64,000 nucleotides of DNA from Bacteroidales bacterium UBA4333 (GCA_002394335.1 DGTP01000014.1:88138-152137); one strand, 5' to 3'; shown: positions 1 to 64,000, counted from the stretch's first letter. The notes: generated from the sequence alone by a model not told the origin. Numbers and translations are program-made.

Positions 1-1770
1 GAGTTCCTGCGTCTGGTTGTCCGGCGAAGCAAGGAGTTGTTCTATCTCCGCCTGCTGTGCTTCGAGCGCGGCTATCTCTTCTTCGGTCTTGGCAATCTGT
101 TTCTCTTTCTTGCGGCGTTCGGCAGCCGCGGCTTTCTGTGCGGCGTAGTCGAGTTTGGCAGAGGACGGCTCAACGTCGGCTTGACGTCGGCTTTGACCGT
201 CGTTCGACCGTCGTTCGACCGTCGTGATTGAGTCGATAGAGGACGGTGTTTTGCGGTTCAGTTCACCGAGGTCGGACAGTTTCTTTTTTTGCAGGAAGTC
301 ATAGATGCCTCCGAGGTGTTCTTTCACCCTGCCTCCGCCGAACTCATAGACCTTGTCCACCAAGCCGTCAAGGAAATCGCGGTCGTGTGAGACACAGATG
401 ACCGTGCCGTTGAAGTCTTTTAGCGCCGCTTTGAGCACATCCTTGGAAGGGATGTCCAAGTGGTTGGTCGGCTCGTCGAGGATAAGGAGGTTACAGGGTT
501 CCAGCAGCAGGCGTATCATCGCCAAGCGGCTTCGCTCTCCGCCGGACAGCACTTTGACTTTCTTCTCCGATTCTTCACCGCCGAACATGAAAGCCCCCAA
601 AATATCCCGAATCTTGGTTCGGATGTCTCCCATCGCCACGTAGTCGATCGTCTCGAAAACGGTGAGGTTTTCATCCAGCAGTGCAGCCTGGTTCTGCGCA
701 AAATAGCCGATCTTGACATTATGTCCGATCTTGAGCGTGCCGAGATAGTCAAGCTGTCCCATGATACATTTGACCATGGTTGTTTTGCCTTCGCCGTTCT
801 TGCCGACAAACGCCACTTTCTCGCCCCGCGCAATCGTGAAGGTGACATCATGGAAGACATTATGTTCTCCGAAGTCCTTGCGAAGATCTTCGACGATCAG
901 CGGGTAGTCGCCACTTCGTGGTGCAGGTGGGAAGCGCAGATTGAGTTTTGCGGTGTCCTCCATGTCCACCTCCAGCCGCTCCAGCTTGTCCAGCTGTTTG
1001 ATACGGCTCTGCACCTGCACGGCTTTGGTAGCTTTGTACCTGAAGCGCTCGATGAAGGCTTCGGTCTCCAGGATCATCTTCTGCTGGTTGAGATAGGCGC
1101 GTACCTGTTGTTCATGGCGTTCCTGACGGAGAGCGACAAACTGCGAATAGGGTACATTATAGTCGTAGATCCGTCCGAGTGTGATCTCGATGGTGCGTGT
1201 AGTGGCGTGGTCGAGGAAAGCGCGGTCGTGGCTTACGAGCAGCACGGCAGAGGGACTGCTTTTGAGAAAATCCTCCAGCCACTGGATAGACTCGATGTCA
1301 AGGTGGTTGGTAGGCTCGTCCAGCATGAGCAGATCGGGGTGCTGCAAGAGAATCTTAGCCAACTCGATACGCATTCTCCAGCCTCCGGAGAACTCCGATA
1401 CGGGACGGTCGAAATCGCGTCGCTCAAAGCCCAAGCCGATGATGGTACGGTCCATCTCGGCAATGAAAGAGGCTTCGCTTGATATAGGGGCGCTTTGCTG
1501 CCGGAAGACAGACATGACGTCTTCGCGGAGAGTGAGACCGTCCTGATGCAGCATCACCTGCGGAAGATAGCCTATAGTCATTCCCGACTCTTTGGAGATG
1601 CGTCCGGCAGTAGGCTCGTACTCGCCGGCGATAAGGCGCAACAGCGTGGATTTGCCCACGCCGTTCTTACCAACCAGAGCAATCCGCTCCCTGCGGTTGA
1701 TCAGAAAAGATATATCGTCCAGAATAGGGCGTGAGGCAAACTCTATGGACAGGTGTTCGATGCTCAGCAT
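1..1770 (-). CDS. ABC-F family ATPase (two ABC domains, no TM segments); 3' end runs off the left edge
   Basis: Absent from the ORF track because it is open at the window edge. Hand translation from ATG (1770-1768) gives MLSIEHLSIEFASRPILDDISFLINRRERIALVGKNGVGKSTLLRLIAGE (Walker A). A second Walker A, VGKNGEGKTT, is encoded near 760-810. A Glu/Lys-rich tail is encoded near 1-130. Confidence 0.85.
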   Translation of the reverse strand, partial: MLSIEHLSIEFASRPILDDISFLINRRERIALVGKNGVGKSTLLRLIAGEYEPTAGRISKESGMTIGYLPQVMLHQDGLTLREDVMSVFRQQSAPISSEASFIAEMDRTIIGLGFERRDFDRPVSEFSGGWRMRIELAKILLQHPDLLMLDEPTNHLDIESIQWLEDFLKSSPSAVLLVSHDRAFLDHATTRTIEITLGRIYDYNVPYSQFVALRQERHEQQVRAYLNQQKMILETEAFIERFRYKATKAVQVQSRIKQLDKLERLEVDMEDTAKLNLRFPPAPRSGDYPLIVEDLRKDFGEHNVFHDVTFTIARGEKVAFVGKNGEGKTTMVKCIMGQLDYLGTLKIGHNVKIGYFAQNQAALLDENLTVFETIDYVAMGDIRTKIRDILGAFMFGGEESEKKVKVLSGGERSRLAMIRLLLEPCNLLILDEPTNHLDIPSKDVLKAALKDFNGTVICVSHDRDFLDGLVDKVYEFGGGRVKEHLGGIYDFLQKKKLSDLGELNRKTPSSIDSITTVERRSNDGQSRRQADVEPSSAKLDYAAQKAAAAERRKKEKQIAKTEEEIAALEAQQAEIEQLLASPDNQTQEL

Positions 1771-1773
1771 AGG

Positions 1774-2847
1774 TCAGGATTTTTGGGCGTTCTTGCGGTC
1801 TATGATACGCCATAGAATGACTGTAAGGACAGTGGCTATCGCAAAATCAACAAAAGTCAGCAGCCACATGTTCCAGTTTCTGCCAAGGATAGCCAAAGCC
1901 ATAAACCAGAGGGAGACGAAGATCAGTATTCCGGTGGTCTGAATATGGTTAAGTCCTGTGCGGAGAAGCAAGTGGTGGATATGGTTGCGGTCAGGCAGGA
2001 ACGGCGACTTATGGTGTTTGATACGTGTGAAGCTGACACGGATGGTATCGAAGATAGGAACGGTCATCAGGCACAGCGCCACCGCCGGAGCCGCCGACAT
2101 ATGCAGGGTATCAGGAACAGTGTGATAGGCGTTGATCTCGCAGAAATGGAACACAAAAGCACTCAGCACGTAGCCCAAAAGCAACGATCCCGAATCGCCC
2201 ATGAAAATCTTCTGCGACCTGCCAAAGACATTGAAGCAGAAATAGACAGCCAGACTGCCGATGAGGCTGACAGCCATGATCGCCCATGGTGTCTCGCCGG
2301 CAAGCGAGAAATAGATGGCGAAAAAGAGACAGTATAACATTCCCAATCCGGATGCCAAGCCGTCAATGCCGTCAATGAGGTTGATAGCATTGGTCACCGC
2401 AACCAGCACAAGGAAAGAGAGCAGATAAGACGGCAGAATACCGATCTGCTCAATGCCCAACAGCCCGTGTAGATGGGTGATCCGCAGGTCTGCAAACCCA
2501 ATCATGGCTATGCCTGCAAGCACTTCGCCCAAGAGTTTGGCAAGCGGCGAGAGCACCAGCACATCGTCCACCAGACCGACGATAACAATCGTCAGCACGC
2601 CGATCATGAAGAACTGGCTCTGCTGGAGGGTATCGTACTCGAAGACCATGTAGGTGAACAGAAAACTGATACAGATGTCTATTCCGCCGATATTGGGAAT
2701 ACTGCCTACATGGCACATCCGCTTATTGGGGCGTACGACAAAATCCTTCTTCTTGGCAATGCGGATGACAAGCGGCATCAACACCAATCCCAACAGAAAG
2801 GAGAGAAAACCGATAATATAGGTATGGTCTAAAATAAACGATAACAT
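1774..2847 (-). CDS. Polyprenyl-phosphate HexNAc-1-phosphate transferase (MraY/WecA family)
   Basis: 357-aa polytopic membrane ORF with the NAINLIDGIDGLASG motif typical of the MraY/WecA family. Its ATG shares one base with the upstream stop (TAATG). Confidence 0.85.
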   Translation of the reverse strand: MLSFILDHTYIIGFLSFLLGLVLMPLVIRIAKKKDFVVRPNKRMCHVGSIPNIGGIDICISFLFTYMVFEYDTLQQSQFFMIGVLTIVIVGLVDDVLVLSPLAKLLGEVLAGIAMIGFADLRITHLHGLLGIEQIGILPSYLLSFLVLVAVTNAINLIDGIDGLASGLGMLYCLFFAIYFSLAGETPWAIMAVSLIGSLAVYFCFNVFGRSQKIFMGDSGSLLLGYVLSAFVFHFCEINAYHTVPDTLHMSAAPAVALCLMTVPIFDTIRVSFTRIKHHKSPFLPDRNHIHHLLLRTGLNHIQTTGILIFVSLWFMALAILGRNWNMWLLTFVDFAIATVLTVILWRIIDRKNAQKS

Positions 2848-4799
2848 TATTGATCCAATTGTTCGTAAATAGAGTTGTTACTAATATATTCGGGTACAAT
2901 CTGCTTCATGAGTTGTACGGTGAGGAAAGGCTTGTTGGCATGTGCGAGGGAAATGAGTTGGTCAATGAGGAGCGAAACTTGGTCGTAGTCTTCCTCGCGA
3001 ACCCTTGCCACCATGATTTTCTCGTTTTGGGTAGGGATGGTCGTCTCCTTCTGGTTGAGCAGTTCCTCATATAGTTTCTCACCCGGACGCAGTCCCGTGA
3101 AGACGATAGGAATATCTTTTCCGGGGATATATCCTGCGAGTCGGATCATGTTCTTCGCCAGATCCAGAATCTTGACAGGTCGTCCCATGTCGAAGACAAA
3201 GATTTCGCCACCTTCGCCCAACGTGGATGCTTCGAGCACAAGGCAGCAGGCTTCCGGAATGGTCATGAAATAGCGGATGATATCGGGATGAGTGACCGTA
3301 ACGGGTCCTTTGGCGGCTATCTGTTTTTTGAAATAGGGTATGACCGATCCGTTTGATCCGAGGACATTACCAAAGCGTGTGGTGATGAACTTGGTGCAGG
3401 AAGGGTCGGAGTGGTGCAGTTTGTTGAAGAGTGACTGCACGTAGATCTCAGCAATGCGTTTGCTGGCGCCCATGATATTGGTAGGATTGACCGCTTTGTC
3501 TGTAGAGATCATAAGGAATCGTTCTACATGATACTTGACCGCCGTGTCCGCCATGTTCTTGGTACCGAGTACATTAGCCATGATGGCTTCGTTAGGGTAG
3601 TCCTCCATGAGAGGTACATGCTTATATGCCGCCGCGTGATAGACCACATCCGGTCGGAACTCAGAGAATATCTGTTCAAGGCGCTCTTTGTTCCGGATAT
3701 CGGCGATGACGGGAATGAACCGCGCGTCGGGGAAGAGATGACGCAGATCCAGCGTCAGGTCATGGAGCGGCGATTCGGCGAGTTCGATCAGGATAGTAGC
3801 CTTCGGGCGGAACTTCTGTACCTGACGTACTATCTCCGACCCGATGCTTCCTGCTGCACCGGAGATGAGCACCACTTTGTCGCGTAGGATTTTATCGACA
3901 TTATCGGTATTGATATTGATGGTAGGGCGCTCAAGGAGGTCTTCGATCTTGATGGACTCGATGCGTCCGATATTCTGTTTGCCGGAAGAATCCTCGGACT
4001 CAAGTTCGGTGAACTGCGGGGTAGTGAGGATACGGATGCCGTGATCAATGAATATCTGCAGATCCTGATCCGGTTTGATCTCGCGCATCTTGGTAGGCGA
4101 GATGATGATGTCATGGACATTGTGGGTCTTCATCCAGATAAAGAGTTTGTCGCTGAGTCTGAAGACAGGCATGCCCATGATGTCGTGGCGCTCCGGTTTA
4201 TCGGAGCTTTCAATGAATCCGGCAGGGCGGAATGGCGTGTTATCGGACGAACGGAGCATTTTGGCAATGGCGATACCAGCCGCTTTGGTCCCGTAGATCA
4301 TCACCCGTTTGCTACCGGCAGACTGCTGGTAGATCATTTCGTACAGGGTCTTGACACCCACCCGCAGGCAGAACAGGAAGACAAAGGCAATAGGCATATA
4401 AATACCGATGACGGTGTTGAGCAGCAGTTGCCGTGAAGTGAACCGATGATAGGTGAGATTGAAAAGTATTAGTATCATTCCGCATCCGAAGACGGCAATA
4501 AAGGACTTGATAGTGTCTATAAACGTGGAATAGCGGAGGATTCCCGAATAGGTGTGGAAAAGCCAGAAACAGCCTATCTGTACCGACAGGAGGATCAGAT
4601 ACTGCTGCCAAGCCGGTAACACTCCGCCGGGTTGGAAGCGGTAGGAGAACGCACCTTCGCCGAGCCATAGGCTTGTCCAGTAAGCAACGGATATGAGCAC
4701 AATATCTATCAGAAGGACTCCCCATCTGGGCAGATAGGTAGAGTCTGGGATGTGCGAGAAGATATCCGACGAGGCTAATTCGTTTCGTTTGTTGATCAT
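2847..4799 (-). CDS. Membrane-anchored nucleotide-sugar 4,6-dehydratase/epimerase (CapD/WbpM/PglF-like)
   Basis: 650 aa. N-terminal TM helices are followed by the Rossmann motif LISGAAGSIGSEI and HAAAYKHVPLME. ATGA overlap with the uvrA stop. Confidence 0.85.
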   Translation of the reverse strand: MINKRNELASSDIFSHIPDSTYLPRWGVLLIDIVLISVAYWTSLWLGEGAFSYRFQPGGVLPAWQQYLILLSVQIGCFWLFHTYSGILRYSTFIDTIKSFIAVFGCGMILILFNLTYHRFTSRQLLLNTVIGIYMPIAFVFLFCLRVGVKTLYEMIYQQSAGSKRVMIYGTKAAGIAIAKMLRSSDNTPFRPAGFIESSDKPERHDIMGMPVFRLSDKLFIWMKTHNVHDIIISPTKMREIKPDQDLQIFIDHGIRILTTPQFTELESEDSSGKQNIGRIESIKIEDLLERPTININTDNVDKILRDKVVLISGAAGSIGSEIVRQVQKFRPKATILIELAESPLHDLTLDLRHLFPDARFIPVIADIRNKERLEQIFSEFRPDVVYHAAAYKHVPLMEDYPNEAIMANVLGTKNMADTAVKYHVERFLMISTDKAVNPTNIMGASKRIAEIYVQSLFNKLHHSDPSCTKFITTRFGNVLGSNGSVIPYFKKQIAAKGPVTVTHPDIIRYFMTIPEACCLVLEASTLGEGGEIFVFDMGRPVKILDLAKNMIRLAGYIPGKDIPIVFTGLRPGEKLYEELLNQKETTIPTQNEKIMVARVREEDYDQVSLLIDQLISLAHANKPFLTVQLMKQIVPEYISNNSIYEQLDQ

Positions 4800-7531
4800 T
4801 GTAATAAGGGCTTGATATATTTTCCTGTATAACTATCGGGGCACAGCGCCAAGTCTTCCGGTGTGCCTTCAAAAACAATGTTTCCGCCTTGGTCTCCTCC
4901 TTCGGGTCCGAGATCTATGACATGGTCAGCCGCCAAGATCATGGAGGCGTTATGCTCGATGATGACGACGGTGTGTCCTTTCTCGATAAGGCGGTTCAGC
5001 GCTCCGATAAGCACCTGTATGTCGCGGTGGTGAAGACCAGTGGTGGGTTCGTCGAAGACAAACATTGTAGGAGGCTGGTTCTCCTGTGCAAGGAAGGAGG
5101 CGAGTTTGACGCGCTGGCTCTCTCCGCCGGAAAGGGTGGAGGAGGACTGCCCCAACTGAATATACCCGATACCTACATCCTGGAGCGGTTTGAGGCGTTG
5201 TACGATCCTGCGGCATTGCGGATCCTCAGAGAAGAACTCAATCGCCTGATTGACGGTCATGGTCAGGATGTCGTAGATCGATTTGCCCCGGTAACGGACA
5301 TCGAGCACGTCCTGTTTGAAGCGTTTGCCATGGCAATGTTCACATTCAATGGTGATGTCTGCCATGAACTGCATTTCGATGGTGATGGTGCCTTCTCCTT
5401 CGCACTCTTCGCATCGTCCGCCCGGCGTGTTGAAACTGAAATGGGCAGGTGTGAAGCCGAGTTGCTTAGCGAGTGGCTGTTCGGCAAAGAGTTTGCGGAT
5501 CTCGTCGTACGCTTTGAGATAGGTGACGGGATTCGACCGTGAGGACTTGCTGAGCGGGTTTTGGTCAACAAACTCGATGTCTTTGATTAGATGCAGACTG
5601 CCTTTCAGGGCATTGTAGTCGCCGGTTCGCTCTGCCAGACCGCCGTAGTACTTCTTCATGGCAGGGTAGAGCACCTTGCTCACGAGCGAGGACTTGCCGC
5701 TACCGCTCACACCGGTGATGACCGTCATGACACCTAAGGGGAAGCGGACAGATATATGCTTGAGGTTGTTCTCGCATGCTCCGACGACCTCTATATAATC
5801 GCGCCAGCCCCGTCGATGAGGAGGAATGGCATATTCGAACCGTTTGGAGGAGGGTTTGCCCTCGTAGATCACTTCCCCTCCGTGTCTTCCCGCTGCCGGA
5901 CCGATTTCTATAATATGGTCTGCCGCACGGATGATCTCTTCGTCATGCTCGACAACAACGATGGTGTTGCCCAAGTCCCGCAACTGTTTGAGGACCCGTA
6001 TCAGGCGTTCCGTATCGCGTGCATGGAGACCGATAGACGGTTCGTCCAAGACATAGAGCGAGCCTACCAGACTGCTTCCCAAGGATTTGGCGAGACTGAT
6101 ACGCTGGCTCTCGCCGCCGGAAAGTGTGTTAGACGGGCGGTTGAGGGTGAGATAGCCGAGTCCGACATCTTCCATAAACTGCAGCCGTGAAGTGATCTCA
6201 TGGAGGAGATGTGCGGCTATCTGTTGCTCCTCGGCGGAGAGTTGCAGGGTATTGAACCATTCTCGGAGCCGGGTGACAGACATCTTGATGAGGTCTGTAA
6301 TCGCCATTCCTTGAATTTTGACGTAGGTAGCCTCTTTACGCAGGCGCAGCCCCAGACACTCGGGACAGATAGTACGTCCTTTGTAGCGCGCCAAAAGAAC
6401 ACGGTACTGGATTTTGCTGAACTGCTTGGACTCCAACTCCTGAAAGAAAGCGTGCAAGCCGCGGAAATATTCGTTTCCGGTCCAGAGTAACTGCCGTTGC
6501 TCTTGGGTAAGGGCGTAATAGGGGGTATGGATCGGGAAGTCAAACTTGGAGGCATTGAGGATCAGGTCGTTTTTATAGACCGACATCTTCTCGCTCTGCC
6601 AGCAAGCGATGGCATCGTCGTAGATGGTTTTGGATTTGTCTGGAACAACGAGATCAGGGTCGATGCCGGAGACGATACCCGAACCTTTACATTCCGGGCA
6701 TGCTCCCAGAGGATTGTTGAAATCGAAGAGGTGTTCGGAGGGTTCGATAAAAGTGATGCCATCCGCCTCAAACCTCTCGGAGAAGGTGCGTTTGTTGCCG
6801 TCTATCCATACAACGCACTCGCCATAGCCTTCAAAGAAAGCGGTCTGTACAGAGTCGGCGAAATGGTTGCTGGTAGCCTGCTCATGATCCACAACGACAC
6901 GATCTACCATAAGATAGGTTTCGGGCAGGAGTCGCCCTTTCTCATCGGTTATCTCATCGATGGTGTCATCGGTCAGGCGGATGGTCTTGCCGTCCTGCAT
7001 AAGTCGCGCAAAACCCTCTGACCGCCAGATAGCAAGTTGTTCTTCGACCTTGCGCTCCCTCGGCATAACAGGCGATAGAAGATACAGACGTGTGCCTTTG
7101 GGCTGCTGCTCCATATACATGACTACATCGCGGATAGTGTGCTTATGCACCTGTTCGCCGGATACGGGCGAGTAGGTGTGACCCACGCGCGCGTAAAGGA
7201 GTTTGAGATAGTCGTATATCTCGGTTGTAGTACCGACAGTAGAGCGGGGGTTACGGTTGGTGACTTTCTGCTGGATAGCAATAGCCGGTGGGATACCCTC
7301 AATCTTTTCGACATCGGGTTTCTGCATACGTCCGAGGAACTGGCGTGCGTAGGAGGATAGGCTCTCTACGTACCGCCGCTGTCCTTCGGCATAAAGGGTG
7401 TCAAACGCCAACGAAGACTTGCCGCTACCACTCACTCCCGTGACGACCACCAGTTTACCCTGCGGAATATCGACCGAGACGTGTTTGAGGTTATGGGTGT
7501 TGGCATTCTCTATATGGATAAATTCACTCAA
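4796..7531 (-). CDS. uvrA: Excinuclease ABC subunit A
   Basis: 911 aa. [36 protein letters not shown] plus a second [12 protein letters not shown] module. CxxC zinc motifs ([22 protein letters not shown]). Confidence 0.9.
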
Positions 7532-7533
7532 TG

Positions 7534-8679
7534 CTACTGGTATTTGTTAGTTAGTTCACGGATTCGTTTGCGCGTCTCCGGGTTGGTTATGTCGCGTTCT
7601 TCCTTGGTGAGTTGGGGCATCTTGATGCGTGTCCCCCAACAGATGCTGTCCGGCGACTTGAATCGGCTTTCATTGGCCTCGTAGATAAATACCCAGAAGT
7701 CCGGGTGTCCATAATATCTGCGTGCAATCTGCATTAATCCGTCGCCCTTGCGGATAACAAGGGTCTTGGGGATATAGTATTCGGGCTCTTTCGCAGATTG
7801 CGTAGGTATAGTAGTTTCCGTAGGTGTCGGAGGTTCTGTAGTAGTTATAGTAGTTATAGTATCTGTCGTTGCTGTAGTATCTGTAGTTGTAGTATCTGTA
7901 GTTGTAGTATCTGTAGTATCCGTAATTGCTGTGGTGTCCGGTTTGACGGGTGCAACAGTCTCAATAGGCGTCTGCTGCTTGAAACGAAGTGACTCTACCC
8001 AGTTGCTGACTTCATAGCGGAAATACAAGAACGCGCCTGCAAGAACGAAGAGTAGGATAACAAGCGTGATCAGGGTGTCACGCAGGAAGTGATATTTTGG
8101 CGTGGGGGTAGGGGGGGGAGTTTGCGTAGTTGTAGTTTCCGTAGTTTGCGTAGTTTGCGTAGTATTCGTAGTCTCCGTAGGTTCCGTAGTTGTTGTAGTT
8201 TCCGTAGTATTCGTAGTTTGTGGAGTTTGTGGAGTTTGTGGTTCTGCGGGTATGTCGTTAACCGGCTGGCCGAGGTCGGCAAGCAGTCCTACGATCTCAT
8301 CGGCCTGTTCGCCCAGTTTCTGCAGGGGCGTGATCTCGCTTGGGGTCGGTTCGGTTGCAGTTGGGGTTTGTGTATTGCCGGCCGGGCGGCTGTTAGATGC
8401 CACCAACTCTTTTATACCGGCTTCCGGAGTGAAGACGAGTTTGTCATAACCTGCGATCATAATGTCCTCGCCTGTAACAACATTCACACTCTTTCTCGGA
8501 GCCACTTCCTGCAGTTTGAAGGTGCCTAAGCCTGTGATGCGGACCTGTTTGTCTGTTTTGAGACCTGCTATGATCTGTTTCAACAGTTCATCCATGAAGG
8601 TGGCAGCTTCTTTCTGGCTTCCTCCGGCTCGCGCGGCAATACGCCGGCGCAGTTCTATCCATGTGATTTTCTCAGCCAT
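7534..8679 (-). CDS. HU-like DNA-binding domain / Thr-Pro-rich linker / TM helix / Thr-rich linker / C-terminal LysM fusion protein
   Basis: The N-terminus ([37 protein letters not shown]) is HU/IHF-like. TM helix [18 protein letters not shown]-terminus [30 protein letters not shown]...GTRIKMP is LysM-like. Confidence 0.75.
7838..7930. repeat. Imperfect tandem repeats (unit about gtagtatctgtagtt) encoding the second Thr/Asp-rich tract of the HU-LysM protein
   Basis: Read directly: ctgtagtatctgtagttgtagtatctgtagttgtagtatctgtagtatccgta. Confidence 0.7.
8120..8245. repeat. Imperfect 9-nt tandem repeats (gtagtttgc / gtagtttcc / ggagtttgt) encoding the Thr/Glu/Gln/Pro tract
   Basis: Read directly. 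The protein tract is [40 protein letters not shown]. Confidence 0.7.
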
Positions 8680-8684
8680 ACTGA

Positions 8685-8963
8685 TTAGTTGTTTTTGAAT
8701 TGGTCTTTGATCCCCGCTGTAGGACGGAAAGCTATCTGTCTCTTGGCAGGAATAACGGAGCGAACACCGGTTTTCGGGTGCACTATAGTGCGCTCGTTGC
8801 GTTGCTTCAGTTCGAAGGTGCCAAGTCCCTGCAACGGAACAGCCTCGTCACTCATCAATGATTCGAGAATGACGGCGTTCGTGGTATCCAGCAACTCTTG
8901 TGTGCGCCGTTTGGTTAAGCCTGTTGCCTGAGCAATGTTGGCGATGATCTCTTTTGTTAACAT
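8685..8963 (-). CDS. HU/IHF family DNA-binding protein
   Basis: 92 aa, with LQGLGTFELKQRNERTIVHPKTGVRSVIPAKRQIAFRP (HU arm region). Overlaps the rimO stop by 7 nt. Confidence 0.8.
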   Translation of the reverse strand: MLTKEIIANIAQATGLTKRRTQELLDTTNAVILESLMSDEAVPLQGLGTFELKQRNERTIVHPKTGVRSVIPAKRQIAFRPTAGIKDQFKNN

Positions 8964-10273
8964 ATGGTTGCGTATAAATCAAATTCTTCAGCTTTGGTGA
9001 TCTTGACGGAGTGGAATTCGCCCACTTTCCAATTGGCATCGGTCTCTTCGGGAGCCGGTTTGAGAATAAGCACTTCGCAGTCCACTTCGGGTGAGTCGAA
9101 CTCAGTACGGCCGATATAGTAGTCCTCTTCTTCGCGGTCTATAATAACGCGCATGGTCTTTCCGACGTGTTGAAGCATCAATTCCCCCGATATCTCCTGC
9201 TGTATAGCCATCAGTTGATCTAATCGCTGCTGCTTGACATCCTCCGGGATGGAGTCTTCGTAGTGGTTGTAGGCGTAAGTGCCTTCTTCGTTGGAATAGG
9301 TGAAGGCTCCCATCCTGTCGAACCGCATCCGGCGTGTCCATGCCTTGAGTTGCTCAAAATCCTCTTCGGTCTCACCGGGGTGTCCCACCATGAGTGTGGT
9401 ACGGATACAGATGCCGGGCACCCGTTCGCGGATTTTAGCGATGAGTGCGTCTTGCTCTGATGCGGTGATATGCCTGCGCATGAGCCGCAACATCGAGTCG
9501 GTACAATGCTGAAGGGCTATGTCGAGATACCGGCATATATTGGGGTGCTTTGCCATCACGTCCAGCAGTTGTTCGGGGAAGTCGGTTGGGTAGGCATAAT
9601 GGAGCCGAATCCATTCGACGCCTTCTATCTGTGCCATCTCGTCGATGAGTTCGGGTAGCATGTGGCGGTGCTCCAGATCCAAGCCGTAGCTACTGAGATC
9701 CTGTGCAATGACGTTGAACTCTTTGACTCCTTGCGAAACGAGCCAGCGCACCTCATCGAGTAGTTCTTGTTTTGGGCGGCTGGTATGCCTGCCTGTGATG
9801 AGCGGTATGGCGCAGTACGAGCACATCCGGTTGCACCCCTCCGAGATCTTGAGATAGGCGTAGTGGGAGGGAGTGGTGAGGTGTCGTTCAAAAGAGCATT
9901 GTTGTGTAGGAGTATCTTGCAAGAGAGTCAACATGGACTCAAAATCGAACTTGCCGTAGTAGGCATCCACTTCGGGCAGTTCTGCCTCAAGTTCGGCACG
10001 ATAGCGCTCGCTCAGGCAGCCCATGACGATGAGTTTTTTGAGGTTGCCTTGTTTCTTGCGTTCCGCCATCCTGAGGATCATGTTGATTGACTCCTCTTTG
10101 GCGTCGCCGATGAAGCCGCAGGTGTTGATGACGCATATCTCGCCCTTGGGATCGGGCGAGTCATGGACACACCGCCATCCGGCGAGTTCCCACTGCCGCA
10201 TCACCCGCTCGGCATCCACGAGGTTTTTGGAACACCCAAGGGTGATAAAATCGATTTCTCCCTTATGCATCAT
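8957..10273 (-). CDS. rimO: Ribosomal protein S12 methylthiotransferase
   Basis: 438 aa. ITLGCSKNLVDAE N-terminal domain, radical-SAM CNRMCSYCAIP, and a TRAM-like C-terminus. Confidence 0.88.
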   Translation of the reverse strand: MMHKGEIDFITLGCSKNLVDAERVMRQWELAGWRCVHDSPDPKGEICVINTCGFIGDAKEESINMILRMAERKKQGNLKKLIVMGCLSERYRAELEAELPEVDAYYGKFDFESMLTLLQDTPTQQCSFERHLTTPSHYAYLKISEGCNRMCSYCAIPLITGRHTSRPKQELLDEVRWLVSQGVKEFNVIAQDLSSYGLDLEHRHMLPELIDEMAQIEGVEWIRLHYAYPTDFPEQLLDVMAKHPNICRYLDIALQHCTDSMLRLMRRHITASEQDALIAKIRERVPGICIRTTLMVGHPGETEEDFEQLKAWTRRMRFDRMGAFTYSNEEGTYAYNHYEDSIPEDVKQQRLDQLMAIQQEISGELMLQHVGKTMRVIIDREEEDYYIGRTEFDSPEVDCEVLILKPAPEETDANWKVGEFHSVKITKAEEFDLYATIC

Positions 10274-10337
10274 TTCAGTCTGTATTCTATCGGCGTAGCG
10301 GTCTATTCTCTACATTCTACTATGAGCAGCCGGCCTG

Positions 10338-12536
10338 TCAGTTTCCGAGGTCGCAGTGGAATTTGATTCTTACAAGGCGGACATGAATGGGGTCGTAGTC
10401 GTCTTCGCCCAGTTCGTTCATCGCCAGACGGAGGTTGTCGTTGTCGGCTGAACGGAAGTAATCATATATCTCCTCTTTCTCGTCGGGGTCGATGACCTCG
10501 TCGATGAAGTAGTCGATATTGAGTTTGGTGCCGGAATAAACGATGGCTTCGATCTCGGAGAGCATTTCCTCCATCGACATTCCTTTGGACTCCGCCAGTT
10601 CGTCGAGTTCGACGCGGCGGTCGATAGCCTGAATGATACTTATTTTTCGTGTAGAGTCCTTGGCAACAGTACGGACGCGCAGGTCTTCGGGGCGGATGAT
10701 TTCGTTCTCCTCGACGTACTCTTTGATGATCCTGAGGAACTCGTCTCCGTACCTTTTGGCTTTGCCGACACCCACTCCCGGAATATTCTGCAACTCTTCC
10801 ATGGTGATAGGATAGGTGGTAGCCATGGCTTCGAGGGAGGGATCCTGGAAGATGACGAACGGCGGTACGCCTTGCTGCTTGCTCATCTTTTTGCGCACAT
10901 CTTTGAGGATGGAGAAGAGAACATCGTCGGCTGCTGCGCAACCGCCTACCATGCCTTCCATCATATCGTCTTCGTCCTCGTTGTGCACCTCGATCTTGAC
11001 CTCAAAGGTCTTGGGGCGTTTGAGGAACTTCTTGCCTTCGGGCGAGAGTTTGAGGACGCCGTAGGTCTCCACTTCCTTGGTGAGATACCCGTTGAGTCGT
11101 GCCTGACGGATGATAGCCAACAAGGTGTTCTCGTCTTCGTCTTCGGCGGCACCGTAGTTCTCCAGTTCATCGTGATGGTAACTGGCGATCTCGGAAGTCA
11201 TGTTACCGTGGAGGATATCCACGATGTGTTCGGTTTTGAATTTCTCTTTGAGTTCGACGATGGTCTCAAGAATCAACTCGAGCAGCTCGGTAGCATCGAT
11301 GGTATGGTAGGTCTTCTTACAGTTGTCGCAGTTGCCGCAGTTGGGTTCGTTGTACTCCTCTCCGAAATAGTTGAGCAGGAGCTGACGCCGGCAGTTGGTG
11401 GACTCGGCATACGCCTGTGTCTCGAAGAGCAGCTGGTTGCCTATCTCCACTTCGGCTACGGGTTTGCCTTGCTGGAATTTGCGAAGTCTCTCCAGATCTT
11501 TTGGAGAATAGAAACAGATGCACTGTCCTTCACCTCCGTCCCGTCCTGCGCGGCCTGTTTCCTGATAGTAACCCTCAAGCGATTTCGGAATGTCGTAGTG
11601 GACCACAAAGCGCACATCGGGTTTGTCTATACCCATTCCGAAAGCGATAGTGGCTACAATGACCTGGCATTTCTCCATGAGGAAGGCATCCTGGTTGGCC
11701 GACCGGGTAGCAGCATCCATGCCTGCGTGGTAGGGCAGGGCGGCGATGTTGTTGACCTGCAGGGTCTTCGCCAGATCCTCCACCTCCTTGCGCGCCAGAC
11801 AATAGACGATACCGGACTTGCCATCCATCGTGCGGATGTACTTCACCAGGTCTTTGTCCACATCGGCGGTTTTGGGACGCACTTCGTAGTACAGGTTGGG
11901 GCGGTTGAAGGAGGACTTGAAGACGGTAGCCTCCATCATATCGAGGTTCTTCTGGATATCGTGCTGTACTTTCGGGGTGGCGGTGGCTGTGAGGGTGATG
12001 ATAGGCGCTTTTCCGATGCGCGAGACCATAGAGCGTATCTGCCGGTACTCAGGACGGAAATCGTGTCCCCACTCGGAGATACAATGTGCTTCGTCCACGG
12101 CATAGAAGGATATCTTCATTCCTTTGAGGAAATCCACGTTCTCCGGTTTCTGCAGCGACTCCGGCGCGAGGTATAGCAACTTGGTCTTGCCGCTCTGCAC
12201 ATCGTCTTTCACCTGATGGATCTCCGGCCGGGAGAGCGAAGAGTTGATGAAATGGGCGATGCCGTCCTCCTCCGAGAAGGTGCGCATGGCGTCCACTTGG
12301 TTTTTCATCAGCGCGATGAGAGGCGAGACTACGATAGCTACGCCGTCCATCAGGAGTGATGGCAGCTGGTAGCAGAGACTCTTGCCGCCACCTGTGGGCA
12401 TGAGTACGAAGGTGTCCTTCCCCTCCATGAGGTTGGTGATGATAGCCTCTTGGTTCCCCTTGAAGCTGTCGAAGCCGAAATAATGTTGCAGGGCTTCGAT
12501 GAGTTGTTCATGTAGTGTGTTTTGCTTTTCAGCCAT
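10338..12536 (-). CDS. recQ: ATP-dependent DNA helicase RecQ
   Basis: LMPTGGGKSLCYQLP, DEAH box AVDEAHCISEWGHDFRP, zinc-binding CRRQLLLNYFGE...CGNCDNC, and an HRDC-like C-terminus. Start moved to MAEKQNTLHEQL (ATG 12536): the 86 upstream codons of the tracked ORF are low-complexity and cover the promoter region. Confidence 0.9.
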   Translation of the reverse strand: MAEKQNTLHEQLIEALQHYFGFDSFKGNQEAIITNLMEGKDTFVLMPTGGGKSLCYQLPSLLMDGVAIVVSPLIALMKNQVDAMRTFSEEDGIAHFINSSLSRPEIHQVKDDVQSGKTKLLYLAPESLQKPENVDFLKGMKISFYAVDEAHCISEWGHDFRPEYRQIRSMVSRIGKAPIITLTATATPKVQHDIQKNLDMMEATVFKSSFNRPNLYYEVRPKTADVDKDLVKYIRTMDGKSGIVYCLARKEVEDLAKTLQVNNIAALPYHAGMDAATRSANQDAFLMEKCQVIVATIAFGMGIDKPDVRFVVHYDIPKSLEGYYQETGRAGRDGGEGQCICFYSPKDLERLRKFQQGKPVAEVEIGNQLLFETQAYAESTNCRRQLLLNYFGEEYNEPNCGNCDNCKKTYHTIDATELLELILETIVELKEKFKTEHIVDILHGNMTSEIASYHHDELENYGAAEDEDENTLLAIIRQARLNGYLTKEVETYGVLKLSPEGKKFLKRPKTFEVKIEVHNEDEDDMMEGMVGGCAAADDVLFSILKDVRKKMSKQQGVPPFVIFQDPSLEAMATTYPITMEELQNIPGVGVGKAKRYGDEFLRIIKEYVEENEIIRPEDLRVRTVAKDSTRKISIIQAIDRRVELDELAESKGMSMEEMLSEIEAIVYSGTKLNIDYFIDEVIDPDEKEEIYDYFRSADNDNLRLAMNELGEDDYDPIHVRLVRIKFHCDLGN

Positions 12537-12579
12537 ATATAAATAATGTGTTGTATTCTCACAATCTGAAATCGGACTG

Positions 12580-12610
12580 CAAAAGTACGAAAAAAAAATG
12601 ACATATGCAA
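12580..12610 (-). promoter_or_regulatory. Bacteroidetes-type promoter for recQ (-33 TTGCATATG, -7 TACTTTTG)
   Basis: The minus strand reads TTGCATATGTCATTTTTTTTTCGTACTTTTGCAG, about 45 nt upstream of the recQ ATG. Confidence 0.55.
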
Positions 12611-12708
12611 GCGTATCGGCATTTTTTTGTGTTTTTTTCGTTTTTAGGGGGAGAAGAGTGGCAAATAATCGAAAAATTACGAAATATTTCGAAAAAAAGT
12701 AAAAAACT

Positions 12709-12740
12709 CTTGCGTATGTCAAAAAAAAGCAGTAATTTTG
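12709..12740 (+). promoter_or_regulatory. Bacteroidetes-type promoter for the MFS/SusC locus (-7 TAATTTTG at 12733-12740)
   Basis: cttgcgtatgtcaaaaaaaagcagtaattttg. Near-identical cassettes occur at 22041 and (minus strand) 54476-54514. Confidence 0.6.
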
Positions 12741-12764
12741 TCGGCGATTTTGATAAAAATTACT

Positions 12765-14111
12765 ATGAATAAACGCAACTTGTCTTTCGGACAACTATTC
12801 AATTTAAGTTTCGGTTTCTTTGGCGTGCAGATAGCTTATGCGCTGCAGAGTGCCAATATCTCGCGTATCTTCGCTACGCTTGGTGCTGACCCTCATACAC
12901 TGAGTTTCTTTTGGATTCTGCCTCCGCTGATGGGTATGATCGTTCAACCTCTGGTTGGCAAGTATAGTGACAAGACCTGGACGTCGATGGGTCGCCGCAA
13001 GCCGTATCTGCTGGTAGGTGCGCTTATTGCAGTGGCTGTGATGCTGCTGTTGCCCAATGCGGGTAACTTTACGTTCACCCAGTCGGTTTTCCTGGGACTC
13101 AATGCTGCCATGTGGTTCGGGTTGTTCAGCCTGATGTTTCTTGATACGAGTATCAACATCGCCATGCAGCCGTTCAAGATGATGGTGGGTGACTCGGTGA
13201 ACGAGGAGCAGAAAGGTACCGCTTATGCGATCCAGTCGGCGTTGTGTAACGCAGGATCGGTAGTGGGATACCTTTTCCCGATCTTCTTCACGTGGATAGG
13301 TATCGCCAATACGGCTCCCGAGGGTGTTATCCCTGACAGTGTCAAATGGTCGTTCTATGCCGGCGCGGCAATCCTGATTCTGTGTGTGCTCTATACCTTT
13401 ATGACGGTGAAGGAGCTGAATCCTGAGGAGTACGCAGAGTTTCACGGGATCTCGGAGAAGTCTGATGCTTCGGACAAGTCGGAGGAGAAAGGTTTTGTTA
13501 CGCTGTTGAAAGAAGCGCCTTCGGCATTCTGGACTGTAGGTCTGGTACAATTCTTCTGCTGGGCGGCGTTCATGTATATGTGGACTTATTCCAACGGTGC
13601 TATCGCTACGTTGTGTTTCGGTTGGGATGGCGTGAATGCCAAGGATGTGGCATTCCAGGATGCCGGCAACTGGGTTGGCGTAGTGTTCTGTATCCAGGCT
13701 GTAGGATCGCTTTTATGGGCAATGGTTCTGCCGCTTCTTGAGAAATGGACGGGCAACAAAGGCGCGTACGCCATTTCGCTTGTTGTAGGTGCCGTAGGAT
13801 TTATATCGGTCTTTTATGTTACGAACCAATGGGTTCTCTTTGGCTCGTATGCCTTGATAGGTGCTGCTTGGGCAGCTATGCTGGCGTTGCCGTTTACGAT
13901 TGTGACGAATGCTATCAAGGGCGGTAATATGGGTTATTACCTTGGTTTGTTCAACTGTACGATCTGTGTTCCGCAGATTGTGGCAGCACTCTGCGGGGGA
14001 CTACTCCTTCAATATGTATGTGCAGGCGCGCAAGCGGGTATGCTTGTAGTAGCAGGTGTGCTTCTGCTGATAGGCGCGGCAGCCGTGTTCCTGATTAAAG
14101 AAAAAGAGTAG
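12765..14111 (+). CDS. MFS permease, glycoside/sugar:cation symporter (SLC45/GPH-like)
   Basis: About 12 TM helices. N-terminus FGFFGVQIAYALQSANISRIF...VGKYSDKTWTSMGRRKPYLLVG resembles sucrose/maltose-type MFS carriers. ATG 12765 was chosen downstream of the promoter box. Confidence 0.75.
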   Translation: MNKRNLSFGQLFNLSFGFFGVQIAYALQSANISRIFATLGADPHTLSFFWILPPLMGMIVQPLVGKYSDKTWTSMGRRKPYLLVGALIAVAVMLLLPNAGNFTFTQSVFLGLNAAMWFGLFSLMFLDTSINIAMQPFKMMVGDSVNEEQKGTAYAIQSALCNAGSVVGYLFPIFFTWIGIANTAPEGVIPDSVKWSFYAGAAILILCVLYTFMTVKELNPEEYAEFHGISEKSDASDKSEEKGFVTLLKEAPSAFWTVGLVQFFCWAAFMYMWTYSNGAIATLCFGWDGVNAKDVAFQDAGNWVGVVFCIQAVGSLLWAMVLPLLEKWTGNKGAYAISLVVGAVGFISVFYVTNQWVLFGSYALIGAAWAAMLALPFTIVTNAIKGGNMGYYLGLFNCTICVPQIVAALCGGLLLQYVCAGAQAGMLVVAGVLLLIGAAAVFLIKEKE

Positions 14112-14179
14112 CACGAACCGTATTCCGCTATTTTGGAAAATTCTTCTGTCTTAAATAACAACAAACAAAATAATCTATT

Positions 14180-15142
14180 ATGAAAAACAAATCTACAATT
14201 CTGATTATGGCATTGGCCGTAATAGCAGCCTTTACCGGCTGTAAAAAGAATGAGATTGACATTGAAACTGAACTGGAGGAACTCTCGGAAGAGACGTTCC
14301 AGAGTTTAGAGTATTGCAGCCACGTGGATGTGAATGGCTACAATATGAATGTCATTCAATTCCATTTTAATCATGCTGACAACACAGTGGAGAAGGTGAC
14401 CTTCTCTTTTGGAGATGGCGTTCCTGCTACGTTTGAGTCGAAGACTTATTCGTTTGTATGGGACGACTTTACAGATTCTAAGTTAGGCAGAAAAGCGCGT
14501 CTCGTCGCTGGAGATGACGTGCTGAATCTCCTCTATCTGAACAATATCTTCACGCTCTCCGATACAATCCGGATGACTGAGAAGGAAGCACTTGCTGATA
14601 TTGCCTCTTCCATTTCTTCGAATATTGCTAACTCGGACTGGGCTGCCTATGATCCCGTATATGTGATGCAGGATCATTGGACCATGGATACAACCTGGTA
14701 TGAGACCCATCGTCAGGGAAAGAAGATTATCGTGGATACGATTACCGGACGCTTCAAACATAAGGAGAAAATTCCTGTAGGTATTGCTTCCCAGAAGATT
14801 TCGTATCTTCGCTTCTATGATGATGCTTCGCATAGGAAGACCTTGGCTTGGTCCAAAGGCGAGCAGGTGAATATTGTTACACCCGATACCTTGATCTTGC
14901 CGCAAATGCAGGACGCTACCAAGAATGATACGATCATCACATTCTCTATAGTGGAAAACCCTGCCACCCGCATCTTGGCGGATTCGGCTGATCATTGGAG
15001 TCTGGCAAAGGTCAAAGATGGCTCGTTTGAAGTGAAATGTAAGCGTGTCAATGCCAACGCAGATGAGACCTTGCAAATGTCCGCTTGTACAGATAGCACA
15101 TTCACGCTGGACAACGCGATTTATCATAACCTGAAAAAATAA
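14180..15142 (+). CDS. Lipoprotein of unknown function (first gene of the Sus-like block)
   Basis: Lipobox ALAVIAAFTGCKK. I recognise no family motif. Confidence 0.6.
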   Translation: MKNKSTILIMALAVIAAFTGCKKNEIDIETELEELSEETFQSLEYCSHVDVNGYNMNVIQFHFNHADNTVEKVTFSFGDGVPATFESKTYSFVWDDFTDSKLGRKARLVAGDDVLNLLYLNNIFTLSDTIRMTEKEALADIASSISSNIANSDWAAYDPVYVMQDHWTMDTTWYETHRQGKKIIVDTITGRFKHKEKIPVGIASQKISYLRFYDDASHRKTLAWSKGEQVNIVTPDTLILPQMQDATKNDTIITFSIVENPATRILADSADHWSLAKVKDGSFEVKCKRVNANADETLQMSACTDSTFTLDNAIYHNLKK

Positions 15143-15148
15143 TACTAT

Positions 15149-18100
15149 ATGAAAAACGATATATTCAATCTTCGCACGCTGCTGATGTCTTGTCTCCTCT
15201 TTGTGGGACTGTCAGCATTCGCTCAAGTCTCGGTTTCGGGTGTTGTTACCGATGCAACTAATGGAGAAGCGATCATTGGTGCCTCCATCCTTGAAGTAGG
15301 TACTACCAATGGTACTATCACCGATTTTGACGGAAATTTCGAACTTAAGGTGAAATCCGGAGCCAAACTCTCTATCTCCTATATAGGTTATAAGACTCAG
15401 GAACTGGTTGCTGCTCCGAATATGAAGATTCGTTTGAGCGAGGACTCCGAGTTGTTGGAAGAGGTTGTCGTAGTTGGTTATGGTGTAGTGAAAAAAAGTG
15501 ATGCTACAGGTTCCGTAACTGCGATTAAACCCGATGATATGAACAAAGGTCTTACGACCAACGCCCAGGATATGATCCAAGGTAAGATTGCCGGTGTGAA
15601 TGTGGTGGCTGCCGATGGTACTCCTGGTGGTGCCGGCTCGATCACTATTCGTGGTGGTGCTTCACTCAACGCATCTAACAGCCCGCTCATCGTCATTGAT
15701 GGACTCGCTATGGATGAGAATGGTATTCAAGGAGTCTCAAACCCGCTCTCTCTGGTCAACCCGAATGATATCGAGAGCTTCACAGTCCTTAAGGATGCTT
15801 CCGCTACCGCTATTTATGGTAGCCGTGCTTCGAACGGTGTCATCCTCATCACTACTAAGAAAGGTTCGAAAGGTAGCAAACCCAAAGTAAGCTACGCAGG
15901 TAACCTTTCTATAGGAACTCTTACCAACCGCACGCAAGTGCTTACTGCGGATCAGCTTCGCGGATATGCAACTGCTTTGGGTCACAACGAGGAAAAAACG
16001 AATTCATTAGGAACGGCAAGTACCGATTGGCAGGACCAGATTTATCGTACCTCGATCTCTACCGACCATAGCATCTCTATCATGGGTGGCGTGAAGAACA
16101 ATATTGTGGACATGCCGTATCGTGCATCGGTGGGCTATACGCTCCAGAATGGTGCAATCAAAACCTCCCAGATGCAGCGTGTTACCGCTTCCTTGAATCT
16201 CAGCCCGTCCTTCTTGGATAACCACCTCGCATTCAATATCAATACCAAGGGTATGTATATCTACAACCGCTATCCTGCAGGCGTTGTAGGAGCAGCTCTT
16301 TCCATGGATCCTACCATGCCCGTTAGAGGTGGAGCGGTAAATGCCAATGGAGATGTGCTGGTGCCGCAGAACGTGCTCGACAACTGGTTTGACGGCTACT
16401 ACCAGCGTATTGTTACGCCTTCCGGATATAACGATGATGCATGGCCTTATACGATGAATGCACAGACTACCGGTAACCCGGCAGCTGCTTTGGCTCACAA
16501 GAATGACCGTGCGAATGCTGGATCGTTCGTGGGAAATGTCGAGGCGGACTACAAGATTCACGGTTTCGAAGATCTGCATATCCATGCTAATTTCGGTGCA
16601 GACTATTCCTATGGAAAGCAGAAAACGACTTTACCTGTTTACAGCTATGACAACCACTATTTCGGCTGGGATGGCTGGAGCGATATGAGCAAGTACAACC
16701 TCCAATTCTCCGCATATGCCCAATACGGACATGACTGGGAGGATGCACACCAGCATTTTGATGTGATGGTAGGTTATGAAAACCAGTATTTCTACCGCAA
16801 AACGAAGAGTGATGGTTCCGGTTTCTACCAGAGCACGAATAAGGATGCTTCACTGGCCGGCACTCCGTATAACAGATATACCAATACATATATTACGGAT
16901 AATGCGCTGCAGTCTGTCTATGGTCGTGTGAACTGGAATGGTTGGGATCAGATCCTGGTTACCGCCACCTTCCGTGCAGATGCTTCATCCCGTTTCGCTA
17001 AATATAATTCGAAAGGACAAAATGCGCGTTGGGGTCTCTTCCCCTCTGTAGCACTCGGTTGGAAAATCAAAGAGACTTTCCTCAGGGATGTGAATGCAAT
17101 CAATGATCTGAAACTCCGTGTAGGTTATGGTATCACCGGTCAGCAGAACTTGGGTGTGGACTACTATTACCTGCCGACTTATACCACATCTCAAGACCAT
17201 GCGTATTACCCCGTTCTGGACGGTGGAGAGGACAATCCTCTGTACGCAGGTACAGATGCTAATGGCAACGCAGTCTATTACACCAGCCGTCCGGGCGTCT
17301 ATAATACGGACTTGACTTGGGAGAAAACATATACAAGCAATGTCGGTATCGACTTCGCGTTCCTGAACAACCGTATCAATGGTAATATCGACTACTACCA
17401 CCGCCGTACCAAAGACCTGCTCAGTACGGTCAATGTTTCAGCCGGTTCTAACTTCAAGAACCAGATGCTGGGTAACATCGGTAGCCTCTACAACCAAGGT
17501 GTTGAGTTCGCTATCAATGCGGTACTTGTTGATACGAAGAATTTCAAGTGGGATTTGGGCTACAACGTAGCTTGGAACCAAAACAAGATTACCCAGTTGT
17601 TGTCTGACGATCCTGACTACTTTGTACCGACAGGCGGTATCAGCTCCGGTACCGGTAACACGATCCAGGCGCACAAAGTGGGTGAGGCGGCTTATTCCTT
17701 CCTCGTTTATGAGACAAAGACTATAACCGATGAAGATGGTGTGACGCGTCATTATTTCATAGACCGCAACAAGGATGGTCAGATCAACGACAATGATAAG
17801 TATATCTACCACAATCCTGCAGCACCTGTTACTATGGGTCTGCAAACCAAGTTCCAATTCTATGGCTTTGACTTGGGTATCACATTCCGTGCTAATATCG
17901 GAAACTATGTGTACAACGACGTCTTGGCAGGCAACTTGCAATGGGTGGAGGCTGATAAGGTTTATCAGAACCAGAACGGCGGTTATCACTCTGTCTTGAC
18001 TTCTGCCTTTAGCTGCTATTATGGAGACGACATGCGTAGTGATGATATACGCACATATGTTTGGAACGAGGCAACACAAGCCTATGAGGTTGGCACGGAT

Positions 18101-18364
18101 TCAAAGGGAGCAATAGTAAAGAACTCCAACTGGTACGCTTCTGACTTCTTTGTTGAGAAAGCTTCTTTCCTGCGTATTGATAACATCACACTCGGTTATA
18201 GCTTCAACAAGACGAAAGTACAGGGACGTGCTTACGTCACCGTATCGAACCCGTGTGTGTTCTCTACATATAAAGGACTCGACCCTGAGGTCGCAGGCGG
18301 TATTGACAATAACATCTATCCCCGTAGTATGACTACCGTGATGGGTATCAGCCTTCAGTTCTAA
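15149..18364 (+). CDS. SusC/RagA-family TonB-dependent outer-membrane transporter
   Basis: 1071 aa. Signal peptide, carboxypeptidase-regulatory-like VSGVVTDATNGEAIIGASI, TonB-box-like EEVVVVGYG, plug and barrel, C-terminal ...MGISLQF. Confidence 0.92.
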   Translation: MKNDIFNLRTLLMSCLLFVGLSAFAQVSVSGVVTDATNGEAIIGASILEVGTTNGTITDFDGNFELKVKSGAKLSISYIGYKTQELVAAPNMKIRLSEDSELLEEVVVVGYGVVKKSDATGSVTAIKPDDMNKGLTTNAQDMIQGKIAGVNVVAADGTPGGAGSITIRGGASLNASNSPLIVIDGLAMDENGIQGVSNPLSLVNPNDIESFTVLKDASATAIYGSRASNGVILITTKKGSKGSKPKVSYAGNLSIGTLTNRTQVLTADQLRGYATALGHNEEKTNSLGTASTDWQDQIYRTSISTDHSISIMGGVKNNIVDMPYRASVGYTLQNGAIKTSQMQRVTASLNLSPSFLDNHLAFNINTKGMYIYNRYPAGVVGAALSMDPTMPVRGGAVNANGDVLVPQNVLDNWFDGYYQRIVTPSGYNDDAWPYTMNAQTTGNPAAALAHKNDRANAGSFVGNVEADYKIHGFEDLHIHANFGADYSYGKQKTTLPVYSYDNHYFGWDGWSDMSKYNLQFSAYAQYGHDWEDAHQHFDVMVGYENQYFYRKTKSDGSGFYQSTNKDASLAGTPYNRYTNTYITDNALQSVYGRVNWNGWDQILVTATFRADASSRFAKYNSKGQNARWGLFPSVALGWKIKETFLRDVNAINDLKLRVGYGITGQQNLGVDYYYLPTYTTSQDHAYYPVLDGGEDNPLYAGTDANGNAVYYTSRPGVYNTDLTWEKTYTSNVGIDFAFLNNRINGNIDYYHRRTKDLLSTVNVSAGSNFKNQMLGNIGSLYNQGVEFAINAVLVDTKNFKWDLGYNVAWNQNKITQLLSDDPDYFVPTGGISSGTGNTIQAHKVGEAAYSFLVYETKTITDEDGVTRHYFIDRNKDGQINDNDKYIYHNPAAPVTMGLQTKFQFYGFDLGITFRANIGNYVYNDVLAGNLQWVEADKVYQNQNGGYHSVLTSAFSCYYGDDMRSDDIRTYVWNEATQAYEVGTDSKGAIVKNSNWYASDFFVEKASFLRIDNITLGYSFNKTKVQGRAYVTVSNPCVFSTYKGLDPEVAGGIDNNIYPRSMTTVMGISLQF

Positions 18365-18413
18365 TAGGTAAGAGGATTTATAGAATAAGGAAAACTAAAA
18401 ATTAAATAGCTTT

Positions 18414-20135
18414 ATGAAATACACAAAAATATTCTTTGCTGCCTTATTAGGTATAGGAATGACAGCGTGCTCGCTCGATAGAACTCCGCTGGATCCTAAC
18501 ACGGACACTAAGTTTAATAAAGATGCTGTGTTCGCTAAATGCTACGCTACCTTTGGTGTCACCGGGCAAAAAGGACCGGACGGCAACGGAGATGTGGATG
18601 GCATTGACGAGGGTACATCTTCCTTCTATCGTATGTTCTGGGAACTGAATGAGTTCTGTACGGACGAAGGTTGGTGGATCTGGAACGATGTGGGATTAGC
18701 GGATATTCGTACCCAGACATGGAGTTCGAGCAACGACTTGGTATATGGACTCTATTCCCGTCTGAACTTTGATATTACGCTCTGCAATTCGTTCTTGGAT
18801 AAGACTACCGAATATACGGATGATGAGACCTTGGCGCAACGCGCAGAAGTGCGTATGCTGCGTGCAATCAACTTCTACTATCTTCTGGATATGTTCTATC
18901 GCGTGCCGTTCTCACTGACCGTTTCGCCTAACAAACCGATGCCGACTACGCGTCAGGAGTTGTTCGCTTGGTTAGAGAAGGAATGTCTGGAATTGGCTTC
19001 CGATCCGCATATTATCCAAGCCGGACAGAGAACCAACAAATACCGTGTTGATCAGGCTTGCGCATGGTTCCTGCTGATGCGTCTTTACCTCAACGCAGAG
19101 GTATATAATGAGTCCACACTCGGAGCTCGCGATGGCGAAGCACGCTATGCGGATGCAAAGCAGTATGCAAAGAAACTGATGGATAGCTCCTATAAACTGC
19201 ACGGCTATGACAAATCTGCGAAGGCTGCCATCGACTTGGCTAAGGAGCGTACCGCAGACCATGTGTACTACTCGGCTTACCAGCAGCTCTTCATGGGCGA
19301 TAATGATAATAACGGAGCACAGGATGAGGCTATCTTCATGATCTATCAAGATGCCATTCATTCCCAGAACTGGGGTGGTTCACGTTTCCTCGTTAGTGCT
19401 GTCCGCGATGCAGACTACGTACCCTTCGGTTCGTCGGATACATGGTCGTGCTTCCGTTCTTCGCCTGAGTTCGTATATTACTGGGTGGACAGAACCAAAG
19501 CTTCCTCTATCTCTCTGAATGAGTACCAGATGCCGGTTGCTTTAGGAGATGACCGTGCTATCATGGCTTCCAGGACAACCGCCGGAAAGAAGATGTCATT
19601 GACCGGTAATGAGGCTGCTGATTTCTATGCTTCATGGTCGGTTCTTAAGTTCACCGGAGTATATTCTACCTCCGAGACTACCATTCTGAAGGATGTCAAT
19701 GGAAATGACTCGGTTGTTGGTGCTCCGTGGAATTGGGCTTCGCCTGTTGGCGAACCGAAATGGCCGGATACGGATATTCCTTTGTTCCGTCTGGCAGAGG
19801 CTTATATGACTTATGCCGAGGCTTGCTTCCGTACGGGTGAAATGGCTCCCGCAGTAGAGGCTGTAAACTGTTTGCGCCGTCGTGCCAATGCGCCGGAGAT
19901 TACCACGCTGGACGAGGAAACATTATTGACCGAGTGGGCAAAAGAGTTCTGGTGCGAAGGACGCCGCCGTACCGACTTGATCCGATTCGGACAATTTGCC
20001 GGCCCGTCGGCTACCATGACCTGGGAAGGACACAAGGCAGGCAAGGATGCCAAATATAATGTCTATCCTATTCCTGCTAAGGATGTTACCGCCAATGAGA
20101 ACCTGAAAGGTCTCAATGAAGAAATAGGCTACTAA
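18414..20135 (+). CDS. SusD/RagB-family nutrient-binding lipoprotein
   Basis: Lipobox GIGMTACS. It lies directly after SusC, is 573 aa, and has the typical LRAINFYYLLDMF and EFWCEGRRRTDLIRFG segments. Confidence 0.9.
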   Translation: MKYTKIFFAALLGIGMTACSLDRTPLDPNTDTKFNKDAVFAKCYATFGVTGQKGPDGNGDVDGIDEGTSSFYRMFWELNEFCTDEGWWIWNDVGLADIRTQTWSSSNDLVYGLYSRLNFDITLCNSFLDKTTEYTDDETLAQRAEVRMLRAINFYYLLDMFYRVPFSLTVSPNKPMPTTRQELFAWLEKECLELASDPHIIQAGQRTNKYRVDQACAWFLLMRLYLNAEVYNESTLGARDGEARYADAKQYAKKLMDSSYKLHGYDKSAKAAIDLAKERTADHVYYSAYQQLFMGDNDNNGAQDEAIFMIYQDAIHSQNWGGSRFLVSAVRDADYVPFGSSDTWSCFRSSPEFVYYWVDRTKASSISLNEYQMPVALGDDRAIMASRTTAGKKMSLTGNEAADFYASWSVLKFTGVYSTSETTILKDVNGNDSVVGAPWNWASPVGEPKWPDTDIPLFRLAEAYMTYAEACFRTGEMAPAVEAVNCLRRRANAPEITTLDEETLLTEWAKEFWCEGRRRTDLIRFGQFAGPSATMTWEGHKAGKDAKYNVYPIPAKDVTANENLKGLNEEIGY

Positions 20136-20141
20136 TTGTGT

Positions 20142-20177
20142 TTCCGATAGCCGCCTGCAACATGGTGGCTGTCGGAA
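20142..20177 (+). other. Intercistronic 14-bp hairpin between the susD-like and next gene (no U-tract)
   Basis: ttccgatagccgcc / ggtggctgtcggaa pair with two G-U wobbles and an 8-nt loop. Confidence 0.5.
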
Positions 20178-20237
20178 AACCAATAGCATAAACACTTTGT
20201 TTAACTAACTTTATTAACCAATTTAATTAACACAATT

Positions 20238-21557
20238 ATGAGAAAAGTATTCGCTTTTGTAGCAGCTGCTCTCTTTAGCGTTGCTACGTTCGCAAGCCGT
20301 GAGGTAGTTCCGTCTGATGACGACCTGGCTGCGTATGCAACCAAGACCTACACGATGTGTATCTACAATGAGAGTGCCTGCAACGACATCGTCCTCATTG
20401 GTACCTATGTTTCCTGGGATGCTACTGCTGAATTGCTGAAGTTCCAACCAGTAGCAGGTTTCGAAGGATGGTATGTAGTTTCGTGGGATGATGCAACGGA
20501 TCCCACAGATCCCAAAGTCATTGCAGATGGTGGTATACAGGCTAAGCCTGTTCAGTTGACCGGTACCGGTACTTTCAGCTGGGATTACCAGCTTAGTGAC
20601 GAATCAGAGTTGATTCGCGGTACTGCTGAAGTGAATCCGGGTAATCCTGGTGAGGCTGATATCAAGAACATTCAACCGGGTATCGTTGTCGTTGATGTAA
20701 AGAGCTGGAAGAACAATCCTTGTACCGCTGTTTATCATGTGTACAACGTTACCTTCATTTCTCCGGACTGCAACGACGAGGACTATGTCGTTCCTGCTAT
20801 CTCCGGTGGTTTCAATAACTGGGCACAACAGGCTCTGACCCTGAACGAGCTGAAGACCGCTGAACGTCAGCAGGCCAACCTCCCGGGCGCTGTATTCGAG
20901 ATCAGCTTCAAAGGTGCTGAGGGTTCTGAGTACAAATTCCGTTCCGCTGAGGAGTGGGGTAAAGACTGGACCAACGAGCTCAAAGAATATAACGCTGAAG
21001 AGGATGCATGGAATGCTTACAACGGAGGCGCAAACTTGGTACTTGGAGCAGAGACCAACCTTGTGTTCGACCTTGGCGATCCTGAGAAATATTTATGGAA
21101 CAACTGCGAGAAACCGGAAGTGTATGAGGAGAAAGAGTTTGACTACGCTATTACCGTAGCAAATGCTCCGACTTGCGGCGAGGCTGTTCTGGCTATCGTA
21201 GGTGGATTCGCTGATTGCGCTTGGACCGTTGCTAACGCTGTTGCAGTAGAAAATGGTACAGCTTCTCTCCACGCTAAGAACACCGATGAGTTCAAGTTCT
21301 TGGATAAGTCCACCGGCGACTGGAGCAACGAAGTACAGGGCTTTGCTCAAACTACATTCCACAAAGCTGACCTCGCTGACGGCGCAGAGGATGGTAAGAT
21401 TGCTATCGACCTCGCTGAAGCTCAATTTGCTGCATGCGCTGACGGCATCGAAGACGTTGTTCTGACCGAGAAGGCTCACAAAGTAGTTGTTGACGGTGTT
21501 CTCTACATCGTTCGTGACAACAAGATGTACAACGCACAGGGTACTCAGGTACGCTAA
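20238..21557 (+). CDS. Secreted surface glycan-binding protein candidate (SusE/F position; CBM-like repeats)
   Basis: Signal peptide. Repeated segments contain GTYVSWDA...GWYVVSW, ISGGFNNWAQQ and VGGFADCAW, reminiscent of starch-binding modules (GxFNNW). The call rests on position in the locus plus these motifs only. Confidence 0.45.
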   Translation: MRKVFAFVAAALFSVATFASREVVPSDDDLAAYATKTYTMCIYNESACNDIVLIGTYVSWDATAELLKFQPVAGFEGWYVVSWDDATDPTDPKVIADGGIQAKPVQLTGTGTFSWDYQLSDESELIRGTAEVNPGNPGEADIKNIQPGIVVVDVKSWKNNPCTAVYHVYNVTFISPDCNDEDYVVPAISGGFNNWAQQALTLNELKTAERQQANLPGAVFEISFKGAEGSEYKFRSAEEWGKDWTNELKEYNAEEDAWNAYNGGANLVLGAETNLVFDLGDPEKYLWNNCEKPEVYEEKEFDYAITVANAPTCGEAVLAIVGGFADCAWTVANAVAVENGTASLHAKNTDEFKFLDKSTGDWSNEVQGFAQTTFHKADLADGAEDGKIAIDLAEAQFAACADGIEDVVLTEKAHKVVVDGVLYIVRDNKMYNAQGTQVR

Positions 21558-21618
21558 ATCAAAAGTTTTACTCTGACCTTTCCCTGCCGGGAGAGGTGAG
21601 GGTAAGCTTGAAACAGGC

Positions 21619-21659
21619 AGATAGTCCGGGCAGATGTCCGGACTATCTCTCTGTTTTTA
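21619..21659 (+). terminator. Rho-independent terminator of the Sus-like operon
   Basis: agatagtccgg / ccggactatct form a perfect 11-bp stem with an 8-nt loop, followed by ctctgttttt. Confidence 0.75.
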
Positions 21660-21770
21660 CCGGTTGTCTTAATAACAGGAACGTTTCAATATCGTTTCAA
21701 GACCGGTTCAAATAGCAGACCTTATGCTGACCTTAAGCACCTTTTGAGCAGAGGTTGGTATAATGGCCAA

Positions 21771-21954
21771 ATCTTAATAATCGGCAATTGTTTTTATGCA
21801 TTTGAGTACAAATTGCCCCTTACTTTACTCTTACTTGCCTCTTGGATGCCTCTTACTTGCCTCCGATAGCGTGTTTGTAATTTGCTGAAAATAAGGGGTA
21901 TATGAAATATCGTAAATAGACCTCGGAATTTACGTATCTTAATAATCGGCAATT
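21771..21954. repeat. 19-bp perfect direct repeat (atcttaataatcggcaatt) at 21771-21789 and 21936-21954 flanking a 146-bp non-coding segment
   Basis: Read directly. The enclosed segment also has cttacttgcctc twice (21831, 21853). Confidence 0.7.
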
Positions 21955-22040
21955 TTAAGTGCAGCGGTATATGGCAAGGATGCGCAAGATGCACGAGAGA
22001 TGCGCGGGAAGGGCATTTGATATAAAAAATGCAGAATAAT

Positions 22041-22071
22041 TTGCATATGTCAAAAAAAAGCAGTAAATTTG
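22041..22071 (+). promoter_or_regulatory. Bacteroidetes-type promoter for the fumarase gene (-7 TAAATTTG at 22064-22071)
   Basis: ttgcatatgtcaaaaaaaagcagtaaatttg, 50 nt before the ATG. Confidence 0.6.
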
Positions 22072-22120
22072 CAGCGGATTATATGCTTTTTGCAAGTTAA
22101 CTAAAAAAATATACTATATA

Positions 22121-23788
22121 ATGGAATTCAAGTATGCGCCGATGTTCCAACTCGGCGAAGACCAGACAGAGTATTATCTGCTCAGTAAAGACCATGTGTC
22201 AGTCGCTAATTTTGAAGGTAATGAGATCCTCAAAGTAGAACCTGAGGCGCTGACGATGATGGCTCAGCAGGCTTTTCATGACGTCAGTTTCATGTTGCGC
22301 CGCAGCCATAATGAACAAGTAGCGAAGATTCTTCGTGACCCGGAGGCTTCCGCCAATGACAAATACGTAGCTCTCACTTTCCTGCGCAACGCCGAAGTGG
22401 CATGCAAGGGACAACTCCCTCTCTGCCAAGATACCGGTACGGCTATCATTCACGGCGAGAAAGGACAATGCGTATTTACGAATGTACGAAGTACGATGTA
22501 CGAGGGACGTGAGGTTTCGGACGAGGAAGCCCTCAGCCGCGGTGTTTTCAATACTTACACCGAGTGCAACCTGCGTTACAGTCAGAATGCACCATTGACG
22601 ATGTACGACGAGGTGAATACCAAATGCAACCTGCCGGCTCAGATCGACTTGGAAGCTACCGAAGGCATGGAGTACCGTTTCCTCTGTGTGACCAAGGGCG
22701 GCGGCTCTGCCAACAAGACCTATCTCTATCAGGAGACCAAAGCGCGTATCCAAAATCCGGGCACACTCATTCCTTTCCTTGTGGAGAAGATGAAATCTCT
22801 CGGAACCGCAGCCTGTCCGCCGTACCATATCGCCATCGTGATCGGCGGTACGAGTGCGGAGAAGAACCTGCTGACGGTCAAATTGGCTTCCACCCATTAC
22901 TACGACTCTCTGCCGACAACCGGCGACGAGACAGGCCGTGCCTTCCGCGATGTGGAGCTGGAGAAACAGTTGCTGCAGGAGGCATACAAGATCGGTCTGG
23001 GTGCGCAGTTCGGCGGCAAGTATATGGCGCACGACGTACGTGTTGTCCGTCTGCCGCGCCACGGTGCCAGCTGCCCGATAGGTCTGGGCGTAAGCTGCTC
23101 GGCAGACCGTAACATCAAGTGCAAGATCAACAAAGACGGTATATGGATTGAGAAACTGGACAACAACCCCGCTTCCCTCATCCCTGAGGAGTTGCGCAAT
23201 GCCGGCGAAGGCGATGCCGTTAAGATAGATCTCAACCAGCCGATGAGCGATGTATGCAAGATCCTGACCCAATATCCGATCGGTACGCGTCTGAGCCTGA
23301 ACGGCACCATCATCGTAGGCCGCGACATCGCCCATGCGAAGATCAAAGCGCGTCTGGATGCCGGCGAGGCTATGCCTGAGTATCTCAAGAACCATCCTAT
23401 CTACTATGCCGGTCCTGCCAAGACTCCGGCAGGTATGGCTTGCGGTTCGATGGGTCCGACTACTGCAGGACGCATGGATCCGTATGTAGATGAGTTCCAG
23501 GAGCACGGCGGCTCGCTCATCATGCTTGCCAAAGGCAACCGCTCCATCGATGTGACCAACGCCTGCCAGAAACACGGCGGCTTCTATCTCGGTTCTATCG
23601 GAGGTCCTGCCGCTATCCTGGCACAGAACAACATCAAGTCCATCGAGTGCGTGGAGTATCCGGAACTGGGTATGGAAGCCATCTGGAAAATCGAGGTAGA
23701 GAACTTCCCCGCCTTCATTCTGGTGGACGACAAAGGTAACGACTTCTTCAAACAACTCAAGCCCTGCACGGGTTGCACAATCCTCTGA
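22121..23788 (+). CDS. Class I (Fe-S) fumarate hydratase, fused alpha/beta type
   Basis: 555 aa, with [31 protein letters not shown] and [26 protein letters not shown]. Confidence 0.9.
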
Positions 23789-24246
23789 TGGAAAAAAAGA
23801 AGAAAGACAGCTGGTGGAAGCGGATACGGTATAAGTACCGTCTGACGCTGGAGAACGAGGACACGATGCAGGTACACTGGCATTTCCGTGTGAGTAAGCT
23901 TCGTGCCGCGCTGCTCCTGCTGTTGGTGTTTCTGATTGCGCTGGCGTTATGCTCGACGCTGATCCTCTATACACCTATCCGCACTATTCTGCCGGGTACG
24001 GTGACAGAGGACGAACGCCGGTATCTGCTCGACGAGACCATGCGTCTGGACTCGATGCAACGCGCCGTAGAGCGGCAGAGCCAGTATCTGGAAGGTATCC
24101 GAAAGGCTCTCTCCGGACAGGATCAGAAAGACTCGACACCTCCGCTGGACTCCATGAGGATTCTGGAACACGAGAAACTCATTGAGCAGAAAACACCGGC
24201 TACCGAGAAGTTTGAACACACATACGAACAGAAACACAAGCAATGA
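23788..24246 (+). CDS. Small bitopic membrane protein, unknown function
   Basis: [26 protein letters not shown]... then TM helix LLLLLVFLIALALCSTLILY. Its ATG overlaps the fumarase TGA (TGATG), and its stop overlaps the dxr ATG. From memory it resembles the N-terminal region of Bacteroidales M23 peptidases, but no peptidase domain is present. Confidence 0.5.
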   Translation: MEKKKKDSWWKRIRYKYRLTLENEDTMQVHWHFRVSKLRAALLLLLVFLIALALCSTLILYTPIRTILPGTVTEDERRYLLDETMRLDSMQRAVERQSQYLEGIRKALSGQDQKDSTPPLDSMRILEHEKLIEQKTPATEKFEHTYEQKHKQ

Positions 24247-25409
24247 AACAATTAGCCATCTTAGGCAGCACCGGCTCGATAGGCACCCAGACCCTGGATG
24301 TCGTCCGTCAGCACCCTGACTTGTATCAGGTTTATGCTATCTGTGCCCATCGCTCCATAGACAAACTGGTAGAGCAGGCAAAGGAGTTTAGCCCGGAAGT
24401 GGTCTGCATCGCTGACGAGAGCCTCTACGAAGAACTCGGCCGTCAGTTGTCAGCAGTCGGGTTTGAAGGCAAAATATGGGCAGGTGCAGATGCGATTGCT
24501 CAGATGGTGACGATGCCGAGCATTGATGTCGTAGTGGCAGCGATGGTAGGTTATGCAGGGCTGCGTCCTACCATGGAATCGATCAAAGCCGGTAAGACTA
24601 TCGCCTTGGCAAACAAAGAGACGCTGGTGGTAGCAGGTGAGTTGATGTGCCGTCTGGCGATGGAGCACCACGCGCCGATACTGCCCGTGGATAGCGAGCA
24701 CTCGGCAATATTCCAGTCCCTCGTAGGCGAGGATGGAAACGAGATAGAGAAGATTCTGCTTACCGCAAGCGGCGGACCTTTCCGCACATTCAGTCACGAG
24801 CAGATGGAGCATGTGACGGCAGCAGACGCCCTCAAGCATCCCAACTGGGAAATGGGTGCCAAGATCACCATCGACTCGGCTTCGATGATGAACAAGGGTT
24901 TTGAAGTCATCGAAGCCAAATGGCTCTTTGGCGTGCCGGTAGAGAAGATAGAGGTGCTGGTGCACCCGCAGTCGATTGTCCACTCAGCCGTACAGTTTGC
25001 CGATGGCGCCATCAAGGCACAGCTCGGTGCTCCCGATATGCGGCTGCCGATCCAGTATGCCCTCTCTTTCCCGGAGCGTCTGGCGAGTGATTTTCCGCGT
25101 GCAGACCTTTTCGCTCTCGGACAACTGACCTTCGAGCAGCCCGACCTCAAACGCTTCCCTAATCTCGGTTTGGCATATGAGGCTACCCGTCGCGGCGGAA
25201 ATATCCCGTGCGTGCTCAATGCCGCCAACGAGGTGGCTAATCTCGCCTTCCGCGAAGGACGATGCAGTTTTCTGAGAATGTCGGATATCATTGCCGAGAC
25301 GATGACCCAAGCGGCGTTTATCGCCACTCCGACCTACGAGGACTATGTGGCTACCGATGTCGCCGCACGGAGGATAGCAGAAGAACTAGTAATCAGCAAC
25401 AAGAAATAA
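24243..25409 (+). CDS. dxr: 1-deoxy-D-xylulose 5-phosphate reductoisomerase
   Basis: ILGSTGSIGTQTLDV, LANKETLV, DSEHSAIFQ and NKGFEVIEA motifs. Confidence 0.95.
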   Translation: MKQLAILGSTGSIGTQTLDVVRQHPDLYQVYAICAHRSIDKLVEQAKEFSPEVVCIADESLYEELGRQLSAVGFEGKIWAGADAIAQMVTMPSIDVVVAAMVGYAGLRPTMESIKAGKTIALANKETLVVAGELMCRLAMEHHAPILPVDSEHSAIFQSLVGEDGNEIEKILLTASGGPFRTFSHEQMEHVTAADALKHPNWEMGAKITIDSASMMNKGFEVIEAKWLFGVPVEKIEVLVHPQSIVHSAVQFADGAIKAQLGAPDMRLPIQYALSFPERLASDFPRADLFALGQLTFEQPDLKRFPNLGLAYEATRRGGNIPCVLNAANEVANLAFREGRCSFLRMSDIIAETMTQAAFIATPTYEDYVATDVAARRIAEELVISNKK

Positions 25410-25413
25410 TTAT

Positions 25414-26886
25414 ATGATACAAGCACTTCAATTGATACTGGCTTTGTCCTTTCTGGTGTTGATACACGAGTTTGGACATTTCACTTTCGCCAAAATATTC
25501 CATGTACGAGTGGAGAAGTTCTATATGTTCTTCAATCCATGGATCAGTCTCTTCAAGATGAAGAAATTCAACGGCAAATGGCATTTCCGGTTCTTCTCGA
25601 AGAACGAGGAAGATCTTGCACCGGATACGGATCTCACGACCCTTCCTGAAGACGACTGGCGCCGCTATCCGGACAATACAGAGTGGGGTATAGGCTGGCT
25701 GCCATTCGGCGGCTACTGCGCCATCGGCGGCATGGTGGACGAAACCCATAAATCCGAGGATCTGGCGGCTGAACCCCAACCATGGGAGTTCCGCTCCAAA
25801 CCCGCTTGGCAGCGGTTCTTTATCATCCTCGGCGGTATATTGGTTAATTTCATTGCAGCGATGGTGATCTTCTCGATGATCATCTGGAGCTGGGGAACGG
25901 ATACCCTGCCGCTCAAGAATGTGACGGACGGACTCTACTATTCCCAGGAACTGCTTCATGAGGGTTTCCGCCAGCATGACCAGATCCTTTCCATTGACGG
26001 CGAAGAACCCGAAGAATTGGCAGATATTGTCCAGTGGGTGGTACTTGAGGGGAAACGCAATGTGGTTGTCCTCCGTGGACAAGACACCGTCCGTTTGACG
26101 ATGTCGGAGGATTTAGGTACACGCTGTCTGGCTGTCATCAACGAGAACGACCGCATCGAGCGGGAGAAAGAGCGCCAGGATAACCAATACCAGCGTTCGC
26201 GTTATGTTCTGATTCAGGAGTATGTGCCATTCGTGGTGGATTCGGTTCTGCCAGGAAACGTGGCAGACCTCGCAGGTCTGCAGCGCGGCGACAGCATCGT
26301 CAGCATCGACAGCGTCAAGACCGACTGTCAGGCACTGGTGCAGCTGGAACTGAAAAAACATCCGCTCGACAGCATCACTATCGGCTATTACCGAAACGGA
26401 GAGTATCGGACAGCTGCCGCTTTTGTAGGCGACCAGTGCAAACTGGGCGTGGTGATGAAGGATAAGACGCAGTTCTATCAAGTCGTTCATACCGACTACA
26501 GCTTCCTGGAGGCTGTTCCGGCAGGTATAGCACACGGATGGGAGACTCTGGAGAACTACGTGGGACAGATGCGTATCATCTTTACCAAAGAGGGTGCACG
26601 TTCTGTAGGCGGCTTCGGCGCTATCGGCAGTATGTTCCCGCCTGTATGGAACTGGTACGCGTTCTGGTACATGACCGCGTTCCTGTCGCTCATTCTGGCA
26701 TTTATGAACTTCCTGCCCATCCCTGCCTTGGATGGCGGATATATACTCTTCCTGATTGTAGAGATGATCACCCGGCGCAAACCCTCCGACAAGTTCTTAG
26801 AGACAGCTAACCAAGTGGGCTTCTGGCTCTTATTGGCATTGCTGATCTTCGCTAACGGAAATGATATTCTGCGATTCTTCTTCTAA
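25414..26886 (+). CDS. rseP: RIP site-2 metalloprotease
   Basis: HEFGH zinc motif at the N-terminus, PDZ-like middle (LPGNVADLAGLQRGDSIVSID), and C-terminal NFLPIPALDGG. Confidence 0.85.
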   Translation: MIQALQLILALSFLVLIHEFGHFTFAKIFHVRVEKFYMFFNPWISLFKMKKFNGKWHFRFFSKNEEDLAPDTDLTTLPEDDWRRYPDNTEWGIGWLPFGGYCAIGGMVDETHKSEDLAAEPQPWEFRSKPAWQRFFIILGGILVNFIAAMVIFSMIIWSWGTDTLPLKNVTDGLYYSQELLHEGFRQHDQILSIDGEEPEELADIVQWVVLEGKRNVVVLRGQDTVRLTMSEDLGTRCLAVINENDRIEREKERQDNQYQRSRYVLIQEYVPFVVDSVLPGNVADLAGLQRGDSIVSIDSVKTDCQALVQLELKKHPLDSITIGYYRNGEYRTAAAFVGDQCKLGVVMKDKTQFYQVVHTDYSFLEAVPAGIAHGWETLENYVGQMRIIFTKEGARSVGGFGAIGSMFPPVWNWYAFWYMTAFLSLILAFMNFLPIPALDGGYILFLIVEMITRRKPSDKFLETANQVGFWLLLALLIFANGNDILRFFF

Positions 26887-26909
26887 GAGTAGAACAACGC
26901 ACATATCAT

Positions 26910-29342
26910 ATGAAAAAAGGCTTAGCCATATTACTGTATCTTCTTCCGCTGGTAGCATTCGCCAAGAACCCGACTGTCAGCGGTTATGTAACAGATGCCA
27001 AAACCGGCGAGCGCCTGATAGGTGCCACCGTAGTGGATCTCCTCTCAGGAGCCGGTACGGTAACGAATGTGCACGGATTCTACTCTCTCTCTCTCCCCTC
27101 CGGAGAAATCCGTCTGCAGGCGGGCTATGTGGGGTACGAGCACAGTACGGTTTCGCCTTTCGTTCTGCAGAAAGACACCCTTGTCGAACTGCAGATCACT
27201 TCCTCTAATATGTTAGGCGAAGTGGTGGTGGAGGGACAGCAGTCAATATCCGGCGTACATTCGGTGCAGATGTCGGCTGTCGAAGTGCCGGTGACACAGA
27301 TCAAGGCTATTCCTGCCATCGGGGGAGAAGTGGATGTGCTCAAGGCTATCCAACTGCTGCCCGGTGTGCAATCGGGATCTGAAGGTTCGGCAGGCATGTA
27401 TGTGCGTGGCGGCGGACCGGACGAGAACCTGATTATGCTGGACGGCGTGCCGTTGTATTCGGTCAATCACATGTTGGGTTTCTTCTCGGTATTCAATGCG
27501 GATGCCGTCAAGAATGTGACACTCTACGAGGGTAATTTCCCCGCGCGTTACGGCGGACGATTGTCATCCATCATCGATGTGAGGCAGAAAGACGGCGACG
27601 CATACGGCTATCACGGAAATCTGACTGTCGGCTTGGTATCGACAAAACTCAGTGCTGAAGGTCCTATATACTGGAAGAAGGAAGACTACCGGAAGTACCG
27701 CAACCATGAGACTGTCAAAGGGCAGACAACTTTCAATATCTCCGCCCGAAGGACTCTGTATGACCTCTTTATGGCACCGATTGCCGCTATCGTTACATCC
27801 AGAGAGACAGATGGCGAAGAAGTGACTACCGGGGGGTACTATTTCTACGATGTGAATGCCAAACTGACTCACACTTTCTCGGAAAACGACAAGTTGAGCG
27901 GTTCGTTCTATATCGGCGATGATGTCATCTATGCTCGTCTTCGCGAACGTGGAGATAAGGAGACCGACAACTCTTACATGCGTATGCGCTACAACTGGGG
28001 CAACCTCTTCGCGGCAGTCAACTACGAGCACCGGTTCTCCGGCCGGTTGTATAATACCAGCCAAGTCAGTTACACCCGGTATAAATACAAATTAGGTGTG
28101 GCCAGTGTGATGAATGGTAAAAAGTCGCACGAAAGAAACGAGATCGGTTTGGAGTACGACTCCTATATCATGGATCTGATGGCGCAAACCAATTTCGAAT
28201 GGCGTCCCAACACCAGACACGAGGTGCATTTCGGCGGCAGCTACACCTATCACATTTTCCGTCCGCAAGTGGGAAGGGTAGATGCCATATCCCTCTCCGA
28301 CAGCACTGAGTCGAAGATTGACACGACCTTCTCTGTCGGCGGTACCAACCATACGCACGAAGCCAGCCTGTATATTGAGGATACTTATACGCCTTGCCGC
28401 TGGTTTAAGATGAATATCGGTCTGCATGCCGGCTTGTATCATACCGATAACACAACGTATCCTTCTATTGAACCGCGCGTGGGATTCCGCTTCTTGCCAT
28501 ACAAAGACTTGGCGCTCAAACTCAGTTATGCCTACATGTCCCAGTACGTGCATATGCTTTCCAACAGTTCCGTGTCGCTGCCGACAGATCTCTGGGTGCC
28601 TGTCACCGCCAAGATTCCTCCGATGCGGTCGATGCAGGTGGCGGCAGGTATTACCTATAACATCCTTGATCAGGTAGAGTTGTCTGTTGAGGGGTACTAC
28701 AAACGGATGATCAATCTTCTGGAGTACAAGGACGGAGCATCTTATATGAGCGGTAAGAACTGGCAGGAACAGGTGGCAGTAGGTAATGGCTGGAGTTATG
28801 GCGTGCAGTTCTTGGCACAGCGCAAAATGGGTCCAGTGACCGGTTGGATAGGATATACATGGAGCCGCACCATGAGGCAGTTTGACCAAGAGGGACAGAT
28901 GATCAATTTCGGAAGACCTTTTCATGCCAAATATGACCGCGAGCATGACCTGAGTATCACCCTCCAGTACCAGATCAACAAGAAATGGGACATCGCCGCT
29001 ACTTTTGTCTATGGCACCGGTACACGAGGTACAATCGGACTCCAGAAATACGATGACTGGCTTTATAACAACATGTTCACCTCCCGTACAAACACCTCTA
29101 CCGTCAATTTCATCAGCGAGCGCAACAACTACAAGATGCCGGACTACCACCGTCTCGACCTCGGTGCAACCTGCCATCTGCCGGACAAGAAACATAAGGA
29201 TTGGGAGCATATTCTGAATATGTCGGTATATAATGTGTATTGCAATTTTAACCCCTTCCTGGTTTATCCCAGCGGGAATAAGTTATACAAGCTGAGTCTC
29301 TTTCCGATCTTGCCGAGTTTGAGTTATACCTTTAAGTTCTGA
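26910..29342 (+). CDS. TonB-dependent receptor (carboxypeptidase-regulatory-like N-domain + plug + barrel)
   Basis: 810 aa, with VSGYVTDAKTGERLIGATV, plug segment LLPGVQSGSEGSAGMYVRGGGPDENLIMLDGVPLY, and terminal ...SLSYTFKF. Confidence 0.85.
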   Translation: MKKGLAILLYLLPLVAFAKNPTVSGYVTDAKTGERLIGATVVDLLSGAGTVTNVHGFYSLSLPSGEIRLQAGYVGYEHSTVSPFVLQKDTLVELQITSSNMLGEVVVEGQQSISGVHSVQMSAVEVPVTQIKAIPAIGGEVDVLKAIQLLPGVQSGSEGSAGMYVRGGGPDENLIMLDGVPLYSVNHMLGFFSVFNADAVKNVTLYEGNFPARYGGRLSSIIDVRQKDGDAYGYHGNLTVGLVSTKLSAEGPIYWKKEDYRKYRNHETVKGQTTFNISARRTLYDLFMAPIAAIVTSRETDGEEVTTGGYYFYDVNAKLTHTFSENDKLSGSFYIGDDVIYARLRERGDKETDNSYMRMRYNWGNLFAAVNYEHRFSGRLYNTSQVSYTRYKYKLGVASVMNGKKSHERNEIGLEYDSYIMDLMAQTNFEWRPNTRHEVHFGGSYTYHIFRPQVGRVDAISLSDSTESKIDTTFSVGGTNHTHEASLYIEDTYTPCRWFKMNIGLHAGLYHTDNTTYPSIEPRVGFRFLPYKDLALKLSYAYMSQYVHMLSNSSVSLPTDLWVPVTAKIPPMRSMQVAAGITYNILDQVELSVEGYYKRMINLLEYKDGASYMSGKNWQEQVAVGNGWSYGVQFLAQRKMGPVTGWIGYTWSRTMRQFDQEGQMINFGRPFHAKYDREHDLSITLQYQINKKWDIAATFVYGTGTRGTIGLQKYDDWLYNNMFTSRTNTSTVNFISERNNYKMPDYHRLDLGATCHLPDKKHKDWEHILNMSVYNVYCNFNPFLVYPSGNKLYKLSLFPILPSLSYTFKF

Positions 29343-29347
29343 GTCCG

Positions 29348-30379
29348 ATGAAACGAATACTATATATTATCCTGCCGTTCCTTCTGTTCGCTTCCTGCGA
29401 GCGTGAAATACCGTATAACGGCGAGTATGAGGATGCCAAACTCGTGGTGGAGGCATATGCTTGCGCCGGTGTGGACTCGCTTACCTGTTTTGTGGGAAGG
29501 TCCTATTTCTTTCTGGATTCCAAACCCCAAAACCCGGAGGTGCCGGATGACGTTACAATCACCCTCTCTGCTTCTTCCGGCGGATATGATATTTTGAGCG
29601 ACTCGGTTGCGGAACGGGTACATTACCTCAAACTGTCCCGTCCGCTTCTGGCAGGCGACACATTGCGTCTGACAGTCTCACAACCGCAGTACGGAACGGC
29701 TGAGGCTCAAGAGATTCTTGTGCCGGACTACAAGCCGCAAGTGCTCTCTACCCAATGGGATAAATCCACCACGCCAAACGAGAATTTCTATCGTGTCAAA
29801 GTGCGCCTGCCACAGTATATATCCCCGGAAGCGTTCATCTCTGTTTCCGGCAAACTGTATGTCACCCAGACAAATATCATCTCCCGTCTCGGCAGTGACG
29901 GTTCTTTTGTCCGGATAGATACTCTCGTCCAGCATCGTGCATTGCCCGATCTCCAGTCAGCAGATGAGATGTTTGCCGGTCTGGGCAATACCTACTACAA
30001 TAATTCCGGAGCATATGTAGCTTCTCCCACGTTGCTTTTCCGAGCCAACAACCCAAACCGGGAAGTGGAGTTCTTTTTTCCTGTCAGCCGGGCATATGAC
30101 TCTATAAGAGAAGCGGGAGATACCATCATCTACTCCACTTACAGCATAGACTCCTGCGTTATAGCGTTCACCATGAACAGTGAGGCATACGACCTCTATG
30201 AGGCCTCGATGGAGGCTTATCGGGGACTGAACCGCAGCAATAGCGAAGAGTTCGATCTCGGCGCGGCTCTCTCCGGTATGATAGGTGTCGAGGAACCGGC
30301 TCCGCTATATTGTAACATTACCAATGGTTTGGGCGTCTTCATCACCCAGACAAGAACAACGATACTATTAAAAGAATAA
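29348..30379 (+). CDS. Lipoprotein, DUF4249-like partner of the preceding TonB-dependent receptor
   Basis: Lipobox LLFASCE. Size and position (directly after this receptor type) match what I recall for DUF4249. No catalytic motif. Confidence 0.55.
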   Translation: MKRILYIILPFLLFASCEREIPYNGEYEDAKLVVEAYACAGVDSLTCFVGRSYFFLDSKPQNPEVPDDVTITLSASSGGYDILSDSVAERVHYLKLSRPLLAGDTLRLTVSQPQYGTAEAQEILVPDYKPQVLSTQWDKSTTPNENFYRVKVRLPQYISPEAFISVSGKLYVTQTNIISRLGSDGSFVRIDTLVQHRALPDLQSADEMFAGLGNTYYNNSGAYVASPTLLFRANNPNREVEFFFPVSRAYDSIREAGDTIIYSTYSIDSCVIAFTMNSEAYDLYEASMEAYRGLNRSNSEEFDLGAALSGMIGVEEPAPLYCNITNGLGVFITQTRTTILLKE

Positions 30380-30387
30380 ATACACTA

Positions 30388-30903
30388 ATGGACTATTTTG
30401 TACACGAGTCGTCCTACGTGGACGAAGGATGCCAAATCGGCAAGGGCACCAAAATATGGCATTTCAGCCATATTATGTCGGGCTGCACGATAGGCGAAGA
30501 CTGTAATATCGGTCAGAATGTAGTCATCTCGCCCGACGTAGTATTGGGGCGTAACTGCAAGATCCAGAATAACGTCTCGGTCTATACCGGTGTGCGCTGT
30601 GAGGATGATGTTTTTCTTGGTCCCTCGATGGTTTTTACCAATGTGATCAACCCCCGTGCAGCCGTCAGCCGTAAGGACGAATACCGCCCGACAATCATTC
30701 ACCGTGGTGCCTCCGTCGGCGCGAATGCCACTATTGTCTGTGGCAATGAGTTAGGCGAGTATTGCCTCATCGGAGCCGGTTCGGTGGTGACCAAGGATGT
30801 GCCGCCATATGCTTTGATGGTAGGCAATCCCGCACGCCAAACAGGGTGGGTTAATGCCCATGGAGACAAGTGCGCTTCCCTTGAAGAAGCGATGAAAGGA
30901 TAA
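30388..30903 (+). CDS. Hexapeptide-repeat sugar N-acetyltransferase (WbpD/WlbB-like)
   Basis: Left-handed beta-helix repeats IGKGTKIWHFSHI..IGEDCNIGQNV..LGRNCKIQNNVSVY, then GASVGANATIVCG and VTKDVPPYALMVGNPARQTGWV. Confidence 0.7.
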   Translation: MDYFVHESSYVDEGCQIGKGTKIWHFSHIMSGCTIGEDCNIGQNVVISPDVVLGRNCKIQNNVSVYTGVRCEDDVFLGPSMVFTNVINPRAAVSRKDEYRPTIIHRGASVGANATIVCGNELGEYCLIGAGSVVTKDVPPYALMVGNPARQTGWVNAHGDKCASLEEAMKG

Positions 30904-30924
30904 ATTTGATATTTGAGATTTAGT

Positions 30925-31374
30925 ATGATACAGAGAATACAAACCCTTTATTTACTTTTGGTAGTGGCTTTGGGAGTCACATTGTGCTTTATGCCCGCAG
31001 TGGAGTTATATACCCTGACTCCGCCTAACCAAGTCTTCACCCTCGGCATGGTTTCCGACGTGCCTGCTGTTAGCGGCACTTGGGTGCTTTCTCTCACAAC
31101 GGTACTTATCCCGGTGCTTGCACTGGCGGATATCTTTCTGTTCAAGAAGCGAATCCTCCAGGCGCGCCTCAATATCTTCCAGGTATGTCTTTGTGCCGGA
31201 TACTACGCTATTATAGGCACCTTTGTCTGGTTTGCAAAGATGAACCTCAATGTGGACTGGCATGTCACTTTCTGGGCTGCAATACCGCTTATCTGTCTGG
31301 TGCTGACCCTGATGGCTACGCGCCGGATACTGAAGGATGAGGCACTCGTACGGGCAGCAGACCGCTTACGTTAA
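30925..31374 (+). CDS. Small 4-TM membrane protein (DUF4293-like)
   Basis: Begins MIQRIQTLYLLLV, as I recall for DUF4293. The first ATG is at 30925 (the tracked ORF starts at a TTG). Confidence 0.5.
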   Translation: MIQRIQTLYLLLVVALGVTLCFMPAVELYTLTPPNQVFTLGMVSDVPAVSGTWVLSLTTVLIPVLALADIFLFKKRILQARLNIFQVCLCAGYYAIIGTFVWFAKMNLNVDWHVTFWAAIPLICLVLTLMATRRILKDEALVRAADRLR

Positions 31375-31392
31375 ACCATAATACAAGGTTAT

Positions 31393-32400
31393 ATGATTTT
31401 ATTACAAGAATTAGGTATTACGCCTGAAGAGGCTGCTGAGAAGGCCCAGAAACTTTCTCCTGACTCGGTGCACCAGGCTGTGCAGACGGTAATCCAGCAA
31501 GTGCAGACCAACCCCGAAGGCTTCTGGCACTCGGCATTGCAGGATCTGACCACTTTCGGACTCAAGGTAGTGGCTGCGCTACTTATCTATTTTGTGGGTT
31601 CGTGGATCATCCGGTATATCAAACGTCTGATCATCCGTCTCTTTGAGCGTCGCAAGACCGAGCGTACCTTGGCGTCGTTCGTCTCCTCGCTGGTGTCGAT
31701 CACGCTTACGGTGATGCTCATTATTGCGACCATAGGTACCCTCGGTGTGGATACCACCTCTTTTGCCGCATTGCTCACCGCCGGCGGTATGGCTTTAGGT
31801 ATGGCGCTGTCGGGTACCGTGCAGAACTTCGCCGGAGGAATAATGCTTCTTATCTTCCGCCCGTTCAAGTCCGGCGACTATATCAAGGCACAGGGGGAAG
31901 AGGGTTTTGTGATAGAGGTTTCGATTGTCTCTACCAAGATCCTTACTTACGGCAACAAGGTTGTGATCCTGCCTAACGGAAACCTCTTTACCGGTAATAT
32001 AGAGAATATATCGGGTCAGGGCGTACTGCGTCTGGAGTGGCCGGTGAGTGTGGACTACGGCGTGGATGCCGCGGCGTGCAAGCAGACGATTCTGGAGATC
32101 ATGAAGTCCGATCCGCGCATCCTTTCCAACGAGACCTATCCGCCGCATACCGAGAAATCCAAAGGGCAAAAGAAAACACCTCTGGTAGATCCCGAAGGTG
32201 TCCGTAAAATCAGTTATGATCCCGTAGTAGTGCTTGACACGCTCAACTCCAATGATATCACTTTCCTTGCGCGAGGATGGGTGCATACCTCGGACTATTG
32301 GGGCGTCAAATATGACCTGACCGAGCGTTTCTATACAGAACTCCCGCCGAAGGGCTTTACTTTTGCTTATCCTCACATGGATGTGCAGATAAGGAGTTAA
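31393..32400 (+). CDS. Small-conductance mechanosensitive channel (MscS family)
   Basis: TM helices then GGMALGMALSGTVQNFAGGIMLLIFRPFKSGDYI and the beta-domain VVILPNGNLFTGNIENIS. Confidence 0.8.
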   Translation: MILLQELGITPEEAAEKAQKLSPDSVHQAVQTVIQQVQTNPEGFWHSALQDLTTFGLKVVAALLIYFVGSWIIRYIKRLIIRLFERRKTERTLASFVSSLVSITLTVMLIIATIGTLGVDTTSFAALLTAGGMALGMALSGTVQNFAGGIMLLIFRPFKSGDYIKAQGEEGFVIEVSIVSTKILTYGNKVVILPNGNLFTGNIENISGQGVLRLEWPVSVDYGVDAAACKQTILEIMKSDPRILSNETYPPHTEKSKGQKKTPLVDPEGVRKISYDPVVVLDTLNSNDITFLARGWVHTSDYWGVKYDLTERFYTELPPKGFTFAYPHMDVQIRS

Positions 32401-33394
32401 CCAACATTCCGCAGGCGGCGAGAATATCCTCGCCGCGACTGCGGCGGATGGTAGTGGTGATACCTTTCTCTGTGAGGTAGTCTCTGAGCCAGACCATTTG
32501 TTTTTCATCCGAGGGTTTGAACGCCTGATCAACGCCGGCGTGGAAGCGTATGAGGTTGATCCTGCAGTTCAGTCCCCTAAGCACTCTGACCAGTTCTTTT
32601 CCGTGGCGTACAGTGTCGTTCTGACCTCCAAAACAGATATACTCAAAACTCAGTCGCCGCTGGTGCCCCCAGTCGTACTGACGGAGCAGCTGGATCACTT
32701 GCTCCAGCGGATTGCTATGCTCTATGGGCATGATCTCTTTGCGCTCCACGGCAAAGGGGTTATGCAACGATATAGCCAAGTGGCACTCGCTTTCTTCCAA
32801 GAAGCGGCGGAGACCTTTGGTGTAGCCCACGCTCGATACTGTGATCCGGTGCGGACTCCAGCCGCACCCCCAGTCGGCGCACATGGTCTCTAATGACCGT
32901 AAGACCTCGTCGATATTATCCATCGGTTCCCCCTCGCCCATATAGACGAGGTTGGTCAGCTGCTCACTTTCCGGAATAGAGAAAATCTGGTTGAGTATCT
33001 CGCCTGCCGGCAGATGCCCGTGAAAACCGAGCGTGCCTGTCATGCAGAACTTGCATCCCATCTTGCATCCGGCTTGCGTGGATACACACAGTGTGGCGCG
33101 ATCCTCCTCCGGCAGAAAAACAGTCTCGATATACTGTTTGTCCCCCACCTCAAAGAGATATTTCTTGGTTCCGTCCACCGACTCGGCGTGCGCGACAGGA
33201 TCATGTCTGCCAATGGTGTACAGGGTCTTCAACGCCTCTCTGCCTTTGAGGGATATATTGGTCATCTCGTCAAAGCTTTTGGCACGCCGCTTGTACAGCC
33301 ATTCAGCCAGCTGTTTTCCTGCAAAACGAGGCAGCCCCACTGACAGGGCTACCTCTTGCAGTTCCATGATTGTTTTGCCCAGAAGGCTTACCAT
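32357..33394 (-). CDS. rlmN: 23S rRNA/tRNA adenine-C2 methyltransferase (radical SAM)
   Basis: [26 protein letters not shown] and [11 protein letters not shown]. The 3' end overlaps the mscS 3' end by 44 nt. Confidence 0.9.
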
Positions 33395-34668
33395 GCGAAT
33401 AATGGGTATTGGTTCATCTCTTTATTCACTTCGGCGCGCACTTTGGCGATTACTGCTTCCGATTCGGGCGCTTGGAGCACCTCGTCGATCAGTTCTACGA
33501 TCCAAGGCATCTTGTCCTCCTTCAGTCCGCGGGTGGTGATGGCAGGTGTGCCAAAGCGCAGTCCCGAAGTCTGGAAAGCCGAACGGCTGTCGAACGGCAC
33601 CATGTTCTTGTTGGTGGTGATGTCCGCCGACACTAAGGCTTTCTCTGCCACTTTTCCTGTCAGATCAGGGTATTTCGTGCGCAGGTCGATCAGCATGGAG
33701 TGGTTGTCCGTACCGCCTGAGATGACTTTGTATCCCTTGTCCATAAAGGCTGCAGCCATCACGGCGGCGTTTTTCTTCACCTGCTGTTGGTAGGTCTTGA
33801 AATCCTCAGTCAGAGCTTCTCCGAAAGCTACTGCCTTGGCAGCTATCACGTGCTCCAACGGACCGCCTTGCGTGCCGGGGAAAACGGCAGAGTCGAGTAG
33901 GGCACTCATCTTCTTGATTTCCCCCTTCGGAGTGGTCTTGCCCCAGGGGTTGTCAAAATCCTTGCCCATGAGGATAATACCTCCGCGCGGACCGCGAAGC
34001 GTCTTGTGCGTAGTGCTGGTGACAATATGGGCATATTTAAGCGGGTTGTCAAGCAAACCGGCCGCTATCAGTCCAGCAGGATGAGCCATATCCACCATAA
34101 AGATTGCACCTATCTCATCCGCTACACGGCGTATGCGCGCGTAATCCCATTCTCTACTATAGGCACTTGCGCCGGCGATAATCAGCTTCGGCTTGTGGGT
34201 ACGCGCTTTCATCTCCAGATCATCGTAATCCACCCGTCCTGTTTCTTCGTCCAGGTCATAACCGATGGCATTGAACATCAGACCGCTGAAGTTGACCGCA
34301 GAACCGTGACTGAGGTGACCACCGTGGCTCAGGTTCAGACCCATGAATGTGTCACCGGCTTTCAGACAAGCCATAAACACCGCCATGTTAGCCTGTGCAC
34401 CCGAATGCGGCTGTACGTTCACATATTCGGCACCATACAACTTTTTCAGTCTTGCTCGAGCCACATCCTCCGCGATGTCCACTACCTCGCATCCGCCGTA
34501 ATAGCGGTGACCGGGGTATCCCTCAGCGTACTTGTTGGTAAGCACACTGCCCATGGCTTCCATCACCTGGTCGCTTACAAAATTCTCACTGGCTATCAAC
34601 TCGATGCCTTTTGTCTGACGCTCGCGCTCGCGGCGGATGAGGTCAAAAATCTCAATGTCTCGTTTCAT
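33388..34668 (-). CDS. glyA: Serine hydroxymethyltransferase
   Basis: [20 protein letters not shown] and [14 protein letters not shown] (PLP lysine). Confidence 0.95.
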
Positions 34669-34707
34669 GGATAAGATGTTATCTGTTGATTTTTATAAAA
34701 TTTGGTG

Positions 34708-34739
34708 CAAATATACTACATTTTTTGGAGATGTGCAAA
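34708..34739 (-). promoter_or_regulatory. glyA promoter (-7 TATATTTG, -33 TTTG on the minus strand)
   Basis: Plus strand has caaatata at 34708-34715 and caaa at 34736-34739 (20-nt spacing). It interleaves with the divergent fbp promoter. Confidence 0.5.
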
Positions 34740-34755
34740 TTTTTTTGTACCTTTG
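34724..34755 (+). promoter_or_regulatory. fbp promoter (-33 TTTG 34724, -7 TACCTTTG 34748-34755)
   Basis: ttttttgtacctttgcgcc. The same box recurs at 40509. Confidence 0.55.
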
Positions 34756-34780
34756 CGCCAAAATTCGTGAAATATATACC

Positions 34781-36772
34781 ATGGCTCAATTTAGTGACCG
34801 ATATTTGCGTCTGCTTGCAGAGAAGTTTCCTGATCATAGCGCAGTGACAACCGAGATCATCAACCTTAGTGCCATCCTCAGTCTCCCCAAAGGGACGGAG
34901 CACTTCGTCAGCGATCTTCACGGCGAGTCAAGCGCTTTCATTCACATGATTAAAAACGCTTCGGGCGTAGTGCGCCGTAAAGTGGACGACCTCTATCCCG
35001 ACCTGGCGGAGGAGGAGAAACGTGCCCTATGTGCACTGATCTACTATCCGGACGAGCGCATCGAGTTGGTCAAGCGTCTTTGCGAGGGGGATACCGTTCC
35101 TCCGTTCAGCGAAGGTTTCAGTTTCTCCTCCATCGGAGAATGGTACCGTCACCGTCTCCGCCAGGAAGTGGAGGTGGCGCGTGCCGTGACAGTCAAATAC
35201 AGCCGCTCGAAGGTCCGCAAAATGCTGCCGAAAGAGTACAGTTATATCATCGAAGAACTGCTTCATGAATCCAGTCTCGAGCAGCGCGACCGCAACACCT
35301 ATTACAATGCCATCATCAATGCGATCATAGAGACCAATGCGGCGGAGCAGCTGCTTATCGCTATTTCCTATCTCATCCATTGCCTTACCATTGACACCCT
35401 GCACGTAGTGGGGGATATATACGACCGCGGCTCAGGAGCCTCCAAGATCATGGATGTTCTTTCTACTGTCCGCGACTATGATATCCAGTGGGGAAACCAT
35501 GACATCGAGTGGATGGGAGCGATGTTAGGCAACCCGGCTTTGATAGCTACGGTACTGCGTGTGTCCATCCGCTATGCCAATATAGAGACCCTGGAAGAGG
35601 GATACGGCATAAACCTCCTGCCGCTGGCGAATTTTGCCATGGAGACCTACGGTGATGACCCGTGCACTATCTGGCAGACACGTGATTTTGAGAACAACCC
35701 GCGTCTCACCCGTTCCGCCCAGCTTATGGCAAAGATGCACAAAGCGATCTCTATCATCCAGTTCAAACTCGAAGGTCAGACAGTCCGCCGCCACCCCGAA
35801 TGGGGGATGGATCACAGGCTGGTGCTGGATAAGATTGACCTTGAGAAAGGGACAGTGCAACTCCGTTGTGGTGAGGCTTCATCCTCGCAGACATATTCAT
35901 TGCTTGATACCAACCTGCCGACACTCAACCCCGATGATCCGTATGCCCTCAGTGTTGAGGAACAGGATCTGATGAACCAGTTAGCGCGCTCTTTCCGCAA
36001 GTCGGAAAAGATGCAGAAACACCTGAGGATGCTGTATAAGCACGGTTCCCTGCATCTGGTGCGGAACGGTTTTCTGCTCTACCACGCATCCATTCCTCTC
36101 AATGCCGACGGCTCGTTCAGGGAAGTGAATGTCTGCGGCGAGAAGTGTTCCGGCAGACGGCTCATGGAGCGTATCGACGAAGTCGTGCGGGAGGCATATT
36201 ACGGCGTGGGAGAAGCCAAGCAGAACGCTCTGGATTACCTTCTTTATCTATGGGAAGGCGAAGACTCACCGCTTTACGACAAGGACAAGATGACAACCTT
36301 CGAGCGCTATTTCATTGCCGACAAGTCCACCTGGGAGGAGAAGAAAGGGGCATATTACGAACTTGCGAACAGGCAAGATATCTGTGAGAAGATCCTTCTT
36401 GAGTTCGGTCTGTCACCCGAAACGGGACGCATTATAAACGGGCATATACCGGTGCGCACGATCAAAGGGGAGACGCCTATCCGCGCCAACGGCAGACGAT
36501 TTGTTATCGACGGCGGCTTCAGCAAGCCATACCAGGAGAAAACAGGTATTGCCGGCTATACCCTAATCTACAACAGCCACGGAATCCAACTTGTAGAACA
36601 CGAGTCATTTGAATCGCGCGAGCAAGCTATTCTCTCCGGCAGTGATATTCATAGTCGTGCGATGCTGGAGGATTTCAGCGAGCACCGGCTCCATGTACGC
36701 GACACCGACCGTGGTGCCGAACTTCAGGAACGTGTCGATGCTCTCCGGCAATTACTGCAAAAATGGTCTTAA
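34781..36772 (+). CDS. fbp: Class 3 fructose-1,6-bisphosphatase
   Basis: MAQFSDRYLRLLAEKFPDHSAVTTEIINLSAILSLPKGTEHFVSDLHGE and VGDIYDRGSGASKIMD..WGNHD (metallophosphatase). The 48 upstream codons of the tracked ORF cover the promoter. Confidence 0.9.
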   Translation: MAQFSDRYLRLLAEKFPDHSAVTTEIINLSAILSLPKGTEHFVSDLHGESSAFIHMIKNASGVVRRKVDDLYPDLAEEEKRALCALIYYPDERIELVKRLCEGDTVPPFSEGFSFSSIGEWYRHRLRQEVEVARAVTVKYSRSKVRKMLPKEYSYIIEELLHESSLEQRDRNTYYNAIINAIIETNAAEQLLIAISYLIHCLTIDTLHVVGDIYDRGSGASKIMDVLSTVRDYDIQWGNHDIEWMGAMLGNPALIATVLRVSIRYANIETLEEGYGINLLPLANFAMETYGDDPCTIWQTRDFENNPRLTRSAQLMAKMHKAISIIQFKLEGQTVRRHPEWGMDHRLVLDKIDLEKGTVQLRCGEASSSQTYSLLDTNLPTLNPDDPYALSVEEQDLMNQLARSFRKSEKMQKHLRMLYKHGSLHLVRNGFLLYHASIPLNADGSFREVNVCGEKCSGRRLMERIDEVVREAYYGVGEAKQNALDYLLYLWEGEDSPLYDKDKMTTFERYFIADKSTWEEKKGAYYELANRQDICEKILLEFGLSPETGRIINGHIPVRTIKGETPIRANGRRFVIDGGFSKPYQEKTGIAGYTLIYNSHGIQLVEHESFESREQAILSGSDIHSRAMLEDFSEHRLHVRDTDRGAELQERVDALRQLLQKWS

Positions 36773-36815
36773 TCCCCTTAATTTTGCTTCAAAGGAAGAA
36801 AAAAATGCAAAAAAA

Positions 36816-36847
36816 TTTGCGTATTCCAAAAAAATGTCGTAACTTTG
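36816..36847 (+). promoter_or_regulatory. Promoter for yceD-rpmF (-7 TAACTTTG 36840-36847)
   Basis: tttgcgtattccaaaaaaatgtcgtaactttgcagcc. Confidence 0.55.
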
Positions 36848-36873
36848 CAGCCGTTTTTGTGATTTAGGAAACT

Positions 36874-37335
36874 ATGGTAATGCGCCTCACATCTACTCAA
36901 GTGGATCTGTCCACCCTTAAGACAGGGCAGTATGAGCTTGATTATGAGCTGGATAGCGACTATCTGGCAGGGCAGGAGGCTACCGAACTCTTAGGCGGGC
37001 ATATCAAGGCAACTGCCCGTTTGGATTTGCGCGAAAGAGACTTTGACCTCTACATTGAAGAGAAAGGCGAAGTTCAAGTAGCATGCGATAGATGTCTGGA
37101 GCCGGTTTCTATCGCGGTGGAAAACGGGGAAATGATTGATATAGACGAGGATGAGTCGGATGAACAGCAGCCTTCGGGCAAAACGCTCGACCTCCAATGG
37201 CTCGCATATGAAATGATAATTGTCAACCTTCCTTTGGTGCATAGTCACCCAGAAGGTGAGTGTAACCCGCAGATGCAGGATCTTCTCCAAGCTCACCTTT
37301 GTAGCACCTTACCGGAAGAGCCCGAAGATAATTAA
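36874..37335 (+). CDS. DUF177/YceD-family protein
   Basis: 153-aa acidic protein with CDRCLEPV, directly upstream of rpmF (the conserved yceD-rpmF arrangement). Confidence 0.65.
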   Translation: MVMRLTSTQVDLSTLKTGQYELDYELDSDYLAGQEATELLGGHIKATARLDLRERDFDLYIEEKGEVQVACDRCLEPVSIAVENGEMIDIDEDESDEQQPSGKTLDLQWLAYEMIIVNLPLVHSHPEGECNPQMQDLLQAHLCSTLPEEPEDN

Positions 37336-37376
37336 ATGATAAAATATATTGTAAAAATTTTAAAAGTTAAATAACT

Positions 37377-37562
37377 ATGGCACATCCTAAAAGAAGACAA
37401 TCGCACACCAGACAAGCGAAACGTCGTACCCATGACAAAGCCAAGATGCCGACACTGGCAATCTGCCCGAACTGCGGTGCACACTACATTTATCACACTG
37501 TATGCCCGAGCTGCGGTTACTATCGTGGCAAGTTAGCTATCGAGCAGGCTCAGGAGGCTTAA
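37377..37562 (+). CDS. rpmF: 50S ribosomal protein L32
   Basis: MAHPKRRQSHTRQAKRRTHDKA ... CPNCG...CPSCGYY. Confidence 0.95.
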   Translation: MAHPKRRQSHTRQAKRRTHDKAKMPTLAICPNCGAHYIYHTVCPSCGYYRGKLAIEQAQEA

Positions 37563-37587
37563 TTGGGGAACAATTTTTACTCAAGTA

Positions 37588-37629
37588 TAGGCTTCCTCTC
37601 CTGTTTGTGGGAGGAGCCTATCTTTTTTT
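37588..37629 (+). terminator. Rho-independent terminator after rpmF
   Basis: taggcttcctctcc / gggaggagccta (12 bp with two 1-nt bulges) followed by tcttttttta. Confidence 0.65.
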
Positions 37630-37673
37630 AATCTTTTTCAGCCCGTGAGGGTGCAAAAATCATTTTTTCTATA

Positions 37674-38738
37674 ATGTACGATAACCAAACACCCCGTCGT
37701 CCGGGGGGATTCAGTTCTGAATCATCCGACCGTAAAAGACCTCGTTTCAACGCATCGGAGCGACCTCGTTTCAACGCATCCGAGCGTCCCCGTTTCAATG
37801 CTTCCGAGCGTCCCCATTTCAATGAATTCCGTCCTCGCACAGAGGATGGCGAGCGGCGTCAGCGTCCCCGTGTGGGAGACAGCCGTTTTGACAACAGCGA
37901 AAACCGTACCAAACGCCCGCGCATGGGCGCTACTACCGAAGATCGCCCCCGCGTGAAACGCAACAGCGGACTCTATTCGCAACGCAAACAGCAGGCTTAT
38001 CAGGAGAAATACGAGGATCCGACCAAACCTATCCGCCTTAACAAATATCTTGCCAACGCCGGTGTATGTTCCCGTCGTGAGGCAGATGATTTCATATTGG
38101 CAGGTGTTATCTCCGTCAACGGAGAAGTAGTGGACTCTCTCGGCGCCAAAGTGCTGCCGACCGACAAGGTTATGTTCCATAACCAGCCGGTGCACCGTGA
38201 GCGCAAAGTTTATATCCTGCTCAACAAGCCCAAGAATACCGTCACTACCACCGATGACCCGCAAGAGCGCAAAACAGTAATCGACATCGTCCGTAACGCC
38301 TGCGCCGAGCGTATCTATCCCGTCGGTCGTCTTGACCGTAATACCACCGGCGTACTGCTTCTTACCAACGACGGTGATCTCGCAGCGAGACTCACCCATC
38401 CTAAGTTCGGCAAGAAGAAGATCTATGCCGCTACACTCGACCATGACCTCGAAGAAGTGGACGAAGCCATTCTCCGTAATGGTATTGTCCTCGATGACGA
38501 GCGTATCGTTCCCGATGCACTGGAGTTCCCCAAAGACGACCGTCGCCATATAGGGCTTGAGATCCACTCCGGACAAAACCGCGTCGTTCGCCGTATGTTC
38601 GAGAAAGTGGGATACAAAGTAGTGAACCTTGACCGCGTCAGCTTCTGCGGTCTTACGAAGAAGAAAGTGGCGCGCGGCAAATACCGTTTCCTTACCCCGA
38701 AAGAGGTGGCAATGCTCCAAATGGGCGCTTTTGAGTAA
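37674..38738 (+). CDS. rRNA pseudouridine synthase (RluB/RsuA family) with a repeat-rich basic N-terminal extension
   Basis: S4 domain IRLNKYLANAGVCSRREADDFI, catalytic PVGRLDRNTTGVLLLTNDG. The N-terminus carries SERPRFNA repeats. Confidence 0.82.
   Translation: MYDNQTPRRPGGFSSESSDRKRPRFNASERPRFNASERPRFNASERPHFNEFRPRTEDGERRQRPRVGDSRFDNSENRTKRPRMGATTEDRPRVKRNSGLYSQRKQQAYQEKYEDPTKPIRLNKYLANAGVCSRREADDFILAGVISVNGEVVDSLGAKVLPTDKVMFHNQPVHRERKVYILLNKPKNTVTTTDDPQERKTVIDIVRNACAERIYPVGRLDRNTTGVLLLTNDGDLAARLTHPKFGKKKIYAATLDHDLEEVDEAILRNGIVLDDERIVPDALEFPKDDRRHIGLEIHSGQNRVVRRMFEKVGYKVVNLDRVSFCGLTKKKVARGKYRFLTPKEVAMLQMGAFE
37740..37830 (+). repeat. 24-nt tandem repeat x3.8 (cctcgtttcaacgcatcggagcga) encoding (RPRFNASE)n
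   Basis: Read directly. The units diverge at a few third positions. Confidence 0.8.
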
Positions 38739-40201
38739 TGACCATCGGATTTGACAATGAGCAATACATCCGCATCCAGTCGGAGCATATCCGGGAGCGT
38801 ATAGCGGCGTTTGGCAACAAACTCTATCTTGAGTTTGGCGGCAAACTCTTCGACGACTACCACGCCAGCCGTGTTCTGCCGGGTTTCAAGCCTGACAGCA
38901 AGTTAGCGATGCTTACACAGTTGCGTGACCGCCTTGAGATCATTATTGTCATTTCCGCTCTGGACATAGAGAAGAATAAAGTCCGTCAGGACCTGGGTAT
39001 CACCTATGACGAGGACGTCCTGCGTCTGCGCGAAGAGTTCATGGCGCGGGATTTTCTCGTTTCATCGGTGGTGATCACCCACTATTCGGGACAGCGTTCT
39101 GCGGACGCCTACCGGATGCGTCTCGAACGTCAGGGTATCCGTGTCTATTATCATTACACCATCGACGGCTATCCGCATAATGTCGAGCTCATCGCTTCCG
39201 ATGAGGGTTTCGGCAAAAACGATTTTGTGCCGACCTCCCGTGAGTTGGTGGTTGTTACCGCTCCGGGACCGGGAAGCGGCAAGATGGCAGTGTGTCTGAG
39301 CCAGTTGTACAACGAACACGCCCGCGGACGGAATGCAGGATACGCGAAGTTTGAGACTTTCCCTGTCTGGAACCTGCCGCTCAAACACCCTGTGAACGTG
39401 GCTTACGAAGCCGCTACCGCCGACCTCAACGACGTGAACATGATTGACCCGTTCCATCTGGAAGCATACCAGAAGACGGCTGTCAATTATAACCGCGACA
39501 TAGAGATTTATCCTGTGCTCGATGCACTGTTTACTTCCATCCACGGCTCTAATCCATACAAGTCTCCTACGGACATGGGGGTTAATATGGTGGGTTTCTG
39601 TATCAGCGACGAAGAGGTCTGCAAGGAGGCCAGCAAACAGGAGATCATCCGCCGCTATTTTGCGGCTCTCAACCGTCTCGCCAAAGGCGACTGCAACGAC
39701 CAGGAGATCAAGAAACTGGCAATGCTGCAGAAGCAGGTAGGTATCAATACCGCCTACAGGCGGACAACCGTTGCCGCACGTGAACGCAAAGAGCAGTCTC
39801 TGGGCAATGCTTCCGCGGCAATCGAACTTCCGGACGGAACCATTATTACGGCGGAGGCTTCGGCACTCTTGGGTTCTTCGGCTGCTCTGCTGCTTAATGT
39901 TATCAAACATATAGCGGGCATCGACCACCACGAGCGGCTCCTTCCGGCGAATATGATCGAGCCGATCCAACACACCAAAATCTCTTTCCTCCACGGCAGA
40001 AACCCGCGTCTCCACACCGATGAGGTCCTGGTGGCTCTTTCTGTCCGTTCACTCCAGGACGACAACTGCCGGCGCGCTCTTGAAGCACTGCCGATGCTCA
40101 ACGGTTGTCAGATGCACTCTACGGTCATGCTCAGCGAAGTGGACACCAAGACATTCAAGAAACTTGGTGTTGATCTGACCTGCGATCCTTCCAGATCCTA
40201 A
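38738..40201 (+). CDS. DUF1846 / UPF0371 family protein
   Basis: MTIGFDNEQYIRIQSEHIRERI...YLEFGGKLFDDYHASRVLPGF matches my recollection of the UPF0371 N-terminus. TAATG overlap with the previous gene. Confidence 0.65.
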   Translation: MTIGFDNEQYIRIQSEHIRERIAAFGNKLYLEFGGKLFDDYHASRVLPGFKPDSKLAMLTQLRDRLEIIIVISALDIEKNKVRQDLGITYDEDVLRLREEFMARDFLVSSVVITHYSGQRSADAYRMRLERQGIRVYYHYTIDGYPHNVELIASDEGFGKNDFVPTSRELVVVTAPGPGSGKMAVCLSQLYNEHARGRNAGYAKFETFPVWNLPLKHPVNVAYEAATADLNDVNMIDPFHLEAYQKTAVNYNRDIEIYPVLDALFTSIHGSNPYKSPTDMGVNMVGFCISDEEVCKEASKQEIIRRYFAALNRLAKGDCNDQEIKKLAMLQKQVGINTAYRRTTVAARERKEQSLGNASAAIELPDGTIITAEASALLGSSAALLLNVIKHIAGIDHHERLLPANMIEPIQHTKISFLHGRNPRLHTDEVLVALSVRSLQDDNCRRALEALPMLNGCQMHSTVMLSEVDTKTFKKLGVDLTCDPSRS

Positions 40202-40223
40202 GTTTATTATAGTTTTGTTCTTT

Positions 40224-40251
40224 CTGTCTGTCAAGGTTGTCAGACAGTTTT
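40224..40251 (+). terminator. Terminator hairpin after the DUF1846 gene
   Basis: ctgtctgtcaa / ttgtcagacag (one mismatch) followed by tttt. Confidence 0.5.
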
Positions 40252-40484
40252 CCGTACAGGCAGTACCCGGCATATTGGTTGCCGATACTCTTTACATACC
40301 CCTTACAATGGATAACAAATCACTAAGAATCTCCAAGAACAACTAACGTTGAATTTTTGAACAGAGCGTTCGAAAAATTGGCGAATGCCAGGCGATAAAA
40401 ATGTCAGGTAATAAAAAATGGCATGGCATAAATGGCAGAATAATTCCCGGATTTGAAAGTATTACTCTAAAAAACGAAGTTTTA

Positions 40485-40516
40485 TTTGCATATATGCGTT
40501 TTTTTTTGTACCTTTG
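40485..40516 (+). promoter_or_regulatory. Promoter of the polysaccharide export operon (-7 TACCTTTG 40509-40516)
   Basis: atttgcatatatgcgtttttttttgtacctttgcgccc, 31 nt before the ATG. Confidence 0.55.
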
Positions 40517-40546
40517 CGCCCGAATTGAAATAAATGCATTTAAGAT

Positions 40547-41533
40547 ATGTCAAATAAACAACAATTTGCTCTTATAGGCGCTGCCGGATACATTGCTCCG
40601 CGTCATATCAAGGCAATTGCCGATACAGGTAACAATCTCATGGTGGCTTATGACCGCTTCGATTCGGTCGGACGCCTTGACAGTTCATTCCCGGACTGTT
40701 CTTTCTTTACCGAGAACGAGCAGTTCGACCGTTTCTGCTCGAAACAGATGCGTACCGAGAATCCGCTCAACTGGCTTTCTATCTGTACGCCGAACTATAC
40801 GCACGATGCCTTTATCCGCTACGGTCTGCGCCTCGGATGCGATGTCATCTGCGAGAAACCTCTGGTACTCAACCCTTATAACATCGACAACCTCGTAGAA
40901 CTTGAGGCAGAGACGGGACACAAAGCCTATACGATCCTTCAACTCCGTTTGCACGACAAGATCCGTGCCCTGAAGGAGAAAGTGGAGAACGGTCCGAAGG
41001 ACAAGATCTACGATGTGGATCTGACCTATATCACCTCCCGCGGCAAGTGGTACTACTCTTCATGGAAGGGCGATGTGCATAAGTCAGGAGGTATTGCAAC
41101 CAATATCGGCGTGCATTTCTACGATATGCTCCAGTGGATCTTCGGTCCGGTGAAGAAGAATATTGTGCATGTAATGTCCTTCGACCGCGTGGCAGGTTAC
41201 TTGGAGCTGGAGAAAGCGCGTGTGCGTTATTTCCTCTCTATCAATGCCGACTGTCTGCCGGAGAATGCCGTACAGGGCGAGAAACGTACCTATCGCACGC
41301 TGTCTATCGACGGTGAAGAGTTCGAGTTCTCGCAGGGCTTTACCGAACTGCACACAGAGAGTTACCGTCAGATTCTTGCCGGTAACGGTTTCCGCATCTC
41401 CGAGGCACGTCCGTGCATAGAGATCGTCTCCGAGATACGCCATGCCCAGCCGATCGGCCTGGTGGGCGACTATCATCCGCTTGCCAAACTGCCTCTCTCT
41501 CCGCACCCCTTCGGTTGGGACGAGAAACGCTAA
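40547..41533 (+). CDS. Gfo/Idh/MocA-family NAD-dependent sugar oxidoreductase (WbpB-like)
   Basis: FALIGAAGYIAPRHIKAI Rossmann start, ICTPNYTHD and CEKPLVLN motifs. Confidence 0.7.
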   Translation: MSNKQQFALIGAAGYIAPRHIKAIADTGNNLMVAYDRFDSVGRLDSSFPDCSFFTENEQFDRFCSKQMRTENPLNWLSICTPNYTHDAFIRYGLRLGCDVICEKPLVLNPYNIDNLVELEAETGHKAYTILQLRLHDKIRALKEKVENGPKDKIYDVDLTYITSRGKWYYSSWKGDVHKSGGIATNIGVHFYDMLQWIFGPVKKNIVHVMSFDRVAGYLELEKARVRYFLSINADCLPENAVQGEKRTYRTLSIDGEEFEFSQGFTELHTESYRQILAGNGFRISEARPCIEIVSEIRHAQPIGLVGDYHPLAKLPLSPHPFGWDEKR

Positions 41534-41571
41534 GCATCTATCCGGACTGTACTAAATAACCATAATTTTTG

Positions 41572-42420
41572 ATGAAAGGCAAATACCAAATAGTTCTTCT
41601 CTTGCTCCTCGGCTTCGCGTTGGCGTCTTGCGTGACATCGCGTAAGGTCAACTATATGCAGAAGCCGGACAAAGAGATCCCTTCCTATCCAGACACCCTG
41701 TCTTACGAGGACTACAAGCTCCGCATCGGTGACCGTCTTTATGTGTATGTTTACTCCGTGGACGAGCGCATACAGAAGATGTACAACGCCGGCGGTAACT
41801 CTTCTCAGATGCGTTATCAGATGGGTAATGGCGGTAACAGCCAGTACGGCTCGTATGACCTATATACCTATCTCGTGGACGAAGAAGGAAACATCGACTT
41901 CCCGACCATCGGCAAAATCCCCGTACAGGGCAAGACCACACGCGAAGTGAAGTACACCCTGGAAGCGGAACTCAGCACTCTTCTGCGCGATCTGCCGGGG
42001 TATAGCACTATCTCCTGCGAGGTGAGCGTGGTTAACCGGACATTCTCAATCATCGGTGCGCAGAGCGGACGATATTCGATCAACAAAGAGAAGATGACAA
42101 TCTTCGAAGCCCTCGCCATGGCGGGAGATATAAAGGATTTCAACAGCAAGAAAGAGATTAAACTCATTCGCGAGATCAACGGTGTCACTACTATCAAGAC
42201 TTTCGATGCACGTTCCGAAGACATCGTCAACTCCGAGTACTATTACATAGAGCCGAACGATATTATCTATGTCCGTTATATGCCCGGATACAGTTTCGGT
42301 ATCAACCACGTGACGACGGTAATCGGCGTTACAGCTACCACCTTCTCCTTCGGTGTCTTTATCTATTCGATCGTGCAAACAGGTATCAACTTGGCAAAAC
42401 CGAAAGGAGGTAACCAATGA
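41572..42420 (+). CDS. Polysaccharide export outer-membrane lipoprotein (Wza-like), copy 1
   Basis: Lipobox GFALASC. Poly_export-like YKLRIGDRLYVYVYS, GNIDFPTIGKIPVQGKTTREV, and a hydrophobic C-terminal helix. First ATG at 41572. Confidence 0.75.
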   Translation: MKGKYQIVLLLLLGFALASCVTSRKVNYMQKPDKEIPSYPDTLSYEDYKLRIGDRLYVYVYSVDERIQKMYNAGGNSSQMRYQMGNGGNSQYGSYDLYTYLVDEEGNIDFPTIGKIPVQGKTTREVKYTLEAELSTLLRDLPGYSTISCEVSVVNRTFSIIGAQSGRYSINKEKMTIFEALAMAGDIKDFNSKKEIKLIREINGVTTIKTFDARSEDIVNSEYYYIEPNDIIYVRYMPGYSFGINHVTTVIGVTATTFSFGVFIYSIVQTGINLAKPKGGNQ

Positions 42421-43190
42421 AAAAGCTAATCTATATATTCCTTTTGGTAGCGGCAACCGTTTCGTTCTCAGGCTGTTACAGCCATCGTGTGATCGGATAC
42501 CTGCAGGATTCGACCAAGACCCATCCGCTGCCGCAGTACGACAGCGTGCCTTACGAGCCTTACCGTATCCGTGTGAATGACGAGATCATCTACCGCCTCG
42601 TCTCTTTGGACGAGACGATGTCCAAGATGTTAGGCTCAAACAATGCATCATCCTACGGTCAGTATGCCAACTCCTACCGTGTGCACTCCGATGGCACGAT
42701 AGACTTGCCGTTCCTCAAACCCGTTAAGGTACAGGGGCTGACCGAAGTGGAGGCGCAACAGGCTGTAGAAGAGGCGTTCCGCGAAGTGGTGCCGGACGCT
42801 TCGATCAAGCTTGCGCTATACAACAAGTACTTCTCCGTCATCGGAGACGCACATTCCGGACAGTTCTACATTTATAAGGAGAAGATGAATATCTTCCAGG
42901 CACTCGCCATGACCGGCGATGTGCTCAACTCCGGCGACCGGCGTCATATCCGTATCATCCGTCCCAAGGACAACGGGGAGGAACCAGAAATCCTCGAGTT
43001 CGATATACGTACCAATACGATTATCAATTCCAAATACTATTATATCTATCCGAACGATGTCATCTATGTGGCACGAACCAAAGACAGTTTCTACAAGGTA
43101 CCGTCTTATTCCGGCTTCCTGGGACTGATCACCAGTTCTGTGTCGCTCCTCGTTTCGGTATTAACCTTTGTGCAAAATCAAGTTCGTTAA
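42417..43190 (+). CDS. Polysaccharide export outer-membrane lipoprotein (Wza-like), copy 2
   Basis: Lipobox VSFSGCY. YRIRVNDEIIYRLVS, GTIDLPFLKPVKVQGLTEVEA, and a C-terminal helix. ATGA overlap with copy 1. Confidence 0.75.
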   Translation: MKKLIYIFLLVAATVSFSGCYSHRVIGYLQDSTKTHPLPQYDSVPYEPYRIRVNDEIIYRLVSLDETMSKMLGSNNASSYGQYANSYRVHSDGTIDLPFLKPVKVQGLTEVEAQQAVEEAFREVVPDASIKLALYNKYFSVIGDAHSGQFYIYKEKMNIFQALAMTGDVLNSGDRRHIRIIRPKDNGEEPEILEFDIRTNTIINSKYYYIYPNDVIYVARTKDSFYKVPSYSGFLGLITSSVSLLVSVLTFVQNQVR

Positions 43191-43196
43191 CAGGCT

Positions 43197-45878
43197 ATGA
43201 GTGGAAATAACAATTATACAGATTCAGGCAACAGCAATTATTTGTACGGCGATCCGTACGGCAGTTCGCCTTATGGCAACAGCCAATACGGAAACGCCTA
43301 TGGAGCAGGCGCTTACAGCGCCAATGGTATGTATGGAGGCAATGCCCGTTACGGCAATGCCCAGTACGGCAACGGCCAGTATGGGAACGGTCAATACACG
43401 GGCGGTGGGGATTCGGACGAAGATCCGTTAGAACAACAAACACAATTCAACCCCATTGAGTGGATCTTCACTTTTGCCCACTATTGGTATCTCTTTGTGA
43501 TCTTTGTGGGGATTGCTTTCGGTTTGGCGATGCTGAAGAACCGCAAATGGATCCCTTCCTATTATTCGCAGGGAACAATGGTCATCAAGGAGAACTCCGG
43601 TTACGGCGGCACACAGACCAGTCTGATGCAGGGATTCGGTCTGGATGTGACCTATACCAATGTGAACAACCAGATGATCATCCTCGGATCCTATGACCTG
43701 ATCAGCCGTGTTGTGGATTCGCTGCCCTTCATGCAGACCGAGTATATCACCCAAGGCAAGTTCAAAACCCGTAACCTCTACCGCGAGTCGCCTATCCTCA
43801 TCGAGCAGGAGCGTATAGACCAGGCGGCGTACCAAGACCTCTTTGAGATCAATTTCAACGAGGACGGTACGATGCGGATTGTGTCCACTGTGGACGAGTC
43901 CAGACTGGATGTTACTGTGCGATACGGTCAGAAGATTGATAACCAGCTCTTTACCATCACAATCTGGCCGACGGAGCTGATGGTCAACCGCGGTAAGATT
44001 TATGTGCGTTTCCGTACGAGAGAGTCGCTTGTAGACGAGTTTATGAACCGCCTCGAGATTGCTTTTGTCAACGAGGGTAGTACCGTCTTGGGACTGTCTC
44101 TGACCTCGGAGACCCCCCAGCGTGACTGCGAGTTTATCGACAAACTGGTAGAGACCTATCTGCAGAAGACCCTTGAAGAGAAGAACGCCGTGGCGGAGAA
44201 CTCCCTCCGGTTTATCAATTCGCAGTTAGGTATAATAGAAGACTCTTTGGATATCAGCCGCCGGGCAATGACCAATTTCCGTCAGGAGAACAAGTTCATG
44301 GATGTATCCTCTTATGCAGGGCAACTGCTCTCCAAAGCCGAAAATTTTGACCAGCAGATGCAGGCTCTCCGGCTCAAAGAGACCTATTTCGACTATCTCA
44401 CCAAGTATCTGAAGACCAATATAGAAAGCGGTTCGGTGATAGCTCCTTCGACTATGGGACTGAACGAACCGATGCTCTCCACCTTGGTACAACAGCTCAA
44501 TGACCTCCGTGTACAGCGTGGCGAAGTATCCGAGAAGAACGTGTACTACGCCAAGTACAGCAAAGATATGGATAATATCAAGGAGGCCATCAATGAGGTT
44601 GTGCGCTCCATGCGCGCGCAATTGGATATAGAGAAGAATAATATCCTTGAGCACATGGCAGAGATCGACGGCGAGATCCGCACCCTGCCTGCCAAAGAGC
44701 TGGAGATGGTGGGTATCGAGCGTAAGTTTAACATCGACGACAACTACTATACCTTCTTCCTCCAGAAGCGTGCCGAGGCTGAGATCCAGAAGGCATCCAA
44801 CACACCGGACAACCAAGTCATGGACAAAGCGCGTACAACCGCTATCATGAATGCTTCTACGAAGAAGAAGACCATGACTTCTTACCTCGCTGTGGGATTC
44901 ATCATTCCGCTGGTACTGATTGTCCTCTCCGAGTTGCTGAACAATAAGATCCGCTCGCCGAAAGACCTGCTCAAGCTGCACCGGTTCCACCTCATCGGTA
45001 CCGTGCGTCATGCCCGCAACCAGAACCCGACACTCGTCCGTGCCCGACCCAAGTCGTCCTACGCCGAGATGTTACGTTCTATCCGTACACGAATTGAGTT
45101 TGTGGTTAAGCGCAAGGATAAACTGGTCATCTCCGTTACATCAACGGAGTCCGGTGACGGTAAGACCTTCCTTTGCTCCAACATGGCGGCGCTCTATTCG
45201 ATGTCCGGTAAGAAGACCATCCTTGTGGACTGCGATATCCGTAAGCCGAATCTCCACACCAAACTCGGAATGGAGAACGGTAATGGTATCACCAACTACC
45301 TTATCGGCGATTGCGAACTCGACGAAGTCATCATCACCGATACACCTTTCGGTTTCGATCTGATGCGTGCCGGTACGGTACCGCCTAACCCGGGTGAGTT
45401 GATCCACTCCGACCGGATGACCGAGCTGCTCAATACGCTCCGCGAGTCTTACGACTATGTCATCATTGATACATCGCCTATCGGTCTGGTGCCTGACTCT
45501 TATCCTATTATCGAACAGACGGATATATGCCTCTTCGTAGTACGTTGCATGCAGACCAACAAGGGTCTGTGCAAACTGACCCTCGACCAGATGATGGAAG
45601 TTGTGGATACTCCGGAGAAGATACAGCTGGTACTCTCCGATATTCCAATTGAGGGACGATTTGCTTACGGCGGTTACGGTTATGGCTACGGTTACGGCTA
45701 TGGTTACGGCTACGGCTACGGTTACGGCGGTTACGGCTACGGAGCGTACGGCTATGGCAGAAAACGCAGCAAGTACGGACTGTCCTCCCGCAAGAGTGAT
45801 AATAACATCTACAACTATTATCACGACGACGAGGAAGAAGAAACCGCAGAACAGGAAACGGAAAACAAAACCATCTAA
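43197..45878 (+). CDS. Wzc-type chain-length determinant / BY tyrosine kinase with Gly-Tyr-rich termini
   Basis: Wzz-like periplasmic region between two TM helices. Walker A SVTSTESGDGKTFLCSN, VDCDIRKPNLH, IIDTSPIG. C-terminal YGGYGYGYGYGYGYGYGYGYGGYGYGAYGYG. Confidence 0.85.
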   Translation: MSGNNNYTDSGNSNYLYGDPYGSSPYGNSQYGNAYGAGAYSANGMYGGNARYGNAQYGNGQYGNGQYTGGGDSDEDPLEQQTQFNPIEWIFTFAHYWYLFVIFVGIAFGLAMLKNRKWIPSYYSQGTMVIKENSGYGGTQTSLMQGFGLDVTYTNVNNQMIILGSYDLISRVVDSLPFMQTEYITQGKFKTRNLYRESPILIEQERIDQAAYQDLFEINFNEDGTMRIVSTVDESRLDVTVRYGQKIDNQLFTITIWPTELMVNRGKIYVRFRTRESLVDEFMNRLEIAFVNEGSTVLGLSLTSETPQRDCEFIDKLVETYLQKTLEEKNAVAENSLRFINSQLGIIEDSLDISRRAMTNFRQENKFMDVSSYAGQLLSKAENFDQQMQALRLKETYFDYLTKYLKTNIESGSVIAPSTMGLNEPMLSTLVQQLNDLRVQRGEVSEKNVYYAKYSKDMDNIKEAINEVVRSMRAQLDIEKNNILEHMAEIDGEIRTLPAKELEMVGIERKFNIDDNYYTFFLQKRAEAEIQKASNTPDNQVMDKARTTAIMNASTKKKTMTSYLAVGFIIPLVLIVLSELLNNKIRSPKDLLKLHRFHLIGTVRHARNQNPTLVRARPKSSYAEMLRSIRTRIEFVVKRKDKLVISVTSTESGDGKTFLCSNMAALYSMSGKKTILVDCDIRKPNLHTKLGMENGNGITNYLIGDCELDEVIITDTPFGFDLMRAGTVPPNPGELIHSDRMTELLNTLRESYDYVIIDTSPIGLVPDSYPIIEQTDICLFVVRCMQTNKGLCKLTLDQMMEVVDTPEKIQLVLSDIPIEGRFAYGGYGYGYGYGYGYGYGYGYGGYGYGAYGYGRKRSKYGLSSRKSDNNIYNYYHDDEEEETAEQETENKTI
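45666..45758 (+). repeat. (TAY GGN)n microsatellite-like coding repeat giving about 15 Gly-Tyr dipeptides
   Basis: tacggcggttacggttatggctacggttacggctatggttacggctacggctacggttacggcggttacggctacgga... Confidence 0.85.
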
Positions 45879-45891
45879 AACGCAATTCATT

Positions 45892-47175
45892 ATGATGAAA
45901 AAACGAATATTGGTATCTCTCGCGGCTGCACTCACAATGCTGAGTGCAGCGGCAAATACCCTCTATACCCACGAGGGAACAGTCAAAAATTCCTATAACT
46001 TCTTGTTATATACCCCTGATTCGTATTCACCCGGGGCTGAGAACAAAATGCCTCTGATCGTCTTCCTGCACGGGCGCAGCCTTAGCGGAACAGACCTCAA
46101 CCGTGTCCGCCGGTACGGTTCGCTGAGCGCGATCCAGTACGGGCGCAAGATCAATGCTTTGGTTCTTGCACCGCAAAGCCCCGGTGAGAAATGGAACCCC
46201 AAGAAGGTGAATGACCTCATCGACTGGACTTTTGCGAACTACGAAGTTGATACCAACCGAGTTTATGTCATCGGAATGAGTATGGGCGGTTACGGCACCA
46301 TGGATTATGTGGCTGCTTATCCGCATCGTGTGACAGCCGCTATAGCAATGTGCGGCGGAATATCCAATCTCAACAATGCACCCAAGATGGCTTCGGTGCC
46401 GCTGTGGATTATTCACGGCACGGACGACAAAGCGGTATCCGTAGAGAAATCGGACGAGGTGTTCCGTAAACTGGAGGAGACGAACAAACCCCACCAGACC
46501 CACTATGACCGTCTTGATTCGGTAAACCACGCAATGTTGGCGCGGATGTTTTACCTCAATGAGACCTACGAATGGCTCTTTGCCCACACCCAGAAGGGAA
46601 AGAAGAACACTATCCAGCCGACCTTCGATGTGCGTAAGCTCCTTCCGGCTGCTTACAAAGGGCTGCGCTCCAATGCTGTATCCATGAAAGTGGAGTCCGG
46701 CAAGCCTAAGGCTCCCGCACCTGCACCCGGTGTAGAGCAGAAGGACTCACTCACACAAACCCCGGCTACCGCTGCGGCTCCAAAGGATACAACCATCTCT
46801 GCCGAAGAGGCCAAGCGCATAGCTGCAGAGAAAGCTGCCAAGGAGAAAGCGGAGAAAGAGGCTGCCGAGAAATTAGCGGCAAAGAAGAAAGCCGCAGCAG
46901 AGGCTGCCGCTGCCAAAAAGAAAGCAGCCGAGGAAGCCAAGAAAAAAGCCGAACTCGCCAAGAAGAAAGCAGCAGAAGAGGCTGCCAAGAAGAAGGCTGC
47001 CGAGGAAGCCAGGAAGAAAGCGGAAGCAGCTAAATGGCACGTCGTCAAATCCGGCGAGAGCCAGTGGTCGATCGCCAACAAGCACGGCATCACCGTTGAA
47101 CAGCTCCGCAAGATGAACAAACTGACCGACAAGTCTGTCATCCAACCGGGACAGAAACTGCGCGTCAAATACTAA
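45892..47175 (+). CDS. Secreted alpha/beta-hydrolase esterase + Ala/Lys/Glu-rich linker + C-terminal LysM
   Basis: Signal peptide MMKKRILVSLAAALTMLSAAA. PLIVFLHGRS, nucleophile elbow GMSMGGYG, IIHGTDDKAV. Linker AEKAAKEKAEKEAAEKLAAKKKAAAEAAAAKKKAAEEAKKK. LysM WHVVKSGESQWSIANKHGITVEQLRKMN. The tracked ORF start (45601) lies inside wzc and was rejected. Confidence 0.7.
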   Translation: MMKKRILVSLAAALTMLSAAANTLYTHEGTVKNSYNFLLYTPDSYSPGAENKMPLIVFLHGRSLSGTDLNRVRRYGSLSAIQYGRKINALVLAPQSPGEKWNPKKVNDLIDWTFANYEVDTNRVYVIGMSMGGYGTMDYVAAYPHRVTAAIAMCGGISNLNNAPKMASVPLWIIHGTDDKAVSVEKSDEVFRKLEETNKPHQTHYDRLDSVNHAMLARMFYLNETYEWLFAHTQKGKKNTIQPTFDVRKLLPAAYKGLRSNAVSMKVESGKPKAPAPAPGVEQKDSLTQTPATAAAPKDTTISAEEAKRIAAEKAAKEKAEKEAAEKLAAKKKAAAEAAAAKKKAAEEAKKKAELAKKKAAEEAAKKKAAEEARKKAEAAKWHVVKSGESQWSIANKHGITVEQLRKMNKLTDKSVIQPGQKLRVKY

Positions 47176-47215
47176 TGCGGTAACAAAACAATATAACACT
47201 TAAAATCCAATACTT

Positions 47216-48814
47216 ATGAAACACGTACTTTTAGGCGATGAGGCGATAGCCTTAGGCGCTATAGATGCCGGTTTAAGCGGCGTCTATGCATACCCGGGCA
47301 CGCCTTCGACGGAGATTACGGAGTTTATCCAACTCCATGAGTCCAAGACCCCTACCGGCATCTTCTGTCGCTGGGCTTCCAACGAGAAGACGGCTATGGA
47401 GGCAGCCCTCGGAATGGCTTACATGGGTAAGCGGGCATTGGTCTGCATGAAACATGTAGGAATGAATGTCTGCGCCGATGCGTTCATGAACGCAGCTATC
47501 ACAGGCGTTAACGGCGGCTTGGTAGTGGTAGCGGCAGACGATCCTTCGATGCACTCCAGCCAGAACGAGCAAGACTCGCGTTTCTATGCCAAGTTCGCGA
47601 TGATCCCTTGTGTCGAGCCTTCCAACCAGCAGGAGGCGTATACCATGACACAGTACGCATTTGACCTGAGCGAGCGTCTCAAGACCCCTGTGCTTCTGCG
47701 CGTCACCACACGTATGGCACATAGCCGTGCCGTTGTTGAGACGAACGATACACCGCGTCCGCAGAACGGCATGTCGCTGCCACAAAACGTGCAGCACTTC
47801 ATCCTGTTGCCGGCTTTCGCCAAACGCAACTATGCCGAACTGGTTGACCACCAGACTCTCTTCACAGACGAGAGCAACACCTCTCCCTATAATGCCTATA
47901 CGAAAGGTACAGCACCCGAACGTGCCATAATCACCACCGGAATAGCCTACAACTACCTCATGGAGAACTATTCTCCGGAGGAGGGACGTTCTATCCTCAA
48001 GATCACCCAATATCCTCTGCCCTTGGCACATATCCGCCAACTGGTTGCCGACGGCGCCCGGGAGATTCTTGTCATTGAGGAGGGACAGCCCGTGGTAGAG
48101 GAACTGCTGCACGGTCTGGTGCCCTCTACAGTCACGGTTAAGGGACGACTCACCGGCGACCTGCCGCGTATGGGCGAACTAACCCCGGACTCGGTTCGTG
48201 CCGCTTTGGGACTCGCTGCCCTTGAGACCAAGCAATCCGATGATCTGGTGGTAGCCCGACCGCCTGCTCTCTGTCAGGGATGCGGACACCGCGATGTCTA
48301 TGCCGCTCTCAACGAAGTGGCACGCGAGTACCCGTCGCCCCGTATCTTCGGCGATATAGGTTGCTATACCTTGGGTGCCCTTTCGCCTTTCCACGCCCTG
48401 CATGCCACCGTGGAGATGGGTGCCTCGATCACTATGGCCAAAGGCGCTGCCGATGCCGGTCAACACCCTGCCATAGCGGTCATCGGAGACAGTACTTTTA
48501 CCCACTCCGGCATGACGGGTCTGCTCGACTGTGTCAATACCAATGCCAATGTGGTGGTACTGATCTCGGACAACCTCACCACCGGAATGACCGGCGGACA
48601 AGACTCGGCAGGCACAGGAAGAATCGAGCAGATTTGTTATGGTCTCGGCGTGGCACAGGAGCATGTACGCGTTGTAGTGCCGCTGCCCAAGAACATGGAA
48701 GAGATCAAGCAAGTACTCCGCGAAGAGATCGACTACAACGGCACATCCGTTGTGATCGCCCGCCGTGAGTGCATCCAAACATTAAAACGTCATCTTAAAG
48801 CCAATAAGAAATAA
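47216..48814 (+). CDS. iorA: Indolepyruvate:ferredoxin oxidoreductase alpha subunit (TPP enzyme)
   Basis: GDEAIALGAIDAGLSGVYAYPGTPSTEI N-terminus, CQGCGHRDVY, and TPP-binding GDSTFTHSG. Confidence 0.8.
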   Translation: MKHVLLGDEAIALGAIDAGLSGVYAYPGTPSTEITEFIQLHESKTPTGIFCRWASNEKTAMEAALGMAYMGKRALVCMKHVGMNVCADAFMNAAITGVNGGLVVVAADDPSMHSSQNEQDSRFYAKFAMIPCVEPSNQQEAYTMTQYAFDLSERLKTPVLLRVTTRMAHSRAVVETNDTPRPQNGMSLPQNVQHFILLPAFAKRNYAELVDHQTLFTDESNTSPYNAYTKGTAPERAIITTGIAYNYLMENYSPEEGRSILKITQYPLPLAHIRQLVADGAREILVIEEGQPVVEELLHGLVPSTVTVKGRLTGDLPRMGELTPDSVRAALGLAALETKQSDDLVVARPPALCQGCGHRDVYAALNEVAREYPSPRIFGDIGCYTLGALSPFHALHATVEMGASITMAKGAADAGQHPAIAVIGDSTFTHSGMTGLLDCVNTNANVVVLISDNLTTGMTGGQDSAGTGRIEQICYGLGVAQEHVRVVVPLPKNMEEIKQVLREEIDYNGTSVVIARRECIQTLKRHLKANKK

Positions 48815-48816
48815 CT

Positions 48817-49407
48817 ATGAAAAAGGATATTATTTTAGCCGGTGTCGGCGGACAGGGAATATTGTCTATCGCCACAGTCATAGGTGAAGCGGCTCTGCAG
48901 GAGAACTTATACCTCAAGCAAGCCGAAGTACACGGAATGTCCCAGCGCGGAGGAGACGTACAGTCCAATTTGCGCCTCTCGTCTTCGCCCATTATGTCCG
49001 ACCTCATCCCAAAGGGTGGGGCGGATCTGATCATCTCGCTCGAACCCATGGAGGCGCTCCGGTATATCCAATACCTCAAACCGGACGGATGGATCGTTAC
49101 GGCATGCAATGCTTTCGTGAATATCCCCAATTATCCCGACCAGGATTCACTGCTTGCACATATACGTGCCCACCGCAATCATGTGATACTCGACGTAGAG
49201 GCTCTTGCCAAATCAGCCGGTGCGCCTGCACAAGCGGCTAACATGGTGCTGCTGGGTGCCGCTATCCCGATGTTAGGCATCGAGCACGACAAAATAATGG
49301 CAGGTATCGCACGTGTCTTCGCCCGCAAGGGAGAGGCAGTCGTCGCCTCCAATACCGCTGCTGCCGAAGCCGGTTATCAGCACTCTTGTCAAACCACGCA
49401 AAACTAA
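48817..49407 (+). CDS. iorB: Indolepyruvate oxidoreductase beta subunit
   Basis: ILAGVGGQGILSIATVIGEAAL...EVHGMSQRGGDV (2-oxoacid:ferredoxin oxidoreductase gamma-type fold), directly after iorA. Confidence 0.75.
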   Translation: MKKDIILAGVGGQGILSIATVIGEAALQENLYLKQAEVHGMSQRGGDVQSNLRLSSSPIMSDLIPKGGADLIISLEPMEALRYIQYLKPDGWIVTACNAFVNIPNYPDQDSLLAHIRAHRNHVILDVEALAKSAGAPAQAANMVLLGAAIPMLGIEHDKIMAGIARVFARKGEAVVASNTAAAEAGYQHSCQTTQN

Positions 49408-49416
49408 AAAAACGCT

Positions 49417-50751
49417 ATGGCTTCTTTTCCTTTAGACAAACAACTGGTGGATTCGGTCTGCGGTCAGTTCGGACTGCGCAATTTCCATGAGTTGGGCACC
49501 GCCTCTATCCGCCAACTCGTGGGAGTAGTCAAGGACATAGAGAAAGCCACCGGCGTGGAGTTCGTGCATATGGAGATAGGTGAACCCGGTTTGCCCGCCG
49601 AACAGGTGGGTATCGAGGCCGAGCACCAAGCCCTCCTTAACGGCTGCGGCTCCCATTACCCCAATATTATCGGTATTCCTGAGGTCAAACATTGGGGAGC
49701 GGAGTTTCTCCGTGCTTTTGCCAATATCGACCGTCCCGATGAGTGTATCCTGCCTACGGTGGGATCGATGCAAGGGGCTTTTGCCCTTAATATGATGATC
49801 TCCCAGATAGACGATAAGAAGAATACCATTCTCTTCATCGATCCCTGTTTCCCGGTGCAGAAGATGCAATGCCGTGTTATAGGCACCAAGGTGGAGGCGT
49901 TTGACCTTGTTGATCATCGCGGCGAAGACCTGCGTGCCGAACTGGAGCGGCATTTCCAAACGGGACGCATCGCAGCCGTGCTCTATTCCAATCCTAACAA
50001 CCCCTCCTGGATGTGTCTCACCGAGGAAGAACTGCAGATCATCGGTTCGCTTGCGACCGAGTATGATGTTATTGTGCTGGAGGATTTGGCTTACTTTAAT
50101 ATGGACTTCCGCGATTCTGGCCGCGGCGTGCCTTACCATGCTCCATACCAGCCGTCCGTGGCGCACTATACCCATAATTGTGTCCAGCTTGTGTCCTGCT
50201 CCAAGATGTTCAGTTATGCTGGTCAGCGGGCCGCTTTTGTGGCTATAGATCCTGTTCTGGCACACCGCACCTTCCCTGCGCTGGCTGAACGCCTTGGAAA
50301 CAGAGGCGAGTTCCTGCAGGCTTTTGCTTATTATTTTCTCTATGCCCTCTCCAGCGGTGTATGCCATTCCGTGCAGTATGGTATGGCAGCGATGCTCCAG
50401 GCGGCGTGCGAAGGCAGGTTACGCTTTGTGGATCATACACGCGAGTATGAACACCGCGCTGCCAAGATCAAAGAGATACTTCTCCGTAACGGTTTCCATA
50501 TCGTCTATGACAAGGACGGTGAGATACCTGTGGGTGACGGATTTTTCTTCACTTTCGGTTATCGCGACTGGACAGGAGAGAAACTGGTGAACAAACTCAT
50601 CTATTACGGAGTCTCCGCCATCGCGCTCTCCTCAACCGGAGCATCGCGCCAGGGAATGCGCGGATGCGCTTCCGCTATACGCGAAGACCAGTACGATGAA
50701 CTTGACCGACGCCTTGCCAAGTTTAACGAAGATTTTGCCAATATCTCATGA
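49417..50751 (+). CDS. PLP-dependent class I/II aminotransferase
   Basis: YSNPNNPSW and SCSKMFSYAGQRAAF (SxSK...GxR PLP-lysine signature). Confidence 0.8.
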   Translation: MASFPLDKQLVDSVCGQFGLRNFHELGTASIRQLVGVVKDIEKATGVEFVHMEIGEPGLPAEQVGIEAEHQALLNGCGSHYPNIIGIPEVKHWGAEFLRAFANIDRPDECILPTVGSMQGAFALNMMISQIDDKKNTILFIDPCFPVQKMQCRVIGTKVEAFDLVDHRGEDLRAELERHFQTGRIAAVLYSNPNNPSWMCLTEEELQIIGSLATEYDVIVLEDLAYFNMDFRDSGRGVPYHAPYQPSVAHYTHNCVQLVSCSKMFSYAGQRAAFVAIDPVLAHRTFPALAERLGNRGEFLQAFAYYFLYALSSGVCHSVQYGMAAMLQAACEGRLRFVDHTREYEHRAAKIKEILLRNGFHIVYDKDGEIPVGDGFFFTFGYRDWTGEKLVNKLIYYGVSAIALSSTGASRQGMRGCASAIREDQYDELDRRLAKFNEDFANIS

Positions 50752-52046
50752 ATTACCATTATGTAACCCCTCAGGAGGCAGTCCGGCACGTCAAGTCCGG
50801 CGACACCATCGTAGTGCAAGGCTCTACTTCTATCCCGACAGTACTGCTCAATGCGCTTACGGAACGGGCTCCCGAACTGAGAGATGTCAAACTCATCTCC
50901 GGTTTCGGCGTGCACCCGGAGGATGCACCTTATGCCAAACGTGAGTTGATCGACTCATTCCGGGCTCTCTCAATCTTTGTGCCTAACACCTTGCGGCGTG
51001 CGATGAAAGAGGGTGTGGCGGATACCATTCCCTGTTTCTTAGGCGAAGTGCCGAGTCTCTTCCGTAGCGGATTGGTGCCGGTAGATGTTACCTTTTTGAA
51101 TGTCTCGGAGCCGGACGACGAAGGCTATTGCTCGTTCGGTATATCGGCAGACATCGCTTTTTCGGGGGCGGAGTGCTCGAAGGTCATCATTGCGCAGGTC
51201 AACAAATATATGCCGCGTATGTTCGGCGATCCGGTTATCCATGTGAGCAAGATCACGGCGATGTGCCGTGGCGATGTGCCGTTGGTGGAAGTGCCTACGC
51301 CTGTGCCTAACGAGATAGAGACCAAGATCGGCAATTATGTAGCCTCCGAAATACCCGATGGTGCTACGTTGCAGATCGGTGTCGGAGGTATCCCTAATGC
51401 GGTTATCAACGCCCTGCGGTCACATAAACACCTCGGCTTGCATACGGAGGCGATCACGGATGGCGTTCTGCCGCTCATCGAGTCGGGCGTCATTGACAAC
51501 TCCTTGAAGGCTGTTTTACCCGGCAAGTCGGTAGGAAGCCTGGTACTGGGTTCACGGCATCTGTATGATTATGTGGACAATAATCGTGATTTCGTCATCC
51601 GGGATGTGGCGTGGACCAACGATCCGCAGATCATCCGCCAAAACCCCAAGGCAATGGCTATCAACTCCGCCGTCGAGGTCGATCTCACCGGACAGATCTG
51701 TGCCGACTCCATTGGCGAGACTATCATCTCCGGCGTGGGCGGACAGCACGACTTCATGTACGGCGCAGCACTCTCCGAAGGTGGTAAGTGCTTTATCGCC
51801 CTGCCCAGTATGACCAATAAGGGGAAGTCCAAGATCGTAGCGCGGCTGGCACCCGGAGCAGGAGTAGTCACTACGCGCTTCCAGGCGCAGTATATCGTTA
51901 CCGAACACGGTAAGGCTTTCCTGCGTAATCTGCCGCTGGCTGATCGTGCCAAAGCGCTTATCAAGATTGCCAATCCCTCTGTGCGCGAAGACCTTGAACG
52001 CGCAGCCGTAGAGCGGTTCGGTATAGGATTCTTGCGTCTCAAATAG
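50748..52046 (+). CDS. Acetyl-CoA hydrolase/transferase family CoA-transferase (4-hydroxybutyrate CoA-transferase-like)
   Basis: 432 aa, with LQIGVGGIPNAV and ISGVGGQHDFMYGA. ATGA overlap with the aminotransferase gene. Confidence 0.8.
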   Translation: MNYHYVTPQEAVRHVKSGDTIVVQGSTSIPTVLLNALTERAPELRDVKLISGFGVHPEDAPYAKRELIDSFRALSIFVPNTLRRAMKEGVADTIPCFLGEVPSLFRSGLVPVDVTFLNVSEPDDEGYCSFGISADIAFSGAECSKVIIAQVNKYMPRMFGDPVIHVSKITAMCRGDVPLVEVPTPVPNEIETKIGNYVASEIPDGATLQIGVGGIPNAVINALRSHKHLGLHTEAITDGVLPLIESGVIDNSLKAVLPGKSVGSLVLGSRHLYDYVDNNRDFVIRDVAWTNDPQIIRQNPKAMAINSAVEVDLTGQICADSIGETIISGVGGQHDFMYGAALSEGGKCFIALPSMTNKGKSKIVARLAPGAGVVTTRFQAQYIVTEHGKAFLRNLPLADRAKALIKIANPSVREDLERAAVERFGIGFLRLK

Positions 52047-52076
52047 GATGGAAGGCAATCCTTTCTCTTGAATACA

Positions 52077-52109
52077 AAAATAGCAGGGCTACCGCAGTCC
52101 TGCTATTTT
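52077..52109. terminator. Bidirectional terminator between convergent genes, overlapping the last codons of queE
   Basis: aaaatagcagg / cctgctatttt form an 11-bp stem with A-tract and T-tract arms and an 11-nt loop. Confidence 0.6.
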
Positions 52110-52748
52110 GTGTAACTGTACACTGAGCCGCCAGAACGGGTGGGCTAAGATGTATCTTACAGTCTCGTCTAAGTTGTCGTTGCGGTCGTCTTCCCATTCG
52201 TCGATGCCGCTCTCCAGAAGCCATTCGCCGGTGTATCGCAGCGGCTGTAGCATCCAGTGCTCGGCTTCAAGCCGGCTGCGCCAGATCTCCGGGTCATAGG
52301 TGCCGGTAAAGACCACCTTCACCTCATTCACTTTTCTGAGTGCCAGAGGGGCAGGATGACTTTCTGCTTCCGGTTTTCTGCTTTCGATCATTTTCGGCGA
52401 ACATGTGATCCAGTCAATCCCGTCGGGTAGGGGATGTGTGCCGTTGGTCTCGATACAGATATAAAAGCCGGAATCATGCAGGGCTTTGACCAGTTCAGCA
52501 TCGACTTGCAGCGAAGGTTCTCCGCCTGTGAGTACCACCATTTTGCGGCGTTCGTTCGCTACATCGTAGAGCCCCGTTATTTCCGCTATGATAGCATCTG
52601 CATCCATTGTGCTGTATTCCGCAAACTCGGTGTCGCACCACGGACAGCGGAGGTTACATCCGCTGAAACGGACGAACACAGCCGGAATACCGCTGTGCGC
52701 ACCTTCCCCCTGCAGGGTGTAGAATATTTCGTTAATCCGATAAGTCAA
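52089..52748 (-). CDS. queE: 7-carboxy-7-deazaguanine synthase (radical SAM)
   Basis: EIFYTLQGEGAHSGIPAVFVRFSGCNLRCPWCDT. Confidence 0.9.
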   Translation of the reverse strand: MTYRINEIFYTLQGEGAHSGIPAVFVRFSGCNLRCPWCDTEFAEYSTMDADAIIAEITGLYDVANERRKMVVLTGGEPSLQVDAELVKALHDSGFYICIETNGTHPLPDGIDWITCSPKMIESRKPEAESHPAPLALRKVNEVKVVFTGTYDPEIWRSRLEAEHWMLQPLRYTGEWLLESGIDEWEDDRNDNLDETVRYILAHPFWRLSVQLHKIAGLR

Positions 52749-52768
52749 ATCCTCAAATCTTCAAATTC

Positions 52769-53104
52769 TCAAATATCTTTTTCATAGATGGCGGTGTTGC
52801 CTTCGGACTCCTGTACCGACACTTTGTAGCAGTTCTCCACGTGGTCGCATATCCAGCGGGCGATATTCTCCGCCGAAGGATTTACATCCAGTACCTCGTT
52901 GATATACTTGTGGTCGAAGGTTTCTTTGACCACCTTCTTGATGTGCGTGAAGTCGGTCACCATGCCGTCTTGGTTCAGTTCCTGGGCTTTGCAATAGACC
53001 ACGATGATCCAGTTGTGACCGTGCAAGTTCTCGCACTTGCTTTCGTATGACAGCATCAGATTGTGTGCAGCCGAAATCTCTATTCTTTTTTCTACGTAAT
53101 ACAT
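52769..53104 (-). CDS. queD: 6-carboxytetrahydropterin synthase
   Basis: 111 aa, with CENLHGHNW and HKYINE. Confidence 0.9.
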   Translation of the reverse strand: MYYVEKRIEISAAHNLMLSYESKCENLHGHNWIIVVYCKAQELNQDGMVTDFTHIKKVVKETFDHKYINEVLDVNPSAENIARWICDHVENCYKVSVQESEGNTAIYEKDI

Positions 53105-53121
53105 GAATTTAGTTAAATTAT

Positions 53122-53775
53122 CTAATTCTCATAGATTGTCTTATCTTCTATACCGGCTTGTGCGAGTGCTTCTTTGCGCTCCCGGCATGTGCCGCAAACG
53201 CCGCAGTGGTGTTCTCCTCCTTTGTAGCAACTCCAGGTCTCCGAGTAGTCCATCCCCAACGCTTTGCCGTGCATGGCTATCTCTGCTTTGGTCAGATGGG
53301 TGTAGGGTGTAAGCAGTTCTACGCCATTCCATGTACCGGCGTGTACGGCTTTGTTCATCGCCTCTACAAACTCCGGCCGGCAGTCTGGATAGATGGTATG
53401 GTCGCCGGCGTGGTTTGCCAGCATGATATACTGCAGTTTGTTGTTCTCTGCCATGCCTGCGGCGATGGAGAGCATTATGCCGTTGCGGAAAGGTACGACG
53501 GTGGATTTCATGTTCTCTTCGTCGTAGTTGCCTTCAGGAATGGCATCTGCTCCCTCCAAGAGCGAGGATTTGAAGAAGTCCTTGATAAACGGCAGTTTGA
53601 TCTCTATGTGGGCGATGCCTAACCGCTCGCAGTGCATCTTAGCAAACGCGATCTCGCGGTCGTTATGATTGCTGCCGTAGTGAAATGAGACAGCCAAAGC
53701 GATGCGGTCTCGGTATTCGTATAACATCGTCGTCGAGTCCAACCCGCCGGACAATACGATTAAACTATCTTTCAT
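53122..53775 (-). CDS. queC: 7-cyano-7-deazaguanine synthase
   Basis: VLSGGLDSTT PP-loop and C-terminal zinc cluster CYKGGEHHCGVCGTCRERKEA. Confidence 0.92.
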   Translation of the reverse strand: MKDSLIVLSGGLDSTTMLYEYRDRIALAVSFHYGSNHNDREIAFAKMHCERLGIAHIEIKLPFIKDFFKSSLLEGADAIPEGNYDEENMKSTVVPFRNGIMLSIAAGMAENNKLQYIMLANHAGDHTIYPDCRPEFVEAMNKAVHAGTWNGVELLTPYTHLTKAEIAMHGKALGMDYSETWSCYKGGEHHCGVCGTCRERKEALAQAGIEDKTIYEN

Positions 53776-53807
53776 AATAATTTAACAGTTTAACGTCACA
53801 CAGTGAC

Positions 53808-54287
53808 CTATTTAACGTGCGAAGCACATTTTAACTGCTCTGAAAGCCGCTGCGCTTTGAGTGCCTCGTGTTCTTTGTCGGCGTAGTTCGCAAACGGATA
53901 GATGCTGATGCCGCCTCTGGGCATAAAATAGCCGGTAACCTCAAGGTACTTGGGGTCCATCAGTTTCACCAGATCCTTCATGATGATATTCACGCAGTCT
54001 TCATGAAAATCGCCGTGGTTTCGGAAGGAGAACAGGTATAGTTTGAGGCTCTTGCTCTCCACCATGCGCTCGCGCGGGATATAACTGATGTACAAGTGCC
54101 CGAAATCAGGCTGACCTGTTTTGGGGCATAGGGTGGTGAACTCCGGGCAGTTGAATGTCACCAGATATTCGTTTTCCGGATGTTTGTTGGGGAAAGTCTC
54201 CAGTACTTCGGGATTGTAGTTGTCCGAATACTGTACGTGTTGATTGCCAAGCAGGGTAACGCCCTGCAGTTCGTTTTCTGTTCGCAT
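53808..54287 (-). CDS. queF: NADPH-dependent preQ0 reductase (unimodular type)
   Basis: 159 aa, with [13 protein letters not shown] (catalytic Cys) and the QueF motif [16 protein letters not shown]. Confidence 0.9.
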
Positions 54288-54327
54288 ATTGTTTTCAGTT
54301 TTTTAGGGAGGAAAAACAATAGCTCCC
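54288..54327 (-). promoter_or_regulatory. Candidate preQ1-I-like riboswitch / pseudoknot in the queF leader
   Basis: The minus-strand RNA reads GGGAG-CUAUUGUUUUUC-CUCCC-UAAAAAACUGAAAACAAU-AUG. It has a 5-bp stem, a 12-nt loop ending in C, and an A-rich tail like the B. subtilis aptamer tail CCUCUAUAAAAAACUA. Loop UAUUG is complementary to CAAUA, which ends in the A of the start codon. Confidence 0.4.
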
Positions 54328-54352
54328 GTGTTATTGTTAATTCTTCTGTGTT

Positions 54353-54377
54353 CAAAAAAAGGAGCCTTCAGCTCCTT
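54353..54377 (-). terminator. Terminator directly after tRNA-Lys
   Basis: Minus-strand AAGGAGC-UGAAG-GCUCCUU followed by UUUUU, 8 nt after the tRNA 3' end. Confidence 0.6.
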
Positions 54378-54385
54378 CTTTCTTG

Positions 54386-54458
54386 TGTCCCCCGAGAGGC
54401 TCGAACTCTCGACCCACTGATTAAGAGTCAGTTGCTCTACCAACTGAGCTAGGGAGAC
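54386..54458 (-). tRNA. tRNA-Lys (anticodon CUU)
   Basis: The reverse complement is GTCTCCCTAGCTCAGTTGGTAGAGCAACTGACTCTTAATCAGTGGGTCGAGAGTTCGAGCCTCTCGGGGGACA. It has a 7-bp acceptor stem, D-loop AGCTCAGTTGGTAGAGC, anticodon loop CT-CTT-AA and T-arm GGTTCGAG-like GAGTTCGAGCCTC. No encoded CCA. Confidence 0.92.
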
Positions 54459-54482
54459 GTGCTTGTTTTTCAAAAGCGGCTG

Positions 54483-54514
54483 CAAAATTACTGCTTTTTT
54501 TTGACATACGCAAA
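54483..54514 (-). promoter_or_regulatory. tRNA-Lys promoter (-33 TTTG, -7 TAATTTTG)
   Basis: Minus-strand TTTGCGTATGTCAAAAAAAAGCAGTAATTTTGCAGCC. The -7 box ends 25 nt before the mature 5' end. Confidence 0.65.
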
Positions 54515-54575
54515 TTTTTTTGCATTTTTTTGCATTTTTCTTCTCTTACTCCCGTTTTTTGGGAGTTTGATGCGC

Positions 54576-54583
54576 TATCTTTG
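54576..54583 (+). promoter_or_regulatory. -7 box TATCTTTG upstream of a mini-ORF
   Basis: gcgctatctttgcacc, 31 nt before ATG 54614. Confidence 0.4.
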
Positions 54584-54613
54584 CACCGGATTTGAAAAAA
54601 AAGGAGATTTATT

Positions 54614-54703
54614 ATGGAAAATTCTGTTAAAAATTTGGTGTACAGTTCGGTTTTGGTAGTAGCAATGTTTTGCATGGCATGGCTGATGCTTTGTATATCA
54701 TAG
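54614..54703 (+). CDS. Candidate 29-aa hydrophobic miniprotein
   Basis: Hand translation: MENSVKNLVYSSVLVVAMFCMAWLMLCIS. AAGGAG lies 7 nt upstream of the ATG. It is below the ORF-track size cutoff. Confidence 0.3.
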   Translation: MENSVKNLVYSSVLVVAMFCMAWLMLCIS

Positions 54704-55026
54704 AACGATTATGGATTACGGTTCATATCCCGCATACTATGCGGCTCTTCTTTGTATTCCGCCGATTGGCAATCGGCATAGACATTTGTTGTTTACGCGG
54801 GATACAATCCCGTATTTGGTCTCTATCTAACCATTAAGGGGGATTCTATCGGGATACCGGTATTCCGCTGTACCGCGATACCGGTTTTGTTCGCTCCTGT
54901 GCCTCTTCTTCGAATTACGTCGTCTAATTGCCGACACTTATCCGCTATTTTCTTTTGATTACCCTGCAAAATCCACTTTCTCCGCACATTCTCACTCATT
55001 TTCTTGCACATGTGCGAAAAAAGTAG

Positions 55027-55034
55027 TACCTTTG
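55027..55034 (+). promoter_or_regulatory. -7 box TACCTTTG embedded in a 9-bp perfect inverted repeat (55026-55049)
   Basis: gtacctttg-tagtcg-caaaggtac. Confidence 0.4.
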
Positions 55035-55061
55035 TAGTCGCAAAGGTACAATTCCGCTGCG

Positions 55062-55157
55062 ATGAATTATCAGCGGATAGTTCAGTTGCGACACCGCAAC
55101 GCTCATATTTTTACTGATGAGTCAATCCAAGAGAATATCAAGTCTGGCAGCTTATAA
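55062..55157 (+). CDS. Candidate 31-aa ORF, or part of a roughly 175-nt sRNA
   Basis: Hand translation: MNYQRIVQLRHRNAHIFTDESIQENIKSGSL. It overlaps two 6-bp hairpins (ccgctg/cagcgg, gttgcg/cgcaac). Coding status is uncertain. Confidence 0.2.
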   Translation: MNYQRIVQLRHRNAHIFTDESIQENIKSGSL

Positions 55158-55183
55158 TCATTACGAATAAGATTGGCAAGCGT

Positions 55184-55219
55184 CAGTGCATACTTCGGTA
55201 TGTACTGCTTTTGCTTTTT
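55184..55219 (+). terminator. UUCG-tetraloop terminator (better on the plus strand) abutting the stop of the convergent 179-aa gene
   Basis: cagtgcatac-ttcg-gtatgtactg (10 bp, one G-U) followed by cttttgcttttt. Confidence 0.55.
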
Positions 55220-55220
55220 C

Positions 55221-55760
55221 TCATATCTTGGCTACTAATGTGAGGCCGTTCTTGCCACCGATGGCATAGCCTTCGTAGTCGGCATCTCTCGTATGCAAAT
55301 GATCCACTATCAACGCTTGATCTTGCGCTATCGTGCGGCAGAAGAACGTGTCGCAGGCATGCAGCTTGCTGTTGACGGCTTCCTCCACGCGCCATCGGTA
55401 GTCGCCCAAATAGCTCAACACACAAACGCGGTTCGGTAGCCACGCAATACGCACGCGGTCGCCCTTTTGACATTCATCAGCATGAATAGCATTTGTATGG
55501 ATGAAGTCCGATTCTTCGTTCGCTTTTGCGTATTGTTCCAACACGCGCGCTGTGCTTTGCCGAACGGAAGAATAGCCTTTCTTGTAACCCCAAATACGGC
55601 TGAGGGTGTCTGGACTGAGTCGTTCTCCTGTTGCACGCAATATAGATATACTCAGTTCTCCGAAATCGGCAGGAGTTGCCGGAACATGTCCAAAACGCGC
55701 TTCAACTGCCTTTTTCAGTTGGCAGATGGCGATACTATTTGTTTGAAAAGAAGTGTCCAT
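55221..55760 (-). CDS. Hypothetical cytoplasmic protein, 179 aa
   Basis: Clean ORF, divergent from the kinase gene. I recognise no motif; the N-terminal about 85 aa are helical and basic (possible HTH). Confidence 0.6.
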   Translation of the reverse strand: MDTSFQTNSIAICQLKKAVEARFGHVPATPADFGELSISILRATGERLSPDTLSRIWGYKKGYSSVRQSTARVLEQYAKANEESDFIHTNAIHADECQKGDRVRIAWLPNRVCVLSYLGDYRWRVEEAVNSKLHACDTFFCRTIAQDQALIVDHLHTRDADYEGYAIGGKNGLTLVAKI

Positions 55761-55775
55761 TTCTCAAAAATTGTG

Positions 55776-55783
55776 CAAAATTA
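55776..55783 (-). promoter_or_regulatory. -7 box TAATTTTG for the 179-aa gene
   Basis: Plus strand caaaatta, 16 nt from the ATG. Confidence 0.4.
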
Positions 55784-55791
55784 TAAAATTA

Positions 55792-55823
55792 TTTGCACAT
55801 ACACAAATTTTTTTGTACTTTTG
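55792..55823 (+). promoter_or_regulatory. Promoter of the kinase gene (-33 TTTG 55792, -7 TACTTTTG 55816-55823)
   Basis: atttgcacatacacaaatttttttgtacttttgcactc. Confidence 0.55.
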
Positions 55824-55831
55824 CACTCTTA

Positions 55832-57037
55832 ATGGATACTAATTCGTTCACATCGGGTCCTATCCGTCTGCTTAGTTCGCAAGAATTAGGTGCAAATCAC
55901 CTTACGGATTATGAATTGTTGTCTGACTCCGGGCACAATCTGATTTATCGTGTGCAAATGGGCGGCAAATGGGTTGTACTGAAGGCTGCCAAACCCACTG
56001 AAGGCGAACGAACCCGCAATCAACTCCTGTTGGAGCGTGAGTTTGAGATCATGCATCGTCTGGACTCAATCTATGTGGTTCAGACGATAGCCATGGTGGA
56101 CGACCCGCAGTTAGGCCGCTCCATTCTGATGGAATATGTCCATGGGCGTCCGTTAGACCGGTTTATAGCGGAGAATCCTTCTGCTGCGGAGCGCCGCCGC
56201 GTAGCGGACGAACTGATGGAGGCGTTGGTTTTCCTGCATGACCGTCAGGTAGTGCACGGCGATTTGAAGCCGAGCAATATCCTGATTACCGATTCGGGCA
56301 ACCATGTCCAGTTGATTGATTTCGGTTTTTCGGACAATGAAGCATTCATCGCTAAGAATATCGGAACATCGCCGTCGATCAGTTCGCCGGAACAACTGCC
56401 CACTGATGTTCTAAAACCCGAACGGGACATCTATGCGTTAGGTAAGATACTTGCGCTCCTTTTCCCACATTCATCAATCCATCAATCCATCATTTCATCA
56501 ATTGTTCGCCGGTACACCTCAGTCCGCCAGGTCCGCTCTGCGCTCCATCGTTATTGGCGAATGAGGTGGTTGCTGCCGATGCTCGCTTTTTTTGCTATTG
56601 CGGCAGCTTGTTTGGTTTGCTTCCGGCCGCAGCAACAAGAGGTTTCCCCTGTTGTCGAGTACCATACGGATACGGTCGTTGTTATACAGCCTGCGCCGCC
56701 GGCGGTGGATTCCGTATGGTTGAATGTAAAGAGTAAGGCAGCCGGACGATACAAGGCGCTGTATCGCTCCTATGCCGATTCGATTAAGAACATGCCGAAA
56801 AAGATTCACAATGATGCCTTAGCTATGACAAGTCGCTATGCTAATCAGATGCTACAAACGCGAGATAAATTTGCGAAGTCCTATCCTCAATATGAGGAAC
56901 AATTGTATGATCAATACCTTTTTATCTATAGCCGGGACCTCCCGCGCTTGGAAATCATCTATAAAGATTATCCGATAATGCATGTCAACCTCAACGGTGA
57001 CACAACTTTTATTCCACAAAAGCCGCTTTCCGAGTAA
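55832..57037 (+). CDS. Membrane-anchored Hanks-type Ser/Thr protein kinase
   Basis: WVVLKAAK, HGDLKPSNILI, LIDFGFS. TM helix WLLPMLAFFAIAAACLVCF, then a 135-aa C-terminal domain. ATG 55832 lies downstream of the promoter box. Confidence 0.85.
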   Translation: MDTNSFTSGPIRLLSSQELGANHLTDYELLSDSGHNLIYRVQMGGKWVVLKAAKPTEGERTRNQLLLEREFEIMHRLDSIYVVQTIAMVDDPQLGRSILMEYVHGRPLDRFIAENPSAAERRRVADELMEALVFLHDRQVVHGDLKPSNILITDSGNHVQLIDFGFSDNEAFIAKNIGTSPSISSPEQLPTDVLKPERDIYALGKILALLFPHSSIHQSIISSIVRRYTSVRQVRSALHRYWRMRWLLPMLAFFAIAAACLVCFRPQQQEVSPVVEYHTDTVVVIQPAPPAVDSVWLNVKSKAAGRYKALYRSYADSIKNMPKKIHNDALAMTSRYANQMLQTRDKFAKSYPQYEEQLYDQYLFIYSRDLPRLEIIYKDYPIMHVNLNGDTTFIPQKPLSE

Positions 57038-57070
57038 TACTTCTCAAACATTTAACACTCATTCATTTGT

Positions 57071-57126
57071 TAATTCATTAATTCTATAATTCTTTAATTC
57101 GTTCATTCCTTCACTCATTAATTTAT
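57071..57126. repeat. Imperfect 8-bp tandem array (taattcat taattcta taattctt taattcgt tcattcct tcactcat taatttat)
   Basis: Read directly. It sits between the kinase stop and its terminator. Confidence 0.7.
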
Positions 57127-57136
57127 GGCTAATTAG

Positions 57137-57175
57137 GGCGCAAAGACTCAAACCTTTGCGCCTTTTATTTTTTTG
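57137..57175 (+). terminator. Rho-independent terminator of the kinase gene
   Basis: ggcgcaaag-actcaaac-ctttgcgcc followed by ttttattttttt. Confidence 0.75.
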
Positions 57176-57178
57176 TAG

Positions 57179-57186
57179 TATCTTTG
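57179..57186 (+). promoter_or_regulatory. -7 box TATCTTTG (first of two tandem promoter-like boxes)
   Basis: tttttttgtagtatctttgcactcgc. Confidence 0.35.
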
Positions 57187-57300
57187 CACTCGCAAATCGC
57201 GCAAAGACGTTCTTTGCCATATTGGGGCCCCCAATGGGTGCTAACGCAGTAGTCACCAAACGTGCGATATGGAGCAAAAATACAAAAAAACGCAGAATTA

Positions 57301-57332
57301 TTTGTGTAATTCAAATTTTTATTGTAAATTTG
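57301..57332 (+). promoter_or_regulatory. Strong consensus-like promoter (-33 TTTG 57301, -7 TAAATTTG 57325-57332)
   Basis: gcagaattatttgtgtaattcaaatttttattgtaaatttgcagcg aligns without gaps to the fumarase promoter segment 22031-22077 (33 of 47 identical by hand alignment). Confidence 0.55.
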
Positions 57333-57336
57333 CAGC

Positions 57337-57543
57337 GTCTTTAAGAAAGACGCCCCGTGTCAGCGGACACGGACTACATATTTGAGAGACTAATAGTCAA
57401 CCACCTTGTGAGAATCTGGTAAATTTTTAAAGGGTAGTACGTTGGCATATGTTAGTGCACGTTTGGTGTACTACTTTTGCTATTTTCTACCCGCGGCTTA
57501 CCAGAGCCTTCACAAGGAAAGTAGCAAAAGTAGTATTTTTTTG
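57337..57543 (+). ncRNA. Candidate structured RNA (orphan sRNA, or attenuating leader of the AT-rich operon)
   Basis: Helices: 57335-42/57346-53 (8 bp), 57355-61/57366-72 (7 bp), long-range 57404-11/57510-17 and 57415-22/57498-505 (8+8 bp), inner 57434-40/57468-74. A competing 14-bp terminator stem 57469-82/57522-35 is followed by T7 (57536-42). No ORF. Confidence 0.4.
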
Positions 57544-57599
57544 TACGTGTCTGTATCAACCAGCAGCAAATCTGCTATCCCTTTGCAACCAACCTGCAA

Positions 57600-57632
57600 T
57601 TAATCCGCTGTTAATCCGCTGTTAATCCGCAG
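57600..57632 (+). repeat. 3 x 11-bp direct repeat ttaatccgctg
   Basis: ttaatccgctg ttaatccgctg ttaatccgcag. Confidence 0.85.
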
Positions 57633-57645
57633 AAAAACACGAAAC

Positions 57646-57712
57646 ATATACGATAGATATACGTTAGATATACGTTAGATACACGATACATTAGTATAGT
57701 CTAAGTATAGGC
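57646..57712 (+). repeat. 4 x 11-bp repeat atatacgWtag followed by 2 x 11-bp tWagtataggc-like units
   Basis: atatacgatag atatacgttag atatacgttag atacacgatac a ttagtatagtc taagtataggc. Confidence 0.8.
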
Positions 57713-57829
57713 AGAGGCTAACCTTGCGATAATCTCGAAATACCTTCTATTCGATTCTCTCTCGTTAGTGTCTCGTCAGTCTGATTTGGACTATATAGAT
57801 GTAGAAATTAACTAAAAAAATTTGATATT

Positions 57830-59068
57830 ATGAAACCTGATTACTTTGAGAAAATTCAAAAGCGGTATGACGAATTAGCCAAAGAAGGCTTTAGTTTTAC
57901 CACCGGAATTAAATTTTATCAATCTTTATTAAAGGAACTTCCTAATGTTCCTGATGATACGTATTGTACTCATGAATATATGTTCAGGATTCATGAGAGC
58001 ATACATAAAGATAAGTCATCTAAGACACTTTTGTATAGGCTCTACAATGATGAAACCTGTGAATGGTCGGAATGGAGAGAAAATGATTTCAATACAATTG
58101 ATGATATGACGAGGACTATTCTTGACAGTAGCCCATCGGTGTATTGGAAGGATAAAGATGATGTTGAGCGTGTAGATTTTATGTGGGATGTGATTCTTAA
58201 AGGCAAAAAAATCTATATACTAAATATGGATGGAAGTGAAAATAGTTACGCTCCAAGCAGACAATTAGTTTTGTATGCTCCTGAATTATTACAAAAAAAA
58301 TATATAAGAAAATCTGACAAAAAAGAAATAGGCGGAGATATATTTCCATGGTTGTTTATACAGGTCGGACGGCCAGCTTTTAGATATCCTGATACTCCTG
58401 TTGGTGCGGAAATATTCTCACTGCATACTCGTGAAACTACGGAAGAATCAAGACATTCTTTTGCTCTGTTATTGGTACACGGTTTCCCTGAAATATATGA
58501 TGATAAAAAAAGTGGCACCGCTGCACGCAAACAGACTGTAAAAGAAATAGAAGATGACTTAGCAAAAGGTGTCTTGCCGGCAGAGATTGTCAATGCCCAG
58601 GTGCATATTAACTATGACGGTGCGATGTTTACGCCTGCGCAGGGTCTCCAATATGCCCAAAAGCGGATAGAGGAATTTGAAAAAAGACTGAACGAGATCA
58701 ATCCGGAATTCCTTCACCTCAAAGAAATCCTAAATATGTCTCCCGAGGAGAAAGAAAAGTTTATTGCCGAAGAAAAGAAAAAGGAAGCACAAGCAAAAAA
58801 AGAAAAAGCTGCGAGGAAAGCAGCAAAAAAAGCTGAGAAAGAGGCAGAAGAAAAGAAGAAATCCAAGCTATTTTGGATAGGGACTGCTGTATGGCTCATC
58901 ACGCTAATGTCTCTGTGTGGAATCACATTAGCATTAGATGAATTTTTATACATCGAAGGATGGGTTGCGTTTGCAATATTCGCCGGAGGCATAATAATAG
59001 TTCATTTCGTATGGAAAACCGTTAAAAAGCATCTTAAACGCAAGTGGAGTATCAAAGATGAAGAATAA
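57830..59068 (+). CDS. Hypothetical protein: about 300-aa soluble domain, Lys/Glu coiled-coil, two C-terminal TM helices
   Basis: 412-aa AT-rich ORF, with EEKKKEAQAKKEKAARKAAKKAEKEAEEKKK then LFWIGTAVWLITLMSLCGITLAL and WVAFAIFAGGIIIVHFVW. No motif I can name. Confidence 0.6.
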   Translation: MKPDYFEKIQKRYDELAKEGFSFTTGIKFYQSLLKELPNVPDDTYCTHEYMFRIHESIHKDKSSKTLLYRLYNDETCEWSEWRENDFNTIDDMTRTILDSSPSVYWKDKDDVERVDFMWDVILKGKKIYILNMDGSENSYAPSRQLVLYAPELLQKKYIRKSDKKEIGGDIFPWLFIQVGRPAFRYPDTPVGAEIFSLHTRETTEESRHSFALLLVHGFPEIYDDKKSGTAARKQTVKEIEDDLAKGVLPAEIVNAQVHINYDGAMFTPAQGLQYAQKRIEEFEKRLNEINPEFLHLKEILNMSPEEKEKFIAEEKKKEAQAKKEKAARKAAKKAEKEAEEKKKSKLFWIGTAVWLITLMSLCGITLALDEFLYIEGWVAFAIFAGGIIIVHFVWKTVKKHLKRKWSIKDEE

Positions 59069-59070
59069 TT

Positions 59071-60012
59071 ATGATGCAGAACACCCATCCACATACGCAT
59101 AAATGTTCGATGAGTGCAAGTTGTGCTTATCGCGACACGCAGCAATGCCCGGATAATAGTACCGGATGTATGTTGTACTATCAAAACAACATTTCCGAAA
59201 CTCTTGGCGGAACAGAAATTCAAGAGAAGAACGAAAACAAAATAAACATTAAAGATGGTATGTCGGGAGAAGAAATGCAACAGCAAATGGAATTGCAATT
59301 ACATGAGCAATATGCTCAAAACAATAATGCTTACTTAAATAGTATTATAGCTCTATTTGTAGGCATGTTGGCAGCAATAGGCGCTTATGGATATGTACTT
59401 ATTCATAGCGTGAATTATTTTGAGCCCGTTAGTGGGAATGATACAAACTTGGAATATTCACTGACACAACTAACTTATGCTATGATTGTAGCAATCTTCG
59501 TAATAAATATTATAATGTGTATATGTATTATCCAAGGAACTGCGCAACGTTGTGAACAGTTTATTATACAGAGAATAAGAGATAAATATTACGATGAAAA
59601 CTCTAAAAAGGAGATTTTTCCTGACAGCTATAAACCTTGTGATAAAAAAGGTTTGCAAATTGTACAAGGATTATATGGGGAATTTGTAAAAATAGGATGC
59701 ATTACAGAAACAATGGTATTGCTCAGTTATTGTGCTAAACTTATTGATAATATTATTTCTTTAAAGGATGGCTATAATTTAAACCTTAATGCAACCATTT
59801 GGGTTACGATATCAGTACTTGTTTGTGTGGCAATGGGATATATAGTGTTAAATTGTATGAGAAATTCAGAACAGAAATATTTCAATCGAGAGAATAATAT
59901 AGAAAATCCAGAATCATCTACATCATCAATAGATGAACGTAAGCCGATGTCATTCTTATATTATCTCAAAAAAATTTTTATTTTAAGATTTTGCTATATA
60001 CTTGGTAAATAA
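59071..60012 (+). CDS. Hypothetical polytopic membrane protein (about 4 TM) with a Cys/His-rich N-terminus
   Basis: 313 aa. HPHTHKCSMSASCAYRDTQQCPDNSTGC, then TM segments (IIALFVGMLAAIGAYGYVLI, YAMIVAIFVINIIMCICII, ...). Starts 3 nt after the previous stop. Confidence 0.6.
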   Translation: MMQNTHPHTHKCSMSASCAYRDTQQCPDNSTGCMLYYQNNISETLGGTEIQEKNENKINIKDGMSGEEMQQQMELQLHEQYAQNNNAYLNSIIALFVGMLAAIGAYGYVLIHSVNYFEPVSGNDTNLEYSLTQLTYAMIVAIFVINIIMCICIIQGTAQRCEQFIIQRIRDKYYDENSKKEIFPDSYKPCDKKGLQIVQGLYGEFVKIGCITETMVLLSYCAKLIDNIISLKDGYNLNLNATIWVTISVLVCVAMGYIVLNCMRNSEQKYFNRENNIENPESSTSSIDERKPMSFLYYLKKIFILRFCYILGK

Positions 60013-60091
60013 ACAACAACATAATAGGAGTAAGCTGAAAATCCTTAGAAAAGAGTAAGCAAAAATTAGTTTAATTTAAAATTTTAAACAA

Positions 60092-60244
60092 AATGAAAAA
60101 TTTAATTGCAAAAGTGTTTGGCGTAGAAATTTACGCAAATGCACAGAACATCCATGGTAGAAAATCAAGTGGGGTGGAAGACGCAAATTCTTGTTATCAC
60201 AATTGGAGCAAGAACACCTACGATGTAGGTCCGGACTCCGTTAA
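60092..60244 (+). CDS. Candidate RiPP (lasso-type) precursor peptide, 50 aa
   Basis: Hand translation: MKNLIAKVFGVEIYANAQNIHGRKSSGVEERKFLLSQLEQEHLRCRSGLR. It is the only ATG-initiated ORF spanning most of the 290-nt gap upstream of the B-like gene (a shorter overlapping ORF in another frame exists at 60138-60248). Below the ORF-track cutoff. Confidence 0.45.
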
Positions 60245-60254
60245 CTAAATTTTT

Positions 60255-60284
60255 CTAGAGAATGGAAAGTTTTCCATTCTCTAG
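60255..60284 (+). terminator. Perfect inverted repeat / attenuator between the precursor and processing genes
   Basis: ctagagaatggaaa-gt-tttccattctctag followed by tttatttt. Confidence 0.65.
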
Positions 60285-60302
60285 TTTATTTTGCTATGTA
60301 CT

Positions 60303-60833
60303 ATGTATAAAGAAATTAATCTAAAACATAATAATAAATATTGCTATTTTAATAAATGGTTGGGATTAACATATTTTTCTGAAAAAAAGATGCAAAAGGA
60401 GGCCATTGCAATGCCTGTTGAGATCCATAATCCATTTTTAGTACACTTAAGGACGTCAAAAACTACTCAAAAAGTAAAATTATCCTTTATAATAAAATTG
60501 TATGCTGCGTTATTAGTGTGGTCTGCGAAACACTGCTATCCGTTTATTTATATATTGAGTTATTTACGATTATGTATATATGAGGATGCTCAACAAGCCA
60601 GTTGGGCGTTCCAACAATGCACTATGGGGAATCAGCAGAAGTTATTATGCTTACCCCGTTCTATTTTTATTGCAACTACATCCATGCGATTTAAAGAGCA
60701 TGGGACAATGTATATTGGCATATTTTTGCCTTCGAGAAATATGCACGCATGGGTAATAGAAGATAGTCTGCAAACAGATGGTTGGGACAATTATTGGATA
60801 TTATATCAACCTTTAATTATGATGCGCGGATGA
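60303..60833 (+). CDS. Transglutaminase-like cysteine protease, lasso-peptide B2-type
   Basis: C-terminal LLCLPRSIFIATTSMRFKEHGTMYIGIFLPSRNMHAWVIEDSLQTDGWD. Cys, His 32 residues later, then Asp. First ATG at 60303 (the tracked ORF begins at a TTG). Confidence 0.7.
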   Translation: MYKEINLKHNNKYCYFNKWLGLTYFSEKKMQKEAIAMPVEIHNPFLVHLRTSKTTQKVKLSFIIKLYAALLVWSAKHCYPFIYILSYLRLCIYEDAQQASWAFQQCTMGNQQKLLCLPRSIFIATTSMRFKEHGTMYIGIFLPSRNMHAWVIEDSLQTDGWDNYWILYQPLIMMRG

Positions 60834-61990
60834 ATAAGATTATTACAAAGGGATATACTCAACCTTCTCTGCAGTTTTATAATGCATCCACACATCAGTT
60901 TCAGGCAGACATTTGGGATGAACTGAAACAAGGATTATGGACGCAGTATAATATAGATAATCGCGTATACAATGATAGTATAGGCGAAGTACGACTATCG
61001 GAGTGGAGACCGATATTCCCGAATGTGATTCCAATCTATTCCGGGGTTGAATGGGATGCGCAGCATAATCGATACACAGAGCAACGGTATTACCCACAAT
61101 ATAATACAGATGAAAATTTATACAAGTTTATAGATAAAGCTGCAAACTTTTTTGATAATTATAAAGATAAAAAAATTGGAGTACATCTAAGTGGTGGTTT
61201 AGACTCAAGCCTTATTATATGTTTGTTGCATTATTTACATATCCCTTGTACATTAATTGGCTTTTCTACTAAGCGCTTTGAATTCCGTACAGAACGATAT
61301 ATACAGCAGAAAATGATGGAGTATGGTGAATATGCAGAATTGATAGACTTAGAGCAATATCCATTTTATAGCAAATTATCCAATACCCCCAAGCACCAAA
61401 TACCTGATTCTTGTATCAAACAAAACGAAGCATCACGTGCTCTTGCAGAGGCATTCGCAAAACAAAAAGTAGAAGTCGTTTTTACCGGTCAGGGCGGAGA
61501 TTCCCTTTTTGTAGATGCTTTTATACCAAATACAACGAGTTTTAATATTGGCAATGAATTTACTTTCCCATGGGAACAAGACCTAATATACTCCCCATTA
61601 GGCATAGAGTTGGTCTCTTTTTTTTCTGATCCAACAATTATAGATGCTATATGTTCTATGCGAGTAGGCCAAAAGGATGACCCTCTCAAATGGTGGGCTC
61701 GTAAGACATTTAAAGAAATATTGCCTATTGAGTTATCAGATTATGCCTATTGCGCGGATTTCTTTGGAATTTCCATGAGTGGTTTAGAGGCTGCGAAACC
61801 GGAAATACGATTATTATGTGAGGAGGCGTACGATAGGATTCCCCATCCTATATTTAATCAAAAAGGCATAGAGGAAATTTTATCTACGGATGTGTTCTCA
61901 TTAGAGCACAAAACATATTGTGCATTATGTACAAAAATATCCATAGCTGTTTGGCTGCATAGCTTGTTTAGAGACAATGAAAACAAATGA
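60830..61990 (+). CDS. Asparagine-synthetase-B-like adenylating enzyme, lasso-cyclase-type (short form)
   Basis: KIGVHLSGGLDSSLIICL (PP-loop) and VVFTGQGGDSLFVD. ATG 60830 overlaps the B stop (ATGA). About 386 aa. Confidence 0.7.
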   Translation: MNKIITKGYTQPSLQFYNASTHQFQADIWDELKQGLWTQYNIDNRVYNDSIGEVRLSEWRPIFPNVIPIYSGVEWDAQHNRYTEQRYYPQYNTDENLYKFIDKAANFFDNYKDKKIGVHLSGGLDSSLIICLLHYLHIPCTLIGFSTKRFEFRTERYIQQKMMEYGEYAELIDLEQYPFYSKLSNTPKHQIPDSCIKQNEASRALAEAFAKQKVEVVFTGQGGDSLFVDAFIPNTTSFNIGNEFTFPWEQDLIYSPLGIELVSFFSDPTIIDAICSMRVGQKDDPLKWWARKTFKEILPIELSDYAYCADFFGISMSGLEAAKPEIRLLCEEAYDRIPHPIFNQKGIEEILSTDVFSLEHKTYCALCTKISIAVWLHSLFRDNENK

Positions 61991-62714
61991 TATTCAATTT
62001 TTATACCCAAAGCGAGCTTTTGAAAGCAGCGCTTTCCTTCCTGAAATAGAGGCATTCCGCAATTTTGGATTCATAGTTGAGAATAATCCACAAGAAGATG
62101 CGCAACTTATCTTGTATAGAGGATTTATACTTTGGAAACAAAGTGATTATCCAATAGACAAAAGAATATGGCAAGGATGGAAGGAATATCAAGCAACATC
62201 TTTACTTTCTATATATTATCCGCTCATTGCTGACATATGCATCCCTACGTTTTTTGTAGATGAGTTAGATCAAAAGGTAATCAAAAGAGAAATGGAAAAG
62301 AGGAAATTGGAATGTGTCTTTATAAAGAATGATGTAAAATCATTATTCTGTATAGATGAAACTGCTTCTGTTTATCCAAAACATTCGCTCTTAGAAATAA
62401 AGGAAAATCTTGATAAATACCCACCATTTGAAGGAGCAAAATATGCTATACGCCAATATGTCGATGCGGATTGGACACAAGAAGACCGATATTTTGTAAT
62501 TAATGATCGTATTTTCCATCGTAGCGGTATTATTCCTCCAGTCGTACAAGAAGCAGCTAAAAGATTGAAACCTCTTGGTAGTCATTATTATGTTATAGAT
62601 GCAATGCCCGATTTTATAGTAGAAGTGAATCCTGGTGAAAGTTCTGATCGCTATGGGGACAATCCTCCGGAATTGTTTGCTTCGTGGTTTAAGCAAGCAT
62701 TATCAAGTTTATAA
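61977..62714 (+). CDS. ATP-grasp-like enzyme (R2K / DUF4343-like)
   Basis: 245 aa, with VFIKNDVKS, AIRQYVD..EDRYFVINDRIFHRS and HYYVIDAMPDFIVEVNPGESSDRYG, resembling the ATP-grasp C-terminal half (xxElNdGqxSg). Overlaps the cyclase gene by 14 nt. Confidence 0.5.
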   Translation: MKTNDIQFLYPKRAFESSAFLPEIEAFRNFGFIVENNPQEDAQLILYRGFILWKQSDYPIDKRIWQGWKEYQATSLLSIYYPLIADICIPTFFVDELDQKVIKREMEKRKLECVFIKNDVKSLFCIDETASVYPKHSLLEIKENLDKYPPFEGAKYAIRQYVDADWTQEDRYFVINDRIFHRSGIIPPVVQEAAKRLKPLGSHYYVIDAMPDFIVEVNPGESSDRYGDNPPELFASWFKQALSSL

Positions 62715-62725
62715 AAGCCTGTAGT

Positions 62726-63037
62726 ATGAAATATCTCTTATGCAAAATAGGTCCGTATTTGACCATCCTCGGCTTTATATGCGCATGGATGATAGGCAAT
62801 GATCCAAGCACGAACGGATGGATGACACCTCTTATTATTGTGTCGCTTCTTATGATTATCCCCGGGTGGATATTCGGCTATAGAGTATGGGACATGCATG
62901 TCCCGCCTATTGGCTTTGCATTCATGAGTCAAATGGATGTTTTCGATGCGCGATGGTATAGCGTTTTGGCTTGGGGAGTGCGATTTATGTCCTTCCCGTT
63001 CATCATAGCAATAATCTTAATCCTTATATTTATATAA
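62726..63037 (+). CDS. 103-aa 3-TM membrane miniprotein
   Basis: LTILGFICAWMIG, LIIVSLLMIIPGWIFGY and FMSFPFIIAIILILIFI. Confidence 0.55.
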   Translation: MKYLLCKIGPYLTILGFICAWMIGNDPSTNGWMTPLIIVSLLMIIPGWIFGYRVWDMHVPPIGFAFMSQMDVFDARWYSVLAWGVRFMSFPFIIAIILILIFI

Positions 63038-63038
63038 T

Positions 63039-64000
63039 ATGTCAGAATTACAAATCGGTGCTACCGTTCATTTGACGAACGGAGCGACAGCCACAGTAAA
63101 GAAATTACTTGGCGAAGGAGGGCAAGGCTATGTGTACCTTGCCTCGGTTAACGGAAAAGACATGGCATTAAAATGGTATAAAAACCCGCCATCTTCATCT
63201 CCTGAGAAGTTCTACAAAAACCTGCGGCAAAATGCAGAATCAGGTGCTCCTGCTCCGATGTTTATATGGCCGGAGTACGTGACCAAACATGAGCAGGGCA
63301 GCTTCGGCTATGTAATGAAACTTCGCCCGCAAGGGTACTATGAGTTTGGTCAATTCCTTATTAACAAGCAGCGCTTTGCAAGTCTGCATGCTATCTTTAC
63401 TGCTGCAATAGAAATATGCGAAGCATTTAAAGCATTGCACGCAAAGGGATTGAGTTACCAAGATTTGAATGATGGCAACTTCTTTATTCAACCATCCACA
63501 GGTCATGTGATGATTTGCGATAACGATAATGCCTTCCCTAATGGAGAGAAATCCGGAATTTTGGGTAAAGCGCGCTATATGGCCCCTGAAGTAGTAACCG
63601 GAGATCGCATGCCGGATGCTTATACTGACAAATTCTCTTTGGCTGTGATTCTATTCTATATCATTTATATGAACCACCCGTTCGAAGGAATGAAAGTGTT
63701 GTCGCATCCTTGCATGACAGAAGAACTGGATCGCAAATGCTACGGAAGCGAGATATTGTTTATCGCTGACCCTAACGACAAGTCCAATGCTCCGATTAAG
63801 GGCTTGCATAACAATGTGATTATTCGTTGGCCTTTATTCCCAAAATTACTGCGTGATACATTTACCCGCGAATTTACAGCTCCTATTCTTCGCAGTCCGA
63901 ACAAGCGTTTAACGGAAATGCAATGGCTGGATATTCTGACAGCGGTTAGGGATGAAGTTATTCGTTGCCCTTATTGTGGCAAAGAAACCTTTGCAAGTTT
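63039..64000 (+). CDS. Atypical Hanks-type Ser/Thr protein kinase; a zinc-ribbon-like motif begins at the window edge (partial)
   Basis: Not in the ORF track (open at the right edge). Hand translation: MSELQIGATVHLTNGATATVKKLLGEGGQGYVYLASVNGKDMALKWY...GLSYQDLNDGNFFI...ICDNDNAF...ARYMAPEVV...RCPYCGKETF. Confidence 0.8.
   Translation, partial: MSELQIGATVHLTNGATATVKKLLGEGGQGYVYLASVNGKDMALKWYKNPPSSSPEKFYKNLRQNAESGAPAPMFIWPEYVTKHEQGSFGYVMKLRPQGYYEFGQFLINKQRFASLHAIFTAAIEICEAFKALHAKGLSYQDLNDGNFFIQPSTGHVMICDNDNAFPNGEKSGILGKARYMAPEVVTGDRMPDAYTDKFSLAVILFYIIYMNHPFEGMKVLSHPCMTEELDRKCYGSEILFIADPNDKSNAPIKGLHNNVIIRWPLFPKLLRDTFTREFTAPILRSPNKRLTEMQWLDILTAVRDEVIRCPYCGKETFAS

Follow-up and report, generated by a model that had tools for sequence, protein, structure and literature searches.

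A Conserved Lasso-like Peptide Cassette with an ATP-grasp Partner in Bacteroidota

The Locus and Its Sequence Features

Does a low-GC block in the genome of Bacteroidales bacterium UBA4333 encode a lasso-type peptide pathway, and which of its tightly packed genes belong to it? A sequence-only reading of the 64,000-nucleotide stretch that we analyzed (hereafter the window; GCA_002394335.1 DGTP01000014.1:88138-152137) had proposed a lasso-type or lasso-derived maturation system, in which a short open reading frame (ORF), a transglutaminase-like protease, and an asparagine-synthetase-like cyclase were chained to an ATP-grasp protein, a three-transmembrane (3-TM) miniprotein, and a Hanks kinase, with two orphan membrane proteins upstream. 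We find that the sequence features on which this proposal rested are all present, with two small corrections: the small ORF has 51 codons rather than 50 and starts at 60093 rather than 60092. The interpretation was only partly supported, as the core gene set holds but the kinase and membrane genes do not belong to it. The features of the locus are collected in Table 1.

Table 1. Features of the locus, in window coordinates
Position	Strand	Feature
54385-54458		tRNA-Lys
55221..55760	-	179-aa protein; conserved N-terminal domain resembling, by eye only, a helix-turn-helix; possible accessory regulator, not part of the core
55832..57037	+	Hanks-type kinase paired with the 179-aa protein; by reading of the sequence, a membrane-spanning segment (WLLPMLAFFAIAAACLVCF) followed by a C-terminal domain; possible accessory, not part of the core
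57-63 kb		Low-GC block, GC 0.32-0.38 (about 0.50 elsewhere in the window)
60025..60061	+	DUF805b RNA motif (Rfam RF02914) in the 5' leader: 4-bp hairpin with a conserved 12-nt loop and an AGAGUAGG tail, 32 nt before the precursor ATG
60093..60248	+	Precursor peptide, 51 aa
60093-60155	+	Predicted leader, MKNLIAKVFGVEIYANAQNIH
60156-60245	+	Predicted core, GRKSSGVEDANSCYHNWSKNTYDVGPDSVN
60255..60284	+	Terminator-like hairpin between the precursor and B (13-14 bp stem plus a T-run); perfect 14-bp inverted repeat 60255-60268 / 60271-60284 followed by TTTATTTT; likely a partial terminator or attenuator
60303..60833	+	B-like leader peptidase, 176 aa; LLCLPRSIFIATT...NMHAWVIEDSLQTDGWD; transglutaminase-like Cys116/His148/Asp(159/162) core at residues ~95-176; N-terminal ~90 residues a beta-strand-rich domain
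60830-60833	+	ATGA overlap of B and C
60830..61990	+	C-like ATP-dependent amide synthetase, 386 aa; KIGVHLSGGLDSS and TGQGGDSLF; PP-loop SGGLDS at residues 121-126, GQGGD at 220-224; no N-terminal glutaminase Cys
61977..62714	+	ATP-grasp ligase, 245 aa, related to the R2K_3 family; predicted tailoring enzyme

Conservation of the Gene Set

We compared the window with more than 100 related loci and found the order peptide-B-C-ATP-grasp to be conserved on one strand in about 33 genome loci and about 50 metagenome loci from Bacteroidales, Flavobacteriales, and Ignavibacteriales, including one cultured carrier, Flavobacterium ovatum (CP160035.1). In all, the cassette is found in over 100 Bacteroidota loci. 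The ATP-grasp gene follows C in nearly every locus whose contig reaches that far, confirming it as a true conserved partner. Relatives of C form about 116 clusters at 50% identity with E<1e-30. More distant tblastn hits to C in Proteobacteria and Acidobacteria proved to be ordinary glutamine-dependent asparagine synthases of 620-665 aa with an MCG N terminus, unrelated to the cassette, and a scan of IMG/VR viral contigs for C relatives found none.

One subfamily carries a GT4 glycosyltransferase between C and the ATP-grasp gene, as expected for swappable RiPP tailoring. We initially considered that the glycosyltransferase replaces the ATP-grasp enzyme in two loci (L090 and L095), but F. ovatum has both genes, and in L090 the glycosyltransferase gene is followed by an ORF whose translation reads as transposase-like.

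No gene family beyond these four is conserved downstream, and no conserved exporter or immunity gene was found among the loci compared; as the sequence-only reading had stated, there is no separate PqqD-like RiPP recognition element (RRE), no ABC exporter, and no isopeptidase nearby. The 3-TM miniprotein, the Hanks kinase that follows it, and the two upstream membrane proteins occur only in the closest relatives of the window (loci L001-L003 and L052), and the kinase belongs to a separate kinase-vWA-PP2C module. Homologues of the 179-aa protein lie within 10 kb of the cassette in 11 of 33 genome loci, in variable orientation, and homologues of its paired kinase (Pkinase, E=5e-26) lie next to them near the cassette in 8 of 33. 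We also considered the tRNA-Lys gene as an island integration site and rejected it, since the low-GC block lies on the 5' side of the tRNA gene and begins about 2.4 kb away.

The Precursor Peptide Family

The small ORF is conserved as a peptide family upstream of B in more than 60 loci, with the layout Ile/Val at -2, one further leader residue, and then a core of the form G1-x-K3-[S/T]4-x-G6-x-x-[D/E]9, followed by an aromatic putative plug near residue 16-17 and a variable tail. Among the 66 peptides collected, G1, S/T4, and G6 are invariant, K3 is present in all but one, position 9 is Asp in 63 and Glu in 3, position -2 is Ile or Val in all (counted as Ile in 56 and Val in 7), and the first Trp or Phe falls at 16-17 in most. 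Most of these peptides were collected with a motif that required G-x-K-[ST]-x-G-x-x-D, so that invariance at those positions is independently supported only by the BLAST-derived set, a relaxed search, and one locus, L131. This spacing is the arithmetic of a 9-membered lasso macrolactam, although the leader has no YxxP motif and no Thr at -2. An apparent link between loss of Lys3 and absence of the ATP-grasp gene rests on a single rearranged contig (L131) and is not reliable.

The DUF805b RNA motif, which the sequence-only reading had missed, scores 40.7 bits against a gathering score of 35.6 and covers the whole 35-nt model (positions 1-35). It lies directly upstream of the precursor gene above the gathering score in 8 of 10 loci scanned (38-49 bits), and we find it in 49 of 65 distinct precursor upstream regions, ending 21-29 nt before the ATG, as well as in F. 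ovatum; its stem pairs covary. The family name points to DUF805 genes, but here the motif precedes the precursor gene in most loci. A variant 5' motif in four loci (L023, L026, L035, and L075) is not recognized by any Rfam family. Downstream, a strong hairpin of different sequence follows the precursor stop codon in nearly all related loci and in F. ovatum.

The Enzymes

The sequence features are not due to chance: C116, H148, and D162 of B are invariant and D159 nearly so in 22 homologues. Cys116 and His148 are 32 residues apart, and McjB, read from plasmid NZ_CP147061.1, has C150/H182/D194, so that the Cys-His spacing given for McjB in the sequence-only reading is correct. The window protein nevertheless falls below the curated cut-offs of Pfam Transglut_core3 (PF13471; E=8e-4, 19.7 against 26 bits) and NCBIfam lasso_biosyn_B2 (NF033537; E=1e-4, 22.7 against 33 bits). 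Homology is still likely, as 17 of 22 and 20 of 22 family members, respectively, hit these families at E<=0.01 and essentially nothing else, lasso_biosyn_B2 being the only NCBIfam family hit by more than one member. An hhalign comparison of the B family with McjB aligned only 17 columns around the catalytic His (E=0.17), a Foldseek search of the B model (AF2 pLDDT 89) against the PDB gave only weak papain-like and transglutaminase-like proteases at E~1, and a profile search of PDB sequences returned nothing useful. None of the 22 B homologues hits the PqqD family (PF05402) and the 55-nt gap contains no extra gene, although the N-terminal ~90 residues of B, modeled with confidence as four strands plus helices, could not be searched on their own.

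In C, SGGxDS and GxGxD are invariant in 24 homologues, there is no Cys2 glutaminase nucleophile, and Pfam Asn_synthase (PF00733) scores above cut-off (E=2e-11, 44.6 against 21 bits). An hhalign comparison with McjC gives E=1.2e-5 over 170 columns, although C is about 385 aa against 513 aa for McjC and lacks about 130 residues of the N-terminal region. C scores far below the curated lasso-cyclase models (NCBIfam NF033535, 15.9 against 525 bits; NF033561, 19.3 against 300), and the AsnB model TIGR01536 scores higher (33.7 bits). A profile search of PDB sequences with the C family found only CarA and AsnB, weakly.

The 245-aa protein is modeled with a confident ATP-grasp fold (AF2 pLDDT 93.5), its top Foldseek PDB hits being PsnB, MdnC, LysX/ArgX, RimK, and GshB (E down to 5e-9), whereas a profile search found no sequence-level match to any solved structure. 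The window protein itself gives no hit to R2K_3 (PF14243) at E<=1, but 14 of 25 relatives hit it at E<=0.01 (best 3e-6). The family has an invariant E216-V-N218, a standard ExN motif, rather than the ExGD motif of the last strand described for R2K.3 (PMC4431377).

A Model for the Cassette

We suggest, with a probability of roughly 0.65, that this is a self-contained four-gene RiPP cassette making a lasso-type ring peptide that is further modified by the ATP-grasp ligase. In this reading, it is an apparently undescribed variant of the lasso class with an obligate ATP-grasp tailoring step. What the analysis establishes is the gene set, its conservation, the catalytic motifs, the modeled folds, and the peptide pattern, whereas the mode of expression, the cleavage site, the ring chemistry, the threading of the tail, and the reaction and substrate of the ATP-grasp enzyme are inferred. 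In this view, the precursor would be transcribed from the leader carrying the DUF805b motif, most transcripts would stop at the hairpin, and read-through would supply the enzymes, whose genes would be translationally coupled through the ATGA overlap of B and C and the 14-nt overlap of C and the ATP-grasp gene. B would cut after the leader ...N-I-H through Cys116-His148-Asp, recognizing the invariant Ile/Val at -2 and exposing Gly1; C would adenylate the side chain of Asp9 through its PP-loop and join it to the Gly1 alpha-amine, giving a 9-residue macrolactam whose tail is presumably held by the Tyr/His/Trp cluster at residues 14-17. The ATP-grasp enzyme would perform another ATP-dependent ligation on the peptide, for which the invariant groups left over are Lys3 and Ser/Thr4 as nucleophiles and the C-terminal carboxylate. 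An Ile(-2) leader, a rare variant, is experimentally validated in a bona fide lasso system (PMC10368454). Weighing against the model are the remoteness of B and C from canonical lasso enzymes, the lack of a detectable RRE, of a YxxP motif and Thr(-2) in the leader, and of a conserved exporter or immunity gene, and the conservation of K3, S4, and G6, which is much stronger than in typical lasso families and could mean a different chemistry.

A more far-reaching reading, possible but unlikely on present evidence, is a new topological class of RiPP, in which a Gly1-Asp9 macrolactam formed without a PqqD-type recognition element would be locked covalently by the R2K-like ligase through Lys3 or Ser4, for example to the C-terminal carboxylate. 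The result would be a lasso-graspetide hybrid, its near-invariant ring sequence across gut, rumen, and environmental Bacteroidota would reflect one conserved target or a signaling role, and the orphan DUF805b RNA would be its dedicated expression control.

Alternatively, and also unlikely, the same enzymes and peptide may yield a branched-cyclic or bicyclic rather than threaded product, such as a Gly1-Asp9 lactam plus an ATP-grasp cross-link, or an ATP-grasp Lys3/Ser4-Asp9 ring with C doing something else, which would make it a graspetide-like or hybrid class merely descended from lasso enzymes. Ring formation alone does not explain the invariance of Lys3, Ser/Thr4, and Gly6, two carboxylate-activating ligases accompany the peptide in nearly all loci, the nearest structural neighbors of the ATP-grasp enzyme are the graspetide macrocyclases PsnB and MdnC, C lacks the N-terminal region noted above, and no RRE was detected. 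However, G1 and D/E9 followed by bulky aromatics 5-8 residues later is the arithmetic of 9-membered lasso rings, there is only one invariant side-chain carboxylate, and the enzyme pair B plus C is not known to us outside lasso pathways.

It is doubtful that the whole co-directional run, from the two membrane proteins to the Hanks kinase (plus vWA and PP2C beyond the window), works as one system, as the sequence-only reading held; in such a system the kinase, for example, would phosphorylate Ser4/Ser5 of the peptide and the membrane proteins would export it. The spacing is tight, with gaps of 11 nt and 1 nt following the 14-nt overlap, the arrangement is kept in L001-L003 and L052, and phosphorylated lasso peptides made by HPr-kinase-type enzymes exist (PMC10368454). 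Yet none of the extra genes accompanies the cassette in about 30 other genome loci or about 45 other metagenome loci, and their divergence is uncoupled from that of the cassette: in L003, C is 100% identical, while the 3-TM protein is 78%, the first membrane protein 82%, and the second is truncated. In addition, GC content steps up at the kinase module, and the kinase resembles the defense kinases PD-T4-6 and mad6 and travels with vWA and PP2C.

A conflict or protein-tagging system acting on cellular or phage proteins, with the small ORF incidental or antitoxin-like (close to the alternative that the sequence-only reading had allowed), is very unlikely and not needed to explain the core: although the cassette sits in low-GC variable regions, often beside defense-like genes (a kinase-vWA-PP2C module, bpMoxR-vWA, AAA_14/DUF4143 (PDC-S01), AbiD, and MADS parts), lacks an exporter, and carries a relative of the R2K-clade ATP-grasp enzymes predicted to modify proteins in conflicts (PMC4431377), the cis-encoded small ORF is the most constant feature of the locus, with a leader/core layout and its own RNA leader motif and terminator, none of the peptide, B, C, or ATP-grasp proteins hits PADLOC, and no homologue was found in IMG/VR viral contigs.

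Relation to Known Systems

Class II lasso clusters with a fused B protein, such as microcin J25 mcjABCD, share a short precursor, a Cys-His-Asp protease, an Asn-synthetase-like PP-loop enzyme without glutaminase activity, a core starting with Gly with an acidic residue at position 9, aromatic residues where steric plugs are expected, and a hairpin after the precursor gene. The present cassette differs from them in its remote B and C enzymes, its Ile/Val(-2) leader without YxxP, the lack of a detectable PqqD-type RRE and of an ABC exporter, its almost universal fourth gene, its invariant ring residues, and its Bacteroidota host. The Bradymonas bsf and related clusters (PMC10368454) share the Ile or Val at the penultimate leader position and a conserved Ser near the N terminus of the core, but bsf has separate B1 (RRE) and B2 proteins, a YxxPxL leader motif, and an HPr-kinase-type kinase, none of which we detect in the present family, which carries an ATP-grasp enzyme instead.

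Graspetide synthetases (PsnB, MdnC) and other peptide-directed ATP-grasp ligases (RimK, LysX/ArgX) are the best structural matches of the 245-aa protein (E 5e-9 to 1e-7), which keeps the E-x-N metal-binding motif and conserved Lys and Arg residues but is about 60 residues shorter and sits closest to Pfam R2K_3, and the precursor lacks the repeated Thr/Ser...Asp/Glu core motifs of graspetides. The description of the R2K.3 family (Burroughs et al. 2015, PMC4431377) predicts peptide or protein ligation in conflict contexts and does not report linkage to lasso-type genes.

Significance

Literature searches found no description of this family, which appears to be undescribed. Lasso peptides are prized scaffolds, yet almost none are known from Bacteroidota: a BAGEL4 survey of 1,136 Bacteroidales genomes flagged a single "LasC" region and did not analyze it (PMC10352776), and a 2026 review of interlocked peptides mentions neither Bacteroidota nor ATP-grasp tailoring (PMC13352647). 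The present family is common in gut and rumen Bacteroidales but largely scores below the curated B and C family cut-offs. If our reading is correct, it would give the smallest known lasso-type cyclase, a leader-recognition mode without a detectable RRE, the first biochemical context for an R2K-like ATP-grasp enzyme, and a functional handle on an orphan Rfam RNA motif. The strongly conserved core suggests a specific biological target in a medically relevant phylum.

A Conserved Four-Gene Cassette

The sequence-only reading had described a co-directional run of genes with a lasso-peptide-like core, and the ORFs of the 54- to 64-kb part of the window confirm this observation. The Cys/His/Asp and PP-loop peptide strings that it quoted are present, and the only corrections are trivial: The small ORF has 51 codons rather than 50 and starts at 60093 rather than 60092. 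The inverted repeat between the small ORF and the next gene is a perfect 14-bp repeat followed by a T-run, the ATG of the C gene overlaps the stop codon of the B gene as ATGA, and the GC content falls from about 0.50 to 0.32–0.38 across 57–63 kb. The low-GC block, which extends from about 56.8 kb to at least 72 kb in L001 (an identical locus on a 264-kb metagenome contig; loci compared with the window carry L numbers), is composite, with GC steps at about 63 kb and about 67 kb.

Coordinates of features in the window and in related loci
Sequence	Position	Strand	Feature
Window	51–54 kb		Queuosine genes (QueF/QueC/QueD/QueE-like)
Window	54385–54458	-	tRNA-Lys(CTT), between the queuosine genes and the variable region
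Window	55221–55760	-	179-aa protein with conserved N-terminal domain (TLKRLWGY motif)
Window	55832–57037	+	Hanks kinase paired with the 179-aa protein
Window	57830–59068		412 aa, C-terminal membrane segments
Window	59071–60012		313 aa, membrane protein
Window	60025–60061		DUF805b RNA motif (Rfam RF02914) in the 5' leader of the precursor gene
Window	60093–60248		Small ORF, precursor peptide, 51 aa
Window	60255–60284		Inverted repeat (hairpin)
Window	60303–60833		B, 176 aa from the ATG
Window	60830–61990		C, 386 aa from the ATG
Window	61977–62714		ATP-grasp protein, 245 aa
Window	62726–63037		103 aa, three hydrophobic segments (3-TM miniprotein)
Window	from 63039		ORF running off the window
Window; L001	62726–64000; 11897–18825		Downstream module (3-TM miniprotein, Hanks kinase, vWA protein, PP2C phosphatase, and further genes)
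L016; L017 (Porphyromonas-type)	8752–9456; 1395–2105		8xMP family membrane protein between the precursor gene and B
L026	12614–15483		bpMoxR AAA ATPase and vWA protein directly after the cassette
L133 (Flavobacterium ovatum, CP160035.1, region 1403800–1416537)	1839–7487		Expanded cluster
L077	3023 and 5068		Two precursor genes
L080	272 and 4686		Two precursor genes
L001; L028; L073; L078; L004	19578; 7994; 5889; 5891; 7050		DUF805b motif before unrelated genes in the same islands
L005; L052; L011; L056	732; 216; 7666; 1959		DUF805b motif before unrelated genes in the same islands

A genome scan with the C family returned 33 loci from Bacteroidota and Ignavibacteriota, the remaining hits being ordinary asparagine synthases, and a metagenome scan added about 50 more. 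BLAST of every window protein against the ORFs of these loci shows that only four genes travel together, always in the same order and on the same strand: small peptide, B, C, and ATP-grasp. All-against-all clustering of the neighboring genes finds no other family in more than 11 loci, and the genes immediately downstream are unrelated from locus to locus. A Pfam census of 123 neighbors shows a mix of housekeeping and island genes, with a single ABC ATPase among them, and no exporter or immunity gene is conserved.

The sequence-only reading had further chained the 3-TM miniprotein and the Hanks kinase to the core, with the two upstream membrane proteins beside it. These genes occur only in the window's near relatives (L001–L003 and L052) and diverge at rates unrelated to that of the cassette; they are therefore neighbors, not components, and the earlier interpretation is supported in part only. 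In L001, the kinase (424 aa) is followed by a vWA protein, a PP2C phosphatase, a 228-aa protein with an HELLH (HExxH-type) motif and weak metallopeptidase-family hits, and two paralogous coiled-coil membrane proteins. The kinase resembles the defense kinases PD-T4-6 and mad6 and has weak, subthreshold zinc-ribbon hits. The module, which is conserved only in L001–L003 and L052, with fragments in L004, resembles the kinase-vWA-PP2C (“TerY-P”) triads and is probably a separate defense or signaling system. In L026 the cassette is likewise beside a vWA-containing module: It is followed directly by a bpMoxR AAA ATPase (E = 1e-52) and a vWA protein, which are parts of MoxR-vWA ternary conflict systems.

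A 179-aa protein and a Hanks kinase recur near the cassette in 11 and 8 of the 33 genome loci, respectively, in variable orientation. Judged by inspection of the sequences alone, the 179-aa protein has a helix-turn-helix-like N-terminal domain, and the kinase has a membrane-spanning segment followed by a C-terminal domain. We hypothesize that the pair may be a regulator or sensor for the cassette. Longer homologues of the 179-aa protein (in L028, L029, and L034) carry an SRA domain (E = 1.5e-13).

The Three Predicted Enzymes

The B protein hits only Pfam Transglut_core3 (E = 8e-4; 19.7 bits against a cut-off of 26) and NCBIfam lasso_biosyn_B2 (E = 1e-4; 22.7 bits against a cut-off of 33). Of 22 homologues, 17 hit Transglut_core3 and 20 hit lasso_biosyn_B2, and, one unrelated hit aside, they hit nothing else. 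Residues C116, H148, and D162 are invariant, and since McjB, read from an annotated microcin J25 plasmid, has C150/H182/D194, the 32-residue Cys-His spacing is shared. However, a profile comparison with McjB alone is not significant, and the confident AF2 model (pLDDT 89) has no significant neighbor in the PDB.

The C protein passes the Pfam Asn_synthase threshold, but only over the PP-loop half (E = 2e-11). Its family keeps SGGxDS and GxGxD invariant and has no N-terminal Cys nucleophile. It aligns with McjC at E = 1.2e-5 over 170 columns but scores far below the curated lasso-cyclase models. The 245-aa protein has no Pfam hit itself, although 14 of 25 relatives match R2K_3 (PF14243). Its AF2 model (pLDDT 93.5) is an ATP-grasp fold, the best PDB neighbors of which are the graspetide macrocyclases PsnB and MdnC, followed by LysX/ArgX, RimK, and glutathione synthetase (E = 5e-9 to 1e-7).

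The Precursor Peptide and Its RNA Context

The small ORF belongs to a conserved family, in which a leader of 13–25 residues, beginning with MKK plus hydrophobic residues, has Ala/Ser at -7 and Ile (56) or Val (7) at -2 and is followed by G1-x-K3-[S/T]4-x-G6-x-x-[D/E]9. Position 8 is usually Glu (44 of 63), and position 9 is Asp in 63 peptides and Glu in three divergent loci. An aromatic cluster, typically Y-K-H-W, with the first Trp/Phe at 16–17, precedes a variable tail of 5–15 residues, occasionally far longer, that ends in Asn in 38 of 63. Most of these peptides were collected with a motif that required G-x-K-[ST]-x-G-x-x-D, but the BLAST-based set, a relaxed search, and the independently found peptide of locus L131 support the pattern without that circularity. 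The predicted core in the window, GRKSSGVEDANSCYHNWSKNTYDVGPDSVN, has a linear monoisotopic mass of 3285.438 Da. The pattern of the family is the layout expected for a lasso core with a 9-membered Gly1-Asp9 ring and aromatic plugs; 9-membered rings and plugs at these positions occur in characterized lasso peptides. An Ile(-2) leader has been validated experimentally in a lasso pathway (PMC10368454).

A strong hairpin follows the precursor stop codon in nearly every locus and, because the stem sequences are unrelated, it is the structure that is conserved. In the 5' leader, the DUF805b motif scores above its Rfam gathering score in the window. The same motif lies directly upstream of the precursor gene in 8 of 10 loci scanned with Rfam, and it occurs in 49 of 65 distinct precursor upstream regions, ending 21–29 nt before the ATG, with covariation in both the inner and outer stem pairs. 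A second set of eight loci lacks it, some of these carrying a variant that Rfam does not recognize. The motif also precedes a few unrelated genes in the same islands. Some loci (L077 and L080) encode two precursor genes, one upstream of B and one downstream of C, each with its own DUF805b-like leader. These observations link an orphan cis-regulatory RNA candidate to a RiPP precursor.

Variation among Loci

F. ovatum, a cultured isolate with a complete genome and a convenient experimental system, has the precursor, two small extra ORFs (51 and 92 aa), B, C, a GT4 glycosyltransferase, the ATP-grasp gene, and a metallophosphatase, with a divergent HTH regulator upstream; the leader motif, precursor, and hairpin are all present. 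Aequorivita sinensis also encodes the ATP-grasp homologue. The glycosyltransferase is also found after C in two further loci, L090 and L095, and in L090 it is followed by an ORF that, as we read its translation, is transposase-like. L131 has only precursor, B, and C, and its peptide has Met in place of Lys3, but that contig is rearranged, so this single case proves little. Porphyromonas-type loci insert a membrane protein of the 8xMP family (PF24838, E ~ 1e-26) between the precursor and B, a candidate export or immunity component specific to that lineage. Such modular extras are typical of RiPP tailoring.

Proposed Maturation and Relation to Known Systems

Our analysis establishes the gene set and its conservation, the catalytic residues, the modeled folds, the peptide pattern, and the RNA elements, whereas the maturation steps are inferred from sequence alone and any threading of the product is putative. 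In the most likely mechanism, B removes the leader after the [I/V]-x dipeptide, C adenylates Asp9 and closes a Gly1-Asp9 lactam, and the ATP-grasp enzyme performs a second ligation. After ring closure, the only invariant reactive groups would be Lys3 and Ser/Thr4 as nucleophiles and the C-terminal carboxylate, other acidic residues not being fixed in position, and a ring-to-tail lock or a C-terminal extension are therefore the simplest options.

Linkage to such genes is not mentioned in the paper describing R2K enzymes (PMC4431377), in a graspetide census, or in a 2026 review of interlocked peptides (PMC13352647), and a survey of Bacteroidales RiPPs recorded one “LasC” region without analyzing it (PMC10352776). 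On the inferred mechanism, the cassette works like a fused-B, class II lasso cluster. It differs from such a cluster in that B and C do not reach the curated thresholds for B and for the lasso-specific C models, in that the leader lacks Thr(-2) and YxxP, in that no RRE is detected, and in the addition of a nearly obligate ATP-grasp partner. We place it with the lasso type as a cassette that is real, apparently uncharacterized, and widespread, with about 116 clusters at 50% identity.
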